DNA from: a virus
Taxonomy: Duplodnaviria > Caudoviricetes
Length of the DNA stretch: 60,395 nucleotides
Strand: one strand, 5' to 3'
Virus record (IMG/VR): IMGVR_UViG_3300046820_000327
Span: 1 to 60,395 of that record
A model generated the notes under the pieces. That model searched no databases and was not told the origin of the DNA. It saw only the letters and a list, made by a program, of their open reading frames with translations. A program made the translations under genes and the position numbers. Of this stretch, positions 1 through 60,395 are shown piece by piece; position 1 is the first letter of the stretch; each line of letters begins with the position of its first letter.

Positions 1-1
1 C

Positions 2-991
2 TACTAATGTGCCATCTACCAAGCGTCTGCGTATCACAGCATATAAATCATCACCCAGCAGTTCATAGAATATGCCATTAAAAACAGTGAACATGCCCAA
101 GCGTTTGGCAGTATTGGTCTGGCGACCGCACCAGTTGGCCACAGCATACCATTGATGTGCTGTGCCTGGACGCATCTTGTGTCTGCGTCTGCTGGCACGA
201 ATGGCATAACCGTTGGAGTCAGTGCCTGCGGTAAGGTCTATAGAGGCCAAATACTGAATCCATATGACCGCGGCACTGGTGCCTGATGTTTTTTCGTGAT
301 AGCGTAGGTCACCGTCCTTGTCCACTGCGGGCACATACCACCAGTTCTGTCCCTGTGTGCTGACACGCAGGCGTCCCGATGTGTCCAGTTGATTATTAGT
401 GCTACTGGGCCAAAAATGAACTTCATTGTAACTGCCGTTGGGTGGAGTTACCGTGACATTGCCAGTTATGGCCGGCATAGTGCCGATGTTTACATTACCA
501 GTGACGCCAACGTTGCCTGTAATGCTGGGCATTGATGTTATACTTACGTTGCTGGGGAAGTTGTCTACGCTAACATTTCCTGATACGGAAACATTACCAC
601 GAATAGCAGGTAGTGTTGCAATACCAGCAATGTTGCCTATAACTGTAACATTGGCATTGCCGGTTGTGACCCAAGGTGTTGTACCTTGCTGAACCGTAAG
701 GTTGCCACCGCTTACTACAACGTTGCCTTGTATGGGAACAAAGGTTGTCAAGTTACCAAAGGTGCCTAGTTCAGTTAAGTGTACGTGTACAGGATTTTCA
801 GGAGTAGAACTTACAGTAACTTCACCGGGGATATTAACGTTACCTGAGATTACAATATTACCTTCAAATGTGCTGTTAACACGCAACTCGGGAGTGCCGT
901 CGTTGCGATACTGCATGGCCTTGTGAATGTTCAGCAGGTTGGGTTCGTCTGAGTGAACGTAGTCTGTTGAGTTAGGATTTTGAACGCCCAT
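2..991 (-). CDS. Putative virion structural protein, truncated by the window edge (not in ORF track)
   Basis: ATG at 991 overlaps the upstream stop (TAATG). Both ends that I translated are open and in frame: MGVQNPNSTDYVHSDEPNLLNIHKAM..., GNVxV low-complexity repeats, then an LDTSGRLRVS...KRLGMF...NGIFYEL beta-rich domain. Confidence 0.75.
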   Translation of the reverse strand, partial: MGVQNPNSTDYVHSDEPNLLNIHKAMQYRNDGTPELRVNSTFEGNIVISGNVNIPGEVTVSSTPENPVHVHLTELGTFGNLTTFVPIQGNVVVSGGNLTVQQGTTPWVTTGNANVTVIGNIAGIATLPAIRGNVSVSGNVSVDNFPSNVSITSMPSITGNVGVTGNVNIGTMPAITGNVTVTPPNGSYNEVHFWPSSTNNQLDTSGRLRVSTQGQNWWYVPAVDKDGDLRYHEKTSGTSAAVIWIQYLASIDLTAGTDSNGYAIRASRRRHKMRPGTAHQWYAVANWCGRQTNTAKRLGMFTVFNGIFYELLGDDLYAVIRRRLVDGTLV

Positions 992-1851
992 TACTGCTTA
1001 ACACCGATAAAAATGTGATCGTAACGACCGGCAGTCCAAGTATTGCTGTTGGTATTGCCGTATCCTGAGGTTAAAGCACTACGACAAGCGGAATTAAATG
1101 CCGACGCATCGTATACAACCAATACCACAATGTTACCAGCGGCCACGGCACCAAGGGCGGTAGCCATTGCGGTTACGTTTGCTGGATCGATGTATGTATC
1201 AAATCGATACGAGGCTTCAACATCTCCATCGTTATTCAACACAACCATAGTATGTCCACGAAGTTCAGTGTTTAAAACTTCGACGCCGTTAACAACTACT
1301 CGGGCCGGTTGAAACCCAGGCACATCATAGCTGGATGAATAAGCATAAATTTTATTGCCCTTTACGTATTGCGTAGTTGATAATGCTGTGGTAGTGTTAA
1401 TTGCTTCATAGAATGTAAATGTGCTGACTGTTTCTATCCAAGGACGTCCTGCAACTAGTCCGCCAATGTTAGGATTGTCTACAATATCATCATCGTCGAA
1501 CAATGTCGGTAGTGTGGTTAGGTCAACTGTGGATCTTGGGTTACTAGAATATGCTCTGTCAATTTGTGCCAGATCCAATTTGGCTTTTTGTCTTTGTTCG
1601 CGAGTGTCTAAGTGTGCAATTTTGTTGTGAGTGCGTACCGCCGATCCAGCAACAATACCAGATGCGGCAAGTGTGGCAGAGCCAGACAATATTGCATCGC
1701 CAAACACAATATCGTACCAGGCACTATCGTAACCGCGAGCCGTATTAATGGCAGTTTTCAGCTGATCAACTGTTTGACCATTGTCAATGGTATAGCTGTC
1801 ATAAACGGCTGTGTTAACTAAACTCTGTACAGTAAATGTAATGTTGGCCAT
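991..1851 (-). CDS. Fusion of an N-terminal ubiquitin-like domain and a C-terminal ILEI/PANDER (GG-type lectin) domain
   Basis: Residues 4-75 align by eye to ubiquitin. The C-terminus RGHTMVVLN...FDTY...GNIVVLVVYDAS...RYDHIFIGVK follows the ILEI pattern. Confidence 0.7.
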   Translation of the reverse strand: MANITFTVQSLVNTAVYDSYTIDNGQTVDQLKTAINTARGYDSAWYDIVFGDAILSGSATLAASGIVAGSAVRTHNKIAHLDTREQRQKAKLDLAQIDRAYSSNPRSTVDLTTLPTLFDDDDIVDNPNIGGLVAGRPWIETVSTFTFYEAINTTTALSTTQYVKGNKIYAYSSSYDVPGFQPARVVVNGVEVLNTELRGHTMVVLNNDGDVEASYRFDTYIDPANVTAMATALGAVAAGNIVVLVVYDASAFNSACRSALTSGYGNTNSNTWTAGRYDHIFIGVKQ

Positions 1852-2078
1852 TAGTTACCTGCCTTGTGCTGATGATTGGGATACATGCTGATGCTGTCTG
1901 CACGAATGTCTGCAGGATTCTTGGGTGCATTTAAATCTGTACCACCTGCAACAATAGTGGCTACTGGTACAGTCAACTCATTGGGTTGATTTGCATATTC
2001 TGGTTCTTTTGCGGGTTCATGTTCTACACCGTCAATAAAGTCCAACAAGTGTCTAAATGTAATTTCTTTGGCTAGCAT
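1851..2078 (-). CDS. Hypothetical late protein
   Basis: ORF coupled to the next gene; a TAAATA box lies about 20 nt upstream. Confidence 0.7.
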   Translation of the reverse strand: MLAKEITFRHLLDFIDGVEHEPAKEPEYANQPNELTVPVATIVAGGTDLNAPKNPADIRADSISMYPNHQHKAGN

Positions 2079-2129
2079 AATTGTAATCCTGTATAGTGTA
2101 TTTATGGGCTCATTACTTAACCCTGGGTC

Positions 2130-2154
2130 AAAAAAATACCCGCCGAAGCGGGTA
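2130..2154 (-). terminator. Intrinsic terminator with a cUUCGg loop
   Basis: The minus strand reads TACCCGC-TTCG-GCGGGTA-TTTTTTT. Confidence 0.9.
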
Positions 2155-2181
2155 AAAATTCACAGGAGATTTACAACAAAA

Positions 2182-2361
2182 TCATTGAACAGTATGCGAC
2201 AAGTAGTCAGCACCTGCTATTTTAACCATTGCGGCATGCATCACACAACGATGAAATTCTTCGAGCTCTTGCTCACTGGCGGCTGTTTCGGGAAGATTGC
2301 CTTGGCATACGTCCCAAAGGCGTTGCATATCTTCTTCCTTTAACCAAGTTTCAAAAGTCAT
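2182..2361 (-). CDS. Small hypothetical protein, 59 aa (MTFETWLKEEDMQRLWD...; not in ORF track)
   Basis: TAATG coupling with the upstream ORF; ends just before the terminator. Confidence 0.65.
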   Translation of the reverse strand: MTFETWLKEEDMQRLWDVCQGNLPETAASEQELEEFHRCVMHAAMVKIAGADYLSHTVQ

Positions 2362-2546
2362 TACAGGCCCTTAATGTGATTAATTACCGCGGTTGCTTCA
2401 GGAAAGCCCTCACGCTCTTTTTGAGCAACCACTTGCTCAATCATGTCTGCTTGTATATCGTGTAGTCCACTAACAAACGTCATAATGTCCTTTTTAGGCA
2501 TAGTATAACGAATACTATATAACAGTTGATTCTTTTTGTCGTTCAT
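2361..2546 (-). CDS. Small hypothetical early protein
   Basis: ATGA/TAATG coupling on both sides. Confidence 0.65.
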   Translation of the reverse strand: MNDKKNQLLYSIRYTMPKKDIMTFVSGLHDIQADMIEQVVAQKEREGFPEATAVINHIKGL

Positions 2547-2920
2547 GATATTACCCTTTTGGTTGTACTACGATCACTGTACAATTTTGTACCTTGTACT
2601 CTAATCAAATCTGCAGATCCCTGCGGGTTGTCGTTGAACATTTCCGTTAGATCCTGCTCAGTAATGCTGTCCACAGTATGCACCATGTAAATTTCATAGT
2701 TACGCTGTGGATTGAATCTTGCTCGCATCTGCAGGTAATGCAAAAACTTACTAACTTCTTTTAGTGGCTCGTTGGCTGGTTCTTGATCAGGATTTTTAAT
2801 ACGCTCAAACAGGCTATCTTTTTCAAAACGATTGGCGTCACTTACCAACTGTGTAATATCACGACAGCACTCAATACCGTTGCAGTCCCAGCTGAGAATA
2901 AAAATGTTTTGCTTGCTCAT
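2543..2920 (-). CDS. Hypothetical early protein
   Basis: ORF track; start moved to MSKQN, which overlaps the upstream stop (ATGA). Confidence 0.7.
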   Translation of the reverse strand: MSKQNIFILSWDCNGIECCRDITQLVSDANRFEKDSLFERIKNPDQEPANEPLKEVSKFLHYLQMRARFNPQRNYEIYMVHTVDSITEQDLTEMFNDNPQGSADLIRVQGTKLYSDRSTTKRVIS

Positions 2921-3333
2921 TTGTTCTTCCATGCATTATTAGCTTCTTCCAGCAACGACTCTAAATCTATTAGGCATTCTTCGGTGGGCACAAACTTGCC
3001 CACACGTTTCTTTTTTGTTCCTGTCTTAGAATCAAGTCCAAGCAATTCACGTTCCTCACTAGACAGTTTAGACAGTGCTTCGGCCTTGACACGCTCGCGA
3101 CGTTCTTTTTCTATCAAGCGAGCTTGTTCCTTGCGATCAGCTTCTTTATGTTCTTTCCACCAACTTGCTACTTCGTCGTCTTTAAGCACTAGAAAGTCTT
3201 CAAGTCCATTTTCTTCTAAGGCCGTCATGGCCTTGCATGCAATACGGGCCAACTTGTCGACCTTGGCTTTTAATTTTGTGTTTTCTGCTGATCCAGAACC
3301 CCAGCTATCGCTTTCATAATCCCTGCAAGGCAT
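2917..3333 (-). CDS. Hypothetical early protein (MPCRDY..., coiled coil)
   Basis: AAGGAG RBS; charged helical sequence. Confidence 0.75.
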   Translation of the reverse strand: MPCRDYESDSWGSGSAENTKLKAKVDKLARIACKAMTALEENGLEDFLVLKDDEVASWWKEHKEADRKEQARLIEKERRERVKAEALSKLSSEERELLGLDSKTGTKKKRVGKFVPTEECLIDLESLLEEANNAWKNK

Positions 3334-3342
3334 AGATGCTCC

Positions 3343-3570
3343 TTAACAATAAAATACCTCATTACGCTTACCTGCACCGATAGCACTATAAACATATTCA
3401 CGAACTACGGTGTCTGTGGCTTCGCCGTACAACTGTGCATCACTATCGGCTAGCACATACAGTTCACTTTGTGTACGAGCCCAGTCCCACCCATTCTTCT
3501 TTGCTCGCTCAACAATACGAGCCACTTGATAATTACCTTCGCTTGTAAACATTCCGTATTCGGGCGTCAT
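3343..3570 (-). CDS. Hypothetical early protein
   Basis: AAGGAG RBS. Confidence 0.75.
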   Translation of the reverse strand: MTPEYGMFTSEGNYQVARIVERAKKNGWDWARTQSELYVLADSDAQLYGEATDTVVREYVYSAIGAGKRNEVFYC

Positions 3571-3580
3571 TGACGACTCC

Positions 3581-3853
3581 TTATCTAGACAAATTAATTA
3601 CACGACCTTGGTATTCCATAAAACTAACTCTCCAAGGAACAAATACAGTTTGACCAACCCGGCAACCATTGCGACGTTCTGTAAATTCCTTACCATCAAA
3701 CACGTCTTTGGTAACACGAATTTTGTAAGCATTGTAACCACATTCAGCTACTGCGTTACGCTCTAAAACTTCACCTTCAACAAAACAGTCCTCACGACCA
3801 ACCATTGGTTTAAAGTCATATGAACGAATAATGTCTTTTACTTGAACTTCCAT
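3581..3853 (-). CDS. Hypothetical early protein
   Basis: AAGGAG RBS and its own sigma70 promoter. Confidence 0.8.
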   Translation of the reverse strand: MEVQVKDIIRSYDFKPMVGREDCFVEGEVLERNAVAECGYNAYKIRVTKDVFDGKEFTERRNGCRVGQTVFVPWRVSFMEYQGRVINLSR

Positions 3854-3884
3854 TTTATAGCTCCTTAATTAACTGTATATGTAT

Positions 3885-3913
3885 ATTATACATTTAACCG
3901 AATTATGGGTCAA
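3885..3913 (-). promoter_or_regulatory. Early sigma70-type promoter (repeated family)
   Basis: TTGACC-cataattcggttaaatg-TATAAT, 17-bp spacer. Confidence 0.85.
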
Positions 3914-3918
3914 CCGTT

Positions 3919-4044
3919 TTACTTGCGGTAAATTTCACGGGCCATATCAGCACCCTTGCTGTAGCCGCGGGCACGACCAAAACAGTAGCCCAAAAAGATA
4001 CCATATGCTAGAACTGCTAAAATTACTATTGTATTTGTTTCCAT
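3919..4044 (-). CDS. Small membrane protein, 41 aa (METNTIVILAVLAYGIFLGYCFG...; not in ORF track)
   Basis: AAGGAAG RBS, own promoter, one hydrophobic helix. Confidence 0.6.
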   Translation of the reverse strand: METNTIVILAVLAYGIFLGYCFGRARGYSKGADMAREIYRK

Positions 4045-4076
4045 TTAAAACTTCCTTTTTCTTAACTATTTGTAAT

Positions 4077-4105
4077 ATTATACAATTAATTGAATTTTGG
4101 GTCAA
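4077..4105 (-). promoter_or_regulatory. Early sigma70-type promoter (repeated family)
   Basis: TTGACC-caaaattcaattaattg-TATAAT. Confidence 0.85.
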
Positions 4106-4110
4106 CCATT

Positions 4111-4437
4111 TTAGTGGCTGTTTAATGCTGGGGCAAATTCACGGATCAATTCACGCTCACGGGCATGGGCTGGTTTACGGCCACGCACAAATTCCATAAC
4201 ACCGTAGGTGTGATTTTCCACACCGTATTCGCGGATGCTGTTGCAAAGTGCCCAATCTTTGTTTTCTGTAACTGCACGGCGAACGTGCTTTTGCATACGA
4301 ACACGCAGAGCTTTTTTAACTTGCTGTCCGCATACTGTGATACCAATATACTGCTGTTGCGTTACTGTATTAGTAATCACATAAACCGCATGCTTGGTAT
4401 CTTGGCGTCTTTTACGGGTTGCTTTTTTAATTTCCAT
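4111..4437 (-). CDS. Small GIY-YIG nuclease domain protein
   Basis: AVYVITNTVTQQQYIG...R.QKH...E..LI motif. Likely start MEIKK at 4437, 7 nt after the -10 box. Confidence 0.8.
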   Translation of the reverse strand: MEIKKATRKRRQDTKHAVYVITNTVTQQQYIGITVCGQQVKKALRVRMQKHVRRAVTENKDWALCNSIREYGVENHTYGVMEFVRGRKPAHARERELIREFAPALNSH

Positions 4438-4443
4438 ACTAGT

Positions 4444-4472
4444 ATTATACAATTAATGGATTTTTGGGTCAA
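4444..4472 (-). promoter_or_regulatory. Early sigma70-type promoter (repeated family)
   Basis: TTGACC-caaaaatccattaattg-TATAAT. Confidence 0.85.
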
Positions 4473-4484
4473 CCAAAAGAAAAG

Positions 4485-4534
4485 GTTAGTAAACACTAAC
4501 GTAAGTGCTTGCTAACCTGTGGCTTTTTTACAAC
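4485..4534. promoter_or_regulatory. Palindromic operator-like boxes upstream of the early promoter cluster
   Basis: Tandem GTTAGTaaacACTAAC and GTAAGTgcttGCTAAC, then TGTGGCttttttACAAC. Similar boxes occur at 46732-46778. Confidence 0.5.
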
Positions 4535-4541
4535 GAAATTA

Positions 4542-4772
4542 TTAATGTAAAGTTTGGGTATTATCGATATTATCTAAATCATTAATACCGAATATCTTTA
4601 GAATTTTAGCGATATTCTTAGGAGTTTTAAATGGTACATTATCGGGTAAAAATACTGATTTTAATTCGCCGTCGGGACCGAATATAAATCCATAATCATC
4701 ATCAGTGATTTCTTGATCGTAAACATCGTCAACATTATATTCTTGTTCACTGCTTTGGTTCATTTTGCTCAT
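4542..4772 (-). CDS. Hypothetical acidic protein
   Basis: ORF track; AT-rich. Confidence 0.7.
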   Translation of the reverse strand: MSKMNQSSEQEYNVDDVYDQEITDDDYGFIFGPDGELKSVFLPDNVPFKTPKNIAKILKIFGINDLDNIDNTQTLH

Positions 4773-5373
4773 TATTCAGCTCCAATAGGTTAAGATATTT
4801 TTGTATTTCTTGTTCTAATTTTACAATAACTGACTTGTCGTTGTCAAATGTAGTTTGATATACTCCGTACATTACGCACTCTTGAGGTATGCAACCACGC
4901 ACAATTGATTCTGCGGCAATACTAAATCCGTAAGCATCCAGTTCTGCACCATCACCTAGATATTCTTGCTCACTGATCAGTGGATTGCCTTCGGGTAACT
5001 TGCTTTCATATGCTTTGAACTTTTGTCTACTGCGATGTTGTTGTCTGTGCACCAGTTCGTGACAGATACATTCAGCTAGATCGAATGCCAAGGTTTCCCA
5101 ATCAATTAAATCTGTAAAGAAATACTTTTGATCGGGATGATAACATAGTGTGATTTCTACACTAGGTAAATCCTGGCTGTCGTTAAAACAATCATATATT
5201 CCAGCCACAACAATCATGTCTGGATCTACTGCTGGATCACGATGTGTACGAAATAAAAAATCCGTAGCCGGAAACTGTCTACGGATTAATTTAGTAACTT
5301 CGCTAGCAGTATATCGGCGACCTTTAAAAGTATCGCCGATGTCTAGTATGCGTGAGTGTATTTCAAAAAACAT
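4747..5373 (-). CDS. Putative zincin-like metallopeptidase
   Basis: HELVH (HExxH) motif plus a downstream YL...ELDAY motif. Confidence 0.6.
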   Translation of the reverse strand: MFFEIHSRILDIGDTFKGRRYTASEVTKLIRRQFPATDFLFRTHRDPAVDPDMIVVAGIYDCFNDSQDLPSVEITLCYHPDQKYFFTDLIDWETLAFDLAECICHELVHRQQHRSRQKFKAYESKLPEGNPLISEQEYLGDGAELDAYGFSIAAESIVRGCIPQECVMYGVYQTTFDNDKSVIVKLEQEIQKYLNLLELNNEQNEPKQ

Positions 5374-5690
5374 TATCTAAATAATATCATCGCCATAATA
5401 ACAGCTTGAGTAATAAACCCTGCACCGTTGGTAATAATATTTATAGAGTTTTTCAGGATGATGGCTCGGATAAACAACAGTACCAATCCTGCCCAAGCAA
5501 ATAACACCACGTCCAAGCTAGGTGTGCGATCACTGAGTGCTGTAAGCAAGGCCAACAAAGTTGGGATAGTTGCACAATGCACAACTACAATGGCTAGCCA
5601 CTCTAGGGTGTCTGCCGAGATCTTGCTAAAGTGATCTGCGAAGAATTTGGTAATAGCCGCACGAATGCTATCTACGGTAAATTTTTGCAT
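5373..5690 (-). CDS. Small membrane protein with about 3 TM helices (possible holin-like)
   Basis: Three hydrophobic segments; directly downstream of the cell-wall hydrolase. Confidence 0.6.
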   Translation of the reverse strand: MQKFTVDSIRAAITKFFADHFSKISADTLEWLAIVVVHCATIPTLLALLTALSDRTPSLDVVLFAWAGLVLLFIRAIILKNSINIITNGAGFITQAVIMAMILFR

Positions 5691-5692
5691 GA

Positions 5693-6271
5693 TTAGTCCT
5701 TATAGAAAATATGTGCACCGATTTTGCCAACCTTGGGTTTTTTCCAACCCGGGCTAACATAGTCTGCGTGATAGTAAAGAGCGTCTTTCATTGACGGCAA
5801 ACGGAAATTTTCAAGTAACACCTTTTTAGCTACTTCTTCGCTTTCTTTGTAAAGTGCTGGATGCACTGGGCGAACTTTATGTGTGTTTTCACAGAACCAT
5901 GAGAACTGGCAAATCACTCGATCGTACACTACATTCTTTTGGTGTACAACTCCGCATACGTCTTTGGCAAAGCGTCCGCTTTCTAAACGATTCATTGTAA
6001 CTTGTGCTACTGCTACTTTACCTTCAAACGGCTCTGATGCCGCTTCCCAGTAAATATTTTTAGCCAAGCAATCTAATTGCTTGGTACGATCCGCTACACT
6101 AGTAAATCCTTGGCGAAGCTCTTCGCCGGTACTGCGTAGCGTAGTTAATTTTGTGTTTGTAACTGTAACTAGTACAGCCATGACTAAAATAAAACCTAAA
6201 AACTTAAATAGGTTCCTTGAAAGTCTCACCAAGCGGTCTTGGTCACTATGCGACAGGGTTAATGTCTTCAT
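5693..6271 (-). CDS. SleB/CwlJ-like cell wall hydrolase (Hydrolase_2) with an N-terminal anchor
   Basis: CLAKNIYWEAASEP...GKVAVAQVTMNR...QFSW...ALYYHADYVSPGW...IGAHIFY. Confidence 0.9.
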   Translation of the reverse strand: MKTLTLSHSDQDRLVRLSRNLFKFLGFILVMAVLVTVTNTKLTTLRSTGEELRQGFTSVADRTKQLDCLAKNIYWEAASEPFEGKVAVAQVTMNRLESGRFAKDVCGVVHQKNVVYDRVICQFSWFCENTHKVRPVHPALYKESEEVAKKVLLENFRLPSMKDALYYHADYVSPGWKKPKVGKIGAHIFYKD

Positions 6272-6357
6272 TTTGGCTTTCCTCCTTTTAAGGGTTGTTA
6301 GTTATATAAGCTAGTAAAATCTGAGATAAAGACTACTATAACTAGATAACTAGGTAC

Positions 6358-6387
6358 ATTATAGCATATTTTTTGATATTTTTGCAA
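6358..6387 (-). promoter_or_regulatory. Sigma70-type promoter for the hydrolase operon
   Basis: TTGCAA-N18-TATAAT with an extended -10 TG. Confidence 0.6.
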
Positions 6388-6418
6388 GTAAAAACGGGTT
6401 ATAAAGAAGCCAAACCGT

Positions 6419-8332
6419 TTATATGAATTTTGATACGTCTACTTTGATGGTAGTGGATTTACCTTCAATGGCATCCAATTTTTCGGTGATTGTAACCAGT
6501 TGCTCTTCAGATGGATTTGGGTTAGCATCTAACCAATTGGTAACATCATTTCTCATGTTATCAATTTTACTCAAGGCCGACTGGGTGTCTTGGAGATTAT
6601 CCGAATCCCAGTCCACTGCGTCTGGATCAATTTTTGGCAATTCTGCGGCTAGGGTTTTAGCTGGATCAGCTTTAGTCGGTAAAGGTATATTTAAACTAGT
6701 CTGACGTGCAATATTACGCCCTTCCATTAGACTGGATTTAATAGCATCGCCATATAAGTCGTTGGACGCCATTCCCTCAAACATTTCGCTGAATCCTAAT
6801 TTTTGTTTGTCTACACCAAACGAGTGTAACTTGCTGGCCATACCAAGTAAACTACCAGGGCCTGCTGGCACTAGAGCAGATGTTGGATCAATGCCTGCCA
6901 ACGATAAATTGCTTTGTTCTTTAGATAACTGTGCAGTTGTTGATGCCAGGGCACCATTGGCTTTGTCTACTACCGCCTTGAGATCTGCATTGCCTGCTGC
7001 CTGGGTAGTAAATGCGTTAACCGCGGTAGTTACATCTGCTTTGGCACTAACTACATCTGGGTAAGAATTTATATATGCTTGTAAATCTTCGCCAGTTAGG
7101 CCAATTTCTGTTCCAGCGGCGGTAGCGGCTTGTGTTGCCGAACTAAGAGCATTGGCTTTATTAATCATATCCTTGCCAACTACGCTTTCAGCAATTTTTT
7201 CCATGCTCTTACTAATATCACGGAAACTATCCATGTGTGCTTTTCCGCTGACACTACCTAGCATATCACTCATGGTAGGTAAGCCTAATGGACTATCTCC
7301 TGAACCTAGCATACCCTTAAATGCACTGGCTATGTCGTCGGGCAATGGATTTTTTAATCCTTCGAGATTAGGCAAACCAGGCACTTCTATTTTCTTTAGC
7401 ATGTCTCCAACTTTACTAAAGTCAGTAAAGTTTCCACCCAAATTACTAAAGGCATTTCCTAGTCCTGCTAAATTACCACCGGGTATAGCTTTCATAATAT
7501 CAGGGCTAACAATATTTTTAACATCAAGTACACTGGCTAGACTACTTAAATTTGCAGTAGCAGGAAGTTGCAGTCCTGTTTGCTTGATAATTTTTTGCAA
7601 GTCGTTACCTTGTACTTCTCCTAAAATTTGCTGTAGTTGGGCTGGCGGAATGTTGTCTATGTTTCTTGGGTCAAATCCCGCTTGAGCAATCATATCATTG
7701 ATACCAACGCTGTCGGCAAGACCTTGATTTTGTAAATTCTTGATAAGGCTGGCAGGATTTCCCAAATTAGCCATGTCCTTGGCATCAAACATAGTCCCAA
7801 ATCCGCCAAGGCTTTTTCCTAATGCACCAATGTTATCTTTTGCAGACATTGCTAAAGACGTAATTGCGCCAGCACCGGGTAAACTTGACATACTAGGTAG
7901 TGCAGGTAATCCACCAAATACGTTACTCATGCCATTGCTGGCCATACTGGCAAATCCTGAAAATCCTACACCTAAGTCACTAAATGATTTACCACCGAAT
8001 TCTTTTAGTGCGGCTCCCCATTCAGCGGCCGCGGCGCCAAAGCCTGCACTTTGATTCATAATGCTGGTAAACTTTTTAAGTCCTTCTACACCCGGCTGTA
8101 TGATACTACTGGCCTGTGTTTGAATAGCCGATAGCTGTGTGCCTGAGTTACGCATGAAATCAGGCAGACCTGTGATTGAACTAGGCATTAATGTACTTAA
8201 ACTGTTTAGAGAGCCAGTAACTGGACTAGAGTTAAAATTATTAAAATAACTGGTCATGTTTGAGCTTACGCCCAGACCTTGACCGTCCATGAATCCTTTT
8301 GCCGCTATTAATACGCTTGGTGTAATTGCCAT
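6419..8332 (-). CDS. Large Gly/Ala/Ser-rich helical virion protein (tail/baseplate-associated, uncertain)
   Basis: 637-aa low-complexity ORF; TAAATA box upstream; adjacent to PAAR. Confidence 0.6.
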   Translation of the reverse strand: MAITPSVLIAAKGFMDGQGLGVSSNMTSYFNNFNSSPVTGSLNSLSTLMPSSITGLPDFMRNSGTQLSAIQTQASSIIQPGVEGLKKFTSIMNQSAGFGAAAAEWGAALKEFGGKSFSDLGVGFSGFASMASNGMSNVFGGLPALPSMSSLPGAGAITSLAMSAKDNIGALGKSLGGFGTMFDAKDMANLGNPASLIKNLQNQGLADSVGINDMIAQAGFDPRNIDNIPPAQLQQILGEVQGNDLQKIIKQTGLQLPATANLSSLASVLDVKNIVSPDIMKAIPGGNLAGLGNAFSNLGGNFTDFSKVGDMLKKIEVPGLPNLEGLKNPLPDDIASAFKGMLGSGDSPLGLPTMSDMLGSVSGKAHMDSFRDISKSMEKIAESVVGKDMINKANALSSATQAATAAGTEIGLTGEDLQAYINSYPDVVSAKADVTTAVNAFTTQAAGNADLKAVVDKANGALASTTAQLSKEQSNLSLAGIDPTSALVPAGPGSLLGMASKLHSFGVDKQKLGFSEMFEGMASNDLYGDAIKSSLMEGRNIARQTSLNIPLPTKADPAKTLAAELPKIDPDAVDWDSDNLQDTQSALSKIDNMRNDVTNWLDANPNPSEEQLVTITEKLDAIEGKSTTIKVDVSKFI

Positions 8333-8385
8333 AGAAAAATTTACCTTATACTGTATTTAAGGCTATTTTTAATGCTGGGTTTTAA

Positions 8386-8676
8386 TTATTCGCCGATATC
8401 AACATCCGAGCTACCGCTGGCTACTATATGACCACACTCAAATGGGTCATCTTTACGAGCCGCGGCACGACCATTGATAAACACAGTTCCACTACCAACT
8501 TTTACAGGGTTAGGTACATGCGGTGCATGCGGGGGACCATAGGGACTGTGATCACTGCTCATTGAACCTACTGTGGCCGCAGGCTTTCCGTTAATAAAAA
8601 CATCGCTACTGCAATCGCTTTCAATAATACCGTCACAGTCTGCTAACGGATCGTCTTTACGTGCGGCCTGTGGCAT
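8386..8676 (-). CDS. PAAR-repeat spike tip protein (T4 gp5.4-like)
   Basis: PQAAR, VFINGKPAA and VFINGRAAAR..D...CGH repeats. Confidence 0.9.
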   Translation of the reverse strand: MPQAARKDDPLADCDGIIESDCSSDVFINGKPAATVGSMSSDHSPYGPPHAPHVPNPVKVGSGTVFINGRAAARKDDPFECGHIVASGSSDVDIGE

Positions 8677-8990
8677 TAGGTAATGATTCCTTGTTTAGGA
8701 ATAATATCAATTCCTGTGGTGGTTTTTAAGTAGTGGCTTTTCATTTGTTCCAAACTTTCAGCACAGAACATAACATGGCTTTTACTTAGTGTTACAGTGG
8801 CTTTTTCGTTGGCGCTGAATAAGCTCTGAATTAAACCTAGTCCTTGTGGGCTCGGAACCACGGTGCAAGGACTGGAAATCCTATAGAAACCGTCGGTTTC
8901 TTCAATGATTTTAGCCACAATTTCGTCGCCATTAACTAACTTGAATGATACAATATCGCCATCTGCGAATTTTTGATTTGAAATTAACAT
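8676..8990 (-). CDS. Sm/LSm-like fold protein
   Basis: IVSFKLVNGDEIVAKI resembles the Sm1 motif. Confidence 0.55.
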   Translation of the reverse strand: MLISNQKFADGDIVSFKLVNGDEIVAKIIEETDGFYRISSPCTVVPSPQGLGLIQSLFSANEKATVTLSKSHVMFCAESLEQMKSHYLKTTTGIDIIPKQGIIT

Positions 8991-8991
8991 A

Positions 8992-9234
8992 TTATCCTTT
9001 TAGAGTTGTCCAAAATTCTTCTGGGCGGCCTGCTAGGCCTTGGTACCCACCTGCTAGCAATACACCATCGTTAAATATCTGTGGTACACTACGTAAACCT
9101 TGGTCAACAAGTAACTCACGTGCATCCGGTGTTTCTTCGATATTTACTACTGTGTATTCTATGCCCTTGCTTTCCAGTAGGGCCTTGGCTCTATCGCAAA
9201 ACGGGCAATTATTTTTACTGTAAACTGTTATCAT
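8992..9234 (-). CDS. nrdC: Glutaredoxin
   Basis: CPFC active site, SVPQIF and GGY motifs; follows nrdB. Confidence 0.9.
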   Translation of the reverse strand: MITVYSKNNCPFCDRAKALLESKGIEYTVVNIEETPDARELLVDQGLRSVPQIFNDGVLLAGGYQGLAGRPEEFWTTLKG

Positions 9235-10358
9235 AAACTAAATCCCTTGAATGTATTGTTATCGACGTCTTGTTTTGTTCCACCAATGACGTAAGTGGTG
9301 ATTTCAGTTTCTTGTGGTGCTACTTGTACATCACTGCCAGCAATCCATTTAGCAGTCCATGGTAACGGATTTGACCCCGGTTTAACACCACAATCTAATC
9401 CAATTGCTGTCATACGCTTGCAAGCAATCCAATCAACATATTGAGCTAATAATTGTTCATTTAAACCAATCATTGATCCATCTTTAAACAAGTACTTGGC
9501 CCAAGACTTTTCCTGTTCAACTGCTTGCTTGAACATAGCTTCGCACTCTGCACGAGTTTCCTCTTTGATCTTGGCAAAGTCTGGATCGTCACCAGGTAAA
9601 ATCTTAATTAATGTTTGTGTAAATGCCAAGTGCAAGTTTTCGTCACGACAGATTAACTTGATAATTTTAGCATTACCTTCCATCTTCTTAAGTTCAGCAA
9701 ATGCCCAACTGCAAGCAAAGGATACATAAAATCTTATACCTTCTAGTGCGTTAACAGAATTTATTGCCAACCACAGCTTTTTCTTAAGATCGTATAAGTC
9801 TACTGAGATTTCCTTACCATTGACTGTATGCTTGCCTGGTCCTAGAGTTTGGTACCAACGACTAGCATTAATGCAGTCATCGTAATATCTGCTGATGTCT
9901 GACGCACAGGTTACAATTTCTTCAATGTCTGTTAATTCGTCAAATACTTGGCTAGGATCACTGTACACGTTACGAATAATATGCGTGTAACTGCGTGAGT
10001 GAATAGTTTCGTTAAATGCCCAAGTTTCAATCCATGTTTCTAACTCAGGAATACTTGCCAGGGGCAAAAAGGCAAGATTAGGGCTACGTCCTTGTACGCT
10101 ATCTAATAGGATCTGACGCTTAAGGTTGCTGGTAAAGATATGCTTTTCGTAGTCAGTGAGTTCTTTAAAATCCTTGGCATCACGCAGAACATCGACTTCC
10201 TCAGGGCGCCAAAAGAATCCCAACTGTTTGTCTGTTAGTTTGTCAAACTGTCTATACTTTAATGTTTCGTATCGCTGAATGCTAACTCCGCCCTCAGGAT
10301 CTAAAAATGCCAACGCTTGTGTGTGATTTTTTTTATTATTGATGTTAAAAACTGACAT
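9231..10358 (-). CDS. nrdB: Ribonucleotide reductase class Ia beta subunit
   Basis: FFWRPEEVD, ETIHSRSY, LEGIRFYVSF, RDENLH and VAPQETE motifs. Confidence 0.97.
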   Translation of the reverse strand: MSVFNINNKKNHTQALAFLDPEGGVSIQRYETLKYRQFDKLTDKQLGFFWRPEEVDVLRDAKDFKELTDYEKHIFTSNLKRQILLDSVQGRSPNLAFLPLASIPELETWIETWAFNETIHSRSYTHIIRNVYSDPSQVFDELTDIEEIVTCASDISRYYDDCINASRWYQTLGPGKHTVNGKEISVDLYDLKKKLWLAINSVNALEGIRFYVSFACSWAFAELKKMEGNAKIIKLICRDENLHLAFTQTLIKILPGDDPDFAKIKEETRAECEAMFKQAVEQEKSWAKYLFKDGSMIGLNEQLLAQYVDWIACKRMTAIGLDCGVKPGSNPLPWTAKWIAGSDVQVAPQETEITTYVIGGTKQDVDNNTFKGFSL

Positions 10359-10359
10359 T

Positions 10360-11100
10360 TTATTTTTTCTCCAATTTACTGTCTATGTGCTTTTGTACAA
10401 TTTCTGCCCAGGCTTTCATGGCTTCCCACGCAGGGTGAAACCCGTCAGGGCAAAAACTATTTAATTCTTTGGCTAACTCAAAGTAGCCATCTTTGTGATC
10501 ATTATAAAATACCCAGTTACTGAAGTCAATGTGTTTGACCAATTCAGCGAGTGTATGATATTTATAAACACCGAAATTACTATTAACTATGTAGTCTTGA
10601 TTTGTCCAATAATTGATATAGCTCATAAACAAGTATGGTATACCACGTGCTTTCAAGAAGTGCTCTAACTTAATTATCTCCATTAGCCCACGGTAAGCAA
10701 ATACCAGTTCATTTCCAATTGTAAACATCTCTTTTTTGGCACGGGCTGTTGCGGCACTGGGAAAGTCTTGCATGCCGCCTGCAGGACTAAATCTTATGTC
10801 TTCTCGCACAGTCAGCATAGGCATTTTGTGATCATCCTGCACCGCTGGGTCTATTAAAAAGTCTTGGCGCTGTAGTCCAGACCACATCACTAAAACCATG
10901 TCAACAGATTTGCCCGACAGCACGTAATTAATCACGCTGTCTGCAATATATTCGTTGCCTGCTCCGGGAACTGCTAGATTAGTGATATTGCCCAGATGGT
11001 TTAGAGGTAAACTCCAAGTGCCATCTGGTATATCATAGAATCCTGGTCCAGTAAAACTACAACCAGATACCAGTAGATTTAAATTACGCACGATTCGCAA
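10360..11100 (-). CDS. SGNH/GDSL-like hydrolase (paralogue 1), between nrdA and nrdB
   Basis: GCSFT, NLAVPGAGN and DGFHP motifs. Confidence 0.65.
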   Translation of the reverse strand: MRIVRNLNLLVSGCSFTGPGFYDIPDGTWSLPLNHLGNITNLAVPGAGNEYIADSVINYVLSGKSVDMVLVMWSGLQRQDFLIDPAVQDDHKMPMLTVREDIRFSPAGGMQDFPSAATARAKKEMFTIGNELVFAYRGLMEIIKLEHFLKARGIPYLFMSYINYWTNQDYIVNSNFGVYKYHTLAELVKHIDFSNWVFYNDHKDGYFELAKELNSFCPDGFHPAWEAMKAWAEIVQKHIDSKLEKK

Positions 11101-13391
11101 GCGTCCTGTCCGTCATCTGGCAGTGGGTCGTTTGCTGGTGCTTCGGCCTGTTTAGATAGTTTATCTACGTCAATTTCGCCTTGACCATCGTTGGTGTTAA
11201 AATAATACAGTTGTTTTGTTCCGTACTTGTAGCACATGATTAAGTGCTTGAGCATCTCACTCATTGGAATCTTTTCATCTTCGTAGAAACGAGGATTGTA
11301 CGAAGTATTGATACTAATGCCTTGGTCAATGTATTTCTGCAATACTGCACAAAGTTTTAGGTAGCCTTCTGGTGATTGTTGATCCCATAATAGTTCGTAT
11401 TTGTTTTTTAGTTTTCTAAATTCTGGAACTACTTGTTTTAATACGCCATGTTTGCTTTGTTTAATACTAACATAACTACGTGGAGGTTCAATGCCGTTGG
11501 TAGCATTAGAGATCTGAGCACTTGTTTCTGCTGGCATTAATGCCATTAGTGTTGCATTACGGATGCCATATTGTTTAATTTGTTCACGTAACTGTCCCCA
11601 AGGCATACGCTCTTGGTGTGGTACTAGTTCGTCAACGTCTTTCTTGTATGTGTCGATAGGCAATAGGCCTTGAGCATATTTTAGTTCTTGCCACTTGATG
11701 CAAGGTCCTTGCTCAATGGCCAAGTCAGCCGATGCTTTGATCAAGTAGTACGACCATGCTTCTGCATATTCATCTACTAATGCCAATGCACGTGGATCGC
11801 TGTAGCTTACATCATTCTTAGCCAAGAAGTATGCAAAGTTAATGATGCCGATACCTAGTGGACGGAATTCCATTGTTGCTAATTCTGCGGCTTTAACTGG
11901 ATATCCTTGGTATGATAGTAAAGCATCTAATCCACGTACCGCTAGTGTTGCCATCTTCTCAAAGTCTTGAGGTTGTTTTACATTACCCCAGTTTGCGGCA
12001 CTTAATGTACAAAGAGCAATACGACCTAGTTCATCGTTAATGTCAGTTAAAGGAACTGTTGGCAAGTCAATTTCGCAACATAGATTACTTTGTTTAACTG
12101 GGTGTAGCTTTTCGTTGAACGGACTGTGTGTATTAGCATGATCTACGTTTTGCAAATAGATACGACCTGTGTCTTTGCGTTCTTGCATAAACTTGGCAAA
12201 CAAGTCAATGGCTTTGATAGTTTTCTTGCGTAGTTTAGTGTTGCGTTCAGAGCGTTCATATAGTTCTTTGAACTTGTCTTGATCGTTAAAAAACGCTTCG
12301 TACATCTCAGGAACATCGTGTGGGCTAAACAATGTAATGTCGCCACCTGTGATTAAACGTTCGTACATCAATTTGTTGAACTGTACACCATAGTCCATTT
12401 GACGCACACGATTGTCTTCTGTGCCTTTGTTGTTCTTTAGTACCAGTAGGTCTTCTACTTCATAGTGCCAAATTGGATAGTAAAGTGTTGCGGCGCCGTT
12501 GCGTACACCACCTTGACTACAACTGCGTGTTGCTGATTGGAATAACTTGTAAAAAGGAATTACACCCGTATGGTAGGCGTCGCCGCTACGGATAGGCGAA
12601 CCCAAAGCCCTAATTCGTCCTGCACCAATACCAATTCCGGCTTTTTGGCTGACATACTTAACGATACTACTAGTAGTGGCATTGATACTATCAAGACTGT
12701 CATCAGTCTCAATGAGAACGCAACTACTGAATTGTTTTTGCGGAGTGCGTACACCGGCCATAACAGGAGTAGGCAAGCTGATATCAAAATTACTAATTGC
12801 ATCATAGTAGTCCTTAACCCACTGCAGGCGTGTTTCTTTAGGATAGCTTTGGAATAGTGTTGCTGAAATCAACATGTAAGCCACTTGAGGGGTTTCGTAG
12901 ATTTCTTTGGTCACACGATTTTGAACCAAATACTTGCCTCTCCACTGCTCCATGGCCACATAAGTAAACTGCTCATCACGATCGTGACGTATATAGGAAT
13001 TTAATTGATCCCACTCGGCGTCCGAGTAGGCTGTTAGTAAATCTTTGTCATAGTAGCCAATTTCAACATTACGCTTGACCAGCTGGATTAGTGGCCAAGG
13101 CTGATAGTTGCCATATACTTGTTTACGCAAGTGATAGCCCACAAGACGACCTGCAACATATTGATAGTTAGGAGCTTCCTCGCTGATTAAGTCTGCGGCG
13201 CTCTTAATTAAAGTTTCTTGTATGTCTGCTGTTTTAATACCAGTATAGAATTGCACATGACTATTGATTTCTACTTCGCTAGCACTGACTCCTGTGATTC
13301 CTTCTGTGGCCCAAAATACAACTTTGTGTAGCTTTTCAATATCTAGCGGCTCTCGACGTCCGTCTCGTTTTGTGACTAATATTTGACTCAT
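11079..13391 (-). CDS. nrdA: Ribonucleotide reductase class Ia alpha subunit with ATP cone
   Basis: VTKRDG ATP cone, QFSSCVL, SNLCCEI, LYY and C-terminal CESC; no intron seen. Confidence 0.97.
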   Translation of the reverse strand: MSQILVTKRDGRREPLDIEKLHKVVFWATEGITGVSASEVEINSHVQFYTGIKTADIQETLIKSAADLISEEAPNYQYVAGRLVGYHLRKQVYGNYQPWPLIQLVKRNVEIGYYDKDLLTAYSDAEWDQLNSYIRHDRDEQFTYVAMEQWRGKYLVQNRVTKEIYETPQVAYMLISATLFQSYPKETRLQWVKDYYDAISNFDISLPTPVMAGVRTPQKQFSSCVLIETDDSLDSINATTSSIVKYVSQKAGIGIGAGRIRALGSPIRSGDAYHTGVIPFYKLFQSATRSCSQGGVRNGAATLYYPIWHYEVEDLLVLKNNKGTEDNRVRQMDYGVQFNKLMYERLITGGDITLFSPHDVPEMYEAFFNDQDKFKELYERSERNTKLRKKTIKAIDLFAKFMQERKDTGRIYLQNVDHANTHSPFNEKLHPVKQSNLCCEIDLPTVPLTDINDELGRIALCTLSAANWGNVKQPQDFEKMATLAVRGLDALLSYQGYPVKAAELATMEFRPLGIGIINFAYFLAKNDVSYSDPRALALVDEYAEAWSYYLIKASADLAIEQGPCIKWQELKYAQGLLPIDTYKKDVDELVPHQERMPWGQLREQIKQYGIRNATLMALMPAETSAQISNATNGIEPPRSYVSIKQSKHGVLKQVVPEFRKLKNKYELLWDQQSPEGYLKLCAVLQKYIDQGISINTSYNPRFYEDEKIPMSEMLKHLIMCYKYGTKQLYYFNTNDGQGEIDVDKLSKQAEAPANDPLPDDGQDACESCVI

Positions 13392-13400
13392 TGATTCCTC

Positions 13401-13844
13401 TTAATAATCTTTTAATTTTAGATCTGCACTTGTGTAGATTCTTTTTAATTTTAATTTTTTGTTGACGTGTTCTTTATTTACAATCTTATCTTCAATCAAA
13501 TTAAGAATATATTTTCCTTGCTCGACCCATACTAAATTGTATGTATACCTAGTATCAGGGTCAACATAAACTCTTAATTCAATATCTGGCTTGTGCTGAG
13601 TAAAGTATATAGTGTACAACATTCCAAGAGCTTTTGCAAGATCACAATACCAATTTTCCTCAATTAATTGCCAGGGATCTGGCCAACTATCAGGACGATC
13701 TGGATCTAAGTAATAAGGGTCAAAAGGACAGCTTTGCCAAAACTCTTGTGTTTGGCAAAGACTTTCTTCTATTGGTAAACTATCTAAAGTTTTTCGAAAA
13801 GCACGCCAGCGAACCAGACGTTCGTCAGCTTTGAGTTTCCACAT
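13401..13844 (-). CDS. Hypothetical phage protein
   Basis: ORF track; operon packing. Confidence 0.75.
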   Translation of the reverse strand: MWKLKADERLVRWRAFRKTLDSLPIEESLCQTQEFWQSCPFDPYYLDPDRPDSWPDPWQLIEENWYCDLAKALGMLYTIYFTQHKPDIELRVYVDPDTRYTYNLVWVEQGKYILNLIEDKIVNKEHVNKKLKLKRIYTSADLKLKDY

Positions 13845-13850
13845 ATTTTT

Positions 13851-15515
13851 TTAGTTTAAATATTCGATATTCGATGTTAACAAAATAGGATCCGACACTA
13901 CAGATGAAGTATATGTAATATCCCCGGTAACACCGTTGACATTAAAATCAAAGCCTACGTCCCCGGTTTCTGTATAATCTTCGTCAAAGTAATATGCACC
14001 ACTTCGTCTAACAATTTTCATCTCTCCGGTTCGTGTGGCACCATCGTGTGTGATAACATAATTTAATTTAAGATTATTATACCCAGATGGAATATACTTA
14101 AGGCCAACACTGGTTGTTGTTGCAGATTCTTCTAGCTCAAGGGTATTACCTCTACCAGTGGTCAATCGACCGTTGACAATTCCTAGATCCTGTCCTACTA
14201 TGTAGCAATTATAAGATCCGTAGTCAATGTTAGGGAACAAAGCATAGTCTGTATCGTTGCGATCAAAACTGTCAGCAATACTGAAGTTGTTATTGTCTTC
14301 AAATTTAATAGCGGCACTGGTTGCTAAACCGGCTGCATTGTTGATCGGTGTGTCGCTTTCGTGGTCGTCAAGGCCAGCGGCAGTAACAATGTTACCAAGG
14401 CTCATTACATTATTAACATAAGGATAGCAACGTAGACTTTCCTTGGCGCTGTAACGATAATAGTTATCATATACGCTGATACCATAAGGAATATATGCAT
14501 TTGGATCAACACTATTGTTACCGGCCACAATGTGATGGTAACAATGATCAAAGAAGCAACTGGTTACACTAACACCAACTACACCGTTGTTAAGTTCTAT
14601 ACCATAGTTCTGGTCCATGAAGTCGCATTGTGTAAACACTAAATTTCTAACTATCTCATGTTCTGAATTGTTATTCACACATACAGCGGCAATGCCACTG
14701 GCACGTTCAACGTTATACACAGGATGATTAAGACTAGTAGATCCTGCATAGTCAGCTGTGGTTTTATCCAACATACCGCGGAACATAACTCTGTTAAAAG
14801 TAGCAGTAAATCCTCCGTCAATGACTAAACAGCTTTGATCGTAGTCCAGTGACTTTTGTATAAAGCTCATGTCGCTGAAATGGTATTCAGCAATTTCAGG
14901 TTGTACACTTCCCACTGGCGCACCAAAATCAACACCAACTTGTCCGGCACTGTCTGCGAATTGTGCTATAGGGCCGTCAAAACTTCCTTCGAGACTTGTG
15001 CTACGTTTTCCTTCGCCTTGTAGACGAGAATAAGGGGGAATATCGATTGTACTGGTAACTCTGTACGTGCCTGCTGGGAAATAAATTGTTCTGTGTTTGC
15101 CGCTGGCAATTTGACTTTGACTAGATCCGTATGTACGCTCTAGTGCTCGCTGAATAGCGGCTGTGTCATCGGCTACACCGTTACCAATGGCGCCAAAGTC
15201 TTTTACGGAAACATAATCATCTAACTTATCTTGTAGTGTACGTACAATAGGATGTAGTGCATCTACACCAGTAACCACTTGGAAACCTGCAGCCAACCCT
15301 TTAAATGTATAGCTGTTGGCTAATGCTAAAATATCTGCGTGTTCTGTTAGAATTTCTGTGCGTCCTTCTACAGGAGCACCTTCGGCTGTTGTACCGTTAC
15401 CAATATATAGACGACGCTCATCTACACTCCAGCCCAGCTCAGCTGATGATAAGTTAGGTAAATCTTGTTGTAAACCTCTGCGATGTTGAATTCGGCTTAT
15501 TTGCACTACTGCCAT
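13851..15515 (-). CDS. Tail fibre/tailspike with an Mtd_N-like N-terminus and a pectate-lyase-3-like beta helix
   Basis: RIQHRRG...AELGW..DERRLYIGNG N-terminus; SVKDFGAIGNGVADDTAAIQRA...IYFPAGTY; TAAATA box upstream. Confidence 0.8.
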   Translation of the reverse strand: MAVVQISRIQHRRGLQQDLPNLSSAELGWSVDERRLYIGNGTTAEGAPVEGRTEILTEHADILALANSYTFKGLAAGFQVVTGVDALHPIVRTLQDKLDDYVSVKDFGAIGNGVADDTAAIQRALERTYGSSQSQIASGKHRTIYFPAGTYRVTSTIDIPPYSRLQGEGKRSTSLEGSFDGPIAQFADSAGQVGVDFGAPVGSVQPEIAEYHFSDMSFIQKSLDYDQSCLVIDGGFTATFNRVMFRGMLDKTTADYAGSTSLNHPVYNVERASGIAAVCVNNNSEHEIVRNLVFTQCDFMDQNYGIELNNGVVGVSVTSCFFDHCYHHIVAGNNSVDPNAYIPYGISVYDNYYRYSAKESLRCYPYVNNVMSLGNIVTAAGLDDHESDTPINNAAGLATSAAIKFEDNNNFSIADSFDRNDTDYALFPNIDYGSYNCYIVGQDLGIVNGRLTTGRGNTLELEESATTTSVGLKYIPSGYNNLKLNYVITHDGATRTGEMKIVRRSGAYYFDEDYTETGDVGFDFNVNGVTGDITYTSSVVSDPILLTSNIEYLN

Positions 15516-15548
15516 GGCTTAACCCTCAAATAATGTTATATCTAGTAT

Positions 15549-16259
15549 TTAGCAGGTTAGGTAATAGAGCTCTACTCGTTTGTTCCACTCATTTTTCCAG
15601 TGTTCAAATTCAGCACCTTCTACAGTAAATTCCAAGTATTCTGGCTTAGAATAGGTGTTATCTTCCAACATTTTAGGCTGGCAAGCCATCAAAATTACAC
15701 CTTGATCTATGCTAGTACCATGCATGTGATCGTGTGCTTGTGCATAGGCCGCTAATTGCAAAAAGTAATCTTCAATCCACTCACGCTTCTTGGGCTTGTT
15801 GGTTTGTTTAAAGTCCATGATTGCTGGCTTGCCTTTCCATAGCCCCAGGCAGTCTGTGGTACCTGCATATAACCCACTATAATACAGCGGTACTTCTACA
15901 CCCCAGAACTCATCTACATTGCCCAGGCCTTGTAGAATAATTTCCGCGGCCATAAACCAGCTGGGATGAGCATAAGGGTTAGTGGGCAAGGGTTTCATAT
16001 CTCCGCTTTGCACATAAGTCTCTAAGTAGGCATGCATACGTGTTCCGCGGTTAGCGGCTTCTGTAGTGATCTGTTGAGCACGTTCTTCGCCTACAGCTTT
16101 ACGCCAATTGGCTAATGCTTCACGTTTTTCCTGCGGTTTGGTCTTATCTAAAATAGTAGTAACACTCGGTACTTTAGATCCATTGGGTAAGCAATAATGA
16201 CGTTTGCCGTCAACGGTTGTGCGATCGCACGGCGTGTAATTATATCTTTGAATTATCAT
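15549..16259 (-). CDS. PD-(D/E)XK exonuclease (Cas4/MGME1-like)
   Basis: PSVTTIL, RGTRMH, AGTTDC...IMDFKQ and YFLQLAAY motifs. Confidence 0.9.
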   Translation of the reverse strand: MIIQRYNYTPCDRTTVDGKRHYCLPNGSKVPSVTTILDKTKPQEKREALANWRKAVGEERAQQITTEAANRGTRMHAYLETYVQSGDMKPLPTNPYAHPSWFMAAEIILQGLGNVDEFWGVEVPLYYSGLYAGTTDCLGLWKGKPAIMDFKQTNKPKKREWIEDYFLQLAAYAQAHDHMHGTSIDQGVILMACQPKMLEDNTYSKPEYLEFTVEGAEFEHWKNEWNKRVELYYLTC

Positions 16260-16995
16260 TGTATCTCTTTATAAAAAGTTGTGCCATAGCATTGTGCCAT
16301 TGTGGTCCAGGATGATTATCTCTTCCTGTGTCTAATAATTTTAAATTATTGCCGTGCTGGTGTATTATGTTATCAACAAATTCTTGCTCAACGTGAAAAT
16401 TATAAGTACGGCTTAATAATTTAACTATGGCTTTATTTTTTTCTCGTAAATTAAATGCATGTGTGTCTGACGCCAAATCTCTGTTAAAAGAAAATTTGCT
16501 ATTTGCTGATTCGTTAGTCGGTGCACCTGGATTATATAATTCATATCTAGTAATGTGCGGCCAAAGTATAAAAACTATTTTTGTATCTAGCATATTACCA
16601 ATTGAATATAATGTTCTTGCAACTGTATCCCCCGAACTGCCACCAACACCTAGATTGTAAGTATTATATTCAGGAAAATAATCGGCTATTTTACTTACCC
16701 ACGTTTCATTGTAGTTCACACCAACTCCCTCAGTGAAACTGCATCCTAGGCACAGAATAGATGATTTTGAGTTTGTTAAATCAAACTCCATTGATCTATA
16801 GCCATTGGAATTATATTGATACACAATACTGTTTTTAGTATACCCAGGCTTTGGGTTTAGATTAAAATTTTCTTCGCTATCAGTGCCAGACCAATTGGTT
16901 TTTGTATTTGCTCTGTGCGATATATACGGAATTTTTTGTTCTTGCCAATAATTATCTAACCCTTGATAAAAAGGGCATGTTTCTGTGCTAATCAT
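16240..16995 (-). CDS. SGNH/GDSL-like hydrolase (paralogue 2)
   Basis: YQYNSNGYR, GCSFTEG, NLGVGGSS and DNHPG motifs; AT-rich. Confidence 0.7.
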   Translation of the reverse strand: MISTETCPFYQGLDNYWQEQKIPYISHRANTKTNWSGTDSEENFNLNPKPGYTKNSIVYQYNSNGYRSMEFDLTNSKSSILCLGCSFTEGVGVNYNETWVSKIADYFPEYNTYNLGVGGSSGDTVARTLYSIGNMLDTKIVFILWPHITRYELYNPGAPTNESANSKFSFNRDLASDTHAFNLREKNKAIVKLLSRTYNFHVEQEFVDNIIHQHGNNLKLLDTGRDNHPGPQWHNAMAQLFIKRYNDNSKI

Positions 16996-17321
16996 TAAAC
17001 TCTAAAACTTTCTCCGCATCCACAGCGGTCTCGTTCGTTGGGATTACGAAACTCAAAACCTTCATTGAGCCCTTGCCGAACATAATCGACTGTTAGCCCA
17101 CTCATGTATGCCAAGGATTTCTGATCTACCAGCACTACAAATTCGTCCTGTGCAAAGTTTGTAACACCAGGTTCTGCTTCATATGAATCTATATACTCTA
17201 ATGTGTATGCTAATCCGCTACATCCTGTGGTTCTAACGCCCAATCGAATACCAACACCCTTGCCACGTTTAGTCAGCAGTCGTTTAACTTGTGCTACTGC
17301 GGCCGGTGTTAGTGTGATCAT
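16995..17321 (-). CDS. iscA: A-type Fe-S cluster carrier IscA
   Basis: GCSGLAY...[16 protein letters not shown]. Confidence 0.92.
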
Positions 17322-17629
17322 ACGCTGAAGCTACTGCCGCATCCGCAGGTAGTTTGTGCATTGGGGTTACTGATAACAAATTGACTGCCGTGTATTTCAT
17401 CCCGATAGTCGATAGTGGCACCAGTCAAGTACTGCATGCTCATTGAATCAATTAGCACTCCGCCAAATTCAAAGTCATCTTCGTTTTGTTCTTCGTCAAA
17501 GGTAAAGCCGTATTGAAAACCTGAACAGCCACCACCTTGTACAAATGCACGAACTTTAAGGCCGGGCTTGTTTTCTTCGATTAATAGATCTTGTATTTTT
17601 TCTTTAGCAGATTCAGTTATTGTAATCAT
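17318..17629 (-). CDS. erpA: Fe-S insertion protein ErpA
   Basis: [16 protein letters not shown]...[14 protein letters not shown]. Confidence 0.9.
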
Positions 17630-17835
17630 ATAATTCTTTTAACTACTCCTTTGTAACAAAGTGGCACATACCACCAAGGTCGACGTTTAGGTTTTGCTAA
17701 GGTGTATTCCCATTGACTGCCATTGGGACTGGTCCATACAACATGAAATCCTGCCCAAGTTCGACTTTTGTGAAAGTGTATTTTACCACCCCAACGAAAA
17801 CGCATCCACAACACATAAAACAAGCAATTACACAT
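17626..17835 (-). CDS. Small Trp-rich hypothetical protein inside the isc cluster
   Basis: Overlaps both neighbours in operon fashion. Confidence 0.55.
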
Positions 17836-18208
17836 CGTGCTTCTTCTTATAATCTTCTACTGCGGCTTTTACTGCGTCTTCTGCGAGGATACTGCAATGG
17901 ATTTTAACAGGTGGAAGAGCCAACTCCTCGGCGATGTCGCTGTTTTTAATAGCTGACGCCTGGTCAAGAGTTTGTCCTTTGAGCCATTCAGTAACGAGAC
18001 TTGAACTTGCGATTGCTGAACCGCATCCATATGTTTTGAATTTTGCATCTGTGATGATTCCATTTTCTACTTTAATTTGCAGTTTCATTACGTCACCGCA
18101 AGCAGGGGCACCAACCATACCAGTGCCTACATCTGGATCGTCTTTAGCGAAGGAACCCACATTACGTGGGTTCTCATAGTGATCAATTACTTTGTCGGAA
18201 TAAGCCAT
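17828..18208 (-). CDS. iscU: Fe-S scaffold protein IscU
   Basis: MAYSDKVIDHYENPRNVG, APACGDVM, KTYGCGSA and LPPVKIHCS motifs. Confidence 0.97.
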   Translation of the reverse strand: MAYSDKVIDHYENPRNVGSFAKDDPDVGTGMVGAPACGDVMKLQIKVENGIITDAKFKTYGCGSAIASSSLVTEWLKGQTLDQASAIKNSDIAEELALPPVKIHCSILAEDAVKAAVEDYKKKHDV

Positions 18209-18239
18209 AATATGCCCCTTTTGGGTTATTATAACTTCT

Positions 18240-18641
18240 TTAACTACGTTTGTCTAGTGCTCGATTTGCCATTCCGGCTACAGTTTTTTCTGGTGCGGAT
18301 TTCGGTGCATCAGTCCCTAGTGCTTCATCTTCGCTATCATCAAATCCAGTCAAGTACACGTACTTAACTCCATTGGTATCATCTTTGATATCCTTGATCA
18401 AGCCTTTAACTGTATCGTTGGTTTTAAAAGCACCCTGTAGTGCTTCGAAGTTAAATTCTTTATGTCCAGTGTTTTGTACCATTTGTATTAGGCTGTCGAC
18501 ACGGACTTTTGGTACTAGGTGTTTTTGCTGACCACGACTACGTAGAAACTCTAATGCGGTGATTAAATTAGCATCGCCGCGTGAGTCTGCATCATCTTCA
18601 ATGATGTCTTCGTAAGTGCCGCTAAACTCATTAAGTCGCAT
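18240..18641 (-). CDS. Hypothetical protein, putative head-associated (MRLNEF N-terminus)
   Basis: ORF track; shared N-terminal motif. Confidence 0.7.
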   Translation of the reverse strand: MRLNEFSGTYEDIIEDDADSRGDANLITALEFLRSRGQQKHLVPKVRVDSLIQMVQNTGHKEFNFEALQGAFKTNDTVKGLIKDIKDDTNGVKYVYLTGFDDSEDEALGTDAPKSAPEKTVAGMANRALDKRS

Positions 18642-19321
18642 TAACGCTTCTCTCGACCTAGTTCTTCTTCGCCACCTGCGGCAGCATCTGTACCAGCAAA
18701 TTCATCAGCAGCCATTTCTGGAGCTGGTGCTTCAGCGCCTAGATCAGCACCTAAATCTGTGCCTAGGTCACTACCCATGCTCATATCACTGCCACCTTCG
18801 CCAGCTAGTGTGCGAGCGGCATTGTCTGCTGTCTCACGGCCTTGCTGTAGTGTTTGTGCTAATTGCTGTAGCAACGGACTTACTGAACCTTTAAATCCTT
18901 CAGCTTGTTCTGTGCCAACTTGATCACGGATCGTATCTAGTAACGCAGGCAACTGTTCGTTTTGCATTTTGCTGATTTTTTCTAGCATGTCTTGAATGCT
19001 GTCAACCATGTCCTTGGCGGCAAGAATAGCTTCTGATTTGGCCATTTCGCTTTCAGCTAAGAAACGTCCTTGGTTTTCAACCATCCAACGGTGTAGGCTT
19101 TCACGAACCATAAACATTTCCATGTACTTAGGGTTCTTTTCAGCAACGTGAATACCGTGTGTGCGTTTAATGCTAGACAAACTCTCTGTAATAGAAGTTG
19201 CTAGTTTATATGCTTTAGGCATTGTTAGGTTTTCATAGTCAACGGCAAAACCAAAACGGCTTTCCATAACTTTGTTTAGTTTTGTGCTTGTTGGCTTAGA
19301 GTTCATTTCTGTTAATTTCAT
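18641..19321 (-). CDS. Hypothetical helical protein with an acidic tail, possibly head/scaffold-associated
   Basis: MKLTEM N-terminus, coiled coil, acidic C-terminus ending LGREKR. Confidence 0.7.
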   Translation of the reverse strand: MKLTEMNSKPTSTKLNKVMESRFGFAVDYENLTMPKAYKLATSITESLSSIKRTHGIHVAEKNPKYMEMFMVRESLHRWMVENQGRFLAESEMAKSEAILAAKDMVDSIQDMLEKISKMQNEQLPALLDTIRDQVGTEQAEGFKGSVSPLLQQLAQTLQQGRETADNAARTLAGEGGSDMSMGSDLGTDLGADLGAEAPAPEMAADEFAGTDAAAGGEEELGREKR

Positions 19322-19869
19322 AATAGGTTGTCCCAGATTTTAATATATTTAGCCTGATTTAAAGTTTTTTGTAAATCATTTTTAGCTAGTTCTAATTTGT
19401 GCTTGGTATCGTCACTACGTGCTCTTAATGCATCTACTGTAAACATGTCGTTTCGCTTTACAGCACGTCTAATACAGTGCTCGTAGTATATGTGATCTGT
19501 GTGTAGTTTAGCATATTGTTGATCTTTAAGCAAGACATCGTGTGCTAAACTGTACCTGCGAGTTTGGTGACTTATACAGTATAGTATAGCACTACGTTTT
19601 TCTGCAAAATCTAGGGGATTTTCTTTGTTAGAATCAACCACAGTCCAGTAGCCCTGTGATTGTGTGATTATTTCATACCGACCAACTTTCCATCCAGTTT
19701 TAGTTGGTACAATTAATGGCGTATTTTCTGTCTTTAATAAACGATCGGCTTCTTGGCGTGTCCAATGTTTAATATAACCACTTACTAAGTCTGCGGCTGT
19801 TTCTAATTGAGACTTAATAACTGCTTTATTTTTATTCGGGTATTTTCTTTTTGTACGTGATCCGGCCAT
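19318..19869 (-). CDS. Hypothetical protein
   Basis: ORF track. Confidence 0.7.
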   Translation of the reverse strand: MAGSRTKRKYPNKNKAVIKSQLETAADLVSGYIKHWTRQEADRLLKTENTPLIVPTKTGWKVGRYEIITQSQGYWTVVDSNKENPLDFAEKRSAILYCISHQTRRYSLAHDVLLKDQQYAKLHTDHIYYEHCIRRAVKRNDMFTVDALRARSDDTKHKLELAKNDLQKTLNQAKYIKIWDNLL

Positions 19870-20044
19870 TTTGATTCCTTCTCAACAAAACATCTTTGTT
19901 GACTAATTGATTTGCCACATGTAACTCCCGTGGCGTGAAGTCGGCCCTGTGCAATTCTGAGCTTTCGTTAAATTTGCCCAGAATATCAGCTTCTTCATTG
20001 CTGATAGATAATTGCACTCTATTAAGTAGTTCTACTATTTTCAT
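19832..20044 (-). CDS. Small hypothetical protein (MKIVELL N-terminus)
   Basis: ATGA coupling. Confidence 0.7.
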   Translation of the reverse strand: MKIVELLNRVQLSISNEEADILGKFNESSELHRADFTPRELHVANQLVNKDVLLRRNQNGRITYKKKIPE

Positions 20045-20325
20045 TTTAAAATTAAGTGAGTAATTAGACCAATAACTGCTGTAAGTAATACGCCAATGAC
20101 TGTAGTACCAACGGTGATTAATTGTTTGCTTTGGCCATGCGATGATTCGGAAATTGTTTCCTTAATCTCCATAACCAGCTCTTCAATTTTGGCAGTTCTT
20201 TCTTCTAATTGCCCCAATCGTTTATCCAACTGTCCATACCTTTCCGCACATAATTCTACGTGGGCATCAAGACTAGTCTTTTCAAATTCTTTAGTGGACA
20301 TGATATTGTCTCCGCTTTCTCTCAT
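20041..20325 (-). CDS. Coiled-coil protein with a C-terminal TM helix
   Basis: Heptad region followed by LITVGTTVIGVLLTAVIGLITHLILK. Confidence 0.75.
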   Translation of the reverse strand: MRESGDNIMSTKEFEKTSLDAHVELCAERYGQLDKRLGQLEERTAKIEELVMEIKETISESSHGQSKQLITVGTTVIGVLLTAVIGLITHLILK

Positions 20326-20349
20326 TAATAAGCGATGCGTTGATACTGT

Positions 20350-20386
20350 TGCCTATGGGTGCCTGTGTTATGCCTATGTGTGCCTG
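20350..20386. repeat. Four helically phased TGCCT boxes (2 x 16-nt direct repeat)
   Basis: TGCCT at 20350, 20360, 20371 and 20381. Confidence 0.75.
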
Positions 20387-20392
20387 ATAGCA

Positions 20393-20830
20393 TCATATAC
20401 TATTTACATCAATTTGCCCCGGTTTAAAGTATATGTTTTTTATACTACCGTGGGTGTAAAAGATTGGCAACATAAAACGTGCAGTCTCAGATAATCCTGT
20501 AACTACTGGCACCTGAGCAAAATCTGTTTTTAACTTTGCAACAGGATCGTCATCTTCTAAATATACATCAGCATGTTCAACACCTATACAAGCTACCCAT
20601 ACTTTATGATGACCTTCAAACATGTCACCAAAGTTTAAATACCCTACATCTAGTTCTGTACAAACAGGGCCTTCTATGTGTACAGGTTGTGCTTTCATAC
20701 TGAATACTTGCAACACAGTTTCCCAATTACGCTGTTGATTTCTAACATGTTCGTTGTCCACTGTGAGTCTAGTAACCCCAGTGGCAGTAATATCAACTAA
20801 ACTATATACGGTAAAAAACTCTGTTGCCAT
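20393..20830 (-). CDS. Hypothetical protein
   Basis: ORF track; MATEFF start preferred because the ATG at 20848 abuts the terminator. Confidence 0.7.
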   Translation of the reverse strand: MATEFFTVYSLVDITATGVTRLTVDNEHVRNQQRNWETVLQVFSMKAQPVHIEGPVCTELDVGYLNFGDMFEGHHKVWVACIGVEHADVYLEDDDPVAKLKTDFAQVPVVTGLSETARFMLPIFYTHGSIKNIYFKPGQIDVNSI

Positions 20831-20848
20831 ACTATTACTTATGGCCAT

Positions 20849-20874
20849 AAAAAAAGCCCTAGATAAACTAGGGC
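20849..20874 (-). terminator. Intrinsic terminator
   Basis: The minus strand reads GCCCTAG-TTTAT-CTAGGGC-TTTTTTT. Confidence 0.85.
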
Positions 20875-20897
20875 CTTTTGTGCATCTAAATAACTAA

Positions 20898-21173
20898 TTA
20901 CTTAGTTACAAATGTCATTGCTGTTGTAACTGTGAATGCACCAATTGTAGCGTCAGCTACTGTTGGGCCTTCAACTGCAACGTACAAAGTGTCTGTTGTG
21001 CCAGCTGTGAATTCGCTGATACCAGATACTGAGTTAGTTACTTGTAATGCCTGGATCAATGTGTCGATCTGAGCTTGTGTCATGTTTGTTGCGGCACAAG
21101 ATAAAACTTGTACTGTGCGACCAAATGCACCAAAATTTTCTGATGCGCCGTTTGTGCGTACTACTGTTGCCAT
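20898..21173 (-). CDS. Small, probably abundant structural protein
   Basis: Own TAAATA box, strong AAGGAG RBS and own terminator; Thr/Ala/Val-rich. Confidence 0.7.
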   Translation of the reverse strand: MATVVRTNGASENFGAFGRTVQVLSCAATNMTQAQIDTLIQALQVTNSVSGISEFTAGTTDTLYVAVEGPTVADATIGAFTVTTAMTFVTK

Positions 21174-21237
21174 TTTAAATCTCCTTAATTTAATGAGCTA
21201 TATAAGCTTCATGTAAATATTTATCTTTTTCTAAAAA

Positions 21238-22350
21238 TTACGGGTTTTTTGCGAAGTTTGCGGCGCTAAATTCTGCACGGTCAACTAGCTTGATAAGTCC
21301 TTGGCTAGTTGGGAAAACATAACCCTCACCGCCCTGTTTGCCGTTGATACTGCTTTGTACTGCACCCTGTTGATTATCCAGCTGTTCAATTAAACTACGC
21401 TTGATAGCAGTAATATCATCAAACAACTGAAAGGCACCGTTTAACCCGCCGGCATATTGATACAAGTAGCCGTCTTGGTTATCACCTAGCAAGTTTTTAG
21501 CTTTGGCGCTAGTAACTACTGTGGGTACCCATTCTGCAAATGTGCGTGATTCGCCACGTACTCTTGCATTGACAAATTTCTGCATCAGTGCCGGCAAATC
21601 TTTACATTTAATTTCTGCAAGACTTACTGGATCTAACAACTTATCAATGGCCACACTATACTTTTTAAGATTGCTTTGTGCTTGTTTAATTAATCGCACT
21701 GGCTGGCCAATTTTAGGAGTAACATCCATGCGTGGTGTAAAAATGCACACAGGACTATTTAAGTTTAAATTGCCTGTACCATTTAGTACTACCGGTTCTT
21801 GATCAAAGTCTGGAAAGAATTGATGAATTACAATGCCGCCCACGCTGTTAGCAATACGCTGACCTAAACTGCTCTTGGCATCGACACTATATGTAACTGT
21901 GTTTGGCTTAAACACAAAACGATTATTTTGTACAGGAGGAACGCCTACCCACAACAAGTCGCCCCAATAATAGCCACGATCGTTTGCAGGCACTGCTTGC
22001 TCTAACGCTGGCCATAGAACACGCATCTTTTCGTATAGATCGCCACGGTTAGCACCACGGTTAGCATCGTACTGTATAAACTGTTCTAAACTGGTAACAC
22101 GACCTGTGCCGTCTTTCTTGGTAAACATGTGCTTGTCTGCAACAACTAGTACACCGTCCACGTTACGACCAAACACTACGGCAGGAAACCCGTCCCATTT
22201 AACTGTTACAGTTTCTGGGTTATTGGCAATATCTGTTAGGGCTTGTATAGCACGGGCCGCACCTGTACTGCCCTCGCCGAAGATTAAATCCTCGGGATGG
22301 TCGATGCGGGTACCTTCCGTTAAGGTGCGTATGAATTCTAAAAGTATCAT
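21238..22350 (-). CDS. Conserved phage protein (HPED...TVKWDGFPA...GGEGYV...IKLVDR), ATP-dependent ligase-like motif pattern
   Basis: KWDG, EGYV and KLV resemble ligase-superfamily motifs I, IV and V. Confidence 0.6.
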   Translation of the reverse strand: MILLEFIRTLTEGTRIDHPEDLIFGEGSTGAARAIQALTDIANNPETVTVKWDGFPAVVFGRNVDGVLVVADKHMFTKKDGTGRVTSLEQFIQYDANRGANRGDLYEKMRVLWPALEQAVPANDRGYYWGDLLWVGVPPVQNNRFVFKPNTVTYSVDAKSSLGQRIANSVGGIVIHQFFPDFDQEPVVLNGTGNLNLNSPVCIFTPRMDVTPKIGQPVRLIKQAQSNLKKYSVAIDKLLDPVSLAEIKCKDLPALMQKFVNARVRGESRTFAEWVPTVVTSAKAKNLLGDNQDGYLYQYAGGLNGAFQLFDDITAIKRSLIEQLDNQQGAVQSSINGKQGGEGYVFPTSQGLIKLVDRAEFSAANFAKNP

Positions 22351-22788
22351 TTACCACTTACGGCAAGACCAATATCTTGCTTTTGTTCTTGGACCAGGGT
22401 TAGCACAATTGTGACGAGCACGGAAGCTCTTACGACGTGCTGGATTTGATTTCTTGATCTTCATGTTAGGATCACCAAAGTTAACTTTTTTAACGTTACC
22501 TGTTGATGGATCTTTTACATAAACTTTAAACTTTTTAACATCGCCACGCATGGGTTTGCCTAGCGGAACTTTGCGACCACGGTATTCTGCTTCTTCTAGT
22601 GTTTCTTCAATTTCGCCGTAGGCTTCATAAAAAGCATCGCCGTCGTAGGTTTCTTCTAACTGTTCTTTAACACAGTTATTGACTCTAACGCCACCTTTGA
22701 TCTTAGTACCTTGTTTCTTGTAGCCAGTCCAGCACTTAGGATCTAAGCGTTGCTTGACTGCTTCTGTGATAATTTCTGTAATTTTCAT
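22351..22788 (-). CDS. Basic phage protein (RRKSFRARHNC...KARYWSCRKW) with an MKITEIITE leader
   Basis: Also carries a CWTGY...NNCVKE module typical of T4-like head-region proteins. Confidence 0.75.
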   Translation of the reverse strand: MKITEIITEAVKQRLDPKCWTGYKKQGTKIKGGVRVNNCVKEQLEETYDGDAFYEAYGEIEETLEEAEYRGRKVPLGKPMRGDVKKFKVYVKDPSTGNVKKVNFGDPNMKIKKSNPARRKSFRARHNCANPGPRTKARYWSCRKW

Positions 22789-23543
22789 TATAGTTGTCCT
22801 GTAATGTTTCTAAACCAAGCGGCTGTGCCCGGTTGTACATCTTCTGGTAAACTGATAACGCCTTTAGCGGCATCCTGTCTAGCTTGTGCTAGTTTACCAT
22901 CCCTGTCGGGGTCGTTCTTCAATGCGGCCATTACTGTAGCTACACTATTTAAATCATCCGGTTTTGCTTTAGGATTCAATAAAATCTTTGCGGCGTCTTT
23001 GCGATTGTTGGCAACAACTTCATTGTTGTCACGACGCATAACTGTACCACCAAATGCATCTACTTTTAGTCCAAGGTGTTTGGCGATGCTGTTTAAGAGT
23101 ATATATAGGTGTGCGGCCTTAAAGTTAGGATCATCATACATACCACGTGGGCCGTGTTGATGCCAGTCTGCTACACGCTCTGCATCTTTGATAACCATTA
23201 GGTCAACTTGTGCAGTACGTGGACCTTTTTCTGTTTTGTATGCTACTTCAATGTGTACATTACGACCACTGATCTTTGTAGGATAGCCTTTAGCATTAAA
23301 GAATTCTGCTAATGCTACTTTGGCGGCTTTTTCATCTTCGGCTTGAAACTTTTGCATTACTGCATCAGCATCAACAAACAAATCCATGTCGCCAGACTCT
23401 ACTTTAAATCCAGCTGACCCAATGTTGGGTATAGCTTTGATACCACTGGGCATATCTAATTGAACGTGATTTACAATACCCTGTACATACTGCTTGGGTA
23501 TTGCTCCGTCTCCAAATATGTTTCCGCCTTCGTATAAAAACAT
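22788..23543 (-). CDS. Pol-beta superfamily nucleotidyltransferase-like protein
   Basis: IGSAGFKVESGDMDLFVD (GS...DxD) plus a later QVDLM. Start moved to MFLYEGG (TAATG coupling). Confidence 0.7.
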   Translation of the reverse strand: MFLYEGGNIFGDGAIPKQYVQGIVNHVQLDMPSGIKAIPNIGSAGFKVESGDMDLFVDADAVMQKFQAEDEKAAKVALAEFFNAKGYPTKISGRNVHIEVAYKTEKGPRTAQVDLMVIKDAERVADWHQHGPRGMYDDPNFKAAHLYILLNSIAKHLGLKVDAFGGTVMRRDNNEVVANNRKDAAKILLNPKAKPDDLNSVATVMAALKNDPDRDGKLAQARQDAAKGVISLPEDVQPGTAAWFRNITGQL

Positions 23544-24184
23544 TATGCTGCCTTTGCGGTTAGTGCTTGTAATAAATTTTTGTCTTGTACTATTGCACCA
23601 GTATTGTCGTACCAATCTTTACCCTTGCGATTATAAGTCGTTGCAGGTGCATCAGCATATGATGGCAAACTAATTTGATCTTTGTTGGCGCTAACTTTAG
23701 CGTTTTTCCAAATCTGCTGATTAAGTTCATATCCAGTGCTATGATCTTTCTTGTCAAGACTGTACTGGCCAACTGCATAGTTGCTCTTTAATCCAGCATG
23801 ATTAACAATGTTTGTTAATTTTTGTATGTAGCTATCGGTGTCTTGTTGTTTAACTTTTGGAGTAGCAACACTATCCGGGGCATCAAGTAAATCGTCAATT
23901 GGCGAACGAGTTGGCTTAGACGCTTTTGCAGGCTTGCTTGCCGTTTGATCGCCTTGTGTGTCAGCCGCTGGTACAGCATCAATTGATGCAGGTTGTGCTT
24001 GTACCGGTTCTGCGGCAGGTGTGGTCGCTGGTTGTTGAGTTTTTTGTGCTCGTGCTAGGCGTCGTGACTTTAGGTTGCCAACTGCTTGTGGTACACCGCC
24101 AGCAATCTTTGGATCGCTAGAGTCGTTGGGATTATTACCGTACTCGTCTAGCCGACTCTCAACAATAATTTCTGTTATTTTCAT
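23543..24184 (-). CDS. Hypothetical protein with an MKITEIIVE leader
   Basis: Pro/Ala-rich linker; ATGA coupling. Confidence 0.7.
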   Translation of the reverse strand: MKITEIIVESRLDEYGNNPNDSSDPKIAGGVPQAVGNLKSRRLARAQKTQQPATTPAAEPVQAQPASIDAVPAADTQGDQTASKPAKASKPTRSPIDDLLDAPDSVATPKVKQQDTDSYIQKLTNIVNHAGLKSNYAVGQYSLDKKDHSTGYELNQQIWKNAKVSANKDQISLPSYADAPATTYNRKGKDWYDNTGAIVQDKNLLQALTAKAA

Positions 24185-24876
24185 ACAGGCTTTTTAGTAT
24201 TCTTTTTGCTTTCAGCTTTAGTACCGCCGGTCTGCATCCACATACTCTTAATTGCTTGTCTAACAGCCGGAGCACCTGTGCTACCACCTGCATTAACAAA
24301 CGCTTCAAAGTCTGCTTGTAACTTTTGAGCAAATTCATTTGCACCAGGCTTAGCAGGTGCCGCAGGAGCAGCCGGCTCGACAGCGGCAGGCTCTTGTGCT
24401 GTTGCTTGTGCAGGTTCTGCGGCAGGTGCTGTCTGTGCTTGTGCAGGTTCTGCGGCAGCTTGTGCTGGTGCTGGTTCAGCGGCAGGAGCGGCTGTTTGAC
24501 CTAGACCTTGTGCGGCACGGTCTGCAACATACTTTTGAATTTCTTGTGTAATGAACTGACTGATCTGAGCAGGGTTGGCACCAGCTGGTTTACCTGCAGG
24601 AGCTTTACCTAAGAATTTTGTTAACCAAGCGGTTGCTTGTTCTGGAGTAGCTTGTTGGCCACCTTGTGCCATTTGTGCGGCAGTTGCATTCCACTGATCA
24701 ATTGCTTTTTTAACAATTGTACCAGTTTTATCTGCTTGCTTGTTTGCGGCGTCTTGTGCACCGTAAGCGGCTTTAGCACCTGCTAAACCACCTTGTCCTA
24801 AACCTTTAAAGCCTGCGGCTACATTTTTAGCAAAATCTAGTGGGCCTTCATTGATGATAATTTCGTTAGTTTTCAT
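24181..24876 (-). CDS. Ala/Gln/Pro-rich protein with an MKTNEIIINE leader
   Basis: AAEPAQA repeats. Confidence 0.75.
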   Translation of the reverse strand: MKTNEIIINEGPLDFAKNVAAGFKGLGQGGLAGAKAAYGAQDAANKQADKTGTIVKKAIDQWNATAAQMAQGGQQATPEQATAWLTKFLGKAPAGKPAGANPAQISQFITQEIQKYVADRAAQGLGQTAAPAAEPAPAQAAAEPAQAQTAPAAEPAQATAQEPAAVEPAAPAAPAKPGANEFAQKLQADFEAFVNAGGSTGAPAVRQAIKSMWMQTGGTKAESKKNTKKPV

Positions 24877-25117
24877 TGCTTCGCATTCTCCTAATTCCGC
24901 GTGTGAACTTGGTAGGATCTTGCGAACGAATACTGTTGAGTAAACGGCGTTCTAACTCATCGGCTTGTTCAGCGTCAAAGTTCTCTTTAATGTAGTTTAT
25001 TAGATTTATAGCACCGGCGATAACATTACTGGCACGTGATTCCACAAGATTTCCCTTGTCTTTGTGCTGTAATAACCCGTCTAGCTCGTCTAAAATACTG
25101 CGAGTACGCTTTTGCAA
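24866..25117 (-). CDS. Small phage protein
   Basis: TTG start with GGAG RBS; TAAATA box upstream. Confidence 0.7.
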   Translation of the reverse strand: MQKRTRSILDELDGLLQHKDKGNLVESRASNVIAGAINLINYIKENFDAEQADELERRLLNSIRSQDPTKFTRGIRRMRSNEN

Positions 25118-25153
25118 GATTCTACTCCAATTTAGTTATATTTAGTTGAAATA

Positions 25154-26572
25154 TTATTCTTTGGCTTTCAAACCTGCAAGCATCTGTTTGAGCTTGTTGC
25201 TTTGTGCTTCGCCCGTAACTTTGGGCATGATTTCGCCTGTGTCTTGATCTACTGAATTTGTAGACGCAGATACTGTAGTGCTGGTTTTAATTTTACTTAA
25301 AATACTGCTGGCTTGTACGGGACCACCTGAATGTTCTTGTGCATCTGGGCCCGGATCTGTAATACGCATGGTTTCAATGTTGTATTCTAAGTCAACTTTC
25401 ATGCCCACGCCATTACTACTACGAGTTTTCATTAACTGAATTTGATAACGTCCACGCTCTTTCATAGCACGACTTGTAAAAATACCAAACACGTTATCAG
25501 CTGTGTTGATCTTACTAATACCACCGGAAATATGACTATGGTCAAATTCGATTTCTTCCACGGCACTACGATTTAACTGCGATGCTGTTACTAGTAGCAC
25601 ACCTAATTCTTTAGATAAGTTACGCAATTCTTCTGACACATACTTGTCCTTAACAAACAAGTCGTTGGGACTAACTTTTGCACTTACTGGCATCAGCAAG
25701 TCCAAATAGTCAACCATCATAAAGTCAACTTTGTTGCCTGTTTGAATTTGATATTCTTTAACAAAACTGCGAATGTCGTTGATGTTACTTTGTGCTGGTA
25801 AGGACTTGATACGATATGTACCGGACTTTTTACCCACCATTCTAATTTTTAGTTCTGTGCTGTCAATGTCCTTGCGAATATCTTTTGTGCTGGTATTGGC
25901 CAACATAGCGGCTGTACGCAATGCACACAATTCTTCACTAAGTTCTAGGGAAATATAAACACCGCTAAGTCCTTGTTGTAACCAGCTGAGTGCAATATTC
26001 ATCATAACCAAGGATTTACCTGATCCAGATCCACCTGCAAAAATGTTTAGTTCGCCACGGCTAAATCCACCGTATAAAATCTTGTCCAAAGTAGGCCAAC
26101 CTGTGCTAACCTGTCCACCTTGATTAAAGTATCTGTTAAGAGCATCACCGGCTGTGTTAAAGAAGTCTGTGCCAAGATCTTTGGTTAAACTAATCTGTAC
26201 TGCGTCTTTGATTAGTTTTTCCACAGGATCATACTCGCCCTTTTCCAACAAGTCTGCGGATTTAAGAATAGCACGTTCTAGTTCTTGTCTGCGAGTAAAC
26301 TGTTCGAACTCGCTCATGAACCATTCGTTATGCTCAGACATTTCGCCAGCAGGTTTTAGTTCAACACCTGTGGTTGCACGAATTTGTTCTATAGTGGGAA
26401 GAGTGCTGTATTGAGCACTATAGTCTGTGATAAATTTTGCAGTTTCACGCAAACTGCGATCAAAGTTTTCAGCATTGTAGATGTTCTGCACACGCACAAA
26501 GTTCTGTGCGTCATTCAACATCATTTCTAAAAATAGTTTTTGTAATTCTGGACTGTATTCTTTAGTTGACAT
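25154..26572 (-). CDS. Replicative DnaB-family helicase (T4 gp41-like)
   Basis: Walker A GGSGSGKS, SLELSE, MVDYLDL and TASQLNR motifs. Confidence 0.92.
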   Translation of the reverse strand: MSTKEYSPELQKLFLEMMLNDAQNFVRVQNIYNAENFDRSLRETAKFITDYSAQYSTLPTIEQIRATTGVELKPAGEMSEHNEWFMSEFEQFTRRQELERAILKSADLLEKGEYDPVEKLIKDAVQISLTKDLGTDFFNTAGDALNRYFNQGGQVSTGWPTLDKILYGGFSRGELNIFAGGSGSGKSLVMMNIALSWLQQGLSGVYISLELSEELCALRTAAMLANTSTKDIRKDIDSTELKIRMVGKKSGTYRIKSLPAQSNINDIRSFVKEYQIQTGNKVDFMMVDYLDLLMPVSAKVSPNDLFVKDKYVSEELRNLSKELGVLLVTASQLNRSAVEEIEFDHSHISGGISKINTADNVFGIFTSRAMKERGRYQIQLMKTRSSNGVGMKVDLEYNIETMRITDPGPDAQEHSGGPVQASSILSKIKTSTTVSASTNSVDQDTGEIMPKVTGEAQSNKLKQMLAGLKAKE

Positions 26573-26578
26573 ATATTA

Positions 26579-27610
26579 TTAATTATACAATTTTTTCTTG
26601 AGTAACTCAATTTTAAGTTTGCCAGTTTCTTTTGCGGCTAGTATGCTTTTCAAAACAAACAATTTACCCAGTGCCTCTACTGCACTACCAACGTCTTTGT
26701 AATCTTTTTGCCAAACGGGATAGCTGACATGCCAACCATATTCTATAGCCGCATCAACTAACTTAGTGCCTGCACGATCAGCATCGGGTACAACAATAAC
26801 TTCCTTGCCTAAACTATCAATGATGTCTGCTTGTACTTCACTACATTCGTTGCTTAGTACTGCAATACCATCAATGGCCATAGCATCAAACGGGCCTTCT
26901 ACTACAATAACAAACTTTGAATCTTTCGATTGTTTGTCAATGTTGAATACATAGTTGGGTTCGTAGTTGGAATGATACTTAGGTTTTACGCCTTCGTCAA
27001 ATGTTCTGGCTGTGTATCCAATAATTTGATTCTTCCAAGTAAACGGAATAATTACACGCTTGTGCAAATTATACTGTGCTTCTGGTGTCCAGTAAAAGTC
27101 GTACTTGGTTAAGTCTACGCATCTATCTGCTAGATAGCACACACTCTTATGAAATCCTTCTGGTACATCTTGATCTCCGTTAAGAGTATAGAATGTGTTC
27201 AACGCTAGTAGTGTTTGTGCCTGATCGGGCAAGGTTCTTACTTTAAATGTAACCTCTTCCCGTTCAACTTTTTCTAATTGTTCAGGGGCAACTAATTCCT
27301 TAACACGAATAGCATCAATGACTAGACGTTTAACTTCATTTTCACTGGCACCAAGCCAGCTTAATAGTTTACGGAACTTGTAGGTTAAGTGACGACCAGG
27401 AACATAGCTAGCCTTGAAGTTACAATTAAAACAATGATAACTGATACCGCCGTCTGGGTTAGCAACCAGTCCGCCACGCCCACGTGTGTCTGCTGACTCA
27501 CCATTGTGATGACAACAAGGCGCATTGAAACTAATCCAACCTGAAGTTGCATTAGTTTTCTTTTTAGAAGGAAGTAGTAGCTTTACGGCGTCTTGAATAG
27601 AGTTCAACAT
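26579..27610 (-). CDS. DNA primase (T4 gp61-like)
   Basis: N-terminal Zn finger (PCC...HCFNC) and TOPRIM VEGPFDA...PDADRAG...KD. Confidence 0.88.
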   Translation of the reverse strand: MLNSIQDAVKLLLPSKKKTNATSGWISFNAPCCHHNGESADTRGRGGLVANPDGGISYHCFNCNFKASYVPGRHLTYKFRKLLSWLGASENEVKRLVIDAIRVKELVAPEQLEKVEREEVTFKVRTLPDQAQTLLALNTFYTLNGDQDVPEGFHKSVCYLADRCVDLTKYDFYWTPEAQYNLHKRVIIPFTWKNQIIGYTARTFDEGVKPKYHSNYEPNYVFNIDKQSKDSKFVIVVEGPFDAMAIDGIAVLSNECSEVQADIIDSLGKEVIVVPDADRAGTKLVDAAIEYGWHVSYPVWQKDYKDVGSAVEALGKLFVLKSILAAKETGKLKIELLKKKLYN

Positions 27611-27617
27611 TCCAGTT

Positions 27618-27646
27618 AGTATACACTAAAATAATACTAATTGCAA
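27618..27646 (-). promoter_or_regulatory. Sigma70-type promoter of the primase-helicase operon
   Basis: TTGCAA-N17-TATACT, 8 nt before the ATG. Confidence 0.6.
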
Positions 27647-27648
27647 GA

Positions 27649-28353
27649 TTAAACTGTTCGAATTTTAGCCAGTTTTAAAAATTCAAATAATTTGATATAC
27701 ATCCAGCCAATATCAAATTCCCAAGATCGACGACTGAATTTTGGATTTGCAGGATCTAGATGATGATTGTTATGCAGTTCTTCGCCGCCGATCAGAACGC
27801 CCACCGGCATTATATTTCGACTGTGATCATCAGTTTTACCATTACGGTAACCCCACCAATGTCCTATACCGTTGATGAACCCTGCGGCCCAGAATGGAAT
27901 CCAAATCATCTGTATGCCCCAAACCAATAATCCCCAGGCGCCAAACAAGGCCAAATCTATCAATAACATCAGTATAAATCCATGGCGGTGATATCTAGTA
28001 TAGAAACGTTCCGCACGATCTTTGGGTGTGCCCATGCCGTACTTGATTACCATTTGCGGATCTTTAGTGGATTCATGATATAAACTCCAACCGCCCAACA
28101 ACAATCGTTTGATACCAAAGATATGCGGGCTGTGTGGATCTCCTGCCACGTCTGTGTTTTGATGATGTTTGCGATGTACTGCTACCCAGGCCTTTGTGGT
28201 CATTCCAGTGGTAAGCCACAACCAAAAACGAAAGAAATGTGCCAGAGCAGGATGAAATTCAACCCCACGATGTGCTTGGCAGCGATGCAAGTATAGTGTG
28301 ACCGACACAATGGTAATGTGCGTCATTATTAAAGTTGCTAGAATTAGTTCCAT
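27649..28353 (-). CDS. desA: Delta-9-type membrane fatty acid desaturase
   Basis: His boxes HRCQAH, HRKHH and HNNHH; EFDIGW motif. Confidence 0.9.
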   Translation of the reverse strand: MELILATLIMTHITIVSVTLYLHRCQAHRGVEFHPALAHFFRFWLWLTTGMTTKAWVAVHRKHHQNTDVAGDPHSPHIFGIKRLLLGGWSLYHESTKDPQMVIKYGMGTPKDRAERFYTRYHRHGFILMLLIDLALFGAWGLLVWGIQMIWIPFWAAGFINGIGHWWGYRNGKTDDHSRNIMPVGVLIGGEELHNNHHLDPANPKFSRRSWEFDIGWMYIKLFEFLKLAKIRTV

Positions 28354-28380
28354 TTGATTTCCTAGTAAGTTGTATATTTA

Positions 28381-28791
28381 CTATTTAAAGTTGAATGCTA
28401 TGCTTATTCTCACCTGCTCACTGGTATTAGGCAATACTCTATGCTCCAATGTTCCGGCGAATACTAACAAATCTCCCGACTTAGGACTCTCTGTCCAATA
28501 TGCTCCACCCTGCCTAAACTCTATATCGCCCCCGGGTACCTGTACATACAGCACACCAACTTTTGGCCAACGATTGTGAGCATGCCAGTTAGTGTATTCG
28601 CCCTGTGTGTTCGCATTCATCCACCACGAATCTATTGGACCTTCTTGTGCTTCTACAACCTTATATACATCGTCAAACCATGGAAAAGGCTGGTCAGTAT
28701 ATGTTCTACTCTGCCAGCCTCTGCCCGCACGATCTTGAGGATTTAACTCACGCTGTAGTAAAATCTGCTCCGCGAGTAGATCAATATCCAT
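28381..28791 (-). CDS. 2OG-Fe(II) oxygenase-like protein
   Basis: W.N...HAH...GVLYVQVP...GDLLVF...L.HRV.PN...RISIAFN. Start moved to MDIDLL. Confidence 0.8.
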   Translation of the reverse strand: MDIDLLAEQILLQRELNPQDRAGRGWQSRTYTDQPFPWFDDVYKVVEAQEGPIDSWWMNANTQGEYTNWHAHNRWPKVGVLYVQVPGGDIEFRQGGAYWTESPKSGDLLVFAGTLEHRVLPNTSEQVRISIAFNFK

Positions 28792-29464
28792 TGGTGCCGG
28801 TGTTCCAACCCAGTGCGTCATAGTTGTTATGCCAGTAGTATACAGAAAACAACGGATTAGATGTGCCTGCGGGTCCAAAAAATACCTGACAGCGTTCAGC
28901 ACCTGACCATTCTTGGAAACGCATTCTAATAGGATACCAAGTATCTGCTGTCAACAACACGCTGTTGCTGTTGAGTTGATTGCTGTTGTTACTGGTAATT
29001 AATGGAAAGTTTGAATCAGGATCCAGTGCCGCAGATCCGATCCAGAACATGGCCACATCGTCACTGTCTATTAAAAAGTTATATGCTGATGTAGTAGTTG
29101 CTTTGATGTAGCCTTTCCATTCCATGGCATAGTTGTCGCTTTGACCAGTGGTACCAAAACTGCCATAGGCATCATAGGTGGCATCTGTTTCACTGCCGCT
29201 GAACAGGCTGGGGTTGTCGTTACCTTGACTAAAAGTATTAGACCATATGCCTGGATAGGTTACGCGACGCCATCCCCAAGTACGGTTAGGTATACTGGAT
29301 ATGCCGCCACCTGGATCAGATGGACTACCTTGAACACTCCAACCTTCTGAACCGGGCCACGAATTTAGATAAGATCCTGTGCCAGGGCCTGGAGAGCCAT
29401 TAAAGCCACCGCTACCGCCGCCGCCAGCGGATCCTCTTGCCATTATGATTTGTGATATAGGCAT
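28781..29464 (-). CDS. PA14/GLEYA carbohydrate-binding domain protein
   Basis: NYAMEWKGYI...YNFLIDSDD.A.FWIG...L.ADTWYPIRMRFQEWSG. Confidence 0.85.
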   Translation of the reverse strand: MPISQIIMARGSAGGGGSGGFNGSPGPGTGSYLNSWPGSEGWSVQGSPSDPGGGISSIPNRTWGWRRVTYPGIWSNTFSQGNDNPSLFSGSETDATYDAYGSFGTTGQSDNYAMEWKGYIKATTTSAYNFLIDSDDVAMFWIGSAALDPDSNFPLITSNNSNQLNSNSVLLTADTWYPIRMRFQEWSGAERCQVFFGPAGTSNPLFSVYYWHNNYDALGWNTGTNGY

Positions 29465-29473
29465 ACTAGTTCC

Positions 29474-32400
29474 TTAGTTAGATTGAACATTACCAGAGAT
29501 TGCCCACTGGTCACGACCAACTTTTAACAGAGTAGCAATACCATACTGTGTCAATTCTACATAGTCATAGTAGCCTTCGCCTACAATCATTAGACCCATG
29601 CTGCCGCCTTCTTTGTTAATGTAAACACTACTTGAATCCATGTTAACAATGGTGATCACTGTGCCTACGGGAAACTCTACGCGAGCATTGTAAGGAATCA
29701 GGATTTCATCATTTTCATTTAAACACAAGATGTGATGTCCGCGATCCTTCATGCCCAGGGTATAACGTTGTCCCCAATATCTGCGTTGTGGAATATCTGT
29801 TGCTGAAGTGTTTTGTGTAGTGCCGTCGGCAAACACAATGCGTCCACCATCTGTGTCACGCACAGTTTCAACACTATAGTCGGGATAGAAAGTGTCAACA
29901 TAGAGATCGCCCGAGGCTACGGTAAATGTACTGGTAGTCTTGACTGTGACAGTTTCACCGTCGGCCAATGGACCGGCATAGTTGTTTTCATCTCCCAAGT
30001 TGACGGGATCAACATCATAGTTGACACCAGTTATTCCAGGATCACTAAAACTGCCGGTCATAGCATTGACATCTGTGTAGCGGAATGAACCGTGCTCACC
30101 TGTGCCTGTGCCGTCAATGGGTAGTCTCGCAGCCATACTTGAGTTGTAGTCATTGGCATAGAAGTAGGCTGTGATGTAATAACTGTTGGCATCTACTGCC
30201 AAGCAACGACCATTCTTGAATCGTGTGTCGCTGTCTGTTGTAGCCATTAGCCAACGCTTGTAAACAGTTTCTCCGCTAGGTGTTAACAAGAACACTTTAA
30301 GAGCATCATCGCCGATGTCATCGTTGTAGGCTTCACAGGTCACTAATAAGTTGCCAGAGGCTGTACGAGCAATCACTGAATCATCACCACTGTCTGTGAC
30401 TCGCTGCCACTTGACTGTGCCTGCGGTGTCAAGTTTAGTGATCACAGTTTCGCCATTGTCATTGCTGTCGTGTGTGACATAGATGTCTGTGCCAATGGTC
30501 GTAACACTCTTGGCATAGCAGTCATAGTCTCGTTCATTTAGTTTACGGCTCCACTGTAGTGCTCCTGCTGAATTAAACTTGTAGACCATGGCAAGGTCAT
30601 CGTCGTTGCCTACACCTAACAGGCCATAACCTTGACCTACTGCGATAATGTTGTTACTGCTGTCCACTGCCACAGCATAGAGTCTATCTGTGCTGTCGGC
30701 TCGTGTACCAAATGTGCGAGTCCAGTCTTCGGTGATCAGCAAGTTTTCTCTGCTCAATGGATATGTAATGCTCCACGAACCTGAACCACCAAAGTTGGCC
30801 TGTGTAGTTGTTTCCAACTTCCAAGTGGTGCTTTGGCTGGTACCTGCTAGAGTATAACTACTCGAAACAGTACCGCCTGGAGCATACGCTGTCCAAGTTA
30901 GGTCATTGGCCGGGCTTGTGCCGCCAAGACTTGTACCTGGGATAACAATAATATCACCGTCCGCATAGTTTGAGCCACCGTTGGTAATGTTGTAGTTGTT
31001 GTAGTTGGCGTAGTCGTTATTGAATCTTGAACTTTCAAATGTCACTGTAAATCCTGAACCTACATCTGTGTTGGTTCCTGATAAACCTGTATAGGTAGCA
31101 GTCACACTACCAGCGGCTGTTCCTGAGTTGCCTACACCAGTAATAGCACCACTGCCATCTACAGCCTGTACTGTGATGATAATATCGTTAGTAACATCTA
31201 CTCCGCCGATTGCTGAACCCAAAATCTTGATCTTGTGTCCTGCTCGATAGTTTGTACCACCATTGACAACACCAGCACTATAACTGCCATTGCCATTGTC
31301 AATAATGTCAAATGTAGCACCCAAGCCTTGACGAACTGTACCAGTTACACCCACATAGCGTTCTATATAGAGAATATTTTCAAACACACTAAAGCCTGTG
31401 CCACCAATCTGCCAACCGCTTGGGTTACCTGGTACATCACTTCTTGAGATGTAAAGTGTACCTGTGGTACTGCCTTGTAAAGGAGTGACTGGAGTTTCAG
31501 GACTGAATTCACCGTTCTTGCTGCCGGCCAACACATAATCACCTGTGCTGTTGTAGGCAATGTCATTTAAGTAGACATCACTGTCACTGTCGCTGAATGT
31601 TTGATTGTTAAGAATACGACCGGTATCTTGATCTATAGTGATTAGAGCACTATATGTATAGTTGTCATAGAACTCACAGACCAACATAACATTGCCTGTG
31701 GTTGGGTGTATGGCTATACCGTTACTGCGGCCGCTGTTGCCGTTGTTGTCTTCTTGAACACGCACACTCCACAGCATCGCACCTTCTGGACCGATCTTCA
31801 TCACCCAAGGCTGATTGTCATCATCTTCTTCACCAACCACATACATATTTCCCTGACTGTCTACAGTAATAGCACGAGTGTTAATATCGTCGTTATAGTT
31901 TTGAGGACTGCCAATGGCTGCTAGATAACCTACCTGTGTTTGTGTTAGCCGTAGATCGCCGTCGTTGGGAATATTCAATGTGCCATCGGCACCAAATGTG
32001 TATTGATATACATCGCTCTTGACAATGTTGTTGGCAACACGAGCCTCTGGGTCAACCTCTGTTGAGTAGTTGGTAACTACCAAAGTGGTAGTGTCTGTGG
32101 CTAATACCATATCACTGCTGACATCAACCGTAGCGTGTGTGACAAAGCGTCCTGGTACACGACTTTCTGTAAAATCTAAATCACCAATGGTCAACTCTGT
32201 GCCATCTGTGGGCAGTTGTGCCACAAAGTAATCATACTCGTTGTCATCAGTGCCGCTGAAGTTCCACGGACGGGTGTTACTGCTGTTCCCATAACCGTCT
32301 ACGGCAAACTTGTTGTCGTAGACTGCTAGGGCCTGTCCACGCACACTTTCGTTGTCGTAGTTTTCGTATAAGTTCACAACATCCACATAGCGTTGCCAAA

Positions 32401-33595
32401 TCACAGCACCCTGTGCGTCATAGCGAGCCACGATTAACTTATTGTCGCCGTAGGCAGTTTGTAAAAACTCTGGAGCCTCAAGATACTCACCATCAGTTCT
32501 TTTAGTAAATGTTATAGCACTTAAATAAACTTCCCCTGTGGCTGTGGCTGTTAGACCTGTGGCAAATCCGCCGCAAGGTCCAGGACCAATTCTGCGTGTC
32601 CACTGTACCTCACCGCTACTATTCAGTTTTGTTAATATACCCGCGGACTGAGAATTATTACCATTAGCGTTAGTTGTGTTAACTTGATATGTGCCCACAG
32701 CATAGATGTTGCCCAGTGCGTCACTGGCACAGTCACCGCCATACATATTGTAGTCTGTGCCACTGTCCAAACTCTTGCTCCAGACTCTGACTAAACTTGA
32801 GGTCATCTTTTCAATAAACATCTTGTTCTTGCTGGCAACACCGTCATAGTACCAACCAGTAATATAGACTGTGGCTCCATTGTCAGTGACATCAATACCT
32901 GTAGGGTATACATTTTGTCCGTCTCGCTCCAGTGTTTTCTGTGTGTTCACACTACCATTGACAGTACTAATGTCTAGCAATAACGCATAGTTAGGACTAG
33001 TGGTTACGGCCACAGCCACTACTAGACTGGTTGAATTCTTTTCTTCAATAACTGCGTCTTCTAGGTTAGTTCCTTCATCGTAGTTGTAATTCTTGTCCCA
33101 TAGTACTGAACCTGTAGTGCTGAACTTAATGATCTGTAGTTCAGGACCAAACTGAGTCACCACATAGGCCTGGTCACTTGAGTCAATGGCCAGGTTCAAT
33201 GCTCCTCTGTCAGTCAGAGTCTTTTGCCAAGCAATGCTGCCAGCGGCTGTGTATTTGGTCACAATGACTACATTACCTTGACCACTGTTGCTTTCAGTTA
33301 GAGCATACAGGTTGCCGGCACTGTCATAGCGTAGGGCTCTTGGATAGGTATCGTCTTGATCTCTACGCTGTGTAGCGATCCAGTGTGCTGTGCTACCTGC
33401 TTGGACTACTACTGAACCATCATCTGCCAATGTATCTCCACCTGCGTGTGGCAGACTGGCCCAGGCTGTTTCACCATCACCATATTTGACTTTGCCAGTG
33501 TCTGTTTCTAAGCCTGGCTCACCTGCGGATAAGATTGGATTTGCTTCAAGCCAGTTAGCGGCTGTATCTCTGCGTAGTTTGATTCTTGTTGTCAT
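29474..33595 (-). CDS. Large fibre/adhesin with an Mtd_N domain and two beta-propeller-like regions
   Basis: RIKLRRDTAANW...L.AGEPGLETDTGKVKYGDG N-terminus; repeated D..GN.Y...K..S.G...W.. blades. Confidence 0.85.
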   Translation of the reverse strand: MTTRIKLRRDTAANWLEANPILSAGEPGLETDTGKVKYGDGETAWASLPHAGGDTLADDGSVVVQAGSTAHWIATQRRDQDDTYPRALRYDSAGNLYALTESNSGQGNVVIVTKYTAAGSIAWQKTLTDRGALNLAIDSSDQAYVVTQFGPELQIIKFSTTGSVLWDKNYNYDEGTNLEDAVIEEKNSTSLVVAVAVTTSPNYALLLDISTVNGSVNTQKTLERDGQNVYPTGIDVTDNGATVYITGWYYDGVASKNKMFIEKMTSSLVRVWSKSLDSGTDYNMYGGDCASDALGNIYAVGTYQVNTTNANGNNSQSAGILTKLNSSGEVQWTRRIGPGPCGGFATGLTATATGEVYLSAITFTKRTDGEYLEAPEFLQTAYGDNKLIVARYDAQGAVIWQRYVDVVNLYENYDNESVRGQALAVYDNKFAVDGYGNSSNTRPWNFSGTDDNEYDYFVAQLPTDGTELTIGDLDFTESRVPGRFVTHATVDVSSDMVLATDTTTLVVTNYSTEVDPEARVANNIVKSDVYQYTFGADGTLNIPNDGDLRLTQTQVGYLAAIGSPQNYNDDINTRAITVDSQGNMYVVGEEDDDNQPWVMKIGPEGAMLWSVRVQEDNNGNSGRSNGIAIHPTTGNVMLVCEFYDNYTYSALITIDQDTGRILNNQTFSDSDSDVYLNDIAYNSTGDYVLAGSKNGEFSPETPVTPLQGSTTGTLYISRSDVPGNPSGWQIGGTGFSVFENILYIERYVGVTGTVRQGLGATFDIIDNGNGSYSAGVVNGGTNYRAGHKIKILGSAIGGVDVTNDIIITVQAVDGSGAITGVGNSGTAAGSVTATYTGLSGTNTDVGSGFTVTFESSRFNNDYANYNNYNITNGGSNYADGDIIVIPGTSLGGTSPANDLTWTAYAPGGTVSSSYTLAGTSQSTTWKLETTTQANFGGSGSWSITYPLSRENLLITEDWTRTFGTRADSTDRLYAVAVDSSNNIIAVGQGYGLLGVGNDDDLAMVYKFNSAGALQWSRKLNERDYDCYAKSVTTIGTDIYVTHDSNDNGETVITKLDTAGTVKWQRVTDSGDDSVIARTASGNLLVTCEAYNDDIGDDALKVFLLTPSGETVYKRWLMATTDSDTRFKNGRCLAVDANSYYITAYFYANDYNSSMAARLPIDGTGTGEHGSFRYTDVNAMTGSFSDPGITGVNYDVDPVNLGDENNYAGPLADGETVTVKTTSTFTVASGDLYVDTFYPDYSVETVRDTDGGRIVFADGTTQNTSATDIPQRRYWGQRYTLGMKDRGHHILCLNENDEILIPYNARVEFPVGTVITIVNMDSSSVYINKEGGSMGLMIVGEGYYDYVELTQYGIATLLKVGRDQWAISGNVQSN

Positions 33596-33600
33596 TTAGT

Positions 33601-33804
33601 TTATGCTCCGTTGCCACCGTCTATGGTGTTGTTAAAAGTTTCTGTGTTGGCCAACCCGCCAACTGCTGTATAAAACGCTCGGCCTGCCGCTGTGGGAACA
33701 GCGTTTGACCAGTGTGTGCCCTGCCATTCGTAGGTCACACCGTTGTCTGCTAAGTATTCCTGTCCTATTGTGGGATTTTGTGGAAATGTTATTACCATAG
33801 TCAT
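33601..33804 (-). CDS. Small fibre-associated protein (FPQNPTIGQ...YEWQGTHW)
   Basis: Motif common in phage fibre modules; TAAATA box overlaps the start. Confidence 0.7.
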   Translation of the reverse strand: MTMVITFPQNPTIGQEYLADNGVTYEWQGTHWSNAVPTAAGRAFYTAVGGLANTETFNNTIDGGNGA

Positions 33805-33811
33805 ATTTACC

Positions 33812-35557
33812 TTAATTTGGGGTTAGCCAAGTGCCAGCACCACCACCGCCCACAAACGCAGGAGTCACTGGCTTATCAGTTAAGTCATTGTAACTAACTG
33901 TGCCTGTCCACGCTGTAGTCTGTACAGTAGCATCGTTGAATGTCACTGATTCCAATGTTGGATTAGTGTCTGGCGGTGCTAGTACTGTTGGACTAGCATC
34001 AACCCATTGCTCATTGTATTTGACATACACACGAGCTTCTTCTGTATTAAACCAAAGGGTGTCTGTGTTGGGTGCTGTTTCACTGGCTGTAACTATATCG
34101 GAAAATGTTATTCCAGTAAATGCTGTTGTTTGTAAAGTACCGTCACCAAACACAATACCAGTAGATTGAACTGCTGGACTTGCACTAAAATATAAATTAG
34201 TTGGTAATGTTATGTTACCAACAGCATCAAATAACCATTGTTGGCCGTCCTCTGATGTGTTGATTACAACACAGTTGCCGCCACTAACTCGTAAAGCATT
34301 GCCATCCTGGTCAGTGTCTTGGTCAATGTAACCGTAGTTTAACCAGATTGCGCCACCAGTGGGTAGATACAGCGAGCCATCTGAATCTAGTGTTACTGTG
34401 ACGTTACCGTTGACTAATACGTTAGTGTTTCCGCTGTTGTTTAGTTGATCAACCCATTCAGTATGATAATCATCGCCGTCAACTTTAGCCAACACTTGTC
34501 CGGTGGTGCCGCCTATAGGAACTCCTACCCCAGCAGGACCTTCTACGCCTTGTTCACCTTGTGGTCCTTGATCTCCCTGTGGGCCAACATCTCCCTGGGG
34601 CCCTTGATCTCCTTGTGGGCCTGGATCGCCTTGTGGACCTGGATCGCCTTGTGGCCCAGTTGGTCCTGTTTCGCCTTGTAAGCCAACATTTCCTTGAATA
34701 CCTTGCTCGCCTGTATCGCCTTTGTCTCCGCGTGGTCCAACAATAGGTCCAATATCTGCCCAACTACTAATAGTCGTGTTCCAAAAGAACAAGTTGCCTG
34801 TGCTGGTAACAATATATGCTTCACCTGCATTGCCACTAAATGTTAAATCTTCAGGTAATGCTACATTACCTACCAGTGTAACGCTAATACCCTGATCGCC
34901 GCGATCACCTTTGATGCCTTGTATGCCCTGTGGACCAGTAGCTCCAACGTTGCCTTGGATACCTTGTGTGCCGGTAGGACCTGTGTTGCCTTGTATTCCT
35001 CGTGGACCCACATTACCCTGAAGACCTTGTTCTCCACGCGGGCCTGTATTACCTTGTATACCCTGTATACCCTGTTCTCCACGCGGGCCTGTATTACCTT
35101 GTATACCCTGAAGACCTTGTTCTCCACGCGGGCCTGTATTACCTTGTATACCCTGAAGACCTTGTTCTCCACGCGGGCCTGTATTACCTTGTATACCCTG
35201 TATACCCTGTTCTCCACGCGGGCCTGTATTACCTTGTATACCCTGTATACCCTGTATACCTTGGTTTCCCTGTGGTCCTTGAGGGCCAACTACTCTACCT
35301 GTATTAATTACAGCACTATTGCTTAATGTAAGTATTAAGTTACCATTAGTAACTGTTGCTGAGGAAATTGTAGTAGCGTTTCCACTACCGCCGGCGCCTT
35401 GTACAATATGTCCGCCAGCAGTTACGCCGTCTTGTATACGCAAAGTGCGTAATCCGGTATCAATAATTACTTCGCCAATTGGTCCAGTATAATTGCTTGC
35501 CGCGGTAGTATTACCGCGTTTTAACAAGATTTGTGAAATTTTTACATTTGCAGTCAT
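33812..35557 (-). CDS. Collagen-like fibre protein with an Mtd_N-like N-terminus
   Basis: QILLKRG...YTGPIGEVIIDT...IQDGVTAGG N-terminus; two Gly-X-Y blocks. Confidence 0.9.
   Translation of the reverse strand: MTANVKISQILLKRGNTTAASNYTGPIGEVIIDTGLRTLRIQDGVTAGGHIVQGAGGSGNATTISSATVTNGNLILTLSNSAVINTGRVVGPQGPQGNQGIQGIQGIQGNTGPRGEQGIQGIQGNTGPRGEQGLQGIQGNTGPRGEQGLQGIQGNTGPRGEQGIQGIQGNTGPRGEQGLQGNVGPRGIQGNTGPTGTQGIQGNVGATGPQGIQGIKGDRGDQGISVTLVGNVALPEDLTFSGNAGEAYIVTSTGNLFFWNTTISSWADIGPIVGPRGDKGDTGEQGIQGNVGLQGETGPTGPQGDPGPQGDPGPQGDQGPQGDVGPQGDQGPQGEQGVEGPAGVGVPIGGTTGQVLAKVDGDDYHTEWVDQLNNSGNTNVLVNGNVTVTLDSDGSLYLPTGGAIWLNYGYIDQDTDQDGNALRVSGGNCVVINTSEDGQQWLFDAVGNITLPTNLYFSASPAVQSTGIVFGDGTLQTTAFTGITFSDIVTASETAPNTDTLWFNTEEARVYVKYNEQWVDASPTVLAPPDTNPTLESVTFNDATVQTTAWTGTVSYNDLTDKPVTPAFVGGGGAGTWLTPN
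35017..35262. repeat. About 5 near-identical 45-bp tandem repeats encoding GNTGPRGEQG(I/L)QGIQ
   Basis: The unit containing ...TGTTCTCCACGCGGGCCTGTATTACCTTGTATACCCTG... recurs every 45 nt. Confidence 0.9.
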
Positions 35558-36051
35558 TATAGAGTACCACCATCAACAACAATATCATCACTTAAAGGTG
35601 CGGCTTCTGTAGTTGAGTAATATGCAGGCAGCACTTGCAAGTCTAATGGAACACCATAATTGTCGTCGATATACAGTGGTTTTTCGCTGTTGTCAGAATT
35701 TTTAATTGTTCTAAAAGTTAATTTGTAGAATCGTTGCTCAAGACTATTTACTGTAGTGCTGTCAATTGTAAACTGTCCTTGACCTAGCTGTATGTTTGCC
35801 CAGGTTACAGCGTAACTACTTACTGTAACTTGATTCACAGGATCCTGTATATCCGCTTGCATGGCATAGCCTGTTAGATTAACTGCCTTTTGATCTTGAT
35901 TACGAATAATGACTTGTATAGGGTTATCAATACCCTGATAAATTTTAATTAGTCGGCTATACACTTGACGATTCCTTGTTGTAAATATCGTAGGATCAAA
36001 AACTTGAACCTCGGCTGTATTGGGATATAAATATGTTTTGACAGTTATCAT
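35557..36051 (-). CDS. BppU-like Ig-fold fibre/baseplate adaptor
   Basis: KIYQGIDN.I.V.I.NQDQKAVNLTG pattern; first gene of the fibre operon after a TAAATA box. Confidence 0.6.
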   Translation of the reverse strand: MITVKTYLYPNTAEVQVFDPTIFTTRNRQVYSRLIKIYQGIDNPIQVIIRNQDQKAVNLTGYAMQADIQDPVNQVTVSSYAVTWANIQLGQGQFTIDSTTVNSLEQRFYKLTFRTIKNSDNSEKPLYIDDNYGVPLDLQVLPAYYSTTEAAPLSDDIVVDGGTL

Positions 36052-36085
36052 TTTGATTGTCTTTTTACATATTTAGCACAGAACA

Positions 36086-36454
36086 GTGGAAGAAATTAAA
36101 CAGCTTTTAGCCAAGTACCCATTCATTACATACCTAGTGTACGGTGGCAACGATTATATAGGTATTGTACAAAACGCAGATGAGCAAATCACAACCATCT
36201 ACGACTTTGGTAGTTTAAAGCACCCAGAACAAAAGATGCGATTCTTGGAGCTAGGGGAACAATGGTGGTGGGAAAGCAATCGCTTGATACCCATTAACGT
36301 GTTCTTAAAAGCAGACTGGGCAGAGTTCAAGTTTTGTGTTAAAACCATGAACAGCAAAGACGTGGATATAAAATTAGGCCCACATACGAGCCTAAAAGAA
36401 ATGGCAATGAAGCGTAGTAAACGCCGTAGTATTACGCTGGTTCGTAAAGTTTAA
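36086..36454 (+). CDS. Hypothetical protein, the only convincing plus-strand gene
   Basis: Fills the gap between two minus-strand operons; no competing ORF. Confidence 0.8.
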   Translation: MEEIKQLLAKYPFITYLVYGGNDYIGIVQNADEQITTIYDFGSLKHPEQKMRFLELGEQWWWESNRLIPINVFLKADWAEFKFCVKTMNSKDVDIKLGPHTSLKEMAMKRSKRRSITLVRKV

Positions 36455-37053
36455 GCGTAGCCATAGCTGATTTTTTCACAGAATAAATTTAAATTAACTG
36501 CCACTAAATGAGCATACGCTACAGCGTGTGACTTTTTAAATGTGTAACCTTCTTCTGTGGCGTCCCAGATAGTTTCAGCAACTTCCTTCCAAGTTTTTCC
36601 AATCAAGTGTCGCTTACCCGGACGAATAATAGCCAAGAACATGGCCATGCGTGGAATGCTATCCACAGGTTCGGGCATTTTCATAAGCGTGTCGTAGTGA
36701 TTGCCTATGTGAATCATTTGCTCACATACTGTACGTTCTTTAAGCAAGTCCCACAGTGGCTCTTGTGACATCAAATACTGCAAATGTTCTTCATTCTTTA
36801 TCTGGGTATATAACGAAACATTCAACAAATCCAGCTTCATGTATCCACGATCCTCAGCGGCCTTGTGATCTATACTAGCCACTCCTGTAAAAGGATCTAC
36901 TGGAATGTCTGTGATATAAACTCCAGTGTTGTGTTTGATTAAATTGCCGTCTCTGATAATACCCGCAGGGGTATGTTTGAGCAACGCCAATGCTTGCTCT
37001 CTATTACCAAAATCTATGTCAATGTCACTAGAGAACTTAATTGTTTGTGTCAT
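36451..37053 (-). CDS. Minimal DnaE (C-family DNA polymerase alpha)-like protein, 200 aa
   Basis: DIDIDF, KHNTGVY, GYMKLDLL, LAIIRPG and GYTFKKSHAVAYA occur in DnaE order. Confidence 0.85.
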   Translation of the reverse strand: MTQTIKFSSDIDIDFGNREQALALLKHTPAGIIRDGNLIKHNTGVYITDIPVDPFTGVASIDHKAAEDRGYMKLDLLNVSLYTQIKNEEHLQYLMSQEPLWDLLKERTVCEQMIHIGNHYDTLMKMPEPVDSIPRMAMFLAIIRPGKRHLIGKTWKEVAETIWDATEEGYTFKKSHAVAYAHLVAVNLNLFCEKISYGYA

Positions 37054-37245
37054 TTCTTCTCTCTGCTTTTCTTTTTGCCCAACCTTCTCTCATTTTTTGT
37101 TTTTCTTGTTCTGTTCGTTCTTTACCTTTGTTCCATGCAGTTCTACCTTTATTAGCTTTACTAACTGCATCCTTAACTGTATCATCTCTCGGAATGCCTT
37201 TGTTCAAAGTCAATATCTATGTGGGTCGTTGGTGTTAAATTTCAT
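37037..37245 (-). pseudogene. Decayed homing-endonuclease remnant (NUMOD3 repeats) joined to a duplicated dnaE-like 5' end
   Basis: ATG at 37245 gives MKFNT; a shifted frame gives HIDIDF; the third frame (37207-37037) gives NKGIPRDDTVKDAVSKANKGRTAWNKGKERTEQEKQKMRE. Confidence 0.65.
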
Positions 37246-37481
37246 CGCAAAATATAGTTAATTAAACCTAGGGCCCAGGTTGTGGACATTACAATAAAAA
37301 CACTTGCGGCTGCATATTCACGCATACGCAATAGTATAACTGCCCATGCACCATTGCCCACAGTTAAAAACACAAAATTCATCCACGGATGTAGTGCTAA
37401 ACTAGTTGATACTGCACCACAAAACATCAGTAGTGTACAAAACCATTTAACCTTGGCTAGGTGTTGCTTTAAAAATTCCAT
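37242..37481 (-). CDS. Small membrane protein (about 3 TM helices)
   Basis: Hydrophobic segments; MEFLKQH start preferred. Confidence 0.65.
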   Translation of the reverse strand: MEFLKQHLAKVKWFCTLLMFCGAVSTSLALHPWMNFVFLTVGNGAWAVILLRMREYAAASVFIVMSTTWALGLINYILR

Positions 37482-37587
37482 TCTCGTAATGCTTGAAAAT
37501 ATGATTCGCTGGGAAAAACAAACGGCAATGCCGATACTGCAATTATAGCAACAATTACCCAGGCTGTCAAATACCAATCTTTCTTGC

Positions 37588-38289
37588 TCATAGGCCTGCC
37601 TTTTCTAATATGTCCTTGACCCATTCAGTATCGGCCAAGTAATCTTTAAACTTGCGTTGCCAATGGTCGGGATCTATCCATAGTAAAATAATACCCACTT
37701 GTTCTTCAGTAAGTGTTTCTAAAAACTCCACGCCCGTGGCACAGTTATACACTACCCACGGACTAATACGGCCAGTTGCAATATGATGGCAAATGCGATT
37801 ACTATTACCGTAGCGAAAGTAATCTGTAAAACCGTTTTTAAGCTCAGGGTGCGTGTCTGCATAGTCTTGCATTTCCTTTAGTGCTCGTTCTAGTGCGTCT
37901 TGTACTGCTTCACGTTTTAAGTATTCTGGTAACCATTCTGTATACATACTGTCCTTGCACCAATAGTCTAGCTTTTTATTGTTCTTCAACAACCAATCTA
38001 AAAAGTTAGGGTAATTGATACAGCGTATGTCTTGGCAATAACGACCAAACTTAACAAAAGCATTGTAATAAGGGCTAGTTACAAAATCCTCATATGATTT
38101 TAGTTTAGCTGATCCTTGGCTGTATTCATAAAAACGCAAGTATGCTTTAAGTCCCAACTGCACACCTGTTTCTTTTTCTTGTTGCCAACGACGCTTAGGC
38201 TCACATTGATGCACCGTAAGAGTTGATTCCTTACGAAATGCCTTGTCACAGTACCGACATTTATAGGTCGGACTTGATACGCTTGTCAT
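37588..38289 (-). CDS. Phage protein with an N-terminal C2H2-like Zn finger
   Basis: YKCRYCDKAFRKESTLTVHQC; start uncertain (the ORF extends to 38334). Confidence 0.75.
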   Translation of the reverse strand: MTSVSSPTYKCRYCDKAFRKESTLTVHQCEPKRRWQQEKETGVQLGLKAYLRFYEYSQGSAKLKSYEDFVTSPYYNAFVKFGRYCQDIRCINYPNFLDWLLKNNKKLDYWCKDSMYTEWLPEYLKREAVQDALERALKEMQDYADTHPELKNGFTDYFRYGNSNRICHHIATGRISPWVVYNCATGVEFLETLTEEQVGIILLWIDPDHWQRKFKDYLADTEWVKDILEKAGL

Positions 38290-38731
38290 CCCATCCATGT
38301 TCTCTTGCCAGGCGCTTAAGATCGTCTTTATCATTGATTTGTGCTAATAGTTTAATTTCGTCGGGCTTTAATGCTGGATAAATTTCAGCAAGAAACTTTT
38401 CTGCTTTGTTGTTGGCTGTTTCTTTTTTCTTGGCCGCAAGCCATTTGTGATACTGTTTGCCCATACCTGGGCTTACTGTTGTGGCCAATAACCACTGTAG
38501 CTTTTTATGTTGGCTGGTGCTGATGTCAAAGAAGTTCTTGTTTAGTCTTTCATTACAACTAACAAGATAATAACTTTGTAACTCACTAGATCCTTCTACT
38601 GCCGCACCCCAACGGATCATTAGAAAAGGACTAAACTTTTTCTTTTCATCATCATCAAGGTTGTCAAAGAAGTTTCGATCCTTGAGATCAAATTTAAGCA
38701 TTTCATTACTGATGTGTAGTTTATCTGTCAT
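38261..38731 (-). CDS. Putative clamp-loader small subunit (T4 gp62-like)
   Basis: KKFSPFLMIRW...NE..N...F...HKKLQW pattern; replication-gene context. Confidence 0.55.
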   Translation of the reverse strand: MTDKLHISNEMLKFDLKDRNFFDNLDDDEKKKFSPFLMIRWGAAVEGSSELQSYYLVSCNERLNKNFFDISTSQHKKLQWLLATTVSPGMGKQYHKWLAAKKKETANNKAEKFLAEIYPALKPDEIKLLAQINDKDDLKRLAREHGWDDKRIKSDL

Positions 38732-39003
38732 ACTGGATGCCACCCTGGTGGATCTTCCTTTTTATTAAGTTCATATATGATTATAACACGATCTATAGCT
38801 TCTTGTAAAGCAGGATTTGTTTCGGCGGCATAGAGTATGTCTACCCATTGCTTGGTACGTTTAGCAAGCTCGTCTCTTTGTAATCGATCGTAAGTCCAAC
38901 CAATAGCTACTCTGTCACCCGGATGGGCGCCTGCTTCTCTAGCATAAGTTACGCCATCCGCATGTTCATAAATGTAGGTAGCACCAGGCTTAAGTTTGCC
39001 CAT
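38728..39003 (-). CDS. Hypothetical protein
   Basis: Coupled on both sides. Confidence 0.7.
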   Translation of the reverse strand: MGKLKPGATYIYEHADGVTYAREAGAHPGDRVAIGWTYDRLQRDELAKRTKQWVDILYAAETNPALQEAIDRVIIIYELNKKEDPPGWHPV

Positions 39004-39344
39004 TAATGATTACGCTTTCCTTGAAATACACAGTTAAAGATCATGTGCATTTCTCCATCATTAATTACACGATGAAATGCTCCGTCGGGCACAAGAACAA
39101 TGTCTCCTGCACCTACATCAAATGGCTCGTCTGTTTCGTTGCCCACAATCATTTTGCCGTAGCCTTGCACAAAGAAATAAACTTCTTCTTGTCCTGCATG
39201 TCTATGTCCGCGTGTTTGCTGTCCGCGGTATAGCTTTGTGCTACTTAGCACAAGATTATTTAGATATTTGTTGTCTTTAAGTAGATAAGTTTCATTGTCT
39301 TTAACTACTTCGCCGCCAACGTTAAACTCAGATACTTGTTGCAT
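39003..39344 (-). CDS. Cupin domain protein
   Basis: GHRH..QEEVYFFVQG.G and GDIVLVPDGAFHRV motifs. Confidence 0.88.
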   Translation of the reverse strand: MQQVSEFNVGGEVVKDNETYLLKDNKYLNNLVLSSTKLYRGQQTRGHRHAGQEEVYFFVQGYGKMIVGNETDEPFDVGAGDIVLVPDGAFHRVINDGEMHMIFNCVFQGKRNH

Positions 39345-39345
39345 A

Positions 39346-39849
39346 TTACCATACCTTACCGTAATCTACTACCTCGCTTTGTCTGCTGATGTCTTTAACA
39401 AAAAACGCACACAAAGGCTTTTCTTTACCTTCTTCTAGTGGCACTGCTAGCATTTGACCGGGCTTGAGCTTGGGGAAATACCATTTGACGTCTTGATAGA
39501 TGTCTACAATCTCCACAGGATAAAATTCTGGCTTGAAACTACTCAATGGATTGAATGTAAACACACTAAATCCTCGGTCGTTAATGCTGGTCAATGGCAC
39601 TACTTCTAGGTCCCCCAGGTCCGGCTCACCGATTAGTATTTGCCAGTCTACTGGCATCTTAACAGTCCATTGACCGATTTTCAATACCAAGGCCGGGCTG
39701 TTAAACGATTCTAAAAAGATCAAAGGAATGTAAAAGTAGTCAGGGTCTTTTGGGTCGCTATTGTCTAGCACACAAAAACGCAGGTCCTCTACTTCATCGG
39801 GTATTTCGTTCATCTCATAACTTTTGTTGTCTAATGTTAATATTCTCAT
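39346..39849 (-). CDS. Hypothetical phage protein (beta-rich)
   Basis: ORF track. Confidence 0.8.
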   Translation of the reverse strand: MRILTLDNKSYEMNEIPDEVEDLRFCVLDNSDPKDPDYFYIPLIFLESFNSPALVLKIGQWTVKMPVDWQILIGEPDLGDLEVVPLTSINDRGFSVFTFNPLSSFKPEFYPVEIVDIYQDVKWYFPKLKPGQMLAVPLEEGKEKPLCAFFVKDISRQSEVVDYGKVW

Positions 39850-39861
39850 ATTTTCTTTCTT

Positions 39862-40596
39862 TTAATTCCAATGCGGTGTCATATCTAGTAATACTTTTAC
39901 AAAATCGTCGTGTGCTTGTTGTGGGTTATGATTGATAGCACGTTCATGTAACCCATATGGCATGTCCCAGGGTTGAGGCCTTGTCCACAGTCTATCGCCA
40001 ACAAATGCCCAGTCACAGTAGAACATAGGTCCGCCCATAAACACAAATTCTTTCTTTAGTGCAATCAGCTTACGCAGGCCTTCAGCAATAATGAAGTAGT
40101 CTTTCATCTGATCCAGCTGGAAACTATGCAGGTATGCTACATAGTGCTTCATTGCATCAATTACTTCAGGAGTAATTTCTTTGCGTTTGAAGTTATCGTG
40201 TGGTACAAAGTCGTAGAAATCTGTGGTCCAGTTGTTGATACTGTCGCTGATAATTTTGGGATTACGTGTGTCTACATTGTGCTCGCTGGTACTGCGATAG
40301 CCACGATACTCAATATCCTTGATTGTAACTGGCCATTGTATGTCATTTTCTTTACCCGGGATAGGTATCTCCATACGATCGCTGGTAGTTGTTCCTATTA
40401 CTACGAAGTCGGCATTGCGTCTAATAGCTTCTTCAATTTGTAAACGTATCAAGAAGTTTGTAGCACCACTACGCCCAAGACTAACGTGATCAAATCCTTT
40501 TTGGTCTGCATACAAATCTAAAAAACTTGTAATGCCATGATTCTCTGTATCAATGGCCATAAAACTACAGCCACAACTAAACAATTTCTTTTTCAT
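39862..40596 (-). CDS. SGNH/GDSL-like hydrolase (paralogue 3)
   Basis: GCSFM, SLGRSGATN and a C-terminal NHN motif. Confidence 0.6.
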   Translation of the reverse strand: MKKKLFSCGCSFMAIDTENHGITSFLDLYADQKGFDHVSLGRSGATNFLIRLQIEEAIRRNADFVVIGTTTSDRMEIPIPGKENDIQWPVTIKDIEYRGYRSTSEHNVDTRNPKIISDSINNWTTDFYDFVPHDNFKRKEITPEVIDAMKHYVAYLHSFQLDQMKDYFIIAEGLRKLIALKKEFVFMGGPMFYCDWAFVGDRLWTRPQPWDMPYGLHERAINHNPQQAHDDFVKVLLDMTPHWN

Positions 40597-42050
40597 TTCC
40601 AGTCTGCTTTCTCTACAGTAAACGGGTAATTCGCTTCTTTGTAAAACGCTTTGCGTTTAGTGAGGTGGCGTTTAGCGAACTTGCAGGTACTCGTGATGTC
40701 CCAAATTTGGACAAAGTCTTTGTCTTCTGCTTTCCTAATACCTCGTCCAATAGACTGGATAACGCGGACAAAGCTCTTTCCGGGTTCCACAAGAACCAGA
40801 TTAAAGATCCTAGGAATATTAATACCCACAGCGGCCACACCATAAGTCGCCACAATAATTTTCCCATCACTAACAGCCACTTCATCATATTCTTCCTTCC
40901 GATCCTTTGCCTTGGTTGCACCCGACACGAATACTGCACGGTCTTTTAATTTTTGCTCTAGCATTTTACCTGTGTTAACACGATCCACCAACACCAATGT
41001 ATTACCTGTTTCGTTTACACTACGAACTAGATTACTAATATAGTCAAGACGTTCGTCGTTTTCAACTAGATACTTTAGCTCGCTTTGATAGTTATTGTAT
41101 TCACTGTGATCAATTAACTGTACAATGTTTACATGACAGTTAGCAAGGTGACCGGCTTCTTGTAGCTCTGCGGCACTTAGCTTGCCTACTACATGCCCTA
41201 GGCTAACATAGATACTAACTGCGGCATAGTCTTCCTTGGGAATCGTGCCTGTCAATCCCCAACGAATAGGTATATGACTCATTACACCTGTTAATAATGT
41301 CTTAAGAGCATCTGCTTTGGCCATGTGTACTTCGTCAACAATAACGCACACAACATCTTCAATAAATTCGCCAATGGTACAGTCTGTTTCTCCCGACTTG
41401 GTATTCTTTAACAATATGTTTAGACTTTGCCAAGTACAGATGGTATGCGTTTTGCCCCACTCTTTACGATCACCAAAGTAAACACCTACATCAAGTCCTA
41501 GATTACGATAGTCATCTTCAGTTTGCGACACTAGACTTTTGTTAGGCACAATAACAATCGAACGGCCGTATGCTTCTACACTCTTGCTCAATGCGGCAGT
41601 CATAATTGTTTTGCCGGCACCTGTAGCAACTTCTTGCACACTCTGCGGATTCTGCAAAAAGTTATTGATAATTTCTACTTGATAGTCGCGGAATGTGATA
41701 GGTTGCCCTGCGGCAGGATGGCCCGCTGGCCAAACGCTGTCGGCAAAAGTATCTTCTGCAAACTCACTGAACTCATACTTGGTACTGTAAGTACGCAGAT
41801 CCTCAATTTCAATGTCATAGCCCTCACTGTCAATGAAAGGGATAATCTCGGGCAGTAGGTTAATATAAGTACTACCACCTAATTGAAAGTAGCTTACTTT
41901 TCCATCCCAACGTCCCAAACGAACAGCCGGCAGATATCTAGCACCCGGCACTTCATACTTGAACTTGTCTACCAGCTTCTTACGAGTACCTAGTTCTAGT
42001 CCTTCTACTTTGACGTTTACTTCGTCTTTGATAATTAATTTAGCTTGCAA
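40593..42050 (-). CDS. uvsW: UvsW-like SF2 DNA helicase
   Basis: WDGK, RDYQ, ATGAGKT, DEVH, GLTGT and QSIGRGIR motifs. Confidence 0.9.
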   Translation of the reverse strand: MQAKLIIKDEVNVKVEGLELGTRKKLVDKFKYEVPGARYLPAVRLGRWDGKVSYFQLGGSTYINLLPEIIPFIDSEGYDIEIEDLRTYSTKYEFSEFAEDTFADSVWPAGHPAAGQPITFRDYQVEIINNFLQNPQSVQEVATGAGKTIMTAALSKSVEAYGRSIVIVPNKSLVSQTEDDYRNLGLDVGVYFGDRKEWGKTHTICTWQSLNILLKNTKSGETDCTIGEFIEDVVCVIVDEVHMAKADALKTLLTGVMSHIPIRWGLTGTIPKEDYAAVSIYVSLGHVVGKLSAAELQEAGHLANCHVNIVQLIDHSEYNNYQSELKYLVENDERLDYISNLVRSVNETGNTLVLVDRVNTGKMLEQKLKDRAVFVSGATKAKDRKEEYDEVAVSDGKIIVATYGVAAVGINIPRIFNLVLVEPGKSFVRVIQSIGRGIRKAEDKDFVQIWDITSTCKFAKRHLTKRKAFYKEANYPFTVEKADWK

Positions 42051-43224
42051 TATCTGCTACCTTTCGTCCCACAGTTTTCTTATTGTACACTTCTGCGGCA
42101 CAATATACAATCTTTTTGGCACGTTGAATCATTAGTTGTTTATCTCCTCCGAACACCATACCAGCACTGGTAATCACTAGATTAATAGTGTCCATGTTGC
42201 GTATGGGTTTATAGGTGTGAATGTATTTGGTTTGTTCTGTAATTACAGGATTCTTAGAATTGCCAGCCATGGTAATCTCATGTTCGGCATATCTGGATTG
42301 CAATCTATTTAGCATGCGGTTGCTTAGGTCTGGCTCATAAACTACCACTGGCCATAACTGACATAGATCTGCATAATCTAGCACACTTGAAAAATCATCA
42401 TCAACACCTATGCCATTGGGATTAATTTTAACTTCTCTGTTGATTGCCAAATTATAAAATCTATGTCCGTAACTGATCCTAATAGCTTTGGCAAGATCCT
42501 CATTGATTGTATAGCCTAGGTTACTGCTGGCGTTTACTAGCGTTAAAAGATTATCCAGTTCCCATCCGCCTAGATGTTGTTCTACATAAGCATTTAGGCT
42601 GTTGTGTGCATTTGTAATAGACAAACGTCCGTTATCAACAGTCAGTTCAATGGCATAAGGTTCAAGTTCGCAGTCTGTGATCAACTTCATTAGTGCGTCA
42701 ATTTCGGGACCTACTTCAAAGTTGTGAGACTTGCACCAAGCATATACCCAACTGAGATTATACTCTGTAAGTGAAACTTCCCAGACCTTGAGATCTCGAT
42801 TCCACTTAACTTCACCCTGACTGGACTTTTGAAACTCTCGGATATTTTCAATCAGCTGATTTTGAAAAGGAAAGCGTAGGTGCAATCTATCTTCGTGTAG
42901 TGTTAAACTACGACTATAGTCCATTTTGCGTAAAGGTATACGCCACTTGGGATCTTCGACGGGAGTTACGTCAATGGCTTTTGCGGCCAACTGTCGTTTG
43001 TACTTTAGCACAATCTTACAGGCAAGATCGCCTTGCTTTTCCGTCAAAGCAACATTACGCATAACAGCATCAGTCATTGACTCTAGCACACTTACATCGT
43101 ACCTGGCTAGATTAACAATGGGATTGATGCCAAAATAAAATACCGAGGTTGGCTTGTTGGTTACAATATCCAAATAACCGGTAATAGCCAGTAAGTAATC
43201 TTCAACGTGGTCAAACTTTTTCAT
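42040..43224 (-). CDS. Hypothetical protein upstream of the helicase
   Basis: 394-aa ORF with its own promoter. Confidence 0.8.
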   Translation of the reverse strand: MKKFDHVEDYLLAITGYLDIVTNKPTSVFYFGINPIVNLARYDVSVLESMTDAVMRNVALTEKQGDLACKIVLKYKRQLAAKAIDVTPVEDPKWRIPLRKMDYSRSLTLHEDRLHLRFPFQNQLIENIREFQKSSQGEVKWNRDLKVWEVSLTEYNLSWVYAWCKSHNFEVGPEIDALMKLITDCELEPYAIELTVDNGRLSITNAHNSLNAYVEQHLGGWELDNLLTLVNASSNLGYTINEDLAKAIRISYGHRFYNLAINREVKINPNGIGVDDDFSSVLDYADLCQLWPVVVYEPDLSNRMLNRLQSRYAEHEITMAGNSKNPVITEQTKYIHTYKPIRNMDTINLVITSAGMVFGGDKQLMIQRAKKIVYCAAEVYNKKTVGRKVADIAS

Positions 43225-43230
43225 AATGAT

Positions 43231-43259
43231 AGTATAGCAGGGTAGTCAACAAAAAGCAA
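43231..43259 (-). promoter_or_regulatory. Sigma70-type promoter with an extended -10
   Basis: TTGCTT-N17-TATACT with TG, 7 nt before the ATG. Confidence 0.65.
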
Positions 43260-43261
43260 AT

Positions 43262-43292
43262 AAAAAAAGCCCCAAATGTTTCCACTTGGGGC
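43262..43292 (-). terminator. Intrinsic terminator ending the second early operon
   Basis: GCCCCAA-N10-TTGGGGC-TTTTTTT. Confidence 0.85.
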
Positions 43293-43344
43293 ATAAAAAT
43301 TACGGCCTAGGAGCTAGATCTGGAATGGCCGTAACTATTCAGGT

Positions 43345-43518
43345 TTAACGCCTCGAAACAAATGCGTAGTTTGCCGCAATAATAAATGCGTCAAATGCTA
43401 CCAATAACCAATTACCTCGACTAATATTGTTAAGTAGGTCCAGTGTTATAAATCCAATTAGAAACCAAGTAATGGCTTCGTAGTTACGCAAATACCAACG
43501 TCTAAAATTATCAAACAT
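43345..43518 (-). CDS. Small membrane protein (MFDNFRRW...)
   Basis: Two hydrophobic segments; start moved to the ATG just after the upstream stop. Confidence 0.65.
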   Translation of the reverse strand: MFDNFRRWYLRNYEAITWFLIGFITLDLLNNISRGNWLLVAFDAFIIAANYAFVSRR

Positions 43519-43519
43519 G

Positions 43520-44080
43520 TTATGCCGCCTTTCTATCTTGTTCAGCTGGCAGTGGCAAGCCACCATCTGGGTCATTGTCTGGACTGTTACCATCTTCATC
43601 GCGTAGTTGGCTTTGAAAGAATGTAATTTGATCAATCATCTGTTGACAGCCTTCCCAGTTCATAGTGATTTCACTATAGCCCATGCTAAAAGCAACACGA
43701 TTGTTGTCGGTTAGTCCTAGCCTGTAAAAAATCTTAGCAGGCTCTTCCTGCTTGGGAGGCTCTACCTGAGGTACTGCTTTAGGAGCAGGAAGATTATAGA
43801 CATTGTCTTTGGCTTCTTCACTGCGTTTGTTTTTAAACCAATTAAACATTTTTATATCCCAATCAACTGACATGTTAAGCCATCTGCCCAATGGCGGGAA
43901 AAGCAACGGTCCACTAATTGCAAATAACCAAGGAAGTTGAACTGCCGCGGCAGGAATATCCTTATAATAAATTGCACAGTACAACCCTACAGTAAGATAC
44001 ACAGCACTGGACCAAAACAGCCAGTAGCCGCCGTTCCGTTGCCAAAGTATCTGACCAATCACTTTTGTACTTCCATACAA
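43520..44080 (-). CDS. Membrane-associated hypothetical protein
   Basis: N-terminal hydrophobic helices; start uncertain. Confidence 0.6.
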   Translation of the reverse strand: MYGSTKVIGQILWQRNGGYWLFWSSAVYLTVGLYCAIYYKDIPAAAVQLPWLFAISGPLLFPPLGRWLNMSVDWDIKMFNWFKNKRSEEAKDNVYNLPAPKAVPQVEPPKQEEPAKIFYRLGLTDNNRVAFSMGYSEITMNWEGCQQMIDQITFFQSQLRDEDGNSPDNDPDGGLPLPAEQDRKAA

Positions 44081-44244
44081 GTGTATTTGATTACCTTGGT
44101 AGTAGCCGAAGCCATCTTTTTAGCTTCTTCGCCTGCGGCGCGGCACTCTGCCTGAGTCCGGAATCCAGGCACCGTAGTCAGTGCCATGGAATCCTTGTCA
44201 CTCATCATACCAGCGTGTGCAAATAGTACTAGAGCCCAAAACAT
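44059..44244 (-). CDS. Small secreted protein with a Cys pair
   Basis: Signal-like N-terminus; F.T.AEC.AA...YTC. Confidence 0.65.
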   Translation of the reverse strand: MFWALVLFAHAGMMSDKDSMALTTVPGFRTQAECRAAGEEAKKMASATTKVIKYTCMEVQK

Positions 44245-44245
44245 A

Positions 44246-45037
44246 TTACTTGTTCACCATCAACGATGTCATGTTGCTAGGGATAATAATAGTCTGCACT
44301 TTACCGTCCTTGACCGCTTCGGAAATGTTCAGCTGAGCCTTGGCCTGCATGTACTGGATACTAGCGTTACCTTGATTAGCCAAGGCGGCCATGCGTTCAG
44401 CTTCAAGTCGGGCAGTTTTAACTTCAACTTCTTTTTGCTTTTGTTCGTTTTTAGCACGAACTAATTCGTTAGCACTAGCAACAACACTATCAGCTGGTAC
44501 AATGTTACGAATCAACACTTGACCAATAACCAAACTACCGTCTAGCTTTTCATCGGCTAGAGTCTTTTGGATTTGCTCTTTAATTGCCTGTTCCATTTGC
44601 TGGCGATTGTCAGCCATATCCAGTGCTTCGTACTTACGTGCTTCTTTGTAGACAGCGTTACGAGTAGTTTGGACAATGTAGTTATACATCAAGTAGATGT
44701 CACCGTTGTGGCGAGCATGGAATGCCTGGCTCTTTTGGCTATACAACTCAGCGACTTGAGCTTGATTGATGTTATAGATAACCACTGCATCAAAGTCTTT
44801 CATGGTGCTGTTGTCTTTGGCAACAGGAGTCATGTCCTCAAGTTTAACATTAACATCTTTGATTGGGAATGTAAGCACATCACCAATAATAGTTTGATTA
44901 AATGAACCAGGTAGCAGTTCGCCTTGCTGGACTTGTTTGTCGAAGCCTACTCGAACACCAACTTCACCTGTCTCAATACGGGTACAGCCAGTTGCAAAAA
45001 TAGACAACATAGCAATAGCAATAACACTCTTTTTCAT
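44246..45037 (-). CDS. SPFH/Band-7 domain lipoprotein
   Basis: Lipobox-like ATGC, RIETGEVGVRV, coiled-coil tail. Confidence 0.88.
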   Translation of the reverse strand: MKKSVIAIAMLSIFATGCTRIETGEVGVRVGFDKQVQQGELLPGSFNQTIIGDVLTFPIKDVNVKLEDMTPVAKDNSTMKDFDAVVIYNINQAQVAELYSQKSQAFHARHNGDIYLMYNYIVQTTRNAVYKEARKYEALDMADNRQQMEQAIKEQIQKTLADEKLDGSLVIGQVLIRNIVPADSVVASANELVRAKNEQKQKEVEVKTARLEAERMAALANQGNASIQYMQAKAQLNISEAVKDGKVQTIIIPSNMTSLMVNK

Positions 45038-45048
45038 CTTAAGTTCCT

Positions 45049-45225
45049 TTAAAAAATGATGACAATAAAACTCAGCACAACGATACTAAGTATAGCACAG
45101 ATTGTACTATAAACTACCAGCTTGGTCAAGTCCCATTTGTCTTTACCTGACAAATTACGAAAGGCCGGTATGCCATAGTACATCACAAAAAACACAATAA
45201 AAAATGCCAGAAACATTCTAATCAT
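45049..45225 (-). CDS. Small 2-TM membrane protein, 58 aa (not in ORF track)
   Basis: MIRMFLAFFIVFF...ILSIVVLSFIVIIF; directly upstream of the SPFH gene. Confidence 0.6.
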   Translation of the reverse strand: MIRMFLAFFIVFFVMYYGIPAFRNLSGKDKWDLTKLVVYSTICAILSIVVLSFIVIIF

Positions 45226-45330
45226 TTACATCACCGCAATTAAAAAAATAAAAAATGCTGTAACAGGATATCCAAACAACAAGGCCATCATTGCTAAGAT
45301 GGTACCAAAGAAAGCCTTGTCGTTGTCCAT
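45226..45330 (-). CDS. Small hydrophobic peptide, 34 aa (not in ORF track)
   Basis: MDNDKAFFGTILAMMALLFGYPVTAFFIFLIAVM fills the gap exactly. Confidence 0.5.
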   Translation of the reverse strand: MDNDKAFFGTILAMMALLFGYPVTAFFIFLIAVM

Positions 45331-45331
45331 A

Positions 45332-46375
45332 TTAGGCGTGTTTCATACAAGTTACACGAGCCATTTCTTTCCAGCGAAGTGGGAAAGATTTACGCAAGTC
45401 AGCAATCTTAATTGCCATACGCAAGCTCATCTCACGCATATTGTTCTTGTTATCGCTCAAGAAGTTGATGATCTCATCTTGTGCGATTTGATCAAAATCG
45501 TATGCTTCAAACAATGCACCATCTGCGGCAATCTGTTTGATACGCAAGATCTTGTCACGCATGGTGTCCAGTGTCAGGTCAAGATAGTGACAGCGTGATT
45601 GCAGAGCATCCAAGTGATCGCGGAGCTTCTGCGATTTCATTTGATCAAACTTAAGATTGGTAATAAAGATAATGCTACCATCAAAGTTGAAGCTGTTAGG
45701 CACACCTTCACGACGCAACATATGGCTATCACCCAACCAGCTAATCTTACGCTTCTTGCCAGAGTCTAGGGCACCTTTCAGCAAGTTCAAAGCAGTATCG
45801 TCAAGCAGAACGCTGTCACAGTCGTCAAACACTAGAACACAGTTAGGGTCACTGTACTTGAACAGAGTGCAGTACAAACCAAGAGCTGAAGTGCTACCTT
45901 TAACAACTTCGGCACGGAGACGCTTGCCAGCAATCTGGTCAAACAAACATGCTTTTTCAACAATCTGCTCAACACCGTAGCTCTTACCAACACCAGGAGG
46001 ACCCGATACAATCATAGCACGGATGTCGCCGTTTGTAGCGGCTTTAGTCATTTCGTCAAGAATTTCAAAACGCTCACGAATACGAGCCATTACTTGCTCG
46101 TCAGTTTCGCCAGAAGCTTCAACAGCCTGGGCTTCTGCTACAGGCGTATTACCTGCTTCAACAAATTCGGTTTCGCTTACAAAATCGTATGCAGTCATGC
46201 CATCAACTTTGACACGGATGTCTTCTGGGAACCCAGGAAACTTGCCACCGTTCTTAACCGTCACGTAACCACCTTTAGCGGTTTGTTTGAACTGATCAAC
46301 CAATTGGAAAATCTGTCCAGACACGTCTGTTGTACGATATGCACCTGCTTTAATTTTAATAAATGCGTTCGTCAT
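45332..46375 (-). CDS. AAA+ ATPase
   Basis: GPPGVGKS, LVFDDCD, IIFITN and ALQSR motifs. Start MTNAF with GGAG RBS. Confidence 0.88.
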   Translation of the reverse strand: MTNAFIKIKAGAYRTTDVSGQIFQLVDQFKQTAKGGYVTVKNGGKFPGFPEDIRVKVDGMTAYDFVSETEFVEAGNTPVAEAQAVEASGETDEQVMARIRERFEILDEMTKAATNGDIRAMIVSGPPGVGKSYGVEQIVEKACLFDQIAGKRLRAEVVKGSTSALGLYCTLFKYSDPNCVLVFDDCDSVLLDDTALNLLKGALDSGKKRKISWLGDSHMLRREGVPNSFNFDGSIIFITNLKFDQMKSQKLRDHLDALQSRCHYLDLTLDTMRDKILRIKQIAADGALFEAYDFDQIAQDEIINFLSDNKNNMREMSLRMAIKIADLRKSFPLRWKEMARVTCMKHA

Positions 46376-46406
46376 TCTAGCTCCGTTTTTTAGTTTCAAT
46401 ACAAGT

Positions 46407-46435
46407 ATTATACAATTAATTGAATTATTGGGCAA
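46407..46435 (-). promoter_or_regulatory. Early sigma70-type promoter (repeated family)
   Basis: TTGCCC-aataattcaattaattg-TATAAT. Confidence 0.8.
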
Positions 46436-46634
46436 CCGCTTTAAAACGCTGGTAAAATGCTTGATTTATAGCGTCCATTTCAGCTTGCTCAACATAGAAA
46501 TCTGTAAGCGGATCGTAGTACTGGCCTTGTTTGTTGTCATAATACAACACTCTGCCCGAAAAGTTAAAAGGACCTTCTAGTCCCGTACGGGGACCAAATT
46601 TACCGGTAACGCTGGGAAGAGTGATGTAAGCCAT
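46425..46634 (-). CDS. Small early protein (GLEGPF...GRVLYYD..QGQYYDP.TDFY)
   Basis: GGAG RBS and own promoter. Confidence 0.75.
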   Translation of the reverse strand: MAYITLPSVTGKFGPRTGLEGPFNFSGRVLYYDNKQGQYYDPLTDFYVEQAEMDAINQAFYQRFKAVAQ

Positions 46635-46663
46635 TTTTGCTCCGTTTTGTTACTATATGTTAT

Positions 46664-46692
46664 ATTATAGATTAAACGGAATTATTGGTCAA
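46664..46692 (-). promoter_or_regulatory. Early sigma70-type promoter (repeated family)
   Basis: TTGACC-aataattccgtttaatc-TATAAT. Confidence 0.85.
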
Positions 46693-46693
46693 A

Positions 46694-46912
46694 TCAGCTG
46701 TTTACAGTGGCGAACGGGCTTAGATCTTCGGTGTTGTTTTTATGCAACAGAATGTTAGTACGGCTAGTAACCACTAACTTAGCCCTGTGCTCTAGTTCGT
46801 CCTGAAAGTCCCGTTCCACCCCGGCCATCCAAGCCTCATATTCCTGCTCATAAGGAAATGCTGTTTCATATTCTTCAATTAACAAATCTTTAATTTTAGA
46901 CATAATACTCAT
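46694..46912 (-). CDS. Small acidic hypothetical protein
   Basis: AAGGAG RBS. Confidence 0.6.
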   Translation of the reverse strand: MSIMSKIKDLLIEEYETAFPYEQEYEAWMAGVERDFQDELEHRAKLVVTSRTNILLHKNNTEDLSPFATVNS

Positions 46913-47345
46913 ACTCCTTGTGTTGTTGATAATGTTTAACGAAATTAACGGCTTCTTTTATTTGTGCCACAGGAACTGCATTTTCTTTATAACCTTCATA
47001 TAGCATATCTAAATAACCTTGACTAGGCATAGAATCTATATTATCAGGTAACATAAAATAAGTAATTGCTTTAATGGATTTATTATTATGGATAACAGTT
47101 ACTTCTTTACGATCATAATAAAATGGATAACCTTCTAGTGCATCTAAGGATTTTAAACAATCGTCAGTAATGTCCCATAATACTCCGTCAACATAATATT
47201 CATCATTTTCCAGAATATCTGCGTGACGAGCAAAACGGAATTCGTAGTTAGGAAGTACAGCATGACCCAATGATTGGGCTTTAGGGCATCTAACTGCCAT
47301 CTGTCCCAAATTGGTGTTCATGCCATAGGCAAAATATTTTATCAT
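46896..47345 (-). CDS. Gamma-glutamylcyclotransferase (AIG2-like) family protein
   Basis: YFAYGMN, V.GVLWDI, LDALEGYP..Y.R and PSQGY motifs. Confidence 0.88.
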   Translation of the reverse strand: MIKYFAYGMNTNLGQMAVRCPKAQSLGHAVLPNYEFRFARHADILENDEYYVDGVLWDITDDCLKSLDALEGYPFYYDRKEVTVIHNNKSIKAITYFMLPDNIDSMPSQGYLDMLYEGYKENAVPVAQIKEAVNFVKHYQQHKEYEYYV

Positions 47346-47351
47346 ACCTAT

Positions 47352-47380
47352 AGTTTATATTAAACGGAATTATTAGTCAA
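47352..47380 (-). promoter_or_regulatory. Early sigma70-type promoter (repeated family)
   Basis: TTGACT-aataattccgtttaata-TAAACT, 7 nt before the ATG. Confidence 0.75.
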
Positions 47381-47538
47381 GTACGACGAGTATGGCGGTA
47401 TTCGCGACGTAGCCACCATTTGTACTTTTGGAAGTATTCGCTAAGAGTATAGCGTTCAAGGTTAAACATTTCGTGCTCGTTGCAGTTTTCGTAATACATG
47501 TCCTGCAACCATTTTCTAAAGGATGATTCTTTGCTCAT
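47377..47538 (-). CDS. Small hypothetical protein, 53 aa (MSKESSFRKWLQDM...YKWWLRREY; not in ORF track)
   Basis: GAGG RBS; fills the gap. Confidence 0.6.
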   Translation of the reverse strand: MSKESSFRKWLQDMYYENCNEHEMFNLERYTLSEYFQKYKWWLRREYRHTRRT

Positions 47539-48322
47539 TGTTGCCCTCACGTTCTAGCCAAGTGGCTACAGGTTGTAATAACTCTGGATTGTTAGCAGTC
47601 AATTGCTCTAGTAAGTAAGTATATAGATTTGTGTTTTGTCTGTCAATAGCCGCACGTAACACATGATGCCATTTGTAGACATTCCAACCTTTGTAACTCA
47701 TGCGTGGTATGATGTAGTCTAAATCAGTATCAGACATATAGGTAATAAAGTTCCAGGCACCATGGAATCCAAAACTGTCTCTAACCTGACCTAGTTCAAA
47801 ACTAAACTGTTCAGCCAGTGCTGTAGGAGCAAAACTAAAGCCATGCTGTTCAAGATGTTGTTTATGTCCAGCAATAACAGCATCTTCGGCCACAGGTTCC
47901 TCTGGTGTTAAACTAACTGTGCTACTATTGGCAATAAAGTCCAGTAGTCGCCTACTGCGTAAACTAAATCCACCATTGCCCACATTCTCGCCCTCGAGTT
48001 TCCACGGCCACGGTGCACCAATGTAATCGTAGTTTAGAAAATCATCAGTCCACATGTCTTGATTGTTGGCCATACCGTCCCACTGTACGTATAGTGCATG
48101 GTCAGTGTTGATATGTTCTGCTACACCCTTTAGCATTAGATTGGCATATTCTGCCATGCTATTAACCGGGGGCATTATAACATGGCGGGCACCGGGCAGT
48201 ATTTCTCTGTCAGAAATGATCAGCACTTCAGATGGGTTAATGTGATTAAGACTATGCTCGATTGCATACTTGGTTAAATCATACCACTGCCATTCAATGG
48301 CAACCATTGTTATGTTTTTCAT
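47516..48322 (-). CDS. GT-A-like glycosyltransferase-related protein
   Basis: VQWDG, YDYIGAPW, VGNGGFSLRS, EDAVI and FGFH motifs. Confidence 0.75.
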   Translation of the reverse strand: MKNITMVAIEWQWYDLTKYAIEHSLNHINPSEVLIISDREILPGARHVIMPPVNSMAEYANLMLKGVAEHINTDHALYVQWDGMANNQDMWTDDFLNYDYIGAPWPWKLEGENVGNGGFSLRSRRLLDFIANSSTVSLTPEEPVAEDAVIAGHKQHLEQHGFSFAPTALAEQFSFELGQVRDSFGFHGAWNFITYMSDTDLDYIIPRMSYKGWNVYKWHHVLRAAIDRQNTNLYTYLLEQLTANNPELLQPVATWLEREGNNEQRIIL

Positions 48323-49215
48323 TTAACGTGATTTAAAATTACTTGTACAATAGCATCCACGTCCCAATCGGTATTGCATGGATAAGTTTGATTTTGTTCG
48401 CAGATTAGTTGACTTACTGGTCTAACTTGTCTTTCATGGCAACCGACACATGAAACACTGGCTTGTATAGTTGTACAGTTTTTACCAAGCTCGCCGTCCC
48501 TGTAAGGCAGAATATATTCTGGCCGTACATGACTTAGCAATGCTAGGATAGGACAAGCAGATGTTCCAGCAATGTGGAATGGGCCGGAGTCTACACCAAT
48601 AAACAATCGAGCATGGCTCATGAGCACATGTTCTTCTTGTAAGTTGTAGGCGCCTAGTCTGTTGACAATCAGTGGATGGTCGTTGATGCTAATGTCATTT
48701 GGGCCACCTACCAGCACAACTTTAGTATCAACAGTCTGTGTAAATACGCCTTCGAGGATTTGAAACCATGTTTGTGGTTGTATGTTTTTATTGGCCCAAT
48801 ACCAGTTACGCATGTGAATAACAATAAAATTGTCGCCGATGTTTTCTGCAATATCCTGTTCTACCCTTGCACGATCTTCGGGAGTAGGAAACAGTTCCAT
48901 ACTTTGATCGCGACCGTGGTCTAAACCAAATACTCTGTGAAAGTATGTATCAACGAAATGGTTCCTGGGATTAAACTCGTAACTGTTGTCCAAGTCGTAG
49001 ATCACATCATAATGCTTGCCAATGGGCATATCTTTATATACATTATCCACGTGTGGATTACGTCTGTAGACATCAATAAAGTCTGTACAGATATCAATAG
49101 TGGCTGTTGTGCCGTGAGCTTTTCTAAGTTCGCGGACAACACCTGTGGTCATAACAACATCGCCTAATGCGGCACGGCGTTTTACTAAAATTTTAATTGG
49201 GTTTTCAATTTTCAT
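48319..49215 (-). CDS. GT9 (ADP-heptose:LPS heptosyltransferase-like) glycosyltransferase
   Basis: RRAALGDVVMTT and FIGVDSGPFHIA motifs. Confidence 0.85.
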   Translation of the reverse strand: MKIENPIKILVKRRAALGDVVMTTGVVRELRKAHGTTATIDICTDFIDVYRRNPHVDNVYKDMPIGKHYDVIYDLDNSYEFNPRNHFVDTYFHRVFGLDHGRDQSMELFPTPEDRARVEQDIAENIGDNFIVIHMRNWYWANKNIQPQTWFQILEGVFTQTVDTKVVLVGGPNDISINDHPLIVNRLGAYNLQEEHVLMSHARLFIGVDSGPFHIAGTSACPILALLSHVRPEYILPYRDGELGKNCTTIQASVSCVGCHERQVRPVSQLICEQNQTYPCNTDWDVDAIVQVILNHVK

Positions 49216-50429
49216 AATGATTCTACACGATATTCTGGAAAGTAACGCACAAACTTATCATGTTCGTTGTATCTGCGTAATAGTATTTTACTCTTTATCT
49301 CATCGTAAAAATTCCAAGCCAATGGAACAAATACAATTTTATCTTTGCTGGTATAATTACCTAGGTAGCTTGCTGGTACCACAGGAACATGACTTCCGGG
49401 TGTGTACTTGTCTTGTTTGAGTGGGTTATCATCAATGACAAAATCCATGTATAACTTACTATAGTTCAACAAAGTGTTGCCTTTGGCGGCGGCACCATAG
49501 CCAGCAATAATATATCCCAGCCTTGCATACGTGTCGATCTGCTCTTTAAGACGTTCTACTAAAAAGTATGCGTTGCCTGCCCAACTAACGTATGTTGTTT
49601 CATTTAGTAAACCTTGCTGTGCTTCTAGTGCAATTAAGTTGTCGACGTGTCGCGGACGACTTTGTGTTTTTGCAATTACAAAAATATAACTAGTACCATG
49701 CACTGGTGCCTTAACTACATCAATTAAATTTAACCCAGCACGTTTGCATAATTCGTTCATGCTGTTGACATTATAGAAATTAATGTGCTCGTGATATATA
49801 GTATCAAACTCGCCGTTAACAACCATATCGCATTGACTGGTTTGGATATATAGCCTACTGCTTTCGCTCATTACACGTTTAGCACGTTGTAAAAATGCCA
49901 CTGGATCAGGATTGTGTGCAAAGCTATTTTGTGCAGTAATAACATCAAATGTTTGATTAAAATGTTCTAGTGCGGCATCATCCCAAAATCCACAATAGAC
50001 ATTATGTTGTTGACTACTAATAGGATATAAGTTTTCTGCAGGGTCAACTCCGTAGGTAGTGTAGCCAGCCGATTTAAACGCATTCAACTGTGTACCATCG
50101 TTGCATCCAATGTCTAGCACAGAGCTTGGCCAAAAAGGCACAGTCTCTCTAACCCAACGTGCAAACCACGCAGAATGATCCTTTAATGTTTGACTTGTAC
50201 CCGACACATACAAATAGTTCTTGTAAATTAATTCTGGGTTTACTGCATGAGTTAATTGCAAGTGATAGCAATTGTTACACAAATTAACTGCCAGCGGATA
50301 TTTTGCTTCTGGTGTCGCAACATCATCAACAAAACTGTTGGCTAATGGTTGTTCGCCAAGGTCCAATGTTTTAGTTAAATGCTCGCCACCACAGGCAAGA
50401 CATTGAGTTAAGTGTTTTACGTTTTCCAT
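49212..50429 (-). CDS. NDP-sugar C-methyltransferase (SAM-dependent, Zn-binding N-terminus)
   Basis: CLACG...LDLGEQPLAN...C..C, LDIGCNDG, FDTIYHEH and GYGAAAKGNT motifs. Confidence 0.9.
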   Translation of the reverse strand: MENVKHLTQCLACGGEHLTKTLDLGEQPLANSFVDDVATPEAKYPLAVNLCNNCYHLQLTHAVNPELIYKNYLYVSGTSQTLKDHSAWFARWVRETVPFWPSSVLDIGCNDGTQLNAFKSAGYTTYGVDPAENLYPISSQQHNVYCGFWDDAALEHFNQTFDVITAQNSFAHNPDPVAFLQRAKRVMSESSRLYIQTSQCDMVVNGEFDTIYHEHINFYNVNSMNELCKRAGLNLIDVVKAPVHGTSYIFVIAKTQSRPRHVDNLIALEAQQGLLNETTYVSWAGNAYFLVERLKEQIDTYARLGYIIAGYGAAAKGNTLLNYSKLYMDFVIDDNPLKQDKYTPGSHVPVVPASYLGNYTSKDKIVFVPLAWNFYDEIKSKILLRRYNEHDKFVRYFPEYRVESL

Positions 50430-51145
50430 TAATTTTTAATTGGATGTCCATTGGGTGCAATATTACCTTCTACACCCACTGCATCTACTTCATAGACAGT
50501 TTCTTGATCTAAGAATTTAGCCAGTACATGCTCAATGTCAATGTACCCACCGTTGTTTACACGCTCAACAAAGCAAGCAAAACTACGTTCATATACATTA
50601 ATAATGTTGTCATTGAGTGCCCGCGGCCAAGACCACAAGCGAGCCATATACTGCCAAGGCTGTGTGGTTAGTTCTACTGGAAACTGACTTTTGTGTTTGC
50701 GACCAATAACAACCTTGTCTACTACATCTGGTGCTTGATATAAAGATAGGTCAAATTGATCATTAATAATGTATCTGCCAGACATCTTGTGGATACGATC
50801 GTATGTATCTAAATCGCCGGAGTCTTTAAGCAATTTTAATGCACGACCAAAGCACATGATTTCTGTTCCATTTTTTACAATGTCCCAATTGTCTGTGCTG
50901 TTGTACATACTGCGTACATCTGGTTCGTCAGTTAAATCAATAAAGATATCGCAGGCATCTTCAAGTGCTTGTGCTTGTTCGGGTTTTAGATCCTCGCCAG
51001 TTACTTCCATAATAACTACTTCAGCACCTGGCACATGGCGACGAATACTGGCCACAGTATCTAATGTTTGCTGTAATCTATCCGCAGGGTTGAATACACC
51101 AAAGCGGCTGTTAATAGCACTAGTTACAATAAAACAATGCTTCAT
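50429..51145 (-). CDS. Hypothetical protein, possibly glycosyltransferase-like
   Basis: FIVTSAI...R..QT..T..SIR and KMSGRY motifs; located in the sugar cluster. Confidence 0.6.
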   Translation of the reverse strand: MKHCFIVTSAINSRFGVFNPADRLQQTLDTVASIRRHVPGAEVVIMEVTGEDLKPEQAQALEDACDIFIDLTDEPDVRSMYNSTDNWDIVKNGTEIMCFGRALKLLKDSGDLDTYDRIHKMSGRYIINDQFDLSLYQAPDVVDKVVIGRKHKSQFPVELTTQPWQYMARLWSWPRALNDNIINVYERSFACFVERVNNGGYIDIEHVLAKFLDQETVYEVDAVGVEGNIAPNGHPIKN

Positions 51146-52173
51146 TTACGCAACCAACGTGTGTTAATTAATGTCCAGTCCACTACTTCTTTAACACGAT
51201 CGCTAAACTTGATCTTTGGCTCCCATCCTAGACTCTTTAGTAGTCCGCCATCCAATGCATAACGCAAATCGTGACCAGGACGTGAGCTGTGGAAGTCAGT
51301 CATTTCGTAAACAAGTTCTTTACCCACTGCACCAGCAATCATTTTGGCTAGTGTTAGGTTGTCAATTTCTTCTGGGCCTACTAAGTTAAACTTAGGACAC
51401 TTAGCACCACCGTAATCACCTGTGTGTTTATAATCTTTTAGTTTATCTAAAATAAACATTAAGCCATCTGCTACGTCCTTAGCGTGAATATAATGTCGTG
51501 ATCCTGCTTTGGTTTTGCTTGGGTCACTGTGTACAGTTACTAACTCGCCGTCACGAGCTTTTTGGATTACCATTGGAATAAACTTCTCTGGGTGTTGACG
51601 TTCACCAAACACGTTCATAGTGTGTGTTACCACAATAGGAAGTTTGTAAGTGTTTTCAAACGCTACACAGATTTCCTCAGCGGCCGCTTTTGATGCTGAG
51701 TATGGATTTGTTGAATTGTAACGATCGTACTCTTTGTAGTTTACACCTTCCGGTGCTGGACCAAATACTTCATCAGTGGAGAAGTAAACAAATCGTTCCA
51801 AGTTCTTTAGTGTGCGAGCATAGTTAAGCAAGTTGGTTGTACCAACTACGTTATCCATAACAAATTCCATCGGGAATTCAATTGAACGGTCAACATGTGA
51901 TCCTGCGGCCAAATGTAGCACAATTTCCACAGGACCAATTTGGTCTTGGATCATTGGATTCAGTTCTGCTTTTAAGTCGTGGAATACAACTTTAAGACGT
52001 TTGCGTTGCTCTGGGTCGATGTCTTGCATCATATCAGCAAGACGATTTAAGTTACCACTAAAGTCCAGGCGATCTAGACTTACAATTTCCCAATCTGTGG
52101 TACGTAGGATTCTTTCAATTACGTGGTGTGCAATGAAACCTGCACCGCCAGTGATTAGCACTCTTTTTGACAT
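51142..52173 (-). CDS. rmlB: dTDP-glucose 4,6-dehydratase-like NAD-dependent enzyme
   Basis: TGGAGFI, HLAAGSHVDRSI, STDEVFG, YSASK and RPGHDLRYA motifs. Confidence 0.9.
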   Translation of the reverse strand: MSKRVLITGGAGFIAHHVIERILRTTDWEIVSLDRLDFSGNLNRLADMMQDIDPEQRKRLKVVFHDLKAELNPMIQDQIGPVEIVLHLAAGSHVDRSIEFPMEFVMDNVVGTTNLLNYARTLKNLERFVYFSTDEVFGPAPEGVNYKEYDRYNSTNPYSASKAAAEEICVAFENTYKLPIVVTHTMNVFGERQHPEKFIPMVIQKARDGELVTVHSDPSKTKAGSRHYIHAKDVADGLMFILDKLKDYKHTGDYGGAKCPKFNLVGPEEIDNLTLAKMIAGAVGKELVYEMTDFHSSRPGHDLRYALDGGLLKSLGWEPKIKFSDRVKEVVDWTLINTRWLRK

Positions 52174-52204
52174 TTAAACTCCAGTGTGTATTTGATTTTA
52201 ATAT

Positions 52205-53053
52205 TTATTTAGGCAGGAAGTTCCTGGCCGAATCATCTGAACCAAAAATAATGTAATCTCGATATTGGTCCACACGTTCTCTTAATTCTAATGGAAAGTA
52301 ATCGTCTAAATTGACCATTACAAATTGTTTTGCTACACGAGGATTAAATCCACGCTGTTGAGCGATACTGGACTTAACATCAATACTGCCCAATACATCT
52401 GCGGTGTTTAATTCGCTGTGTGCAAAACTTTTAATTTTATTTTTAATAAACTCGTCGTCGCCGATATAGGTAAAATGCCAGCCAGCATGTTCTAGCATAG
52501 CTACAGTACCATCGTCAAAATTATATGGTAACTCGTGTAATACCCAACGACTACGTCTTAGATCCTCGGGACTGGTTAACGCACCTACTTGTCCGGCTGT
52601 GGCCCAGACGCAATAACTTTCATTGTCATTTATCAACATGTAGTTAAACTTAAAGTTGAAATAGGGCATACGCAAACCGTAGGCTTGTCTAGGATTTTTT
52701 CTAATGTAGTCAACAGTCTCGGGACGAATGAATTCGTCTACGTCACTGATGATAGCAACGTCTGTTGCATCAGCGTTAACCAAACCACGTAAGATAGCAT
52801 CACGCTGGAAACGTTCATTCTGCCAAGGGTCAGAACTCATGGGCATGTTATCTACTACCACATGAATGATCTTGTCACTGTACTTTTGATAACGATGTTC
52901 GTTGTCTTTGTAGTAAAGATCTTTGGGTTGATTTTGAAATGTAGTAGTTGCTTCCACTAAAACAAAATAATCAACCTTGGCGTATAGTTCTGCTAATCGT
53001 AGATCCAGTAATTCTAGTTCGTTGTAAAATGTAAAACAGTCATAGATTTTCAT
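52205..53053 (-). CDS. GT17-family glycosyltransferase
   Basis: YDCFTFYNELELL.LRL, ERFQRD, ISDVDE and GWHFTY...KIKSFAH motifs. Confidence 0.85.
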   Translation of the reverse strand: MKIYDCFTFYNELELLDLRLAELYAKVDYFVLVEATTTFQNQPKDLYYKDNEHRYQKYSDKIIHVVVDNMPMSSDPWQNERFQRDAILRGLVNADATDVAIISDVDEFIRPETVDYIRKNPRQAYGLRMPYFNFKFNYMLINDNESYCVWATAGQVGALTSPEDLRRSRWVLHELPYNFDDGTVAMLEHAGWHFTYIGDDEFIKNKIKSFAHSELNTADVLGSIDVKSSIAQQRGFNPRVAKQFVMVNLDDYFPLELRERVDQYRDYIIFGSDDSARNFLPK

Positions 53054-53061
53054 ATAACTAT

Positions 53062-53217
53062 TTACTCATCAGATTTAGCGTCGGCTTCCAAATATTGTTT
53101 GATTACACGTATAGCTTTACGGCTAGTATCATAGACAAATTCTTTGGTGTCATCTTCTGTGGTCACAGCCAAAATAAAACCGTTCGCTACTTTTCGAACT
53201 TCAATTGATTCAAACAT
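53062..53217 (-). CDS. Small hypothetical protein, 51 aa (MFESIEVRKVANGFIL...; not in ORF track)
   Basis: GAGG RBS and an upstream TTGACT-N17-TATTAT promoter. Confidence 0.65.
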   Translation of the reverse strand: MFESIEVRKVANGFILAVTTEDDTKEFVYDTSRKAIRVIKQYLEADAKSDE

Positions 53218-53275
53218 AATTACCTCTAGAGTTAGTTGAACTACTATAATAACATAGCTAGAAATTTAAGTCAAC

Positions 53276-53297
53276 AAAAAGCCCACCGAAGTGGGCT
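53276..53297 (-). terminator. Intrinsic terminator after the porin gene
   Basis: AGCCCAC-TTCG-GTGGGCT-TTTT. Confidence 0.88.
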
Positions 53298-53321
53298 GAT
53301 TGATTTGCTCTAAATTTTGGT

Positions 53322-54260
53322 TTAGAAACGATGTGTTAAACCAACACCATACCGCTGTGCTTGGTTAGCTCTTGCTGGAGCATCTTGATTTTGGTAAGCA
53401 ATATCAACTGCTGTACGCTTGCTGAAGTTATAAGCAAAACCCACTGTGGATGTTTTTTGATCCACAACATCTTTTACACCATAACCAATTTTAAAATCAA
53501 CTTTGGTTGTGACTGGGTGCAACGCACTCAATGACCATGCTTTGTAATCAACATTAGAGATTTTGTCTTGGCTGTAGCCAGCAAATACTCGTGTTTTAGT
53601 TGGCAATGTGTATGCCGCATTTAACAATGTTGTTTCATCTGTGCCAGCTGTAGTGTAACGGAAAGCACCAAGGTGTAGGTCTTTTACTGGATTCAACACA
53701 GTATAAAATACTTGTGTATCTTCTACAGTTGCACTTTCACTTTGGCCGTTTTGGTAACCAACGATTACGCCTGCAATTGGGGTGGCTTCAATGAAAATAC
53801 CATTACCGATACGGTTGTTACGATAAGAGTGAGTTTTGTTTGCGGCACTGAACAATGGCAATACTGCAAATGCATCAAAGCGTGATTTACCGTACTGGAA
53901 CATGGCATTGTCCTTACGGCCCATATCAATGCTACCAAATTTATTTGATAGACCTACTGTACTTTGACGATCACCAAATTTACTGGCATCAGCCGATGCT
54001 GGGTTATCTGCGGCAATGCTGGTATCAATCATGAAGTTTGCACGTATACCGTCGCCTAAATCTTCAGAACCTCTGAAGAAGATGTTGCTGGTGTTGCTGT
54101 CAATTTGTGTTGCCTTGGCACTACCTGCACTGGTATTATTTGTAAAATACTGACTGATACGACCACCAATTTGCACATTTGACGAAGCAAGTACATTTGT
54201 CTGTGCTTGAGCGCCAACTGCTGTGGCCAAAAGACCAACTGCTAATAGTTTCTTAAACAT
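53322..54260 (-). CDS. Trimeric outer-membrane porin (betaproteobacterial type)
   Basis: Signal peptide, FRGSEDLGDG, RQSTVGLSNKFGSI..GR, AYNFSKRT and C-terminal GVGLTHRF. Confidence 0.92.
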   Translation of the reverse strand: MFKKLLAVGLLATAVGAQAQTNVLASSNVQIGGRISQYFTNNTSAGSAKATQIDSNTSNIFFRGSEDLGDGIRANFMIDTSIAADNPASADASKFGDRQSTVGLSNKFGSIDMGRKDNAMFQYGKSRFDAFAVLPLFSAANKTHSYRNNRIGNGIFIEATPIAGVIVGYQNGQSESATVEDTQVFYTVLNPVKDLHLGAFRYTTAGTDETTLLNAAYTLPTKTRVFAGYSQDKISNVDYKAWSLSALHPVTTKVDFKIGYGVKDVVDQKTSTVGFAYNFSKRTAVDIAYQNQDAPARANQAQRYGVGLTHRF

Positions 54261-54293
54261 TCTAGTTTTCTCCTTTAGTTGAAACTTGATAAA

Positions 54294-54323
54294 ATTTTAC
54301 ACAACAGGACACTACGGTGTCAA
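54294..54323 (-). promoter_or_regulatory. Sigma70-type promoter of the porin gene
   Basis: TTGACA-N18-TAAAAT. Confidence 0.65.
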
Positions 54324-54351
54324 GTTATTTGTGTATCAATTTTTGATTTTA

Positions 54352-54443
54352 TGCTAGCGAAGTATTCGCATACGGAAGGGCCCACGCATTTAAGACATAG
54401 AGGTCCTATATTGGTCCGACGTCAGTGTAACTGGCGTTGCTTT
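54352..54443. ncRNA. Unnamed structured non-coding element, copy A
   Basis: Shares the blocks TGCTAG, CATACGGA, TATTG, CCGACGTCA and TGGCGTTGCTTT with copy B; stems covary. Confidence 0.65.
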
Positions 54444-54477
54444 GTAAAAATATTTATTTACAACAAATTTATTTAGT

Positions 54478-54942
54478 TTATTTTTTGTTCAAATACTCAT
54501 CTATATGACTTTGTATTTGTGGCCTACGTTTTCCGTTATAATATGCTTGATGTGTTGGGCACAACGGCACAATATTATGGTCCGATGCGTCAGTTTCGTC
54601 ACCGTTGACAGCAACAATGTTCACCAATTTTTCTTCCCCGCATACACAGCAACGTTTTTCAATCTTAGTTAAATCTGGTAGCTGTATGTCGCGTTTTTGT
54701 TCATGACTCCAACGCTCAAGATACTGTTTGATTGCTGGTAATACATCCTCGGGCCAGTGACTGTGCAAATACCTGTGGTGTGTTGGGCACAATGGCAATA
54801 CATTTTCTGGGCGTTGATCCGTTTCTACTTCGTTCATGTGATGCACGTCTAGTACGCCATCCTCTCCGCATACTACGCATTTACGCTCATGGTGCTGAAA
54901 ACACACCCATCTAAATCCATTTTGAAAGTCTGTAATTTCCAT
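54478..54942 (-). CDS. Tandem Zn-binding HNH-like repeat protein
   Basis: Two CxVCGE...N..PLCPTH units; only the first keeps the HH..N..H residues. Confidence 0.75.
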   Translation of the reverse strand: MEITDFQNGFRWVCFQHHERKCVVCGEDGVLDVHHMNEVETDQRPENVLPLCPTHHRYLHSHWPEDVLPAIKQYLERWSHEQKRDIQLPDLTKIEKRCCVCGEEKLVNIVAVNGDETDASDHNIVPLCPTHQAYYNGKRRPQIQSHIDEYLNKK

Positions 54943-56600
54943 TATTTTCTACTCCTAAATTCGTCAAAAATTTCTCTACTGCTTTTGCCATCAAACCTAT
55001 TAGCTCGTAACCACTCGTACGCATTAGGCCACTTTAGTGATCTTATGTACTTGTTGCGAGCACGGTTAAATGCAAAATAGGCTTGTGCCATTTCAATATC
55101 TTCTTTGGTCGGAACTGCAAACGGCCAGTTTTTAACTTCTGTCTTGGTCTGGATAGCCATTTTAACATAGATATGTTCCCAATAGTTCAAGTAACGTTTG
55201 CTGATATCTGTTTTTTGTTCAGTTAAAATTTGTTCAAAGTCTTCAATTAAGTTAAACTTCCTAGCCGCTTCTCTACGCTTTTCCCAATACAATCCAGACC
55301 GATTACTGAATCCGTGATGTGTGCGTACACGAAGATCTCTCTCGGCCGTAATACGACAACGATTTTCGTTAAACAAATCTCTGCCAGCCTCAATAGTTGT
55401 TTCGCCAGACTGCAATTGCTTGCGTACTTTAATCAGATCCTCGAGTCCCTTAGTGTGCTCGCTAAAGGTAGGTGCGTCCCAAGGATCGCTTAGGCCCGAA
55501 CTAACTCCAAGTTGAATACAGTTATGATTCCATGTCTTGCTGTAAAAGCCCGGCTTCCATTGAATAAGTCTAGGTTCTACTATGCGAGTACCATCAGTAA
55601 CTTTTTTGATACGCTCGAGGGTCACTTCTGGATCTACCCAGTTGCTGTTAAACACATATCCGTTGCCGCGGCGATGATATAGATTTAATTGAAAACGCCA
55701 CCCGTGGTCCTCACCATGAATGTTAGTAGCACAAATCATTTCTTTATGTGGATCTGTGTAATGGCTGGGACATACCCACGCACTGTTATTAGTGTATTCT
55801 GCTCTATCCTGCCAACTGGTGTTGCCAATTTTGTTAGTTAATACGCGACCAAAACCTGTACAGTCAATGTACAAGTCTGCTTGAAGTTTTTCTAAGTTGT
55901 CATCACGAACAATATAGTCAATACTGCCACTGTTGGTTAACCCAACGTCTTTTACGTTGGTCAAAATATGTGTTAAGTTGCCAGTGTTGCGTTGATAGCA
56001 CTGGCTTTTTAATAAGCTGACCATTTGTTCAGCGTCCATGTGGAAGCTGGTGCCACCATAGTGACGTATAATCTTTTTATTATTTTCGTCATAGGGCACA
56101 CATGGATTTTGCACAAAGTATTGAGTATCCTGCAGTTCTACCAAGAAGTCGTCCATGGTTTTACCACCGGGCTTGTTTAACAAGTCCTTGTTTAAGTACA
56201 ACCAAACATTGGCCACACCCATGTCGCCATCTTGTTTGTTCCAATGCTCATAGACATCATTATAGTCAATTCCATTAAAGTAATTGACCAGGCCCTTGAT
56301 TTTTACGTTGGTTAACTGGCCGTTGCCTATGTCTTCTCCGTCGTTCAGGAAACCAAAGTTGCGAACACCAAACTTGTATATGCTACCGGTTTCCCTCATG
56401 ATCAACTGATCGTTATCAATTCCCAGCAAATCTCTCCAAACATAAGGACTTTCAAACCCCAATGTTTCGCCAACTCCTAGTCTAGGAATAGTTGGAGACT
56501 CTAGTACTGTTATACGCAGGTCAGGGCAATGGTTCTGTAGTGCCAGTGCCGTAAACCATCCTGCAAAACCTCCACCTACTATAGCTACGTGATTGATCAT
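54942..56600 (-). CDS. Tryptophan-halogenase-family flavoprotein (divergent)
   Basis: VGGGFAGW, GVGET, YKFGV, FHMDA, ADLYIDCTGF and R.GNGYVF motifs. Confidence 0.85.
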   Translation of the reverse strand: MINHVAIVGGGFAGWFTALALQNHCPDLRITVLESPTIPRLGVGETLGFESPYVWRDLLGIDNDQLIMRETGSIYKFGVRNFGFLNDGEDIGNGQLTNVKIKGLVNYFNGIDYNDVYEHWNKQDGDMGVANVWLYLNKDLLNKPGGKTMDDFLVELQDTQYFVQNPCVPYDENNKKIIRHYGGTSFHMDAEQMVSLLKSQCYQRNTGNLTHILTNVKDVGLTNSGSIDYIVRDDNLEKLQADLYIDCTGFGRVLTNKIGNTSWQDRAEYTNNSAWVCPSHYTDPHKEMICATNIHGEDHGWRFQLNLYHRRGNGYVFNSNWVDPEVTLERIKKVTDGTRIVEPRLIQWKPGFYSKTWNHNCIQLGVSSGLSDPWDAPTFSEHTKGLEDLIKVRKQLQSGETTIEAGRDLFNENRCRITAERDLRVRTHHGFSNRSGLYWEKRREAARKFNLIEDFEQILTEQKTDISKRYLNYWEHIYVKMAIQTKTEVKNWPFAVPTKEDIEMAQAYFAFNRARNKYIRSLKWPNAYEWLRANRFDGKSSREIFDEFRSRK

Positions 56601-56603
56601 ATA

Positions 56604-57698
56604 TTATATCTCATAAAAAGGCGTTATCATGCCATGAAAGTTATTACTGGCAGCATTAAAGTATTGGCTGTCTACTAGACTTTTAATTAGTTCGAGGCCT
56701 TGACTATGTTGAGTTTTTAAAACATCGTCGCTGTTTAGTATGCCTTTGTCTGAACTAACTGTTGTGTCTGTGCTTTTTCTTAACTGAAACCAATTTGGGT
56801 TCCAGGTTGGATAAACTTGCTCTCTAACCACCGACTGATAATAGTCAATGGGTATACCTGGTGTAGGTGGCCAAGAAATCAAGGAATGCAGTTCTGGGCG
56901 AGCCTGGAAATATCGTTTTAGCATGTGTGCTTGTTTTCTTAATATAGGCTCAGCTTCAGGTGCCCAATAAAACCATTCAGTTTCTGCATTGCCTACTTGT
57001 GCTTGATCGGGAGTCATACTATATCCCACTACATCAAGAAAGTAAATGTAGTACTTACCGTCTTTGATTACTATTCTAGGCTTATCAACTCCCATTATGT
57101 AACCAACACGATTCTTTGTGTGTACGCTATCAATATGCTGTAGTGATCTGCGTTGCTCAATAAAAGGATTAAGCATGACGTTACGATTGTCCCAGAAATC
57201 TTCTGGCAGTGACAGGTCTCGGTGTTCCCACCAATCGTACAAGGTTAACTTAATGTCAGGGTATTGCTGTGAGATCCATTGAAAATCTATCTTGGCTCTA
57301 AATTCCCACTCGGCAGTTACGTTGTTGCTGTAGTGCCATTCCGTGGTTGTGGCTTCGTAATTGTTGCCCATGCCCTTGTAGCTGTATCTACTTACTATTT
57401 CATCTAGCTTGATATTGTTTTGTAAAAATACATCTAGTATATTTCTACTGTCCGATCCACCACTGTAACCTAGTATCAGATAGTCGTAAGTATCACGTAA
57501 TTGTTGAGCACGTTGTCGGTACAGTTCCCACAAACTTTCTGTGGGTTCTTGTTTCCACTTAACTTGATCAAAAAACTCGCGATGAAACACCCACTCAGGG
57601 TGGGTGTTTGTTTCTGTTCCTTTAAGTAGAGCAGGTATCTTGTGCTGATATTCCTGTGCGCCTACTCGATAAAAACCTAATCGCTTGTTAATTTGCAC
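56604..57698 (-). CDS. PP-loop (adenine nucleotide alpha-hydrolase) protein
   Basis: LILGYSGGSDS and later GVDKP motifs. Confidence 0.75.
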   Translation of the reverse strand: MQINKRLGFYRVGAQEYQHKIPALLKGTETNTHPEWVFHREFFDQVKWKQEPTESLWELYRQRAQQLRDTYDYLILGYSGGSDSRNILDVFLQNNIKLDEIVSRYSYKGMGNNYEATTTEWHYSNNVTAEWEFRAKIDFQWISQQYPDIKLTLYDWWEHRDLSLPEDFWDNRNVMLNPFIEQRRSLQHIDSVHTKNRVGYIMGVDKPRIVIKDGKYYIYFLDVVGYSMTPDQAQVGNAETEWFYWAPEAEPILRKQAHMLKRYFQARPELHSLISWPPTPGIPIDYYQSVVREQVYPTWNPNWFQLRKSTDTTVSSDKGILNSDDVLKTQHSQGLELIKSLVDSQYFNAASNNFHGMITPFYEI

Positions 57699-58602
57699 GT
57701 AAAAACTTTGCTAGTTGTTCAATTTTGGCTTGGCTTTGTTGCGGTGTACCATCCACTACATTGTGATAAGGTGCTGTACGCTTAAGGAAACTCTGCACGT
57801 CGTCGCTGTGTATAGCTTTACGCAATCTTTTGTTTAATTCAAGCACGTCTGCATCCGAGGCATCAGTTCTAGCAAAAAGAATAACCATGCTGGTGATATT
57901 CTCAATGTCTGGCCAACGCTTGATTAAATTTTCTGTTGTGCTTCTATCTCCAGTAACACTGGCATGTGCAATTTCTTTAATACCAGTTACACCCGACATC
58001 ATTCTAATACTACCACCATCAACGTATGTCTCAAGAGAACCGTCTTTAAGATTAACAAGTGCGTCAGTTGGCTTTCTATAAAGAACCAACTCGTACTTAG
58101 CACCAACATGATCTAGTGCATGAGTTAAAACCTTGCTACTGGTTAATGCAGGTGCACCAACTAAAATTGGCTTTCCTGTTTGACGACTACGTGCTATTAC
58201 TGCATCCAATGTTGCTGGACCACCTTCTGGTGTTAAGATAAACTGCGTGAATTTCAAATAATCCACTATAGGTTTAAGTGTATTAACAGCCGGGGATTGT
58301 GCATTGGCTTTTTGATTAAATCCAGCTACACCGTTACCAGCACAGAAGATTGCCGGCTCAGTGCTTTTAATAAACTCACGATGTGCAATAATTTGATCTG
58401 CACCAGTCATATTTTTATGAATTACATTGACATTGTTTTGTTTTGCGTAAGTATCCATTAGATTTCTACACATAACATCCACAACGCTACCAACTGCAAA
58501 AGGTGTATATACTGCTAATGTTTCAGTTTTTATAATTGAGCCGGGCTGTGCAAATGCTGTAGTTGATACAACAGCCAAGGCTAAAAGGATCTTTTTGATC
58601 AT
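57688..58602 (-). CDS. TctC/Bug-like periplasmic substrate-binding protein (divergent)
   Basis: Signal peptide MIKKILLALAV (AGGAGA RBS), PFAVGSVVD..CR, N.TGA, VLYR...AL..L..G and LN..LRKA motifs. Confidence 0.75.
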   Translation of the reverse strand: MIKKILLALAVVSTTAFAQPGSIIKTETLAVYTPFAVGSVVDVMCRNLMDTYAKQNNVNVIHKNMTGADQIIAHREFIKSTEPAIFCAGNGVAGFNQKANAQSPAVNTLKPIVDYLKFTQFILTPEGGPATLDAVIARSRQTGKPILVGAPALTSSKVLTHALDHVGAKYELVLYRKPTDALVNLKDGSLETYVDGGSIRMMSGVTGIKEIAHASVTGDRSTTENLIKRWPDIENITSMVILFARTDASDADVLELNKRLRKAIHSDDVQSFLKRTAPYHNVVDGTPQQSQAKIEQLAKFLRAN

Positions 58603-58634
58603 AGATATTCTCCTAGTAAGTAAGTTTAACATAT

Positions 58635-58753
58635 TGCTAGTAGGATTGTCTACATACGGAGCGGCGTTCTGGGCATATCATGCCAGTAAAAGAGTTTTAC
58701 TACTCTTAGCGTCACTATTGTAACCGACGTCAACAGAATGTTGGCGTTGCTTT
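58635..58753. ncRNA. Unnamed structured non-coding element, copy B
   Basis: Same conserved blocks as copy A with a longer variable middle carrying two extra hairpins. Confidence 0.65.
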
Positions 58754-58758
58754 AAATA

Positions 58759-58782
58759 TTTATCTCCCCGAAGGGAGATAAA
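58759..58782 (-). other. Perfect 10-bp UUCG hairpin overlapping a TAAATA box
   Basis: TTTATCTCCC-TTCG-GGGAGATAAA; no U-tract follows on the minus strand. Confidence 0.7.
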
Positions 58783-58792
58783 CTTGATTTAA

Positions 58793-59707
58793 TTAATTTG
58801 ATACTTTAACGTTTTGAGTTAAACGTTTCCATTGAGAAATTTGTCCACTAAACCATGCATCCAATTGATTGTCTGCCATTTGATTATTAGGAGTACAATT
58901 GTCAGCGGCATTTGCGTCTTTTACGCTCTGTGCTCTGCTGGCTTCTACTAAAATCTTTCGGATACTAGCAAATTTTTCTGCAGGCATCTTTTGAGATGCA
59001 AAGATCTGTTGAGGTGTGCTCATGTCTAGTAATTCTTTGCTGAATCCTTGATTGGCCAATAGCTCTGTGCCTTTGACACTAACTTTACCAGTCTGGCCTA
59101 ACCAGTAAATTCTTTTTACCGATGTTGCATCTGTGTACTGCTCGCTGTCACCATGAAATCCCACGCTAAAATCAACTGCTCCACTTAAAACACCTAACAG
59201 GGCTTCGCTGGTACTCTTAAATGGTACAATGGTTAGGTTAGGATAGTTTTTAGCAATCTGGATGGATACTAAGTGTGTGGTTGTCCCCATACCGCTCATA
59301 CCAATTGATAGTTGTGCATTGGGTGGAACTTCTTTCCATGACTTGTACTTTGCACTAGAAATAACAAAAGGTGAAATGCACATTGGCAAAATACTACGGA
59401 AATCTTCCATACGGTGGCTGTCGGCAGGGAATAGGTTAGGACGAATAAAACCAGCCGAACTATTAATCCACAGGGTATTTGTTGGGTTGTTGTTTGTATA
59501 ATTGGCCGCAATAGTACCACCAGCACCGGGCTTTGTATCGAACACAAAATTGTATTGTGTTTGCAATTTGTTTGATTCTTCGGCTAATGCTCGATAATAA
59601 TTTGATGCTTTATCGGCTGCTGTCCACGAGTAGGCCAGTGTAATAGTCTCACGTGCTGTGGCTGTAAAACTGAGGGTTGCTAAAATAATAGCTATTAATT
59701 TTTTCAT
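58793..59707 (-). CDS. TctC/Bug-like periplasmic substrate-binding protein
   Basis: Signal peptide, KPGAGGTIAA, G.GTTTHL and VPFKS..EAL..VLSG.VD motifs. Confidence 0.85.
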   Translation of the reverse strand: MKKLIAIILATLSFTATARETITLAYSWTAADKASNYYRALAEESNKLQTQYNFVFDTKPGAGGTIAANYTNNNPTNTLWINSSAGFIRPNLFPADSHRMEDFRSILPMCISPFVISSAKYKSWKEVPPNAQLSIGMSGMGTTTHLVSIQIAKNYPNLTIVPFKSTSEALLGVLSGAVDFSVGFHGDSEQYTDATSVKRIYWLGQTGKVSVKGTELLANQGFSKELLDMSTPQQIFASQKMPAEKFASIRKILVEASRAQSVKDANAADNCTPNNQMADNQLDAWFSGQISQWKRLTQNVKVSN

Positions 59708-59730
59708 TGATTAATCTCCTTTATGTTAAA

Positions 59731-60264
59731 TTAATTTTTAGTTTGGGTTACTGTTACCCCGGACTGTGCAAGAAACTTAATTCCATCATCGCTTCGATAA
59801 GAGCTACGATAGAACACACTGTTAATGCCAGACTGATAGATAAGTTTGGCGCAGTCTAAACAAGGGGCATGAGTGATAAAGATAGTAGCACCATCGCCAG
59901 ATTCGCTACTTTTTGCCAGTTTAGATATTGCATTCGTTTCGGCATGCAATACCTCGGGTTTGGTTTTAAGACTATAGCGATTCATACGTGCATTACACGT
60001 ATCGTCGCTGTGATATGTAATCATTTCACCTTCGTAGGGCCAGCGTTCTTCGATTTCTTCGGGACTTAACCAGCCGCCAGTATCGCCCATCCATTCTACA
60101 TCTTCGCAGTTGTTATCCCAACCTGCGGGCATACCATTGTAGCCGATAGAGATAATACGATCCTCTTTGACGATAATGGCTCCTACATGCAATCTCTGAG
60201 CATGGCTCAACTCAGCAAATACTTCTGCTGTTTTCATGTAGGCGTTAATTAGTTTGGGTTTCAT
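59731..60264 (-). CDS. dCMP deaminase
   Basis: IISIGYNG, LHAETNAI and APCLDCAK motifs. Confidence 0.93.
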   Translation of the reverse strand: MKPKLINAYMKTAEVFAELSHAQRLHVGAIIVKEDRIISIGYNGMPAGWDNNCEDVEWMGDTGGWLSPEEIEERWPYEGEMITYHSDDTCNARMNRYSLKTKPEVLHAETNAISKLAKSSESGDGATIFITHAPCLDCAKLIYQSGINSVFYRSSYRSDDGIKFLAQSGVTVTQTKN

Positions 60265-60395
60265 CTTCCTCGGCCTGCTGATTTCTTAGCGGGTTTGTTG
60301 GAACCAACTGGGTTCTTAAACTTGGCTTGCTGTACCTGTTGTTGTTTCTCTAGCGGTACACGAGGATTATCTACCACTGCCTTTGCGGCATTGGC
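60261..60395 (-). CDS. 3' end of a basic protein truncated by the window edge
   Basis: Open frame ...NKPAKKSAGRGR* whose TGA overlaps the deaminase ATG. Confidence 0.55.
   Translation of the reverse strand, partial: ANAAKAVVDNPRVPLEKQQQVQQAKFKNPVGSNKPAKKSAGRGR

Follow-up and report, generated by a model that had tools for sequence, protein, structure and literature searches.

The closest described system is a split, minimal form of DNA polymerase III (Pol III) alpha from the group 2.2 jumbo phages (Rak2-, PA5oct-, and Atu_ph07-like), reported by Iyer, Anantharaman, Krishnan, Burroughs, and Aravind (2021, Viruses 13:63, PMC7824862). The passages of that paper that deal with this enzyme describe the group 2.2 phages as being without other Pol III domains, consider it possible that the enzyme acts together with the family B enzyme, whether to synthesize one of the strands or to repair DNA, and propose that the split minimal enzyme can serve to model the ancestral core of Pol III. 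In bacterial DnaE, the active site of the E. coli enzyme is formed by D401, D403, and D555, and H760 has been proposed to act as the steric gate that excludes ribonucleotides, according to the passages of PMC8485763 that concern these residues. Both units of the phage enzyme are found in GenBank under the names 'DnaE-like DNA polymerase III alpha' or 'DNA polymerase', and we found no report of activity, structure, phenotype, expression, or interaction for the family in the searchable full-text literature, outside of which lie subscription journals and supplements.

We analysed a 60,395-nt fragment of an uncultured freshwater phage (the window) and conclude that the minus-strand gene at 36451..37053 is very probably the C-terminal, metal- and template-binding unit (C-unit) of such a split minimal Pol III alpha, with the partner N-unit presumably encoded elsewhere in the genome. 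The relevant passages of Iyer et al. (PMC7824862) already described the family from sequences in 2021, and the window gene adds only a new member to it; the enzyme, for which the first-pass annotation of the window had considered a new role, is thus not new. The C-unit is at most 48% identical to its homologues in cultured phages. Searches by tblastn with either unit led to 96 phage records with a near-equal spread of host genera, and among the best 40 of the 96 records with a C-unit homologue almost all are jumbo phages of the Rak2, PA5oct, Atu_ph07, XacN1, or SCTP-2 type, one of the 40 records being just 142 kb long. The list obtained with the N-unit additionally includes four Clostridium phages, which match over 23% of the query. 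The phages that carry homologues, the genes in the window, and the synteny with phages 121Q and PA5oct place the gene in a group 2.2-type jumbo phage with T4-like replication genes.

The ORF of the C-unit is intact and encodes 200 aa (P0001). The motifs DIDIDF (residues 10–15), HNTGVY (41–46), GYMKLDLL (70–77), RPG (144–146), and YTFKKSHAVAY (170–180) follow each other as the first-pass annotation had read them, that is, as five DnaE motifs in canonical order within a single intact frame. D12 and D14 of the D10-I-D12-I-D14 stretch (codons at 37012..37026, minus strand) are equivalent to E. coli D401 and D403, and K73-L-D75 (36829..36837, minus strand) contains the equivalents of K553 and of D555, the third catalytic aspartate. 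R144-P145-G146 (36616..36624, minus strand) is equivalent to R639-P640-G641 at the base of the fingers, and K173-K174-S175-H176 (36526..36537, minus strand) ends with the counterparts of S759 and of H760, the putative steric gate. The 200 residues span a stretch of 391 residues in E. coli DnaE (394–784), and the difference is concentrated in two places: D14 and K73 are 59 residues apart, compared with 150 between D403 and K553 (91 fewer), and G146 and K174 are 28 residues apart, compared with 117 between G641 and K758 (89 fewer). The earlier description of the motifs as spliced together rather than truncated was thus accurate, as internal deletions of 91 and 89 residues join them. The first of these gaps, between DxD and K-x-D, presumably corresponds to the thumb region as defined in papers on DnaE structures.

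Single-sequence comparisons recognized little of this relationship. The C-unit sequence matched no Pfam family at E ≤ 0.1, phmmer against the PDB returned four chance-level matches with DnaE not among them, and the NCBIfam DnaE models matched only weakly (E 0.016–0.11, residues 156–184), the best of them, TIGR00594, with 13.3 bits where the cut-off is 434, and all of them far under their cut-offs (at least 434). In PHROGs, the C-unit is covered end to end by phrog_11778 ('DNA polymerase', profile length 197, E 1.3e-62), while residues 144–190 also weakly match three long DnaE-type families and residues 155–183 are weakly matched by the profile of phrog_405. A profile of 82 homologues gave nine distinct matches in the PDB at E ≤ 10, all nine of them to DNA polymerase III alpha (best E 5e-6), and its alignment to E. 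coli DnaE set K73/D75 on K553/D555 (GLVKFDFLGL), RPG on residues 639–641, and K174-S175-H176 on K758-S759-H760. The AlphaFold2 model of the C-unit, calculated from the 82-sequence alignment, has a mean pLDDT of 95.8. The first 16 rows of the Foldseek search with this model are all DnaE-type chains, with a best E of 2.6e-3, although none reaches an E of 1e-3 or better. All structural neighbours of the C-unit above background are replicative C-family polymerases. The resemblance of the C-unit to DnaE is more than chance.

Conservation was assessed in the same 82 diverse full-length C-unit homologues, which are representatives of clusters at 50% identity. The catalytic aspartates D12 (81 of 82), D14 (80 of 82), and D75 (82 of 82, invariant) are retained, as the first-pass annotation had stated for the window gene; the palm is nonetheless incomplete, the GS/NTP-binding part not being on this chain. 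Similarly kept are D10 (81), H41 (80), G44 (81), K73 (82), R144 (82), P145 (82), and H176 (80), whereas S175 is found in 65 of the 82 sequences and K173 in 75, with R in its place in six more. Among the 8000 scored candidates of 110–350 aa, 7965 are C-unit homologues at E ≤ 1e-3, and the best 120 matches, each representing a cluster, have lengths of 191–209 aa; an exhaustive search of representatives yielded 413 C-unit clusters at E ≤ 1e-3, many of the listed ones being short fragments from short contigs. For the N-unit family, 7994 of 8000 scored candidates were counted. The window gene has a Nei-Gojobori dN/dS of 0.041 compared with locus L005 and of 0.052 compared with locus L006; with most of the other loci, dS against the window gene is saturated. 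Of 3240 pairs, 76 have 0.1 < dS < 1.5, and their median dN/dS is 0.086 (range 0.023–0.421). The C-unit gene is under strong purifying selection, and since its length is conserved as well, the variable length and relaxed selection that would have spoken against a functional minimal protein were not what we found.

These data contradict a reading of the gene as the decayed or dead remnant of a captured dnaE, or as one piece of an ordinary dnaE that a homing endonuclease has split, to which we give next to no credence. Such a reading could appeal to a 58-aa ORF with a NUMOD3 motif, typical of homing endonucleases (37037..37213, minus strand; PF07460, E 5.5e-7), which overlaps the start of the C-unit gene by 17 nt. 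This ORF has a homologue in only three of 74 related loci and therefore appears to be a late insertion. A second variable insertion, an ORF of 111 aa (37242..37577, minus strand), lies between the upstream zinc-finger gene and the C-unit gene; it has no homologue in any of the 74 loci with at least 1500 nt of upstream DNA, and a 73% identical stretch occurs in L006 only. Against decay stand the dN/dS values of 0.04–0.09, the near-invariance of the catalytic residues across clusters that share less than 50% identity, and the thousands of homologues of the same length. A further argument comes from related phages. Five relatives were searched, namely three metagenomic records rated 98–100% complete and the phages Atu_ph07 and Phosso, and neither PHP (PF02811; control positive in 14 of 14 genomes) nor HHH_6 (PF14579) was found in any of the five genomes. 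The finger model PF17657 gave sub-cut-off matches only, in two of the five and inside the C-unit itself. The PHP and HhH regions had been noted as missing from the window protein, which indeed has no Pfam match, and the search of the relatives extends this to their genomes. An ordinary split dnaE, with the missing domains encoded elsewhere, was accordingly rejected, as PHP and HHH_6 were each found in none of the five relatives. Family B polymerase (PF00136), in open frames of 418–1013 aa, is present in all five.

What the C-unit lacks for an active site is encoded by its relatives in a separate gene. In DnaE models, the GS/GRGS nucleotide-binding element is positioned upstream of the split point, and the C-unit chain starts only nine residues before the DxD strand. 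All seven relatives searched for it (Atu_ph07, Phosso, and the five long uncultured relatives G001–G005) have a separate GRGS-containing ORF of 170–177 aa that is positive for PF07733. Atu_ph07 and Phosso, the two closest cultured relatives, each have one short PF07733 ORF of 177 aa that ends in ...GVGRGS...LDF.EFL., and exactly one N-unit ORF of 170–172 aa is present in each of G001–G005, whose C-units are 68–73% identical to that of the window and three of which are rated 98–100% complete. The N-unit gene is far from the C-unit gene, at about 126 kb in G001, 182 kb in Atu_ph07, and 224 kb in Phosso; the distance is shorter in 121Q (31 kb) and PA5oct (43 kb). Within the 60-kb window itself we detected no N-unit, either with PF07733 or by tblastn (best E 0.022), as is to be expected of a record rated about 14% complete. 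For this phage, the split is thus inferred from its relatives.

The two units also occur joined. P0142, one of the best 150 representatives listed, is a natural fusion of 375 aa in which the N-part ends in ...GVGRGSSSAS...KEFI and runs directly into ...DFDID.... Two models align without a break over this junction: PF07733 (profile positions 12–121) with residues 97–207, and the full-length DnaE model NF004226 (positions 304–420) with residues 91–206, the latter across the DxD. A search for the context of the P0142 fusion in viral contigs gave 18 pattern matches, none of which was confirmed, and no longer relative of P0001 was found among 986 candidates, which is weak evidence. We further predicted the complex of the C-unit of the window with the N-unit of G001, a relative in which the C-unit shares 73% identity with that of the window. 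The three runs gave ipSAE values of 0.91, 0.91, and 0.90, compared with 0.06 for the best control, at least 96% of the contacts agreed between runs, and the partner pLDDT was at least 87. Of 80 solved complexes, 58 reach the mark used, and so do 2 of 110 mismatched pairs, counts that are approximate, with own alignments having been used here; moreover, the high score may reflect solved DnaE structures already known to the predictor, whose two halves the pair resembles. Confident contacts link C-unit residues 9–16 (the DxD strand) and 173–176 (KKSH) with N-unit residues 130–143 (W-G-x-G-R-G-S-S) and 160–162. The prediction supports binding of the N-unit to the C-unit without demonstrating it.

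Taken by itself, the C-unit could be viewed as a self-sufficient nucleotidyltransferase of 200 aa that binds both nucleotide and metal on one chain and serves in end-labelling, primer extension, or DNA modification, as the first-pass annotation had favoured. Its three aspartates and the KKSH helix in one well-folded predicted chain, together with the tight length range of the closest 120 clusters, are compatible with such an enzyme, which we nevertheless regard as very improbable: the chain begins shortly before the DxD strand and carries no GS/GRGS element, a separate GRGS protein accompanies it in seven of seven relatives, both parts are fused in P0142, and the complex model buries the DxD strand against the GRGSS loop of the partner. 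A self-contained minimal nucleotidyltransferase is therefore not what the gene encodes by this evidence, the chain being without its nucleotide-binding half. The alternative offered in the same annotation, the palm subunit of a split enzyme, is supported by the separate GRGS unit of the relatives, the fusion, and the complex model.

The genes around the C-unit form a block that is shared with 121Q, PA5oct, Phosso, and Atu_ph07 at 27–49% identity. Downstream and convergent lies a gene for 122 aa (phrog_11637, 36086..36454, plus strand), the stop of which overlaps that of the C-unit gene. It has a homologue in all 75 related loci whose downstream DNA extends to 400 nt or more (68 of them convergent and within 80 nt) and also in Phosso, Atu_ph07, 121Q, and PA5oct, and it belongs to no family beyond its PHROG (Pfam, no family; NCBIfam, chance match only; Atlas, nothing usable). 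Upstream follow a zinc-finger gene (phrog_11058, 37588..38334, minus strand, up to 248 aa), whose translation probably begins at an internal Met, in line with the 37588–38289 frame of the first-pass annotation, and a gene for 160 aa (phrog_11758, 38261..38743, minus strand). The zinc-finger protein combines C26, C29, H42, and C44, all four invariant, with a helical body, and in related loci its gene frequently touches the C-unit start or overlaps it; its structural model had no fold match. The 160-aa protein has homologues in related loci, is present in PA5oct, Phosso, and Atu_ph07 with a weak match in 121Q (E 5e-4), and had no Pfam match that would back a guessed likeness to the T4 gp62 clamp-loader subunit. 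Both upstream genes are found on the same strand in all 74 related loci with enough upstream DNA.

Constancy of this order (75 of 75 and 74 of 74 loci, plus 121Q, PA5oct, Phosso, and Atu_ph07), the frequent contact of the zinc-finger gene with the C-unit start, and the invariant C-C-H-C finger might mean that the zinc-finger, 122-aa, and 160-aa proteins are accessory subunits that replace the DNA-holding parts of DnaE, besides the distant N-unit. We consider this rather unlikely, given that gene order is weak evidence by itself, that the entire region is conserved as a block of replication and virion genes, that the 122-aa gene runs on the other strand, and that none of the neighbours resembles a DnaE domain or a known family (Pfam, PHROGs, NCBIfam), the zinc-finger model being without a fold match. 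The proposal that the enzyme is completed by the neighbours at 37588–38289 and 36086–36454 found no support either, since neither belongs to a DnaE family in Pfam or NCBIfam, the fold comparison did not reveal a missing DnaE part in the zinc-finger neighbour, and the partner in relatives is a distantly encoded PF07733 protein of about 170 aa. The initial interpretation is thus supported in part: a split enzyme is supported, yet one whose partner is not a neighbour gene, and the stand-alone reading and completion by neighbours are wrong or unsupported.

Beyond this block, the C-unit gene is situated among primase, helicase, and recombination genes. The window carries a DnaB-like helicase gene (25154-26572, minus strand; phrog_19, E 3.6e-69), a DNA primase gene (26579-27610, minus strand; phrog_47, E 4e-37), a gene for a UvsW-type helicase upstream of the block (40593..42050, minus strand; Pfam ResIII, Helicase_C, and UvsW_N), and RNR genes. 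A UvsW-like helicase gene (gp10) holds the same position upstream of the block in 121Q. The block of 121Q, PA5oct, and Phosso is followed by a virion protein gene and then by the primase and helicase genes, which thus lie as a pair just beyond the C-unit in these three phages; Atu_ph07 has one fused primase/helicase gene there. In the window, tail-fibre genes are inserted between the UvsW gene and the primase and helicase genes.

From these features we propose how the split enzyme may work. The C-unit would supply the catalytic beta-sheet, with D12/D14 and D75 holding two metal ions and K73 beside them, and a cut-down base of the fingers consisting of R144-P145 and the K173-K174-S175-H176 helix, which in DnaE contacts the dNTP and gates the ribose. 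The N-unit would be the other half of a Pol-beta-like palm, with its GRGSS loop holding the nucleotide triphosphate. The complex model and the natural fusion suggest that the two chains dock with the GRGSS loop against the DxD strand and so rebuild one active site, in which K173/K174 and H176 may position the nucleotide and gate its sugar. On its own the C-unit is predicted to be unable to work, because the GRGSS NTP-binding half is a separate protein. Retention of the steric-gate His points to the use of dNTPs and hence to DNA synthesis, and the assembled enzyme, probably non-processive, would be a second DNA polymerase that uses dNTPs and works beside the family B replicase.

Pol-beta-fold enzymes are functionally diverse, and the thumb, clamp-binding, and OB regions of DnaE are gone from the C-unit and HhH was not found, so that the assembled enzyme could also be another transferase of this fold, for instance a terminal transferase or an enzyme that adds ribonucleotides or synthesizes signalling nucleotides, rather than a templated DNA polymerase. 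This is improbable in our view, as the steric-gate equivalent H176 is kept in 80 of 82 homologues and S175 in 65, R144-P145 at the base of the fingers is invariant, the structural neighbours above background are without exception replicative C-family polymerases, and the gene is located among replication and recombination genes. For the templated DNA polymerase, gene order alone would suggest a role in primer extension or repair at the fork, of which primer extension is preferred over repair because of the fixed place of the gene beside the primase and helicase genes. Primer extension by the putative enzyme is at the same time uncertain, considering that every duplex-DNA- and clamp-holding element of DnaE appears to be absent; short-patch synthesis or reliance on other phage proteins is to be expected, because the parts that hold the duplex and bind the clamp were not detected. 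One speculative and unlikely scenario is a multi-subunit, phage-specific holoenzyme, in which the neighbours would act as DNA-holding or recruiting subunits and the enzyme would extend lagging-strand primers before hand-off to the family B replicase. If true, this would be a division of labour like that of DnaE and PolC in Bacillus, with a polymerase core of half the usual size, and the rare fusion of N- and C-units would show the way in which cores of this kind become fused into enzymes of the cellular type.

The family is abundant in freshwater and other metagenomes (thousands of clusters), is under strong selection, and represents a natural experiment on the minimum of a C-family replicase that is needed for catalysis, with about 370 residues on two chains compared with more than 1100. 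Measured against full-length DnaE and PolC (2HNH from E. coli, 3E0D from Taq, and 3F2B, PolC of G. kaustophilus), the C-unit has lost about half of the 391 residues of the corresponding region. The cellular enzymes carry the GS motif and the three aspartates in one chain, whereas the C-unit has the aspartates only and the GRGS is on a separate protein in its relatives. They possess an N-terminal PHP domain, for which the C-unit gave no Pfam match and which was found in none of the genomes of five relatives, as well as a thumb and full fingers, both of which the C-unit lacks owing to its 91- and 89-residue gaps. Their C-terminal region with HhH, clamp-binding, and OB parts has no equivalent in the C-unit, which ends at about E. 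coli residue 784; the clamp-binding and OB regions presumably lie beyond this point. Full-length Pol III alpha of group 3.2 jumbo phages (e.g. Bacillus phage G; phrog_405) is likewise a phage-borne C-family polymerase, but it is host-like, includes PHP, and serves as the only replicase, as far as the passages of Iyer et al. (2021, PMC7824862) on this group go, whereas the C-unit is part of a minimal split module that accompanies a family B replicase. [quoted passage not shown] The fusion P0142, the neighbour block, and the retention of the steric-gate His go beyond the passages of Iyer et al. (2021, PMC7824862) that describe this family.

Three genes keep their adjacency to the C-unit, the 200-aa ORF (36451..37053, minus strand) that carries the aspartate-bearing half of the split minimal Pol III alpha (mini-Pol III). 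These are a zinc-finger gene (37588-38334, minus strand), a 122-aa gene (36086-36454, plus strand), and a 160-aa gene (38261-38743, minus strand), and all three are retained from the window's clade as far as the cultured jumbo phages 121Q, PA5oct, Phosso, and Atu_ph07. In the zinc-finger protein, residues C26, C29, H42, and C44 are invariant; the protein also has a helical body, for which a search for fold matches found none. Its annotated start runs 74 nt into the upstream gene, and an internal Met is therefore the likelier true start. Homologous reading frames were defined by tblastn, and four of the 55 related loci in which extraction was attempted (L010, L020, L063, and L044) have an in-frame stop codon in this gene, which could reflect a sequencing error, a pseudogene, or wrong frame extension. 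The start of the C-unit is overlapped by 17 nt by a 58-aa ORF (37037-37213, minus strand) with a NUMOD3 motif (E 5.5e-7). This ORF was found in only three of 74 related loci and looks like a homing-endonuclease remnant or DNA-binding tail, an insertion that separates the C-unit from the zinc-finger gene.

A metagenomic protein of 375 aa, P0142, naturally joins the C-unit and the N-unit, the other half of the mini-Pol III palm, in a single chain. It is the sole such fusion among the 150 representatives listed, and full-length DnaE models span its junction unbroken in the alignment.

The other genes discussed here are all on the minus strand. Two tandem phrog_17776 paralogues of 108 and 103 aa (16995-17321 and 17318-17629) overlap at stop and start, and auxiliary genes encode a NifU-like protein (17828-18208), a cupin (39003-39344), a gamma-glutamyl cyclotransferase (46896-47345), a nucleotide-sugar epimerase (51142-52173), and a tryptophan-halogenase-like protein (54942-56600). 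A 236-aa exonuclease (15549-16259) matches phrog_298 (E 5.8e-58); 121Q gp9 is annotated as a DnaQ/epsilon-like 'DNA polymerase exonuclease subunit', an annotation that in relatives lies near the same replication block. The window also encodes a 1373-aa tail-fibre-like protein (29474-33595) and a 581-aa fibre protein (33812-35557) with long collagen-like G-x-y repeats. Compared with 121Q and PA5oct, the window has both fibre genes inserted, with the polymerase block on one side and the primase-helicase pair on the other.

What the first reader, a model, noticed from the sequence alone, without database searches (positions are those of the whole stretch)
54352..58753. Two copies of an unrecognised structured RNA/ssDNA motif with compensatory base changes
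Seen, plus strand: copy A (54352-54443) is TGCTA-GCGAA gta TTCGC-ATA-CGGA-AGGGCC..GGTCCT-ATATTGG-TCCG-ACGTCAG tgtaa CTGGCGT-TGCTTT. Copy B (58635-58753) is TGCTA-GTAGG attg TCTAC-ATA-CGGA-GC-GGCGTT..two hairpins..AGCGTC-AC-TATTGTAA-CCG-ACGTCAACA gaa TGTTGGCGT-TGCTTT. The junction sequences are identical while stems change sequence yet keep pairing (GCGAA/TTCGC vs GTAGG/TCTAC; CAG/CTG vs CAACA/TGTTG). On the minus strand each copy starts a few nt after a TAAATA box and precedes an envelope uptake gene (porin; TctC). However, most non-Watson-Crick positions are G-U on the plus strand and A-C on the minus strand, so the folded strand may be the antisense one or ssDNA. I cannot match it to any riboswitch or ribozyme consensus I know. 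Inference: a new cis-regulatory RNA or riboswitch, a small trans RNA, or a folded recombination site bounding a gene cassette.
Basis: partly seen in the sequence, partly recalled or inferred. Interest (0 to 1): 0.88.

Follow-up and report, generated by a model that had tools for sequence, protein, structure and literature searches.

The report
New phage leader RNA before uptake genes
The two look-alike stretches are copies of a widespread, previously uncatalogued folded RNA that sits at the very start of certain messenger RNAs of large freshwater-type phages, just ahead of borrowed nutrient-uptake and oxygenase genes, and it most likely acts as a built-in switch for making those proteins.

Summary
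Both copies belong to one family, with over 100 distinct members in IMG/VR viral contigs. Covariation is strong: 22 of 32 pairs change on both sides, and 0 of 500 shuffles reach this. No Rfam 15 family matches, and blastn finds nothing in 50,697 GenBank phage records.

The strand puzzle resolves in favour of the gene (window minus) strand. In the variable stems, wobble pairs fall on that strand, 80 G-U against 19 A-C. All 101 distinct members start 2-10 nt after a TAAATA box and are followed by an ORF.

Downstream genes are mostly TctC, DctP and other binding proteins, porins, TauD-type dioxygenases and radical-SAM enzymes. Near-complete 317-344 kb phage genomes carry one or two copies. Sampled host-order bacteria carry none.

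Best reading: a self-contained cis-regulatory, riboswitch-like 5' leader whose last hairpin competes with the ribosome-binding site. The effector is unknown. Support for the switch is suggestive, not significant overall.

The parts
58757..58762 (-). TAAATA promoter-like box of copy B, 6 nt before the RNA's first conserved base
   Evidence: Sequence. A TAAATA box lies 2-10 nt (mostly 5-6) upstream in all 101 distinct family members. Minus-strand TAAATA boxes are enriched before genes in the window.
58636..58750 (-). Copy B of the leader RNA (type B, with a three-way central domain). Order: 5' GCAACGCC-hairpin-GACGUCGG (helix X), linker, GACGCU-[two hairpins joined by UUUAC]-AACGCC (helix Y), CCGU, hairpin P1, UAGC 3'
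   Evidence: R1 92.2 bits; R2 101.3 bits, E 4e-24; covariation on the family.
58600..58614 (-). Translation start region of the copy-B gene: SD AGGAG at 58614->58610 and ATG at 58602->58600
   Evidence: Sequence. Folding predicts that the SD and the bases before the AUG can pair with the two strands of P1, but the predicted energy is not better than shuffles (z 0.51).
57688..58602 (-). First gene under copy B: a 304-aa protein with an N-terminal hydrophobic stretch that looks like a signal peptide (by eye only), TctC-like by language-model features only
   Evidence: no Pfam hit; ESM Atlas 0.97 to TctC clusters, 27 of 30 hits.
54478..57698 (-). Rest of the apparent operon after copy B: a 364-aa unknown (56604-57698), a tryptophan-halogenase family protein (54942-56600) and an HNH endonuclease (54478-54942). 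The genes abut or overlap
58762..58780 (-). GC-rich hairpin (UAUCUCCC-UUCG-GGGAGAUA) between the upstream TctC gene and copy B's promoter box; terminator-like
   Evidence: Sequence; inference only.
54451..54460 (-). Two overlapping TAAATA boxes before copy A; the nearer one leaves a 10-nt spacer
54353..54440 (-). Copy A of the leader RNA (type A). It has the same helix X, P2, P1 and UAGC, but the central domain is reduced to a short helix (one A·C mismatch kept) closing a conserved 21-nt loop
   Evidence: R1 62.9 bits; R2 53.7 bits, E 3e-11. The same short form occurs in L114, L184, L170, L202, L217, L182, L177, L172 and others.
54261..54352 (-). Extra 92-nt leader between copy A and the porin start codon, with SD AAGGAG at 54275->54270
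53322..54260 (-). Porin gene under copy A
   Evidence: Pfam Porin_4, E 2.3e-28.

Best explanation
Each copy is the 5' leader of an mRNA read from the window's minus strand. Transcription most likely starts a few bases after a TAAATA box, which resembles the T4-type late promoter. The first 90-130 nt then fold into a conserved multi-helix domain.

The domain has these parts:
- A 5'-terminal hairpin (helix X).
- A 3-bp helix, P2.
- A central domain closed by helix Y.
- A final hairpin, P1, followed by an invariant AGC.

Helices X and Y share almost the same sequence (AACGCC opposite GACGUC or GACGCU). Both carry invariant A·C mismatches. I take these two mismatch helices to be the sensor surface.

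I propose that the domain is a self-contained, riboswitch-like switch. When it folds, P1 and the AGC box are occupied and the ribosome-binding site is free. When it does not fold, P1 or box nucleotides pair with the Shine-Dalgarno or start-codon region and block translation.

The effector is not known. Candidates are a small molecule, an ion or pH.

Shown: the family, its structure, its strand, its position and its gene associations.
Inferred: the transcription start, the switching mechanism and the existence of an effector.
For: Family and structure:
- R1 finds 101 hits (85 distinct) in the window plus 97 viral loci.
- R2 finds 104 hits (102 distinct) in the window plus 99 loci.
- On the gene-sense alignment, 22 of 32 pairs change on both sides across 572 cells. 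The covariation score is 0.399 against 0.146 for shuffles, and 0 of 500 shuffles reach it. Slid controls pair at 26-46% against 85.8% for the structure.
- P2 has compensatory variants: GC 95 / AU 6 at one pair, and CG 101 / GC 1 at another.

Strand:
- Variable pairs read on the gene strand give WC 1677, G-U 80, A-C 19. The same imbalance was seen on the first alignment, 44 against 4.
- All 101 distinct members have TAAATA 2-10 nt upstream; 91 have a spacing of 5-6 nt. This includes 3 members that did not match the promoter-containing search pattern. It also includes all 22 viral loci found with a promoter-free pattern and confirmed by the model.
- In the window, minus-strand TAAATA boxes lie 15-35 nt before many start codons.

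Sensor-like core:
- The A·C positions are invariant in 101, 95 and 83 sequences. Only 1-2 sequences are 'repaired' to a standard pair, while neighbouring pairs covary.

Portability:
- There are one or two copies per 317-344 kb phage genome. Many different downstream genes follow the element. This fits an element that needs no dedicated partner.

Expression platform:
- 5-mers complementary to the SD window cluster at the 3' half of P1 (13-20 of 55) and just after the AGC box (9-13 of 55). A third peak lies about 56 nt before the box end (18 of 55). The background is 0-5.
- In L133 the box pairs with a repeat, and a second repeat then covers the AUG (z -4.0, 1 of 200 shuffles). Without P1 and the box, the two repeats pair with each other and the AUG is free.
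- L134 gives z -4.5 and L150 gives z -2.0.

Variant forms: some members carry tandem central domains (L155, L060, L065).
Against: - No transcript data exist, so the start site and the strand of the RNA are inferred.
- Thermodynamic folding favours the opposite strand. The alifold energy is -19.9 against -13.6. Copy B has z -2.7 on the plus strand against -0.8 on the minus strand, and copy A is not better than shuffles on either strand. The cause is that the conserved cores are G-U on the plus strand and A·C on the minus strand.
- Overall, SD sequestration in MFE folds is not significantly above composition-preserving shuffles: 26 of 55 against 19.1 +/- 3.7, maximum 27. For the window's own copy B the alternative fold is weak (z 0.51).
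- The downstream genes do not share one obvious metabolite.
- The family was not found in the bacteria searched, whereas nearly all known riboswitch classes are bacterial.
- Two or three copies of one short mismatch helix could equally be binding sites for a protein.
Confidence: 0.45

Rival explanations
1. The RNA, strand and position are the same, but the effector is a protein. A phage or host RNA-binding protein would recognise the repeated AACGCC/GACGYC mismatch helices and control translation or stability. The models are T4 RegA, and the gp32 and gp43 operators (recalled, not from any call).
For: Two near-identical helices per RNA, and three in members with a duplicated central domain. The bases in them are invariant. 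Repeated short sites are typical of protein operators (general knowledge).
Against: There are only one or two copies per roughly 330-kb genome. The element is spread over many phage lineages and gene types, so a dedicated phage protein would have to travel with it. No candidate protein was identified, and neighbouring genes vary.
Confidence: 0.22
2. The leader is constitutive. It acts as a 5'-terminal structure that protects the mRNA from 5'-end-dependent decay, as a processing site for a double-strand-specific RNase, or as a translation enhancer for borrowed genes. No sensing is involved.
For: Helix X begins within about 0-2 nt of the inferred 5' end. Overall SD sequestration is not significant.
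Against: A stabiliser does not need about 35 invariant bases, junction sequences such as UUUAC and CCGU, or mismatches that are never repaired. Other TAAATA-driven genes in the window do without it. The relay-type alternative folds in L133 and L134 would be unexplained.
Confidence: 0.15
3. It is a new self-cleaving ribozyme placed at the start of the transcript.
For: A compact multi-helix junction with invariant unpaired bases.
Against: No match to any Rfam ribozyme family. No cleavage-site logic is apparent. The tight link to the SD region fits regulation better.
Confidence: 0.05
4. The functional strand is the window's plus strand. This would be an antisense or small RNA ending in the GACGTC...GGCGTT hairpin, or folded single-stranded DNA acting as a recombination site that bounds gene cassettes.
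For: The conserved cores form G-U pairs on the plus strand, and that strand folds better. There is a weak resemblance to a terminator-ended sRNA (sroD, 18 bits against a gathering score of 50). Leader-plus-gene units are adjacent in L212 and L126. An HNH gene lies next to copy A.
Against: Variable stems have 80 G-U on the gene strand against 19 on the other. The hairpin is followed by GC-N5-6-TATTTA in all members, which is a promoter box for the other strand and not a U-tract. No integrase appeared among the window ORFs scanned. The element is always upstream of genes, whereas attC sites follow them (general knowledge).
Confidence: 0.05
5. The element is mainly a mobile promoter-leader cassette that promotes shuffling of accessory genes by recombination between repeats, like the PeSL elements of T4-type phages. 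It would have no regulatory role of its own.
For: The same roughly 130-nt unit precedes unrelated genes in many phages and can be repeated 1-4 kb apart (window; L212, L126). The PeSL papers were seen in the search listing only.
Against: Recombination substrates need sequence identity, not compensatory base changes. Stems vary freely while pairing is kept. This reading could hold in addition to regulation.
Confidence: 0.05

Closest known systems
manA and wcaG RNA motifs (Rfam RF01745, RF01761; Weinberg et al. 2010, PMC2864571, passages read)
   Same: Structured RNAs in the likely 5' UTRs of host-derived metabolic genes of T4-like phages. They are known almost only from environmental sequence, are classed as candidate riboswitches and have no known ligand.
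   Different: No sequence or structure match (cmscan at E<=10 on both copies, at E<=1 on nine loci holding family members, and at gathering score on the whole window). The hosts differ: cyanophages there, phages linked to Betaproteobacteria-type genes here. The gene sets differ. The repeated A·C-mismatch helices and the fixed coupling to a TAAATA box are specific to this family.
Glutamine (glnA) riboswitches carried by marine phages (Buchholz et al. 2022, PMC9004378, passages read)
   Same: A cis-regulatory RNA carried by large T4-like phages of streamlined aquatic bacteria.
   Different: glnA RNAs are a bacterial class also found in hosts. This family was found only in viral contigs and three MAG contigs and does not match the glnA model.
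PeSL promoter/stem-loop cassettes of T4-type phages (PMC2839356, PMC4122927; search listing only)
   Same: Repeated intergenic promoter-plus-structure units that flank accessory genes in T4-type genomes.
   Different: PeSLs combine an early promoter with a simple terminator stem-loop and act through sequence identity (recalled from the abstracts' content). Here the promoter box is late-type, the structure has six helices with covariation, and about 35 bases are invariant.
Polynucleobacter-1 motif (RF01718; listed in Weinberg 2010)
   Same: A candidate cis-regulatory RNA from Burkholderiales and freshwater samples, which is the likely host range here.
   Different: No cmscan match. I did not see its structure, so no further comparison is possible.
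Candidate structured RNAs of viruses (10,006 csRNAs from IMG/VR and RNA viruses; Fremin et al. 2023, PMC10690425; abstract, outline and section 2.4 read)
   Same: The same data source and the same class of object: csRNAs directly upstream of phage genes.
   Different: The main text highlights leaders of GP20 and GP32 only (section headings in the outline). A term search of the main text found 'transporter' 0 times and 'porin' once, in the reference list. Whether this family is in the catalogue's supplementary tables could not be checked, because supplements are closed.

Membership tests
Any Rfam 15 family (4227 models) | Covariance-model score at or above the family's gathering score | tested here: not met
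   0 matches in the whole window at gathering score. At E<=10 around each copy, only chance-level hits appear: sroD at 18 bits against 50, plus tsr33, U4, CRISPR-DR53 and U1. In nine further loci holding family members, only tRNA, tmRNA and a plastid motif overlapping tRNAs were hit, none at the motif.
Riboswitch (as a functional class) | Conserved aptamer-like domain: invariant junction or internal-loop bases with covarying stems | tested here: met
   34 invariant columns in 35 diverse members. 22 of 32 pairs show double changes, and 0 of 500 shuffles reach this.
Riboswitch (as a functional class) | Location in the 5' untranslated leader, in the sense orientation | tested here: met
   A TAAATA box lies 2-10 nt upstream in 101 of 101 distinct members. 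An ORF of at least 60 aa starting within 130 nt was found for 93 of 101 hits. The other 8 lie near a locus end or before a hairpin and tRNA. The wobble-pair bias favours the gene strand. The transcript itself has not been observed.
Riboswitch (as a functional class) | Expression platform: mutually exclusive pairing that links the aptamer to the SD or a terminator | tested here: inconclusive
   There is positional clustering of anti-SD 5-mers at the 3' half of P1 and after the AGC box. Relay folds are strong in L133 and L134 (z -4.0 and -4.5). However, overall SD pairing is 26 of 55 against 19.1 +/- 3.7 in shuffles, and the fold is weak for window copy B.
Riboswitch (as a functional class) | Direct, selective binding of a small molecule or ion | not testable with these tools
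   Needs in-line probing, ITC or DMS-MaP with candidate ligands.
Riboswitch (as a functional class) | Downstream genes share a pathway that points to the ligand | tested here: inconclusive
   Among 80 distinct proteins the Pfam matches are DctP 15, TctC 15, TauD 7, radical SAM 7, Porin_4 4, TctA 3, SBP_bac_8 3, MFS 1, halogenase 1, desaturase 1 and Asp/Arg hydroxylase 1. Uptake of carboxylates and 2-oxoglutarate- or iron-dependent enzymes is a possible theme, but not a compelling one.
T4-type late promoter | TATAAATA box without a -35 element, start about 6 nt downstream, dependence on gp55/gp33/gp45 | tested here: inconclusive
   TAAATA is present in all members, but the full TATAAATA in only 27 of 101. 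The spacing to the RNA is 5-6 nt in 91 of 101. TATAAATA itself is not enriched in the window (3 against 4.3 expected), whereas minus-strand TAAATA is enriched before genes. The window carries T4-like replication genes (UvsW_N, DnaB-like, RNR). gp55 and gp33 were not searched for. The consensus is cited from PMC9004378.
Integron attC recombination site | A single imperfect hairpin of one DNA strand with R/L core sites, placed at the 3' end of promoterless cassettes next to an integron integrase | tested here: not met
   The element lies 5' of genes together with a promoter box. It has six helices. No integrase appeared among the window ORFs scanned. The attC core consensus is recalled and was not tested with a model.
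Terminator-ended small RNA on the plus strand | Own promoter, and a GC hairpin followed by a U-tract | tested here: not met
   The hairpin is followed by GC, N5-6, then TATTTA in all members, not by a U-run. The wobble bias is on the other strand.

The most novel reading that the evidence does not exclude
This is the first riboswitch class known only from viruses. It would be a self-contained sensor that large aquatic phages attach to borrowed uptake and oxygenase genes. Its two helices with never-repaired A·C mismatches would be the sensing elements. They could bind a central metabolite that reports the host's carbon and nitrogen state; the gene set hints at a di- or tricarboxylate such as 2-oxoglutarate. 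Alternatively they could close only when the adenines are protonated, which would make the leader a direct pH sensor.
Probability: 0.3. Interest if true: 0.88.

Novelty: new member of a known kind. Interest (0 to 1): 0.68.

Why it matters
Phages are known to carry host-like metabolic genes, but how they time or condition their expression is mostly unknown. Here a single portable RNA module of about 115 nt precedes more than a dozen kinds of such genes in more than 100 distinct viral sequences. It has a clear structure and unusually strong conservation.

If it senses a metabolite, an ion or pH, it would show that phages read the physiological state of the infected cell directly through RNA. It would also add an orphan class with a distinctive mismatch-helix architecture for structural study.

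Even if a protein is the effector, the family gives a ready handle for finding regulated accessory genes in uncultured jumbo phages. It also offers a compact regulatory part for Betaproteobacteria-type hosts.

Tried and rejected
- Rfam: nothing was found at gathering score or at permissive E-values.
- GenBank phages: blastn (word 11) found no match with copy B or with a consensus-like member.
- Expression data: no RNA holder was listed for window 53300-59800.
- Single-sequence folding does not separate either strand from shuffles for copy A.
- Comparing the fold energy of isolated stems between strands gave a mixed answer. P1 favoured the gene strand 27:9 and the helix-X extension (labelled p4) 21:2, but the central domain went 24:34. 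A purine/pyrimidine-only fold was noisy. I therefore relied on pair counts in model-based alignments.
- I looked for a closing helix between the 5' GC and the 3' AGC box, and for an extension of P2. The bases involved are invariant or do not pair consistently, so neither is claimed.
- Overall SD sequestration tested against shuffles was not significant.
- PHROGs and the ESM Atlas gave no function for the downstream proteins that lack Pfam hits.
I partly made up for this with a model search of 150 other genomes of the family of the Polynucleobacter-labelled MAG (only 22 candidates were scored per genome). I also ran a promoter-free pattern over 400 other genomes of its order. Both found nothing beyond the MAG's own short contig. 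These are samples and do not prove absence.
- Only 34 of the 118 loci were given to the model: 22 that also matched the second pattern, and 12 others chosen arbitrarily. The 12 had no hit.
- Literature: four searches found no description of this motif. The supplementary tables of Fremin et al. 2023 may list it but are closed.

Full report
**The observation**

The two stretches are in the sequence as described. The shared signature CCGACGTC-N5-25-GGCGTTGC occurs twice in the window and in none of 100 shuffles.

All ORFs between 49 and 60 kb lie on the minus strand. Copy A lies between an HNH-endonuclease gene and a porin gene (Porin_4, E 2e-28). Copy B lies between a Pfam TctC gene (upstream) and a 304-aa protein with an N-terminal hydrophobic stretch that looks like a signal peptide (by eye only). 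That protein has no Pfam match. It resembles TctC clusters only by language-model features (0.97, 27 of 30 hits).

The copy-B gene is followed without gaps by a 364-aa unknown, a tryptophan-halogenase homologue and the HNH gene. This looks like an operon.

**What the window is**

The window is an IMG/VR virus record that CheckV rates 14% complete. It encodes ribonucleotide reductase, a DnaB-like helicase, a UvsW-type helicase, primase/helicase, DNA polymerase, an exonuclease and many tail-fibre proteins.

Relatives carrying the same RNA include records of 317-344 kb. Four of these are at least 95% complete and two have terminal repeats. The element therefore belongs to jumbo phages with T4-like replication genes.

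**A large family**

Most are chance hits in GC-rich DNA, but the AT-rich ones showed the whole motif.

A covariance model built from 17 sequences (R1) found 101 hits (85 distinct) in the window plus 97 loci, and only the two known copies in the window. It found 23 more hits in 22 of 34 further viral loci. A second model in the gene-sense orientation (R2) found 104 hits (102 distinct) in the window plus 99 loci.

There are two forms:
- Type B (copy B) has a central three-way domain.
- Type A (copy A) has this domain reduced to a short helix closing a conserved loop.

A few members carry the central domain twice (L155, L060, L065).

**Structure**

On the gene-sense alignment, 85.8% of cells form standard pairs, against 70.8% in shuffles and 26-46% when partners are slid. 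22 of 32 pairs change on both sides across 572 cells. The covariation score is 0.399 against 0.146, and 0 of 500 shuffles reach any of the five measures.

The supported helices are:
- The extension of helix X.
- P2 (GC 95 / AU 6, and CG 101 / GC 1).
- The two hairpins of the central domain.
- P1.
- One pair that extends helix Y outward (70% paired, six pair types).

The related sequences share ancestry, so these shuffles overstate significance. The slid controls do not suffer from that problem.

**Which strand**

This is true, but only for the invariant cores. Thermodynamic folding consequently favours the plus strand.

The covarying stems say the opposite. Read on the gene strand they hold 1677 Watson-Crick, 80 G-U and 19 A-C cells. 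The first alignment gave 44 against 4.

Polarity is also fixed. All 101 distinct members have TAAATA 2-10 nt upstream of GCAACGCC, with a spacing of 5-6 nt in 91. This holds for the 3 members that did not match the promoter-containing pattern. It also holds for all 22 model-confirmed viral loci from the promoter-free scan. An ORF follows in 93 of 101 hits.

In the window, minus-strand TAAATA occurs 29 times against 15 on the plus strand. Fourteen of the 29 fall in the 14% of sequence between long ORFs, typically 15-35 nt before a start codon. The full T4 late consensus TATAAATA (cited from PMC9004378) is present in 27 of 101 members. It is not itself enriched in the window.

I conclude that the RNA is the 5' leader of minus-strand mRNAs. 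The plus-strand 'G-U pairs' are conserved A·C mismatches in that RNA.

**The mismatch helices**

Helix X pairs AACGCC with GACGUC. Helix Y pairs GACGCU with AACGCC. The two are nearly the same duplex, and each has A·C at fixed places.

These positions are A·C in 101 of 101, 95 of 96 and 83 of 85 sequences with letters at those columns. A further pair is U-A in 46 and C·A in 35. A single transition would repair each mismatch, and neighbouring pairs covary freely. The mismatches are therefore under selection as they are. Type A keeps one of them even though its helix Y is rebuilt.

What they bind is not known.

**Where it occurs**

- No Rfam family matches.
- No GenBank phage record matches by blastn.
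- In one genome for each of 185,579 prokaryote species, the promoter-containing pattern hit 18 stretches, of which 3 are real. These are two contigs of a Haliscomenobacter-labelled MAG and a 7-kb contig of a Polynucleobacter-labelled MAG.
- R2 found nothing in 150 other genomes of that MAG's family.
- A promoter-free central-domain pattern found nothing in 400 other genomes of its order.

In what was searched, the family is viral. TctC-family genes, Porin_4 porins and a beta-type tmRNA fragment next to one member suggest Betaproteobacteria-type hosts. This is an inference.

**Genes served**

The 80 distinct downstream proteins gave these Pfam matches:
- DctP 15 and TctC 15.
- TauD 7 and radical SAM 7 (3 with SPASM).
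- Porin_4 4, TctA 3 and SBP_bac_8 3.
- DUF2061 2 and hexapeptide transferases 2.
- One each of MFS transporter, tryptophan halogenase, fatty-acid desaturase and Asp/Arg hydroxylase.

The rest match nothing. Roughly half are uptake components. Near-complete genomes have one or two copies, so this is not a general late-gene leader.

**How it may work**

P1 and the invariant AGC lie 12-45 nt from most start codons. 5-mers fully complementary to the SD window are concentrated in three places, against a background of 0-5:
- The 3' half of P1 (13-20 of 55).
- Directly after the AGC box (9-13 of 55).
- One site in the central domain (18 of 55).

After the box, the anti-SD changes with the SD type: CUCCU or CUCUU with AGGAG, and CCUU with AAGG.

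In L133 the P1/box sequence, two repeats and the start codon form a four-part relay. With P1 and the box free, the AUG is buried (z -4.0). Without them, the two repeats pair and the AUG is open. L134 (z -4.5) and L150 (z -2.0) show other versions.

Against this, SD pairing in MFE folds is 26 of 55 against 19.1 +/- 3.7 in shuffles. The alternative fold of the window's copy B is no better than shuffles.

I therefore propose, with moderate confidence, an ON switch in which folding of the conserved domain frees the ribosome-binding site. The low copy number and the portability across phages and genes favour a self-contained sensor over a dedicated phage protein. A protein effector remains a serious rival.

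**Comparison with known systems and novelty**

The nearest analogues are the manA and wcaG motifs of T4-like cyanophages. These are orphan riboswitch candidates before host-derived genes (PMC2864571). Phage-borne glutamine riboswitches are another analogue (PMC9004378). This family matches none of their models.

It also differs from PeSL cassettes (listing only), from attC sites and from terminator-ended sRNAs. See the membership table.

A catalogue of 10,006 viral candidate RNAs from the same database exists (PMC10690425). Its main text does not describe this family, and its supplementary tables could not be opened.

I rate the element as a new member of a known kind (structured cis-regulatory leaders of phage accessory genes). 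Its unusual features are its virus-only distribution, its fixed coupling to a TAAATA box and its repeated, never-repaired A·C mismatch helices.

Noticed in passing
window 2104, 8359, 25144, 28380, 33809, 36075, 53064 (minus strand): TAAATA boxes lie 15-35 nt before the start codons of many minus-strand genes. They are probably the phage's own, late-type promoters with short leaders. The motif-bearing genes are the exceptions, with leaders of roughly 150-190 nt.
   Followed up: partly
window 54478-54942 (-): An HNH endonuclease gene (HNH_2, E 7e-5) ends the apparent operon under copy B and sits directly upstream of copy A's promoter. It may be a homing endonuclease in an accessory-gene region.
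   Followed up: no
window 59731-60264 (-): A dCMP/cytidine deaminase-family gene lies upstream of the TctC gene. It probably serves nucleotide metabolism. No link to the A·C mismatches was tested.
   Followed up: no
L212:8257-10345 and L126:4995-7151: Two complete units of promoter box, leader and gene stand head to tail. In L212 a 276-aa secreted protein is followed by DctP. In L126 an SBP-like protein is followed by DctP. This forms a small array of regulated cassettes.
   Followed up: partly
L155:218-409, L060:121-312, L065:3982-4180: Some members have the central domain duplicated in tandem. The two copies are identical in L155 and diverged in L065.
   Followed up: partly
L059:857-2217, L128:6-238, L216:1412-1534, L176 after 8000: tRNA gene arrays, a beta-type tmRNA fragment and, in L176, a tRNA-like sequence (read by eye, not scanned) lie right next to the leader. 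In L176 the leader is followed by a hairpin and that tRNA-like sequence instead of an ORF.
   Followed up: no
window 57688-58602 (-): The ESM Atlas holds a cluster of 214 'Bordetella uptake protein family' proteins, 99% viral, that resemble this protein. Phage-borne TctC-like binding proteins therefore seem common.
   Followed up: no
window 13851-15515 and 33812-35557 (-): A tail-fibre-like protein has an Mtd_N domain plus a pectate-lyase-like domain, and a 581-aa protein has collagen triple-helix repeats. These are probably host-recognition proteins.
   Followed up: no
L186:4945-5010, L133:519-575: A 13-15 bp hairpin built from repeats of the leader's own 3' end (UACUAGCA / UGCUAGUA) follows the leader before TctA genes. 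It is followed by a U-rich stretch, so it could also act as a terminator.
   Followed up: partly
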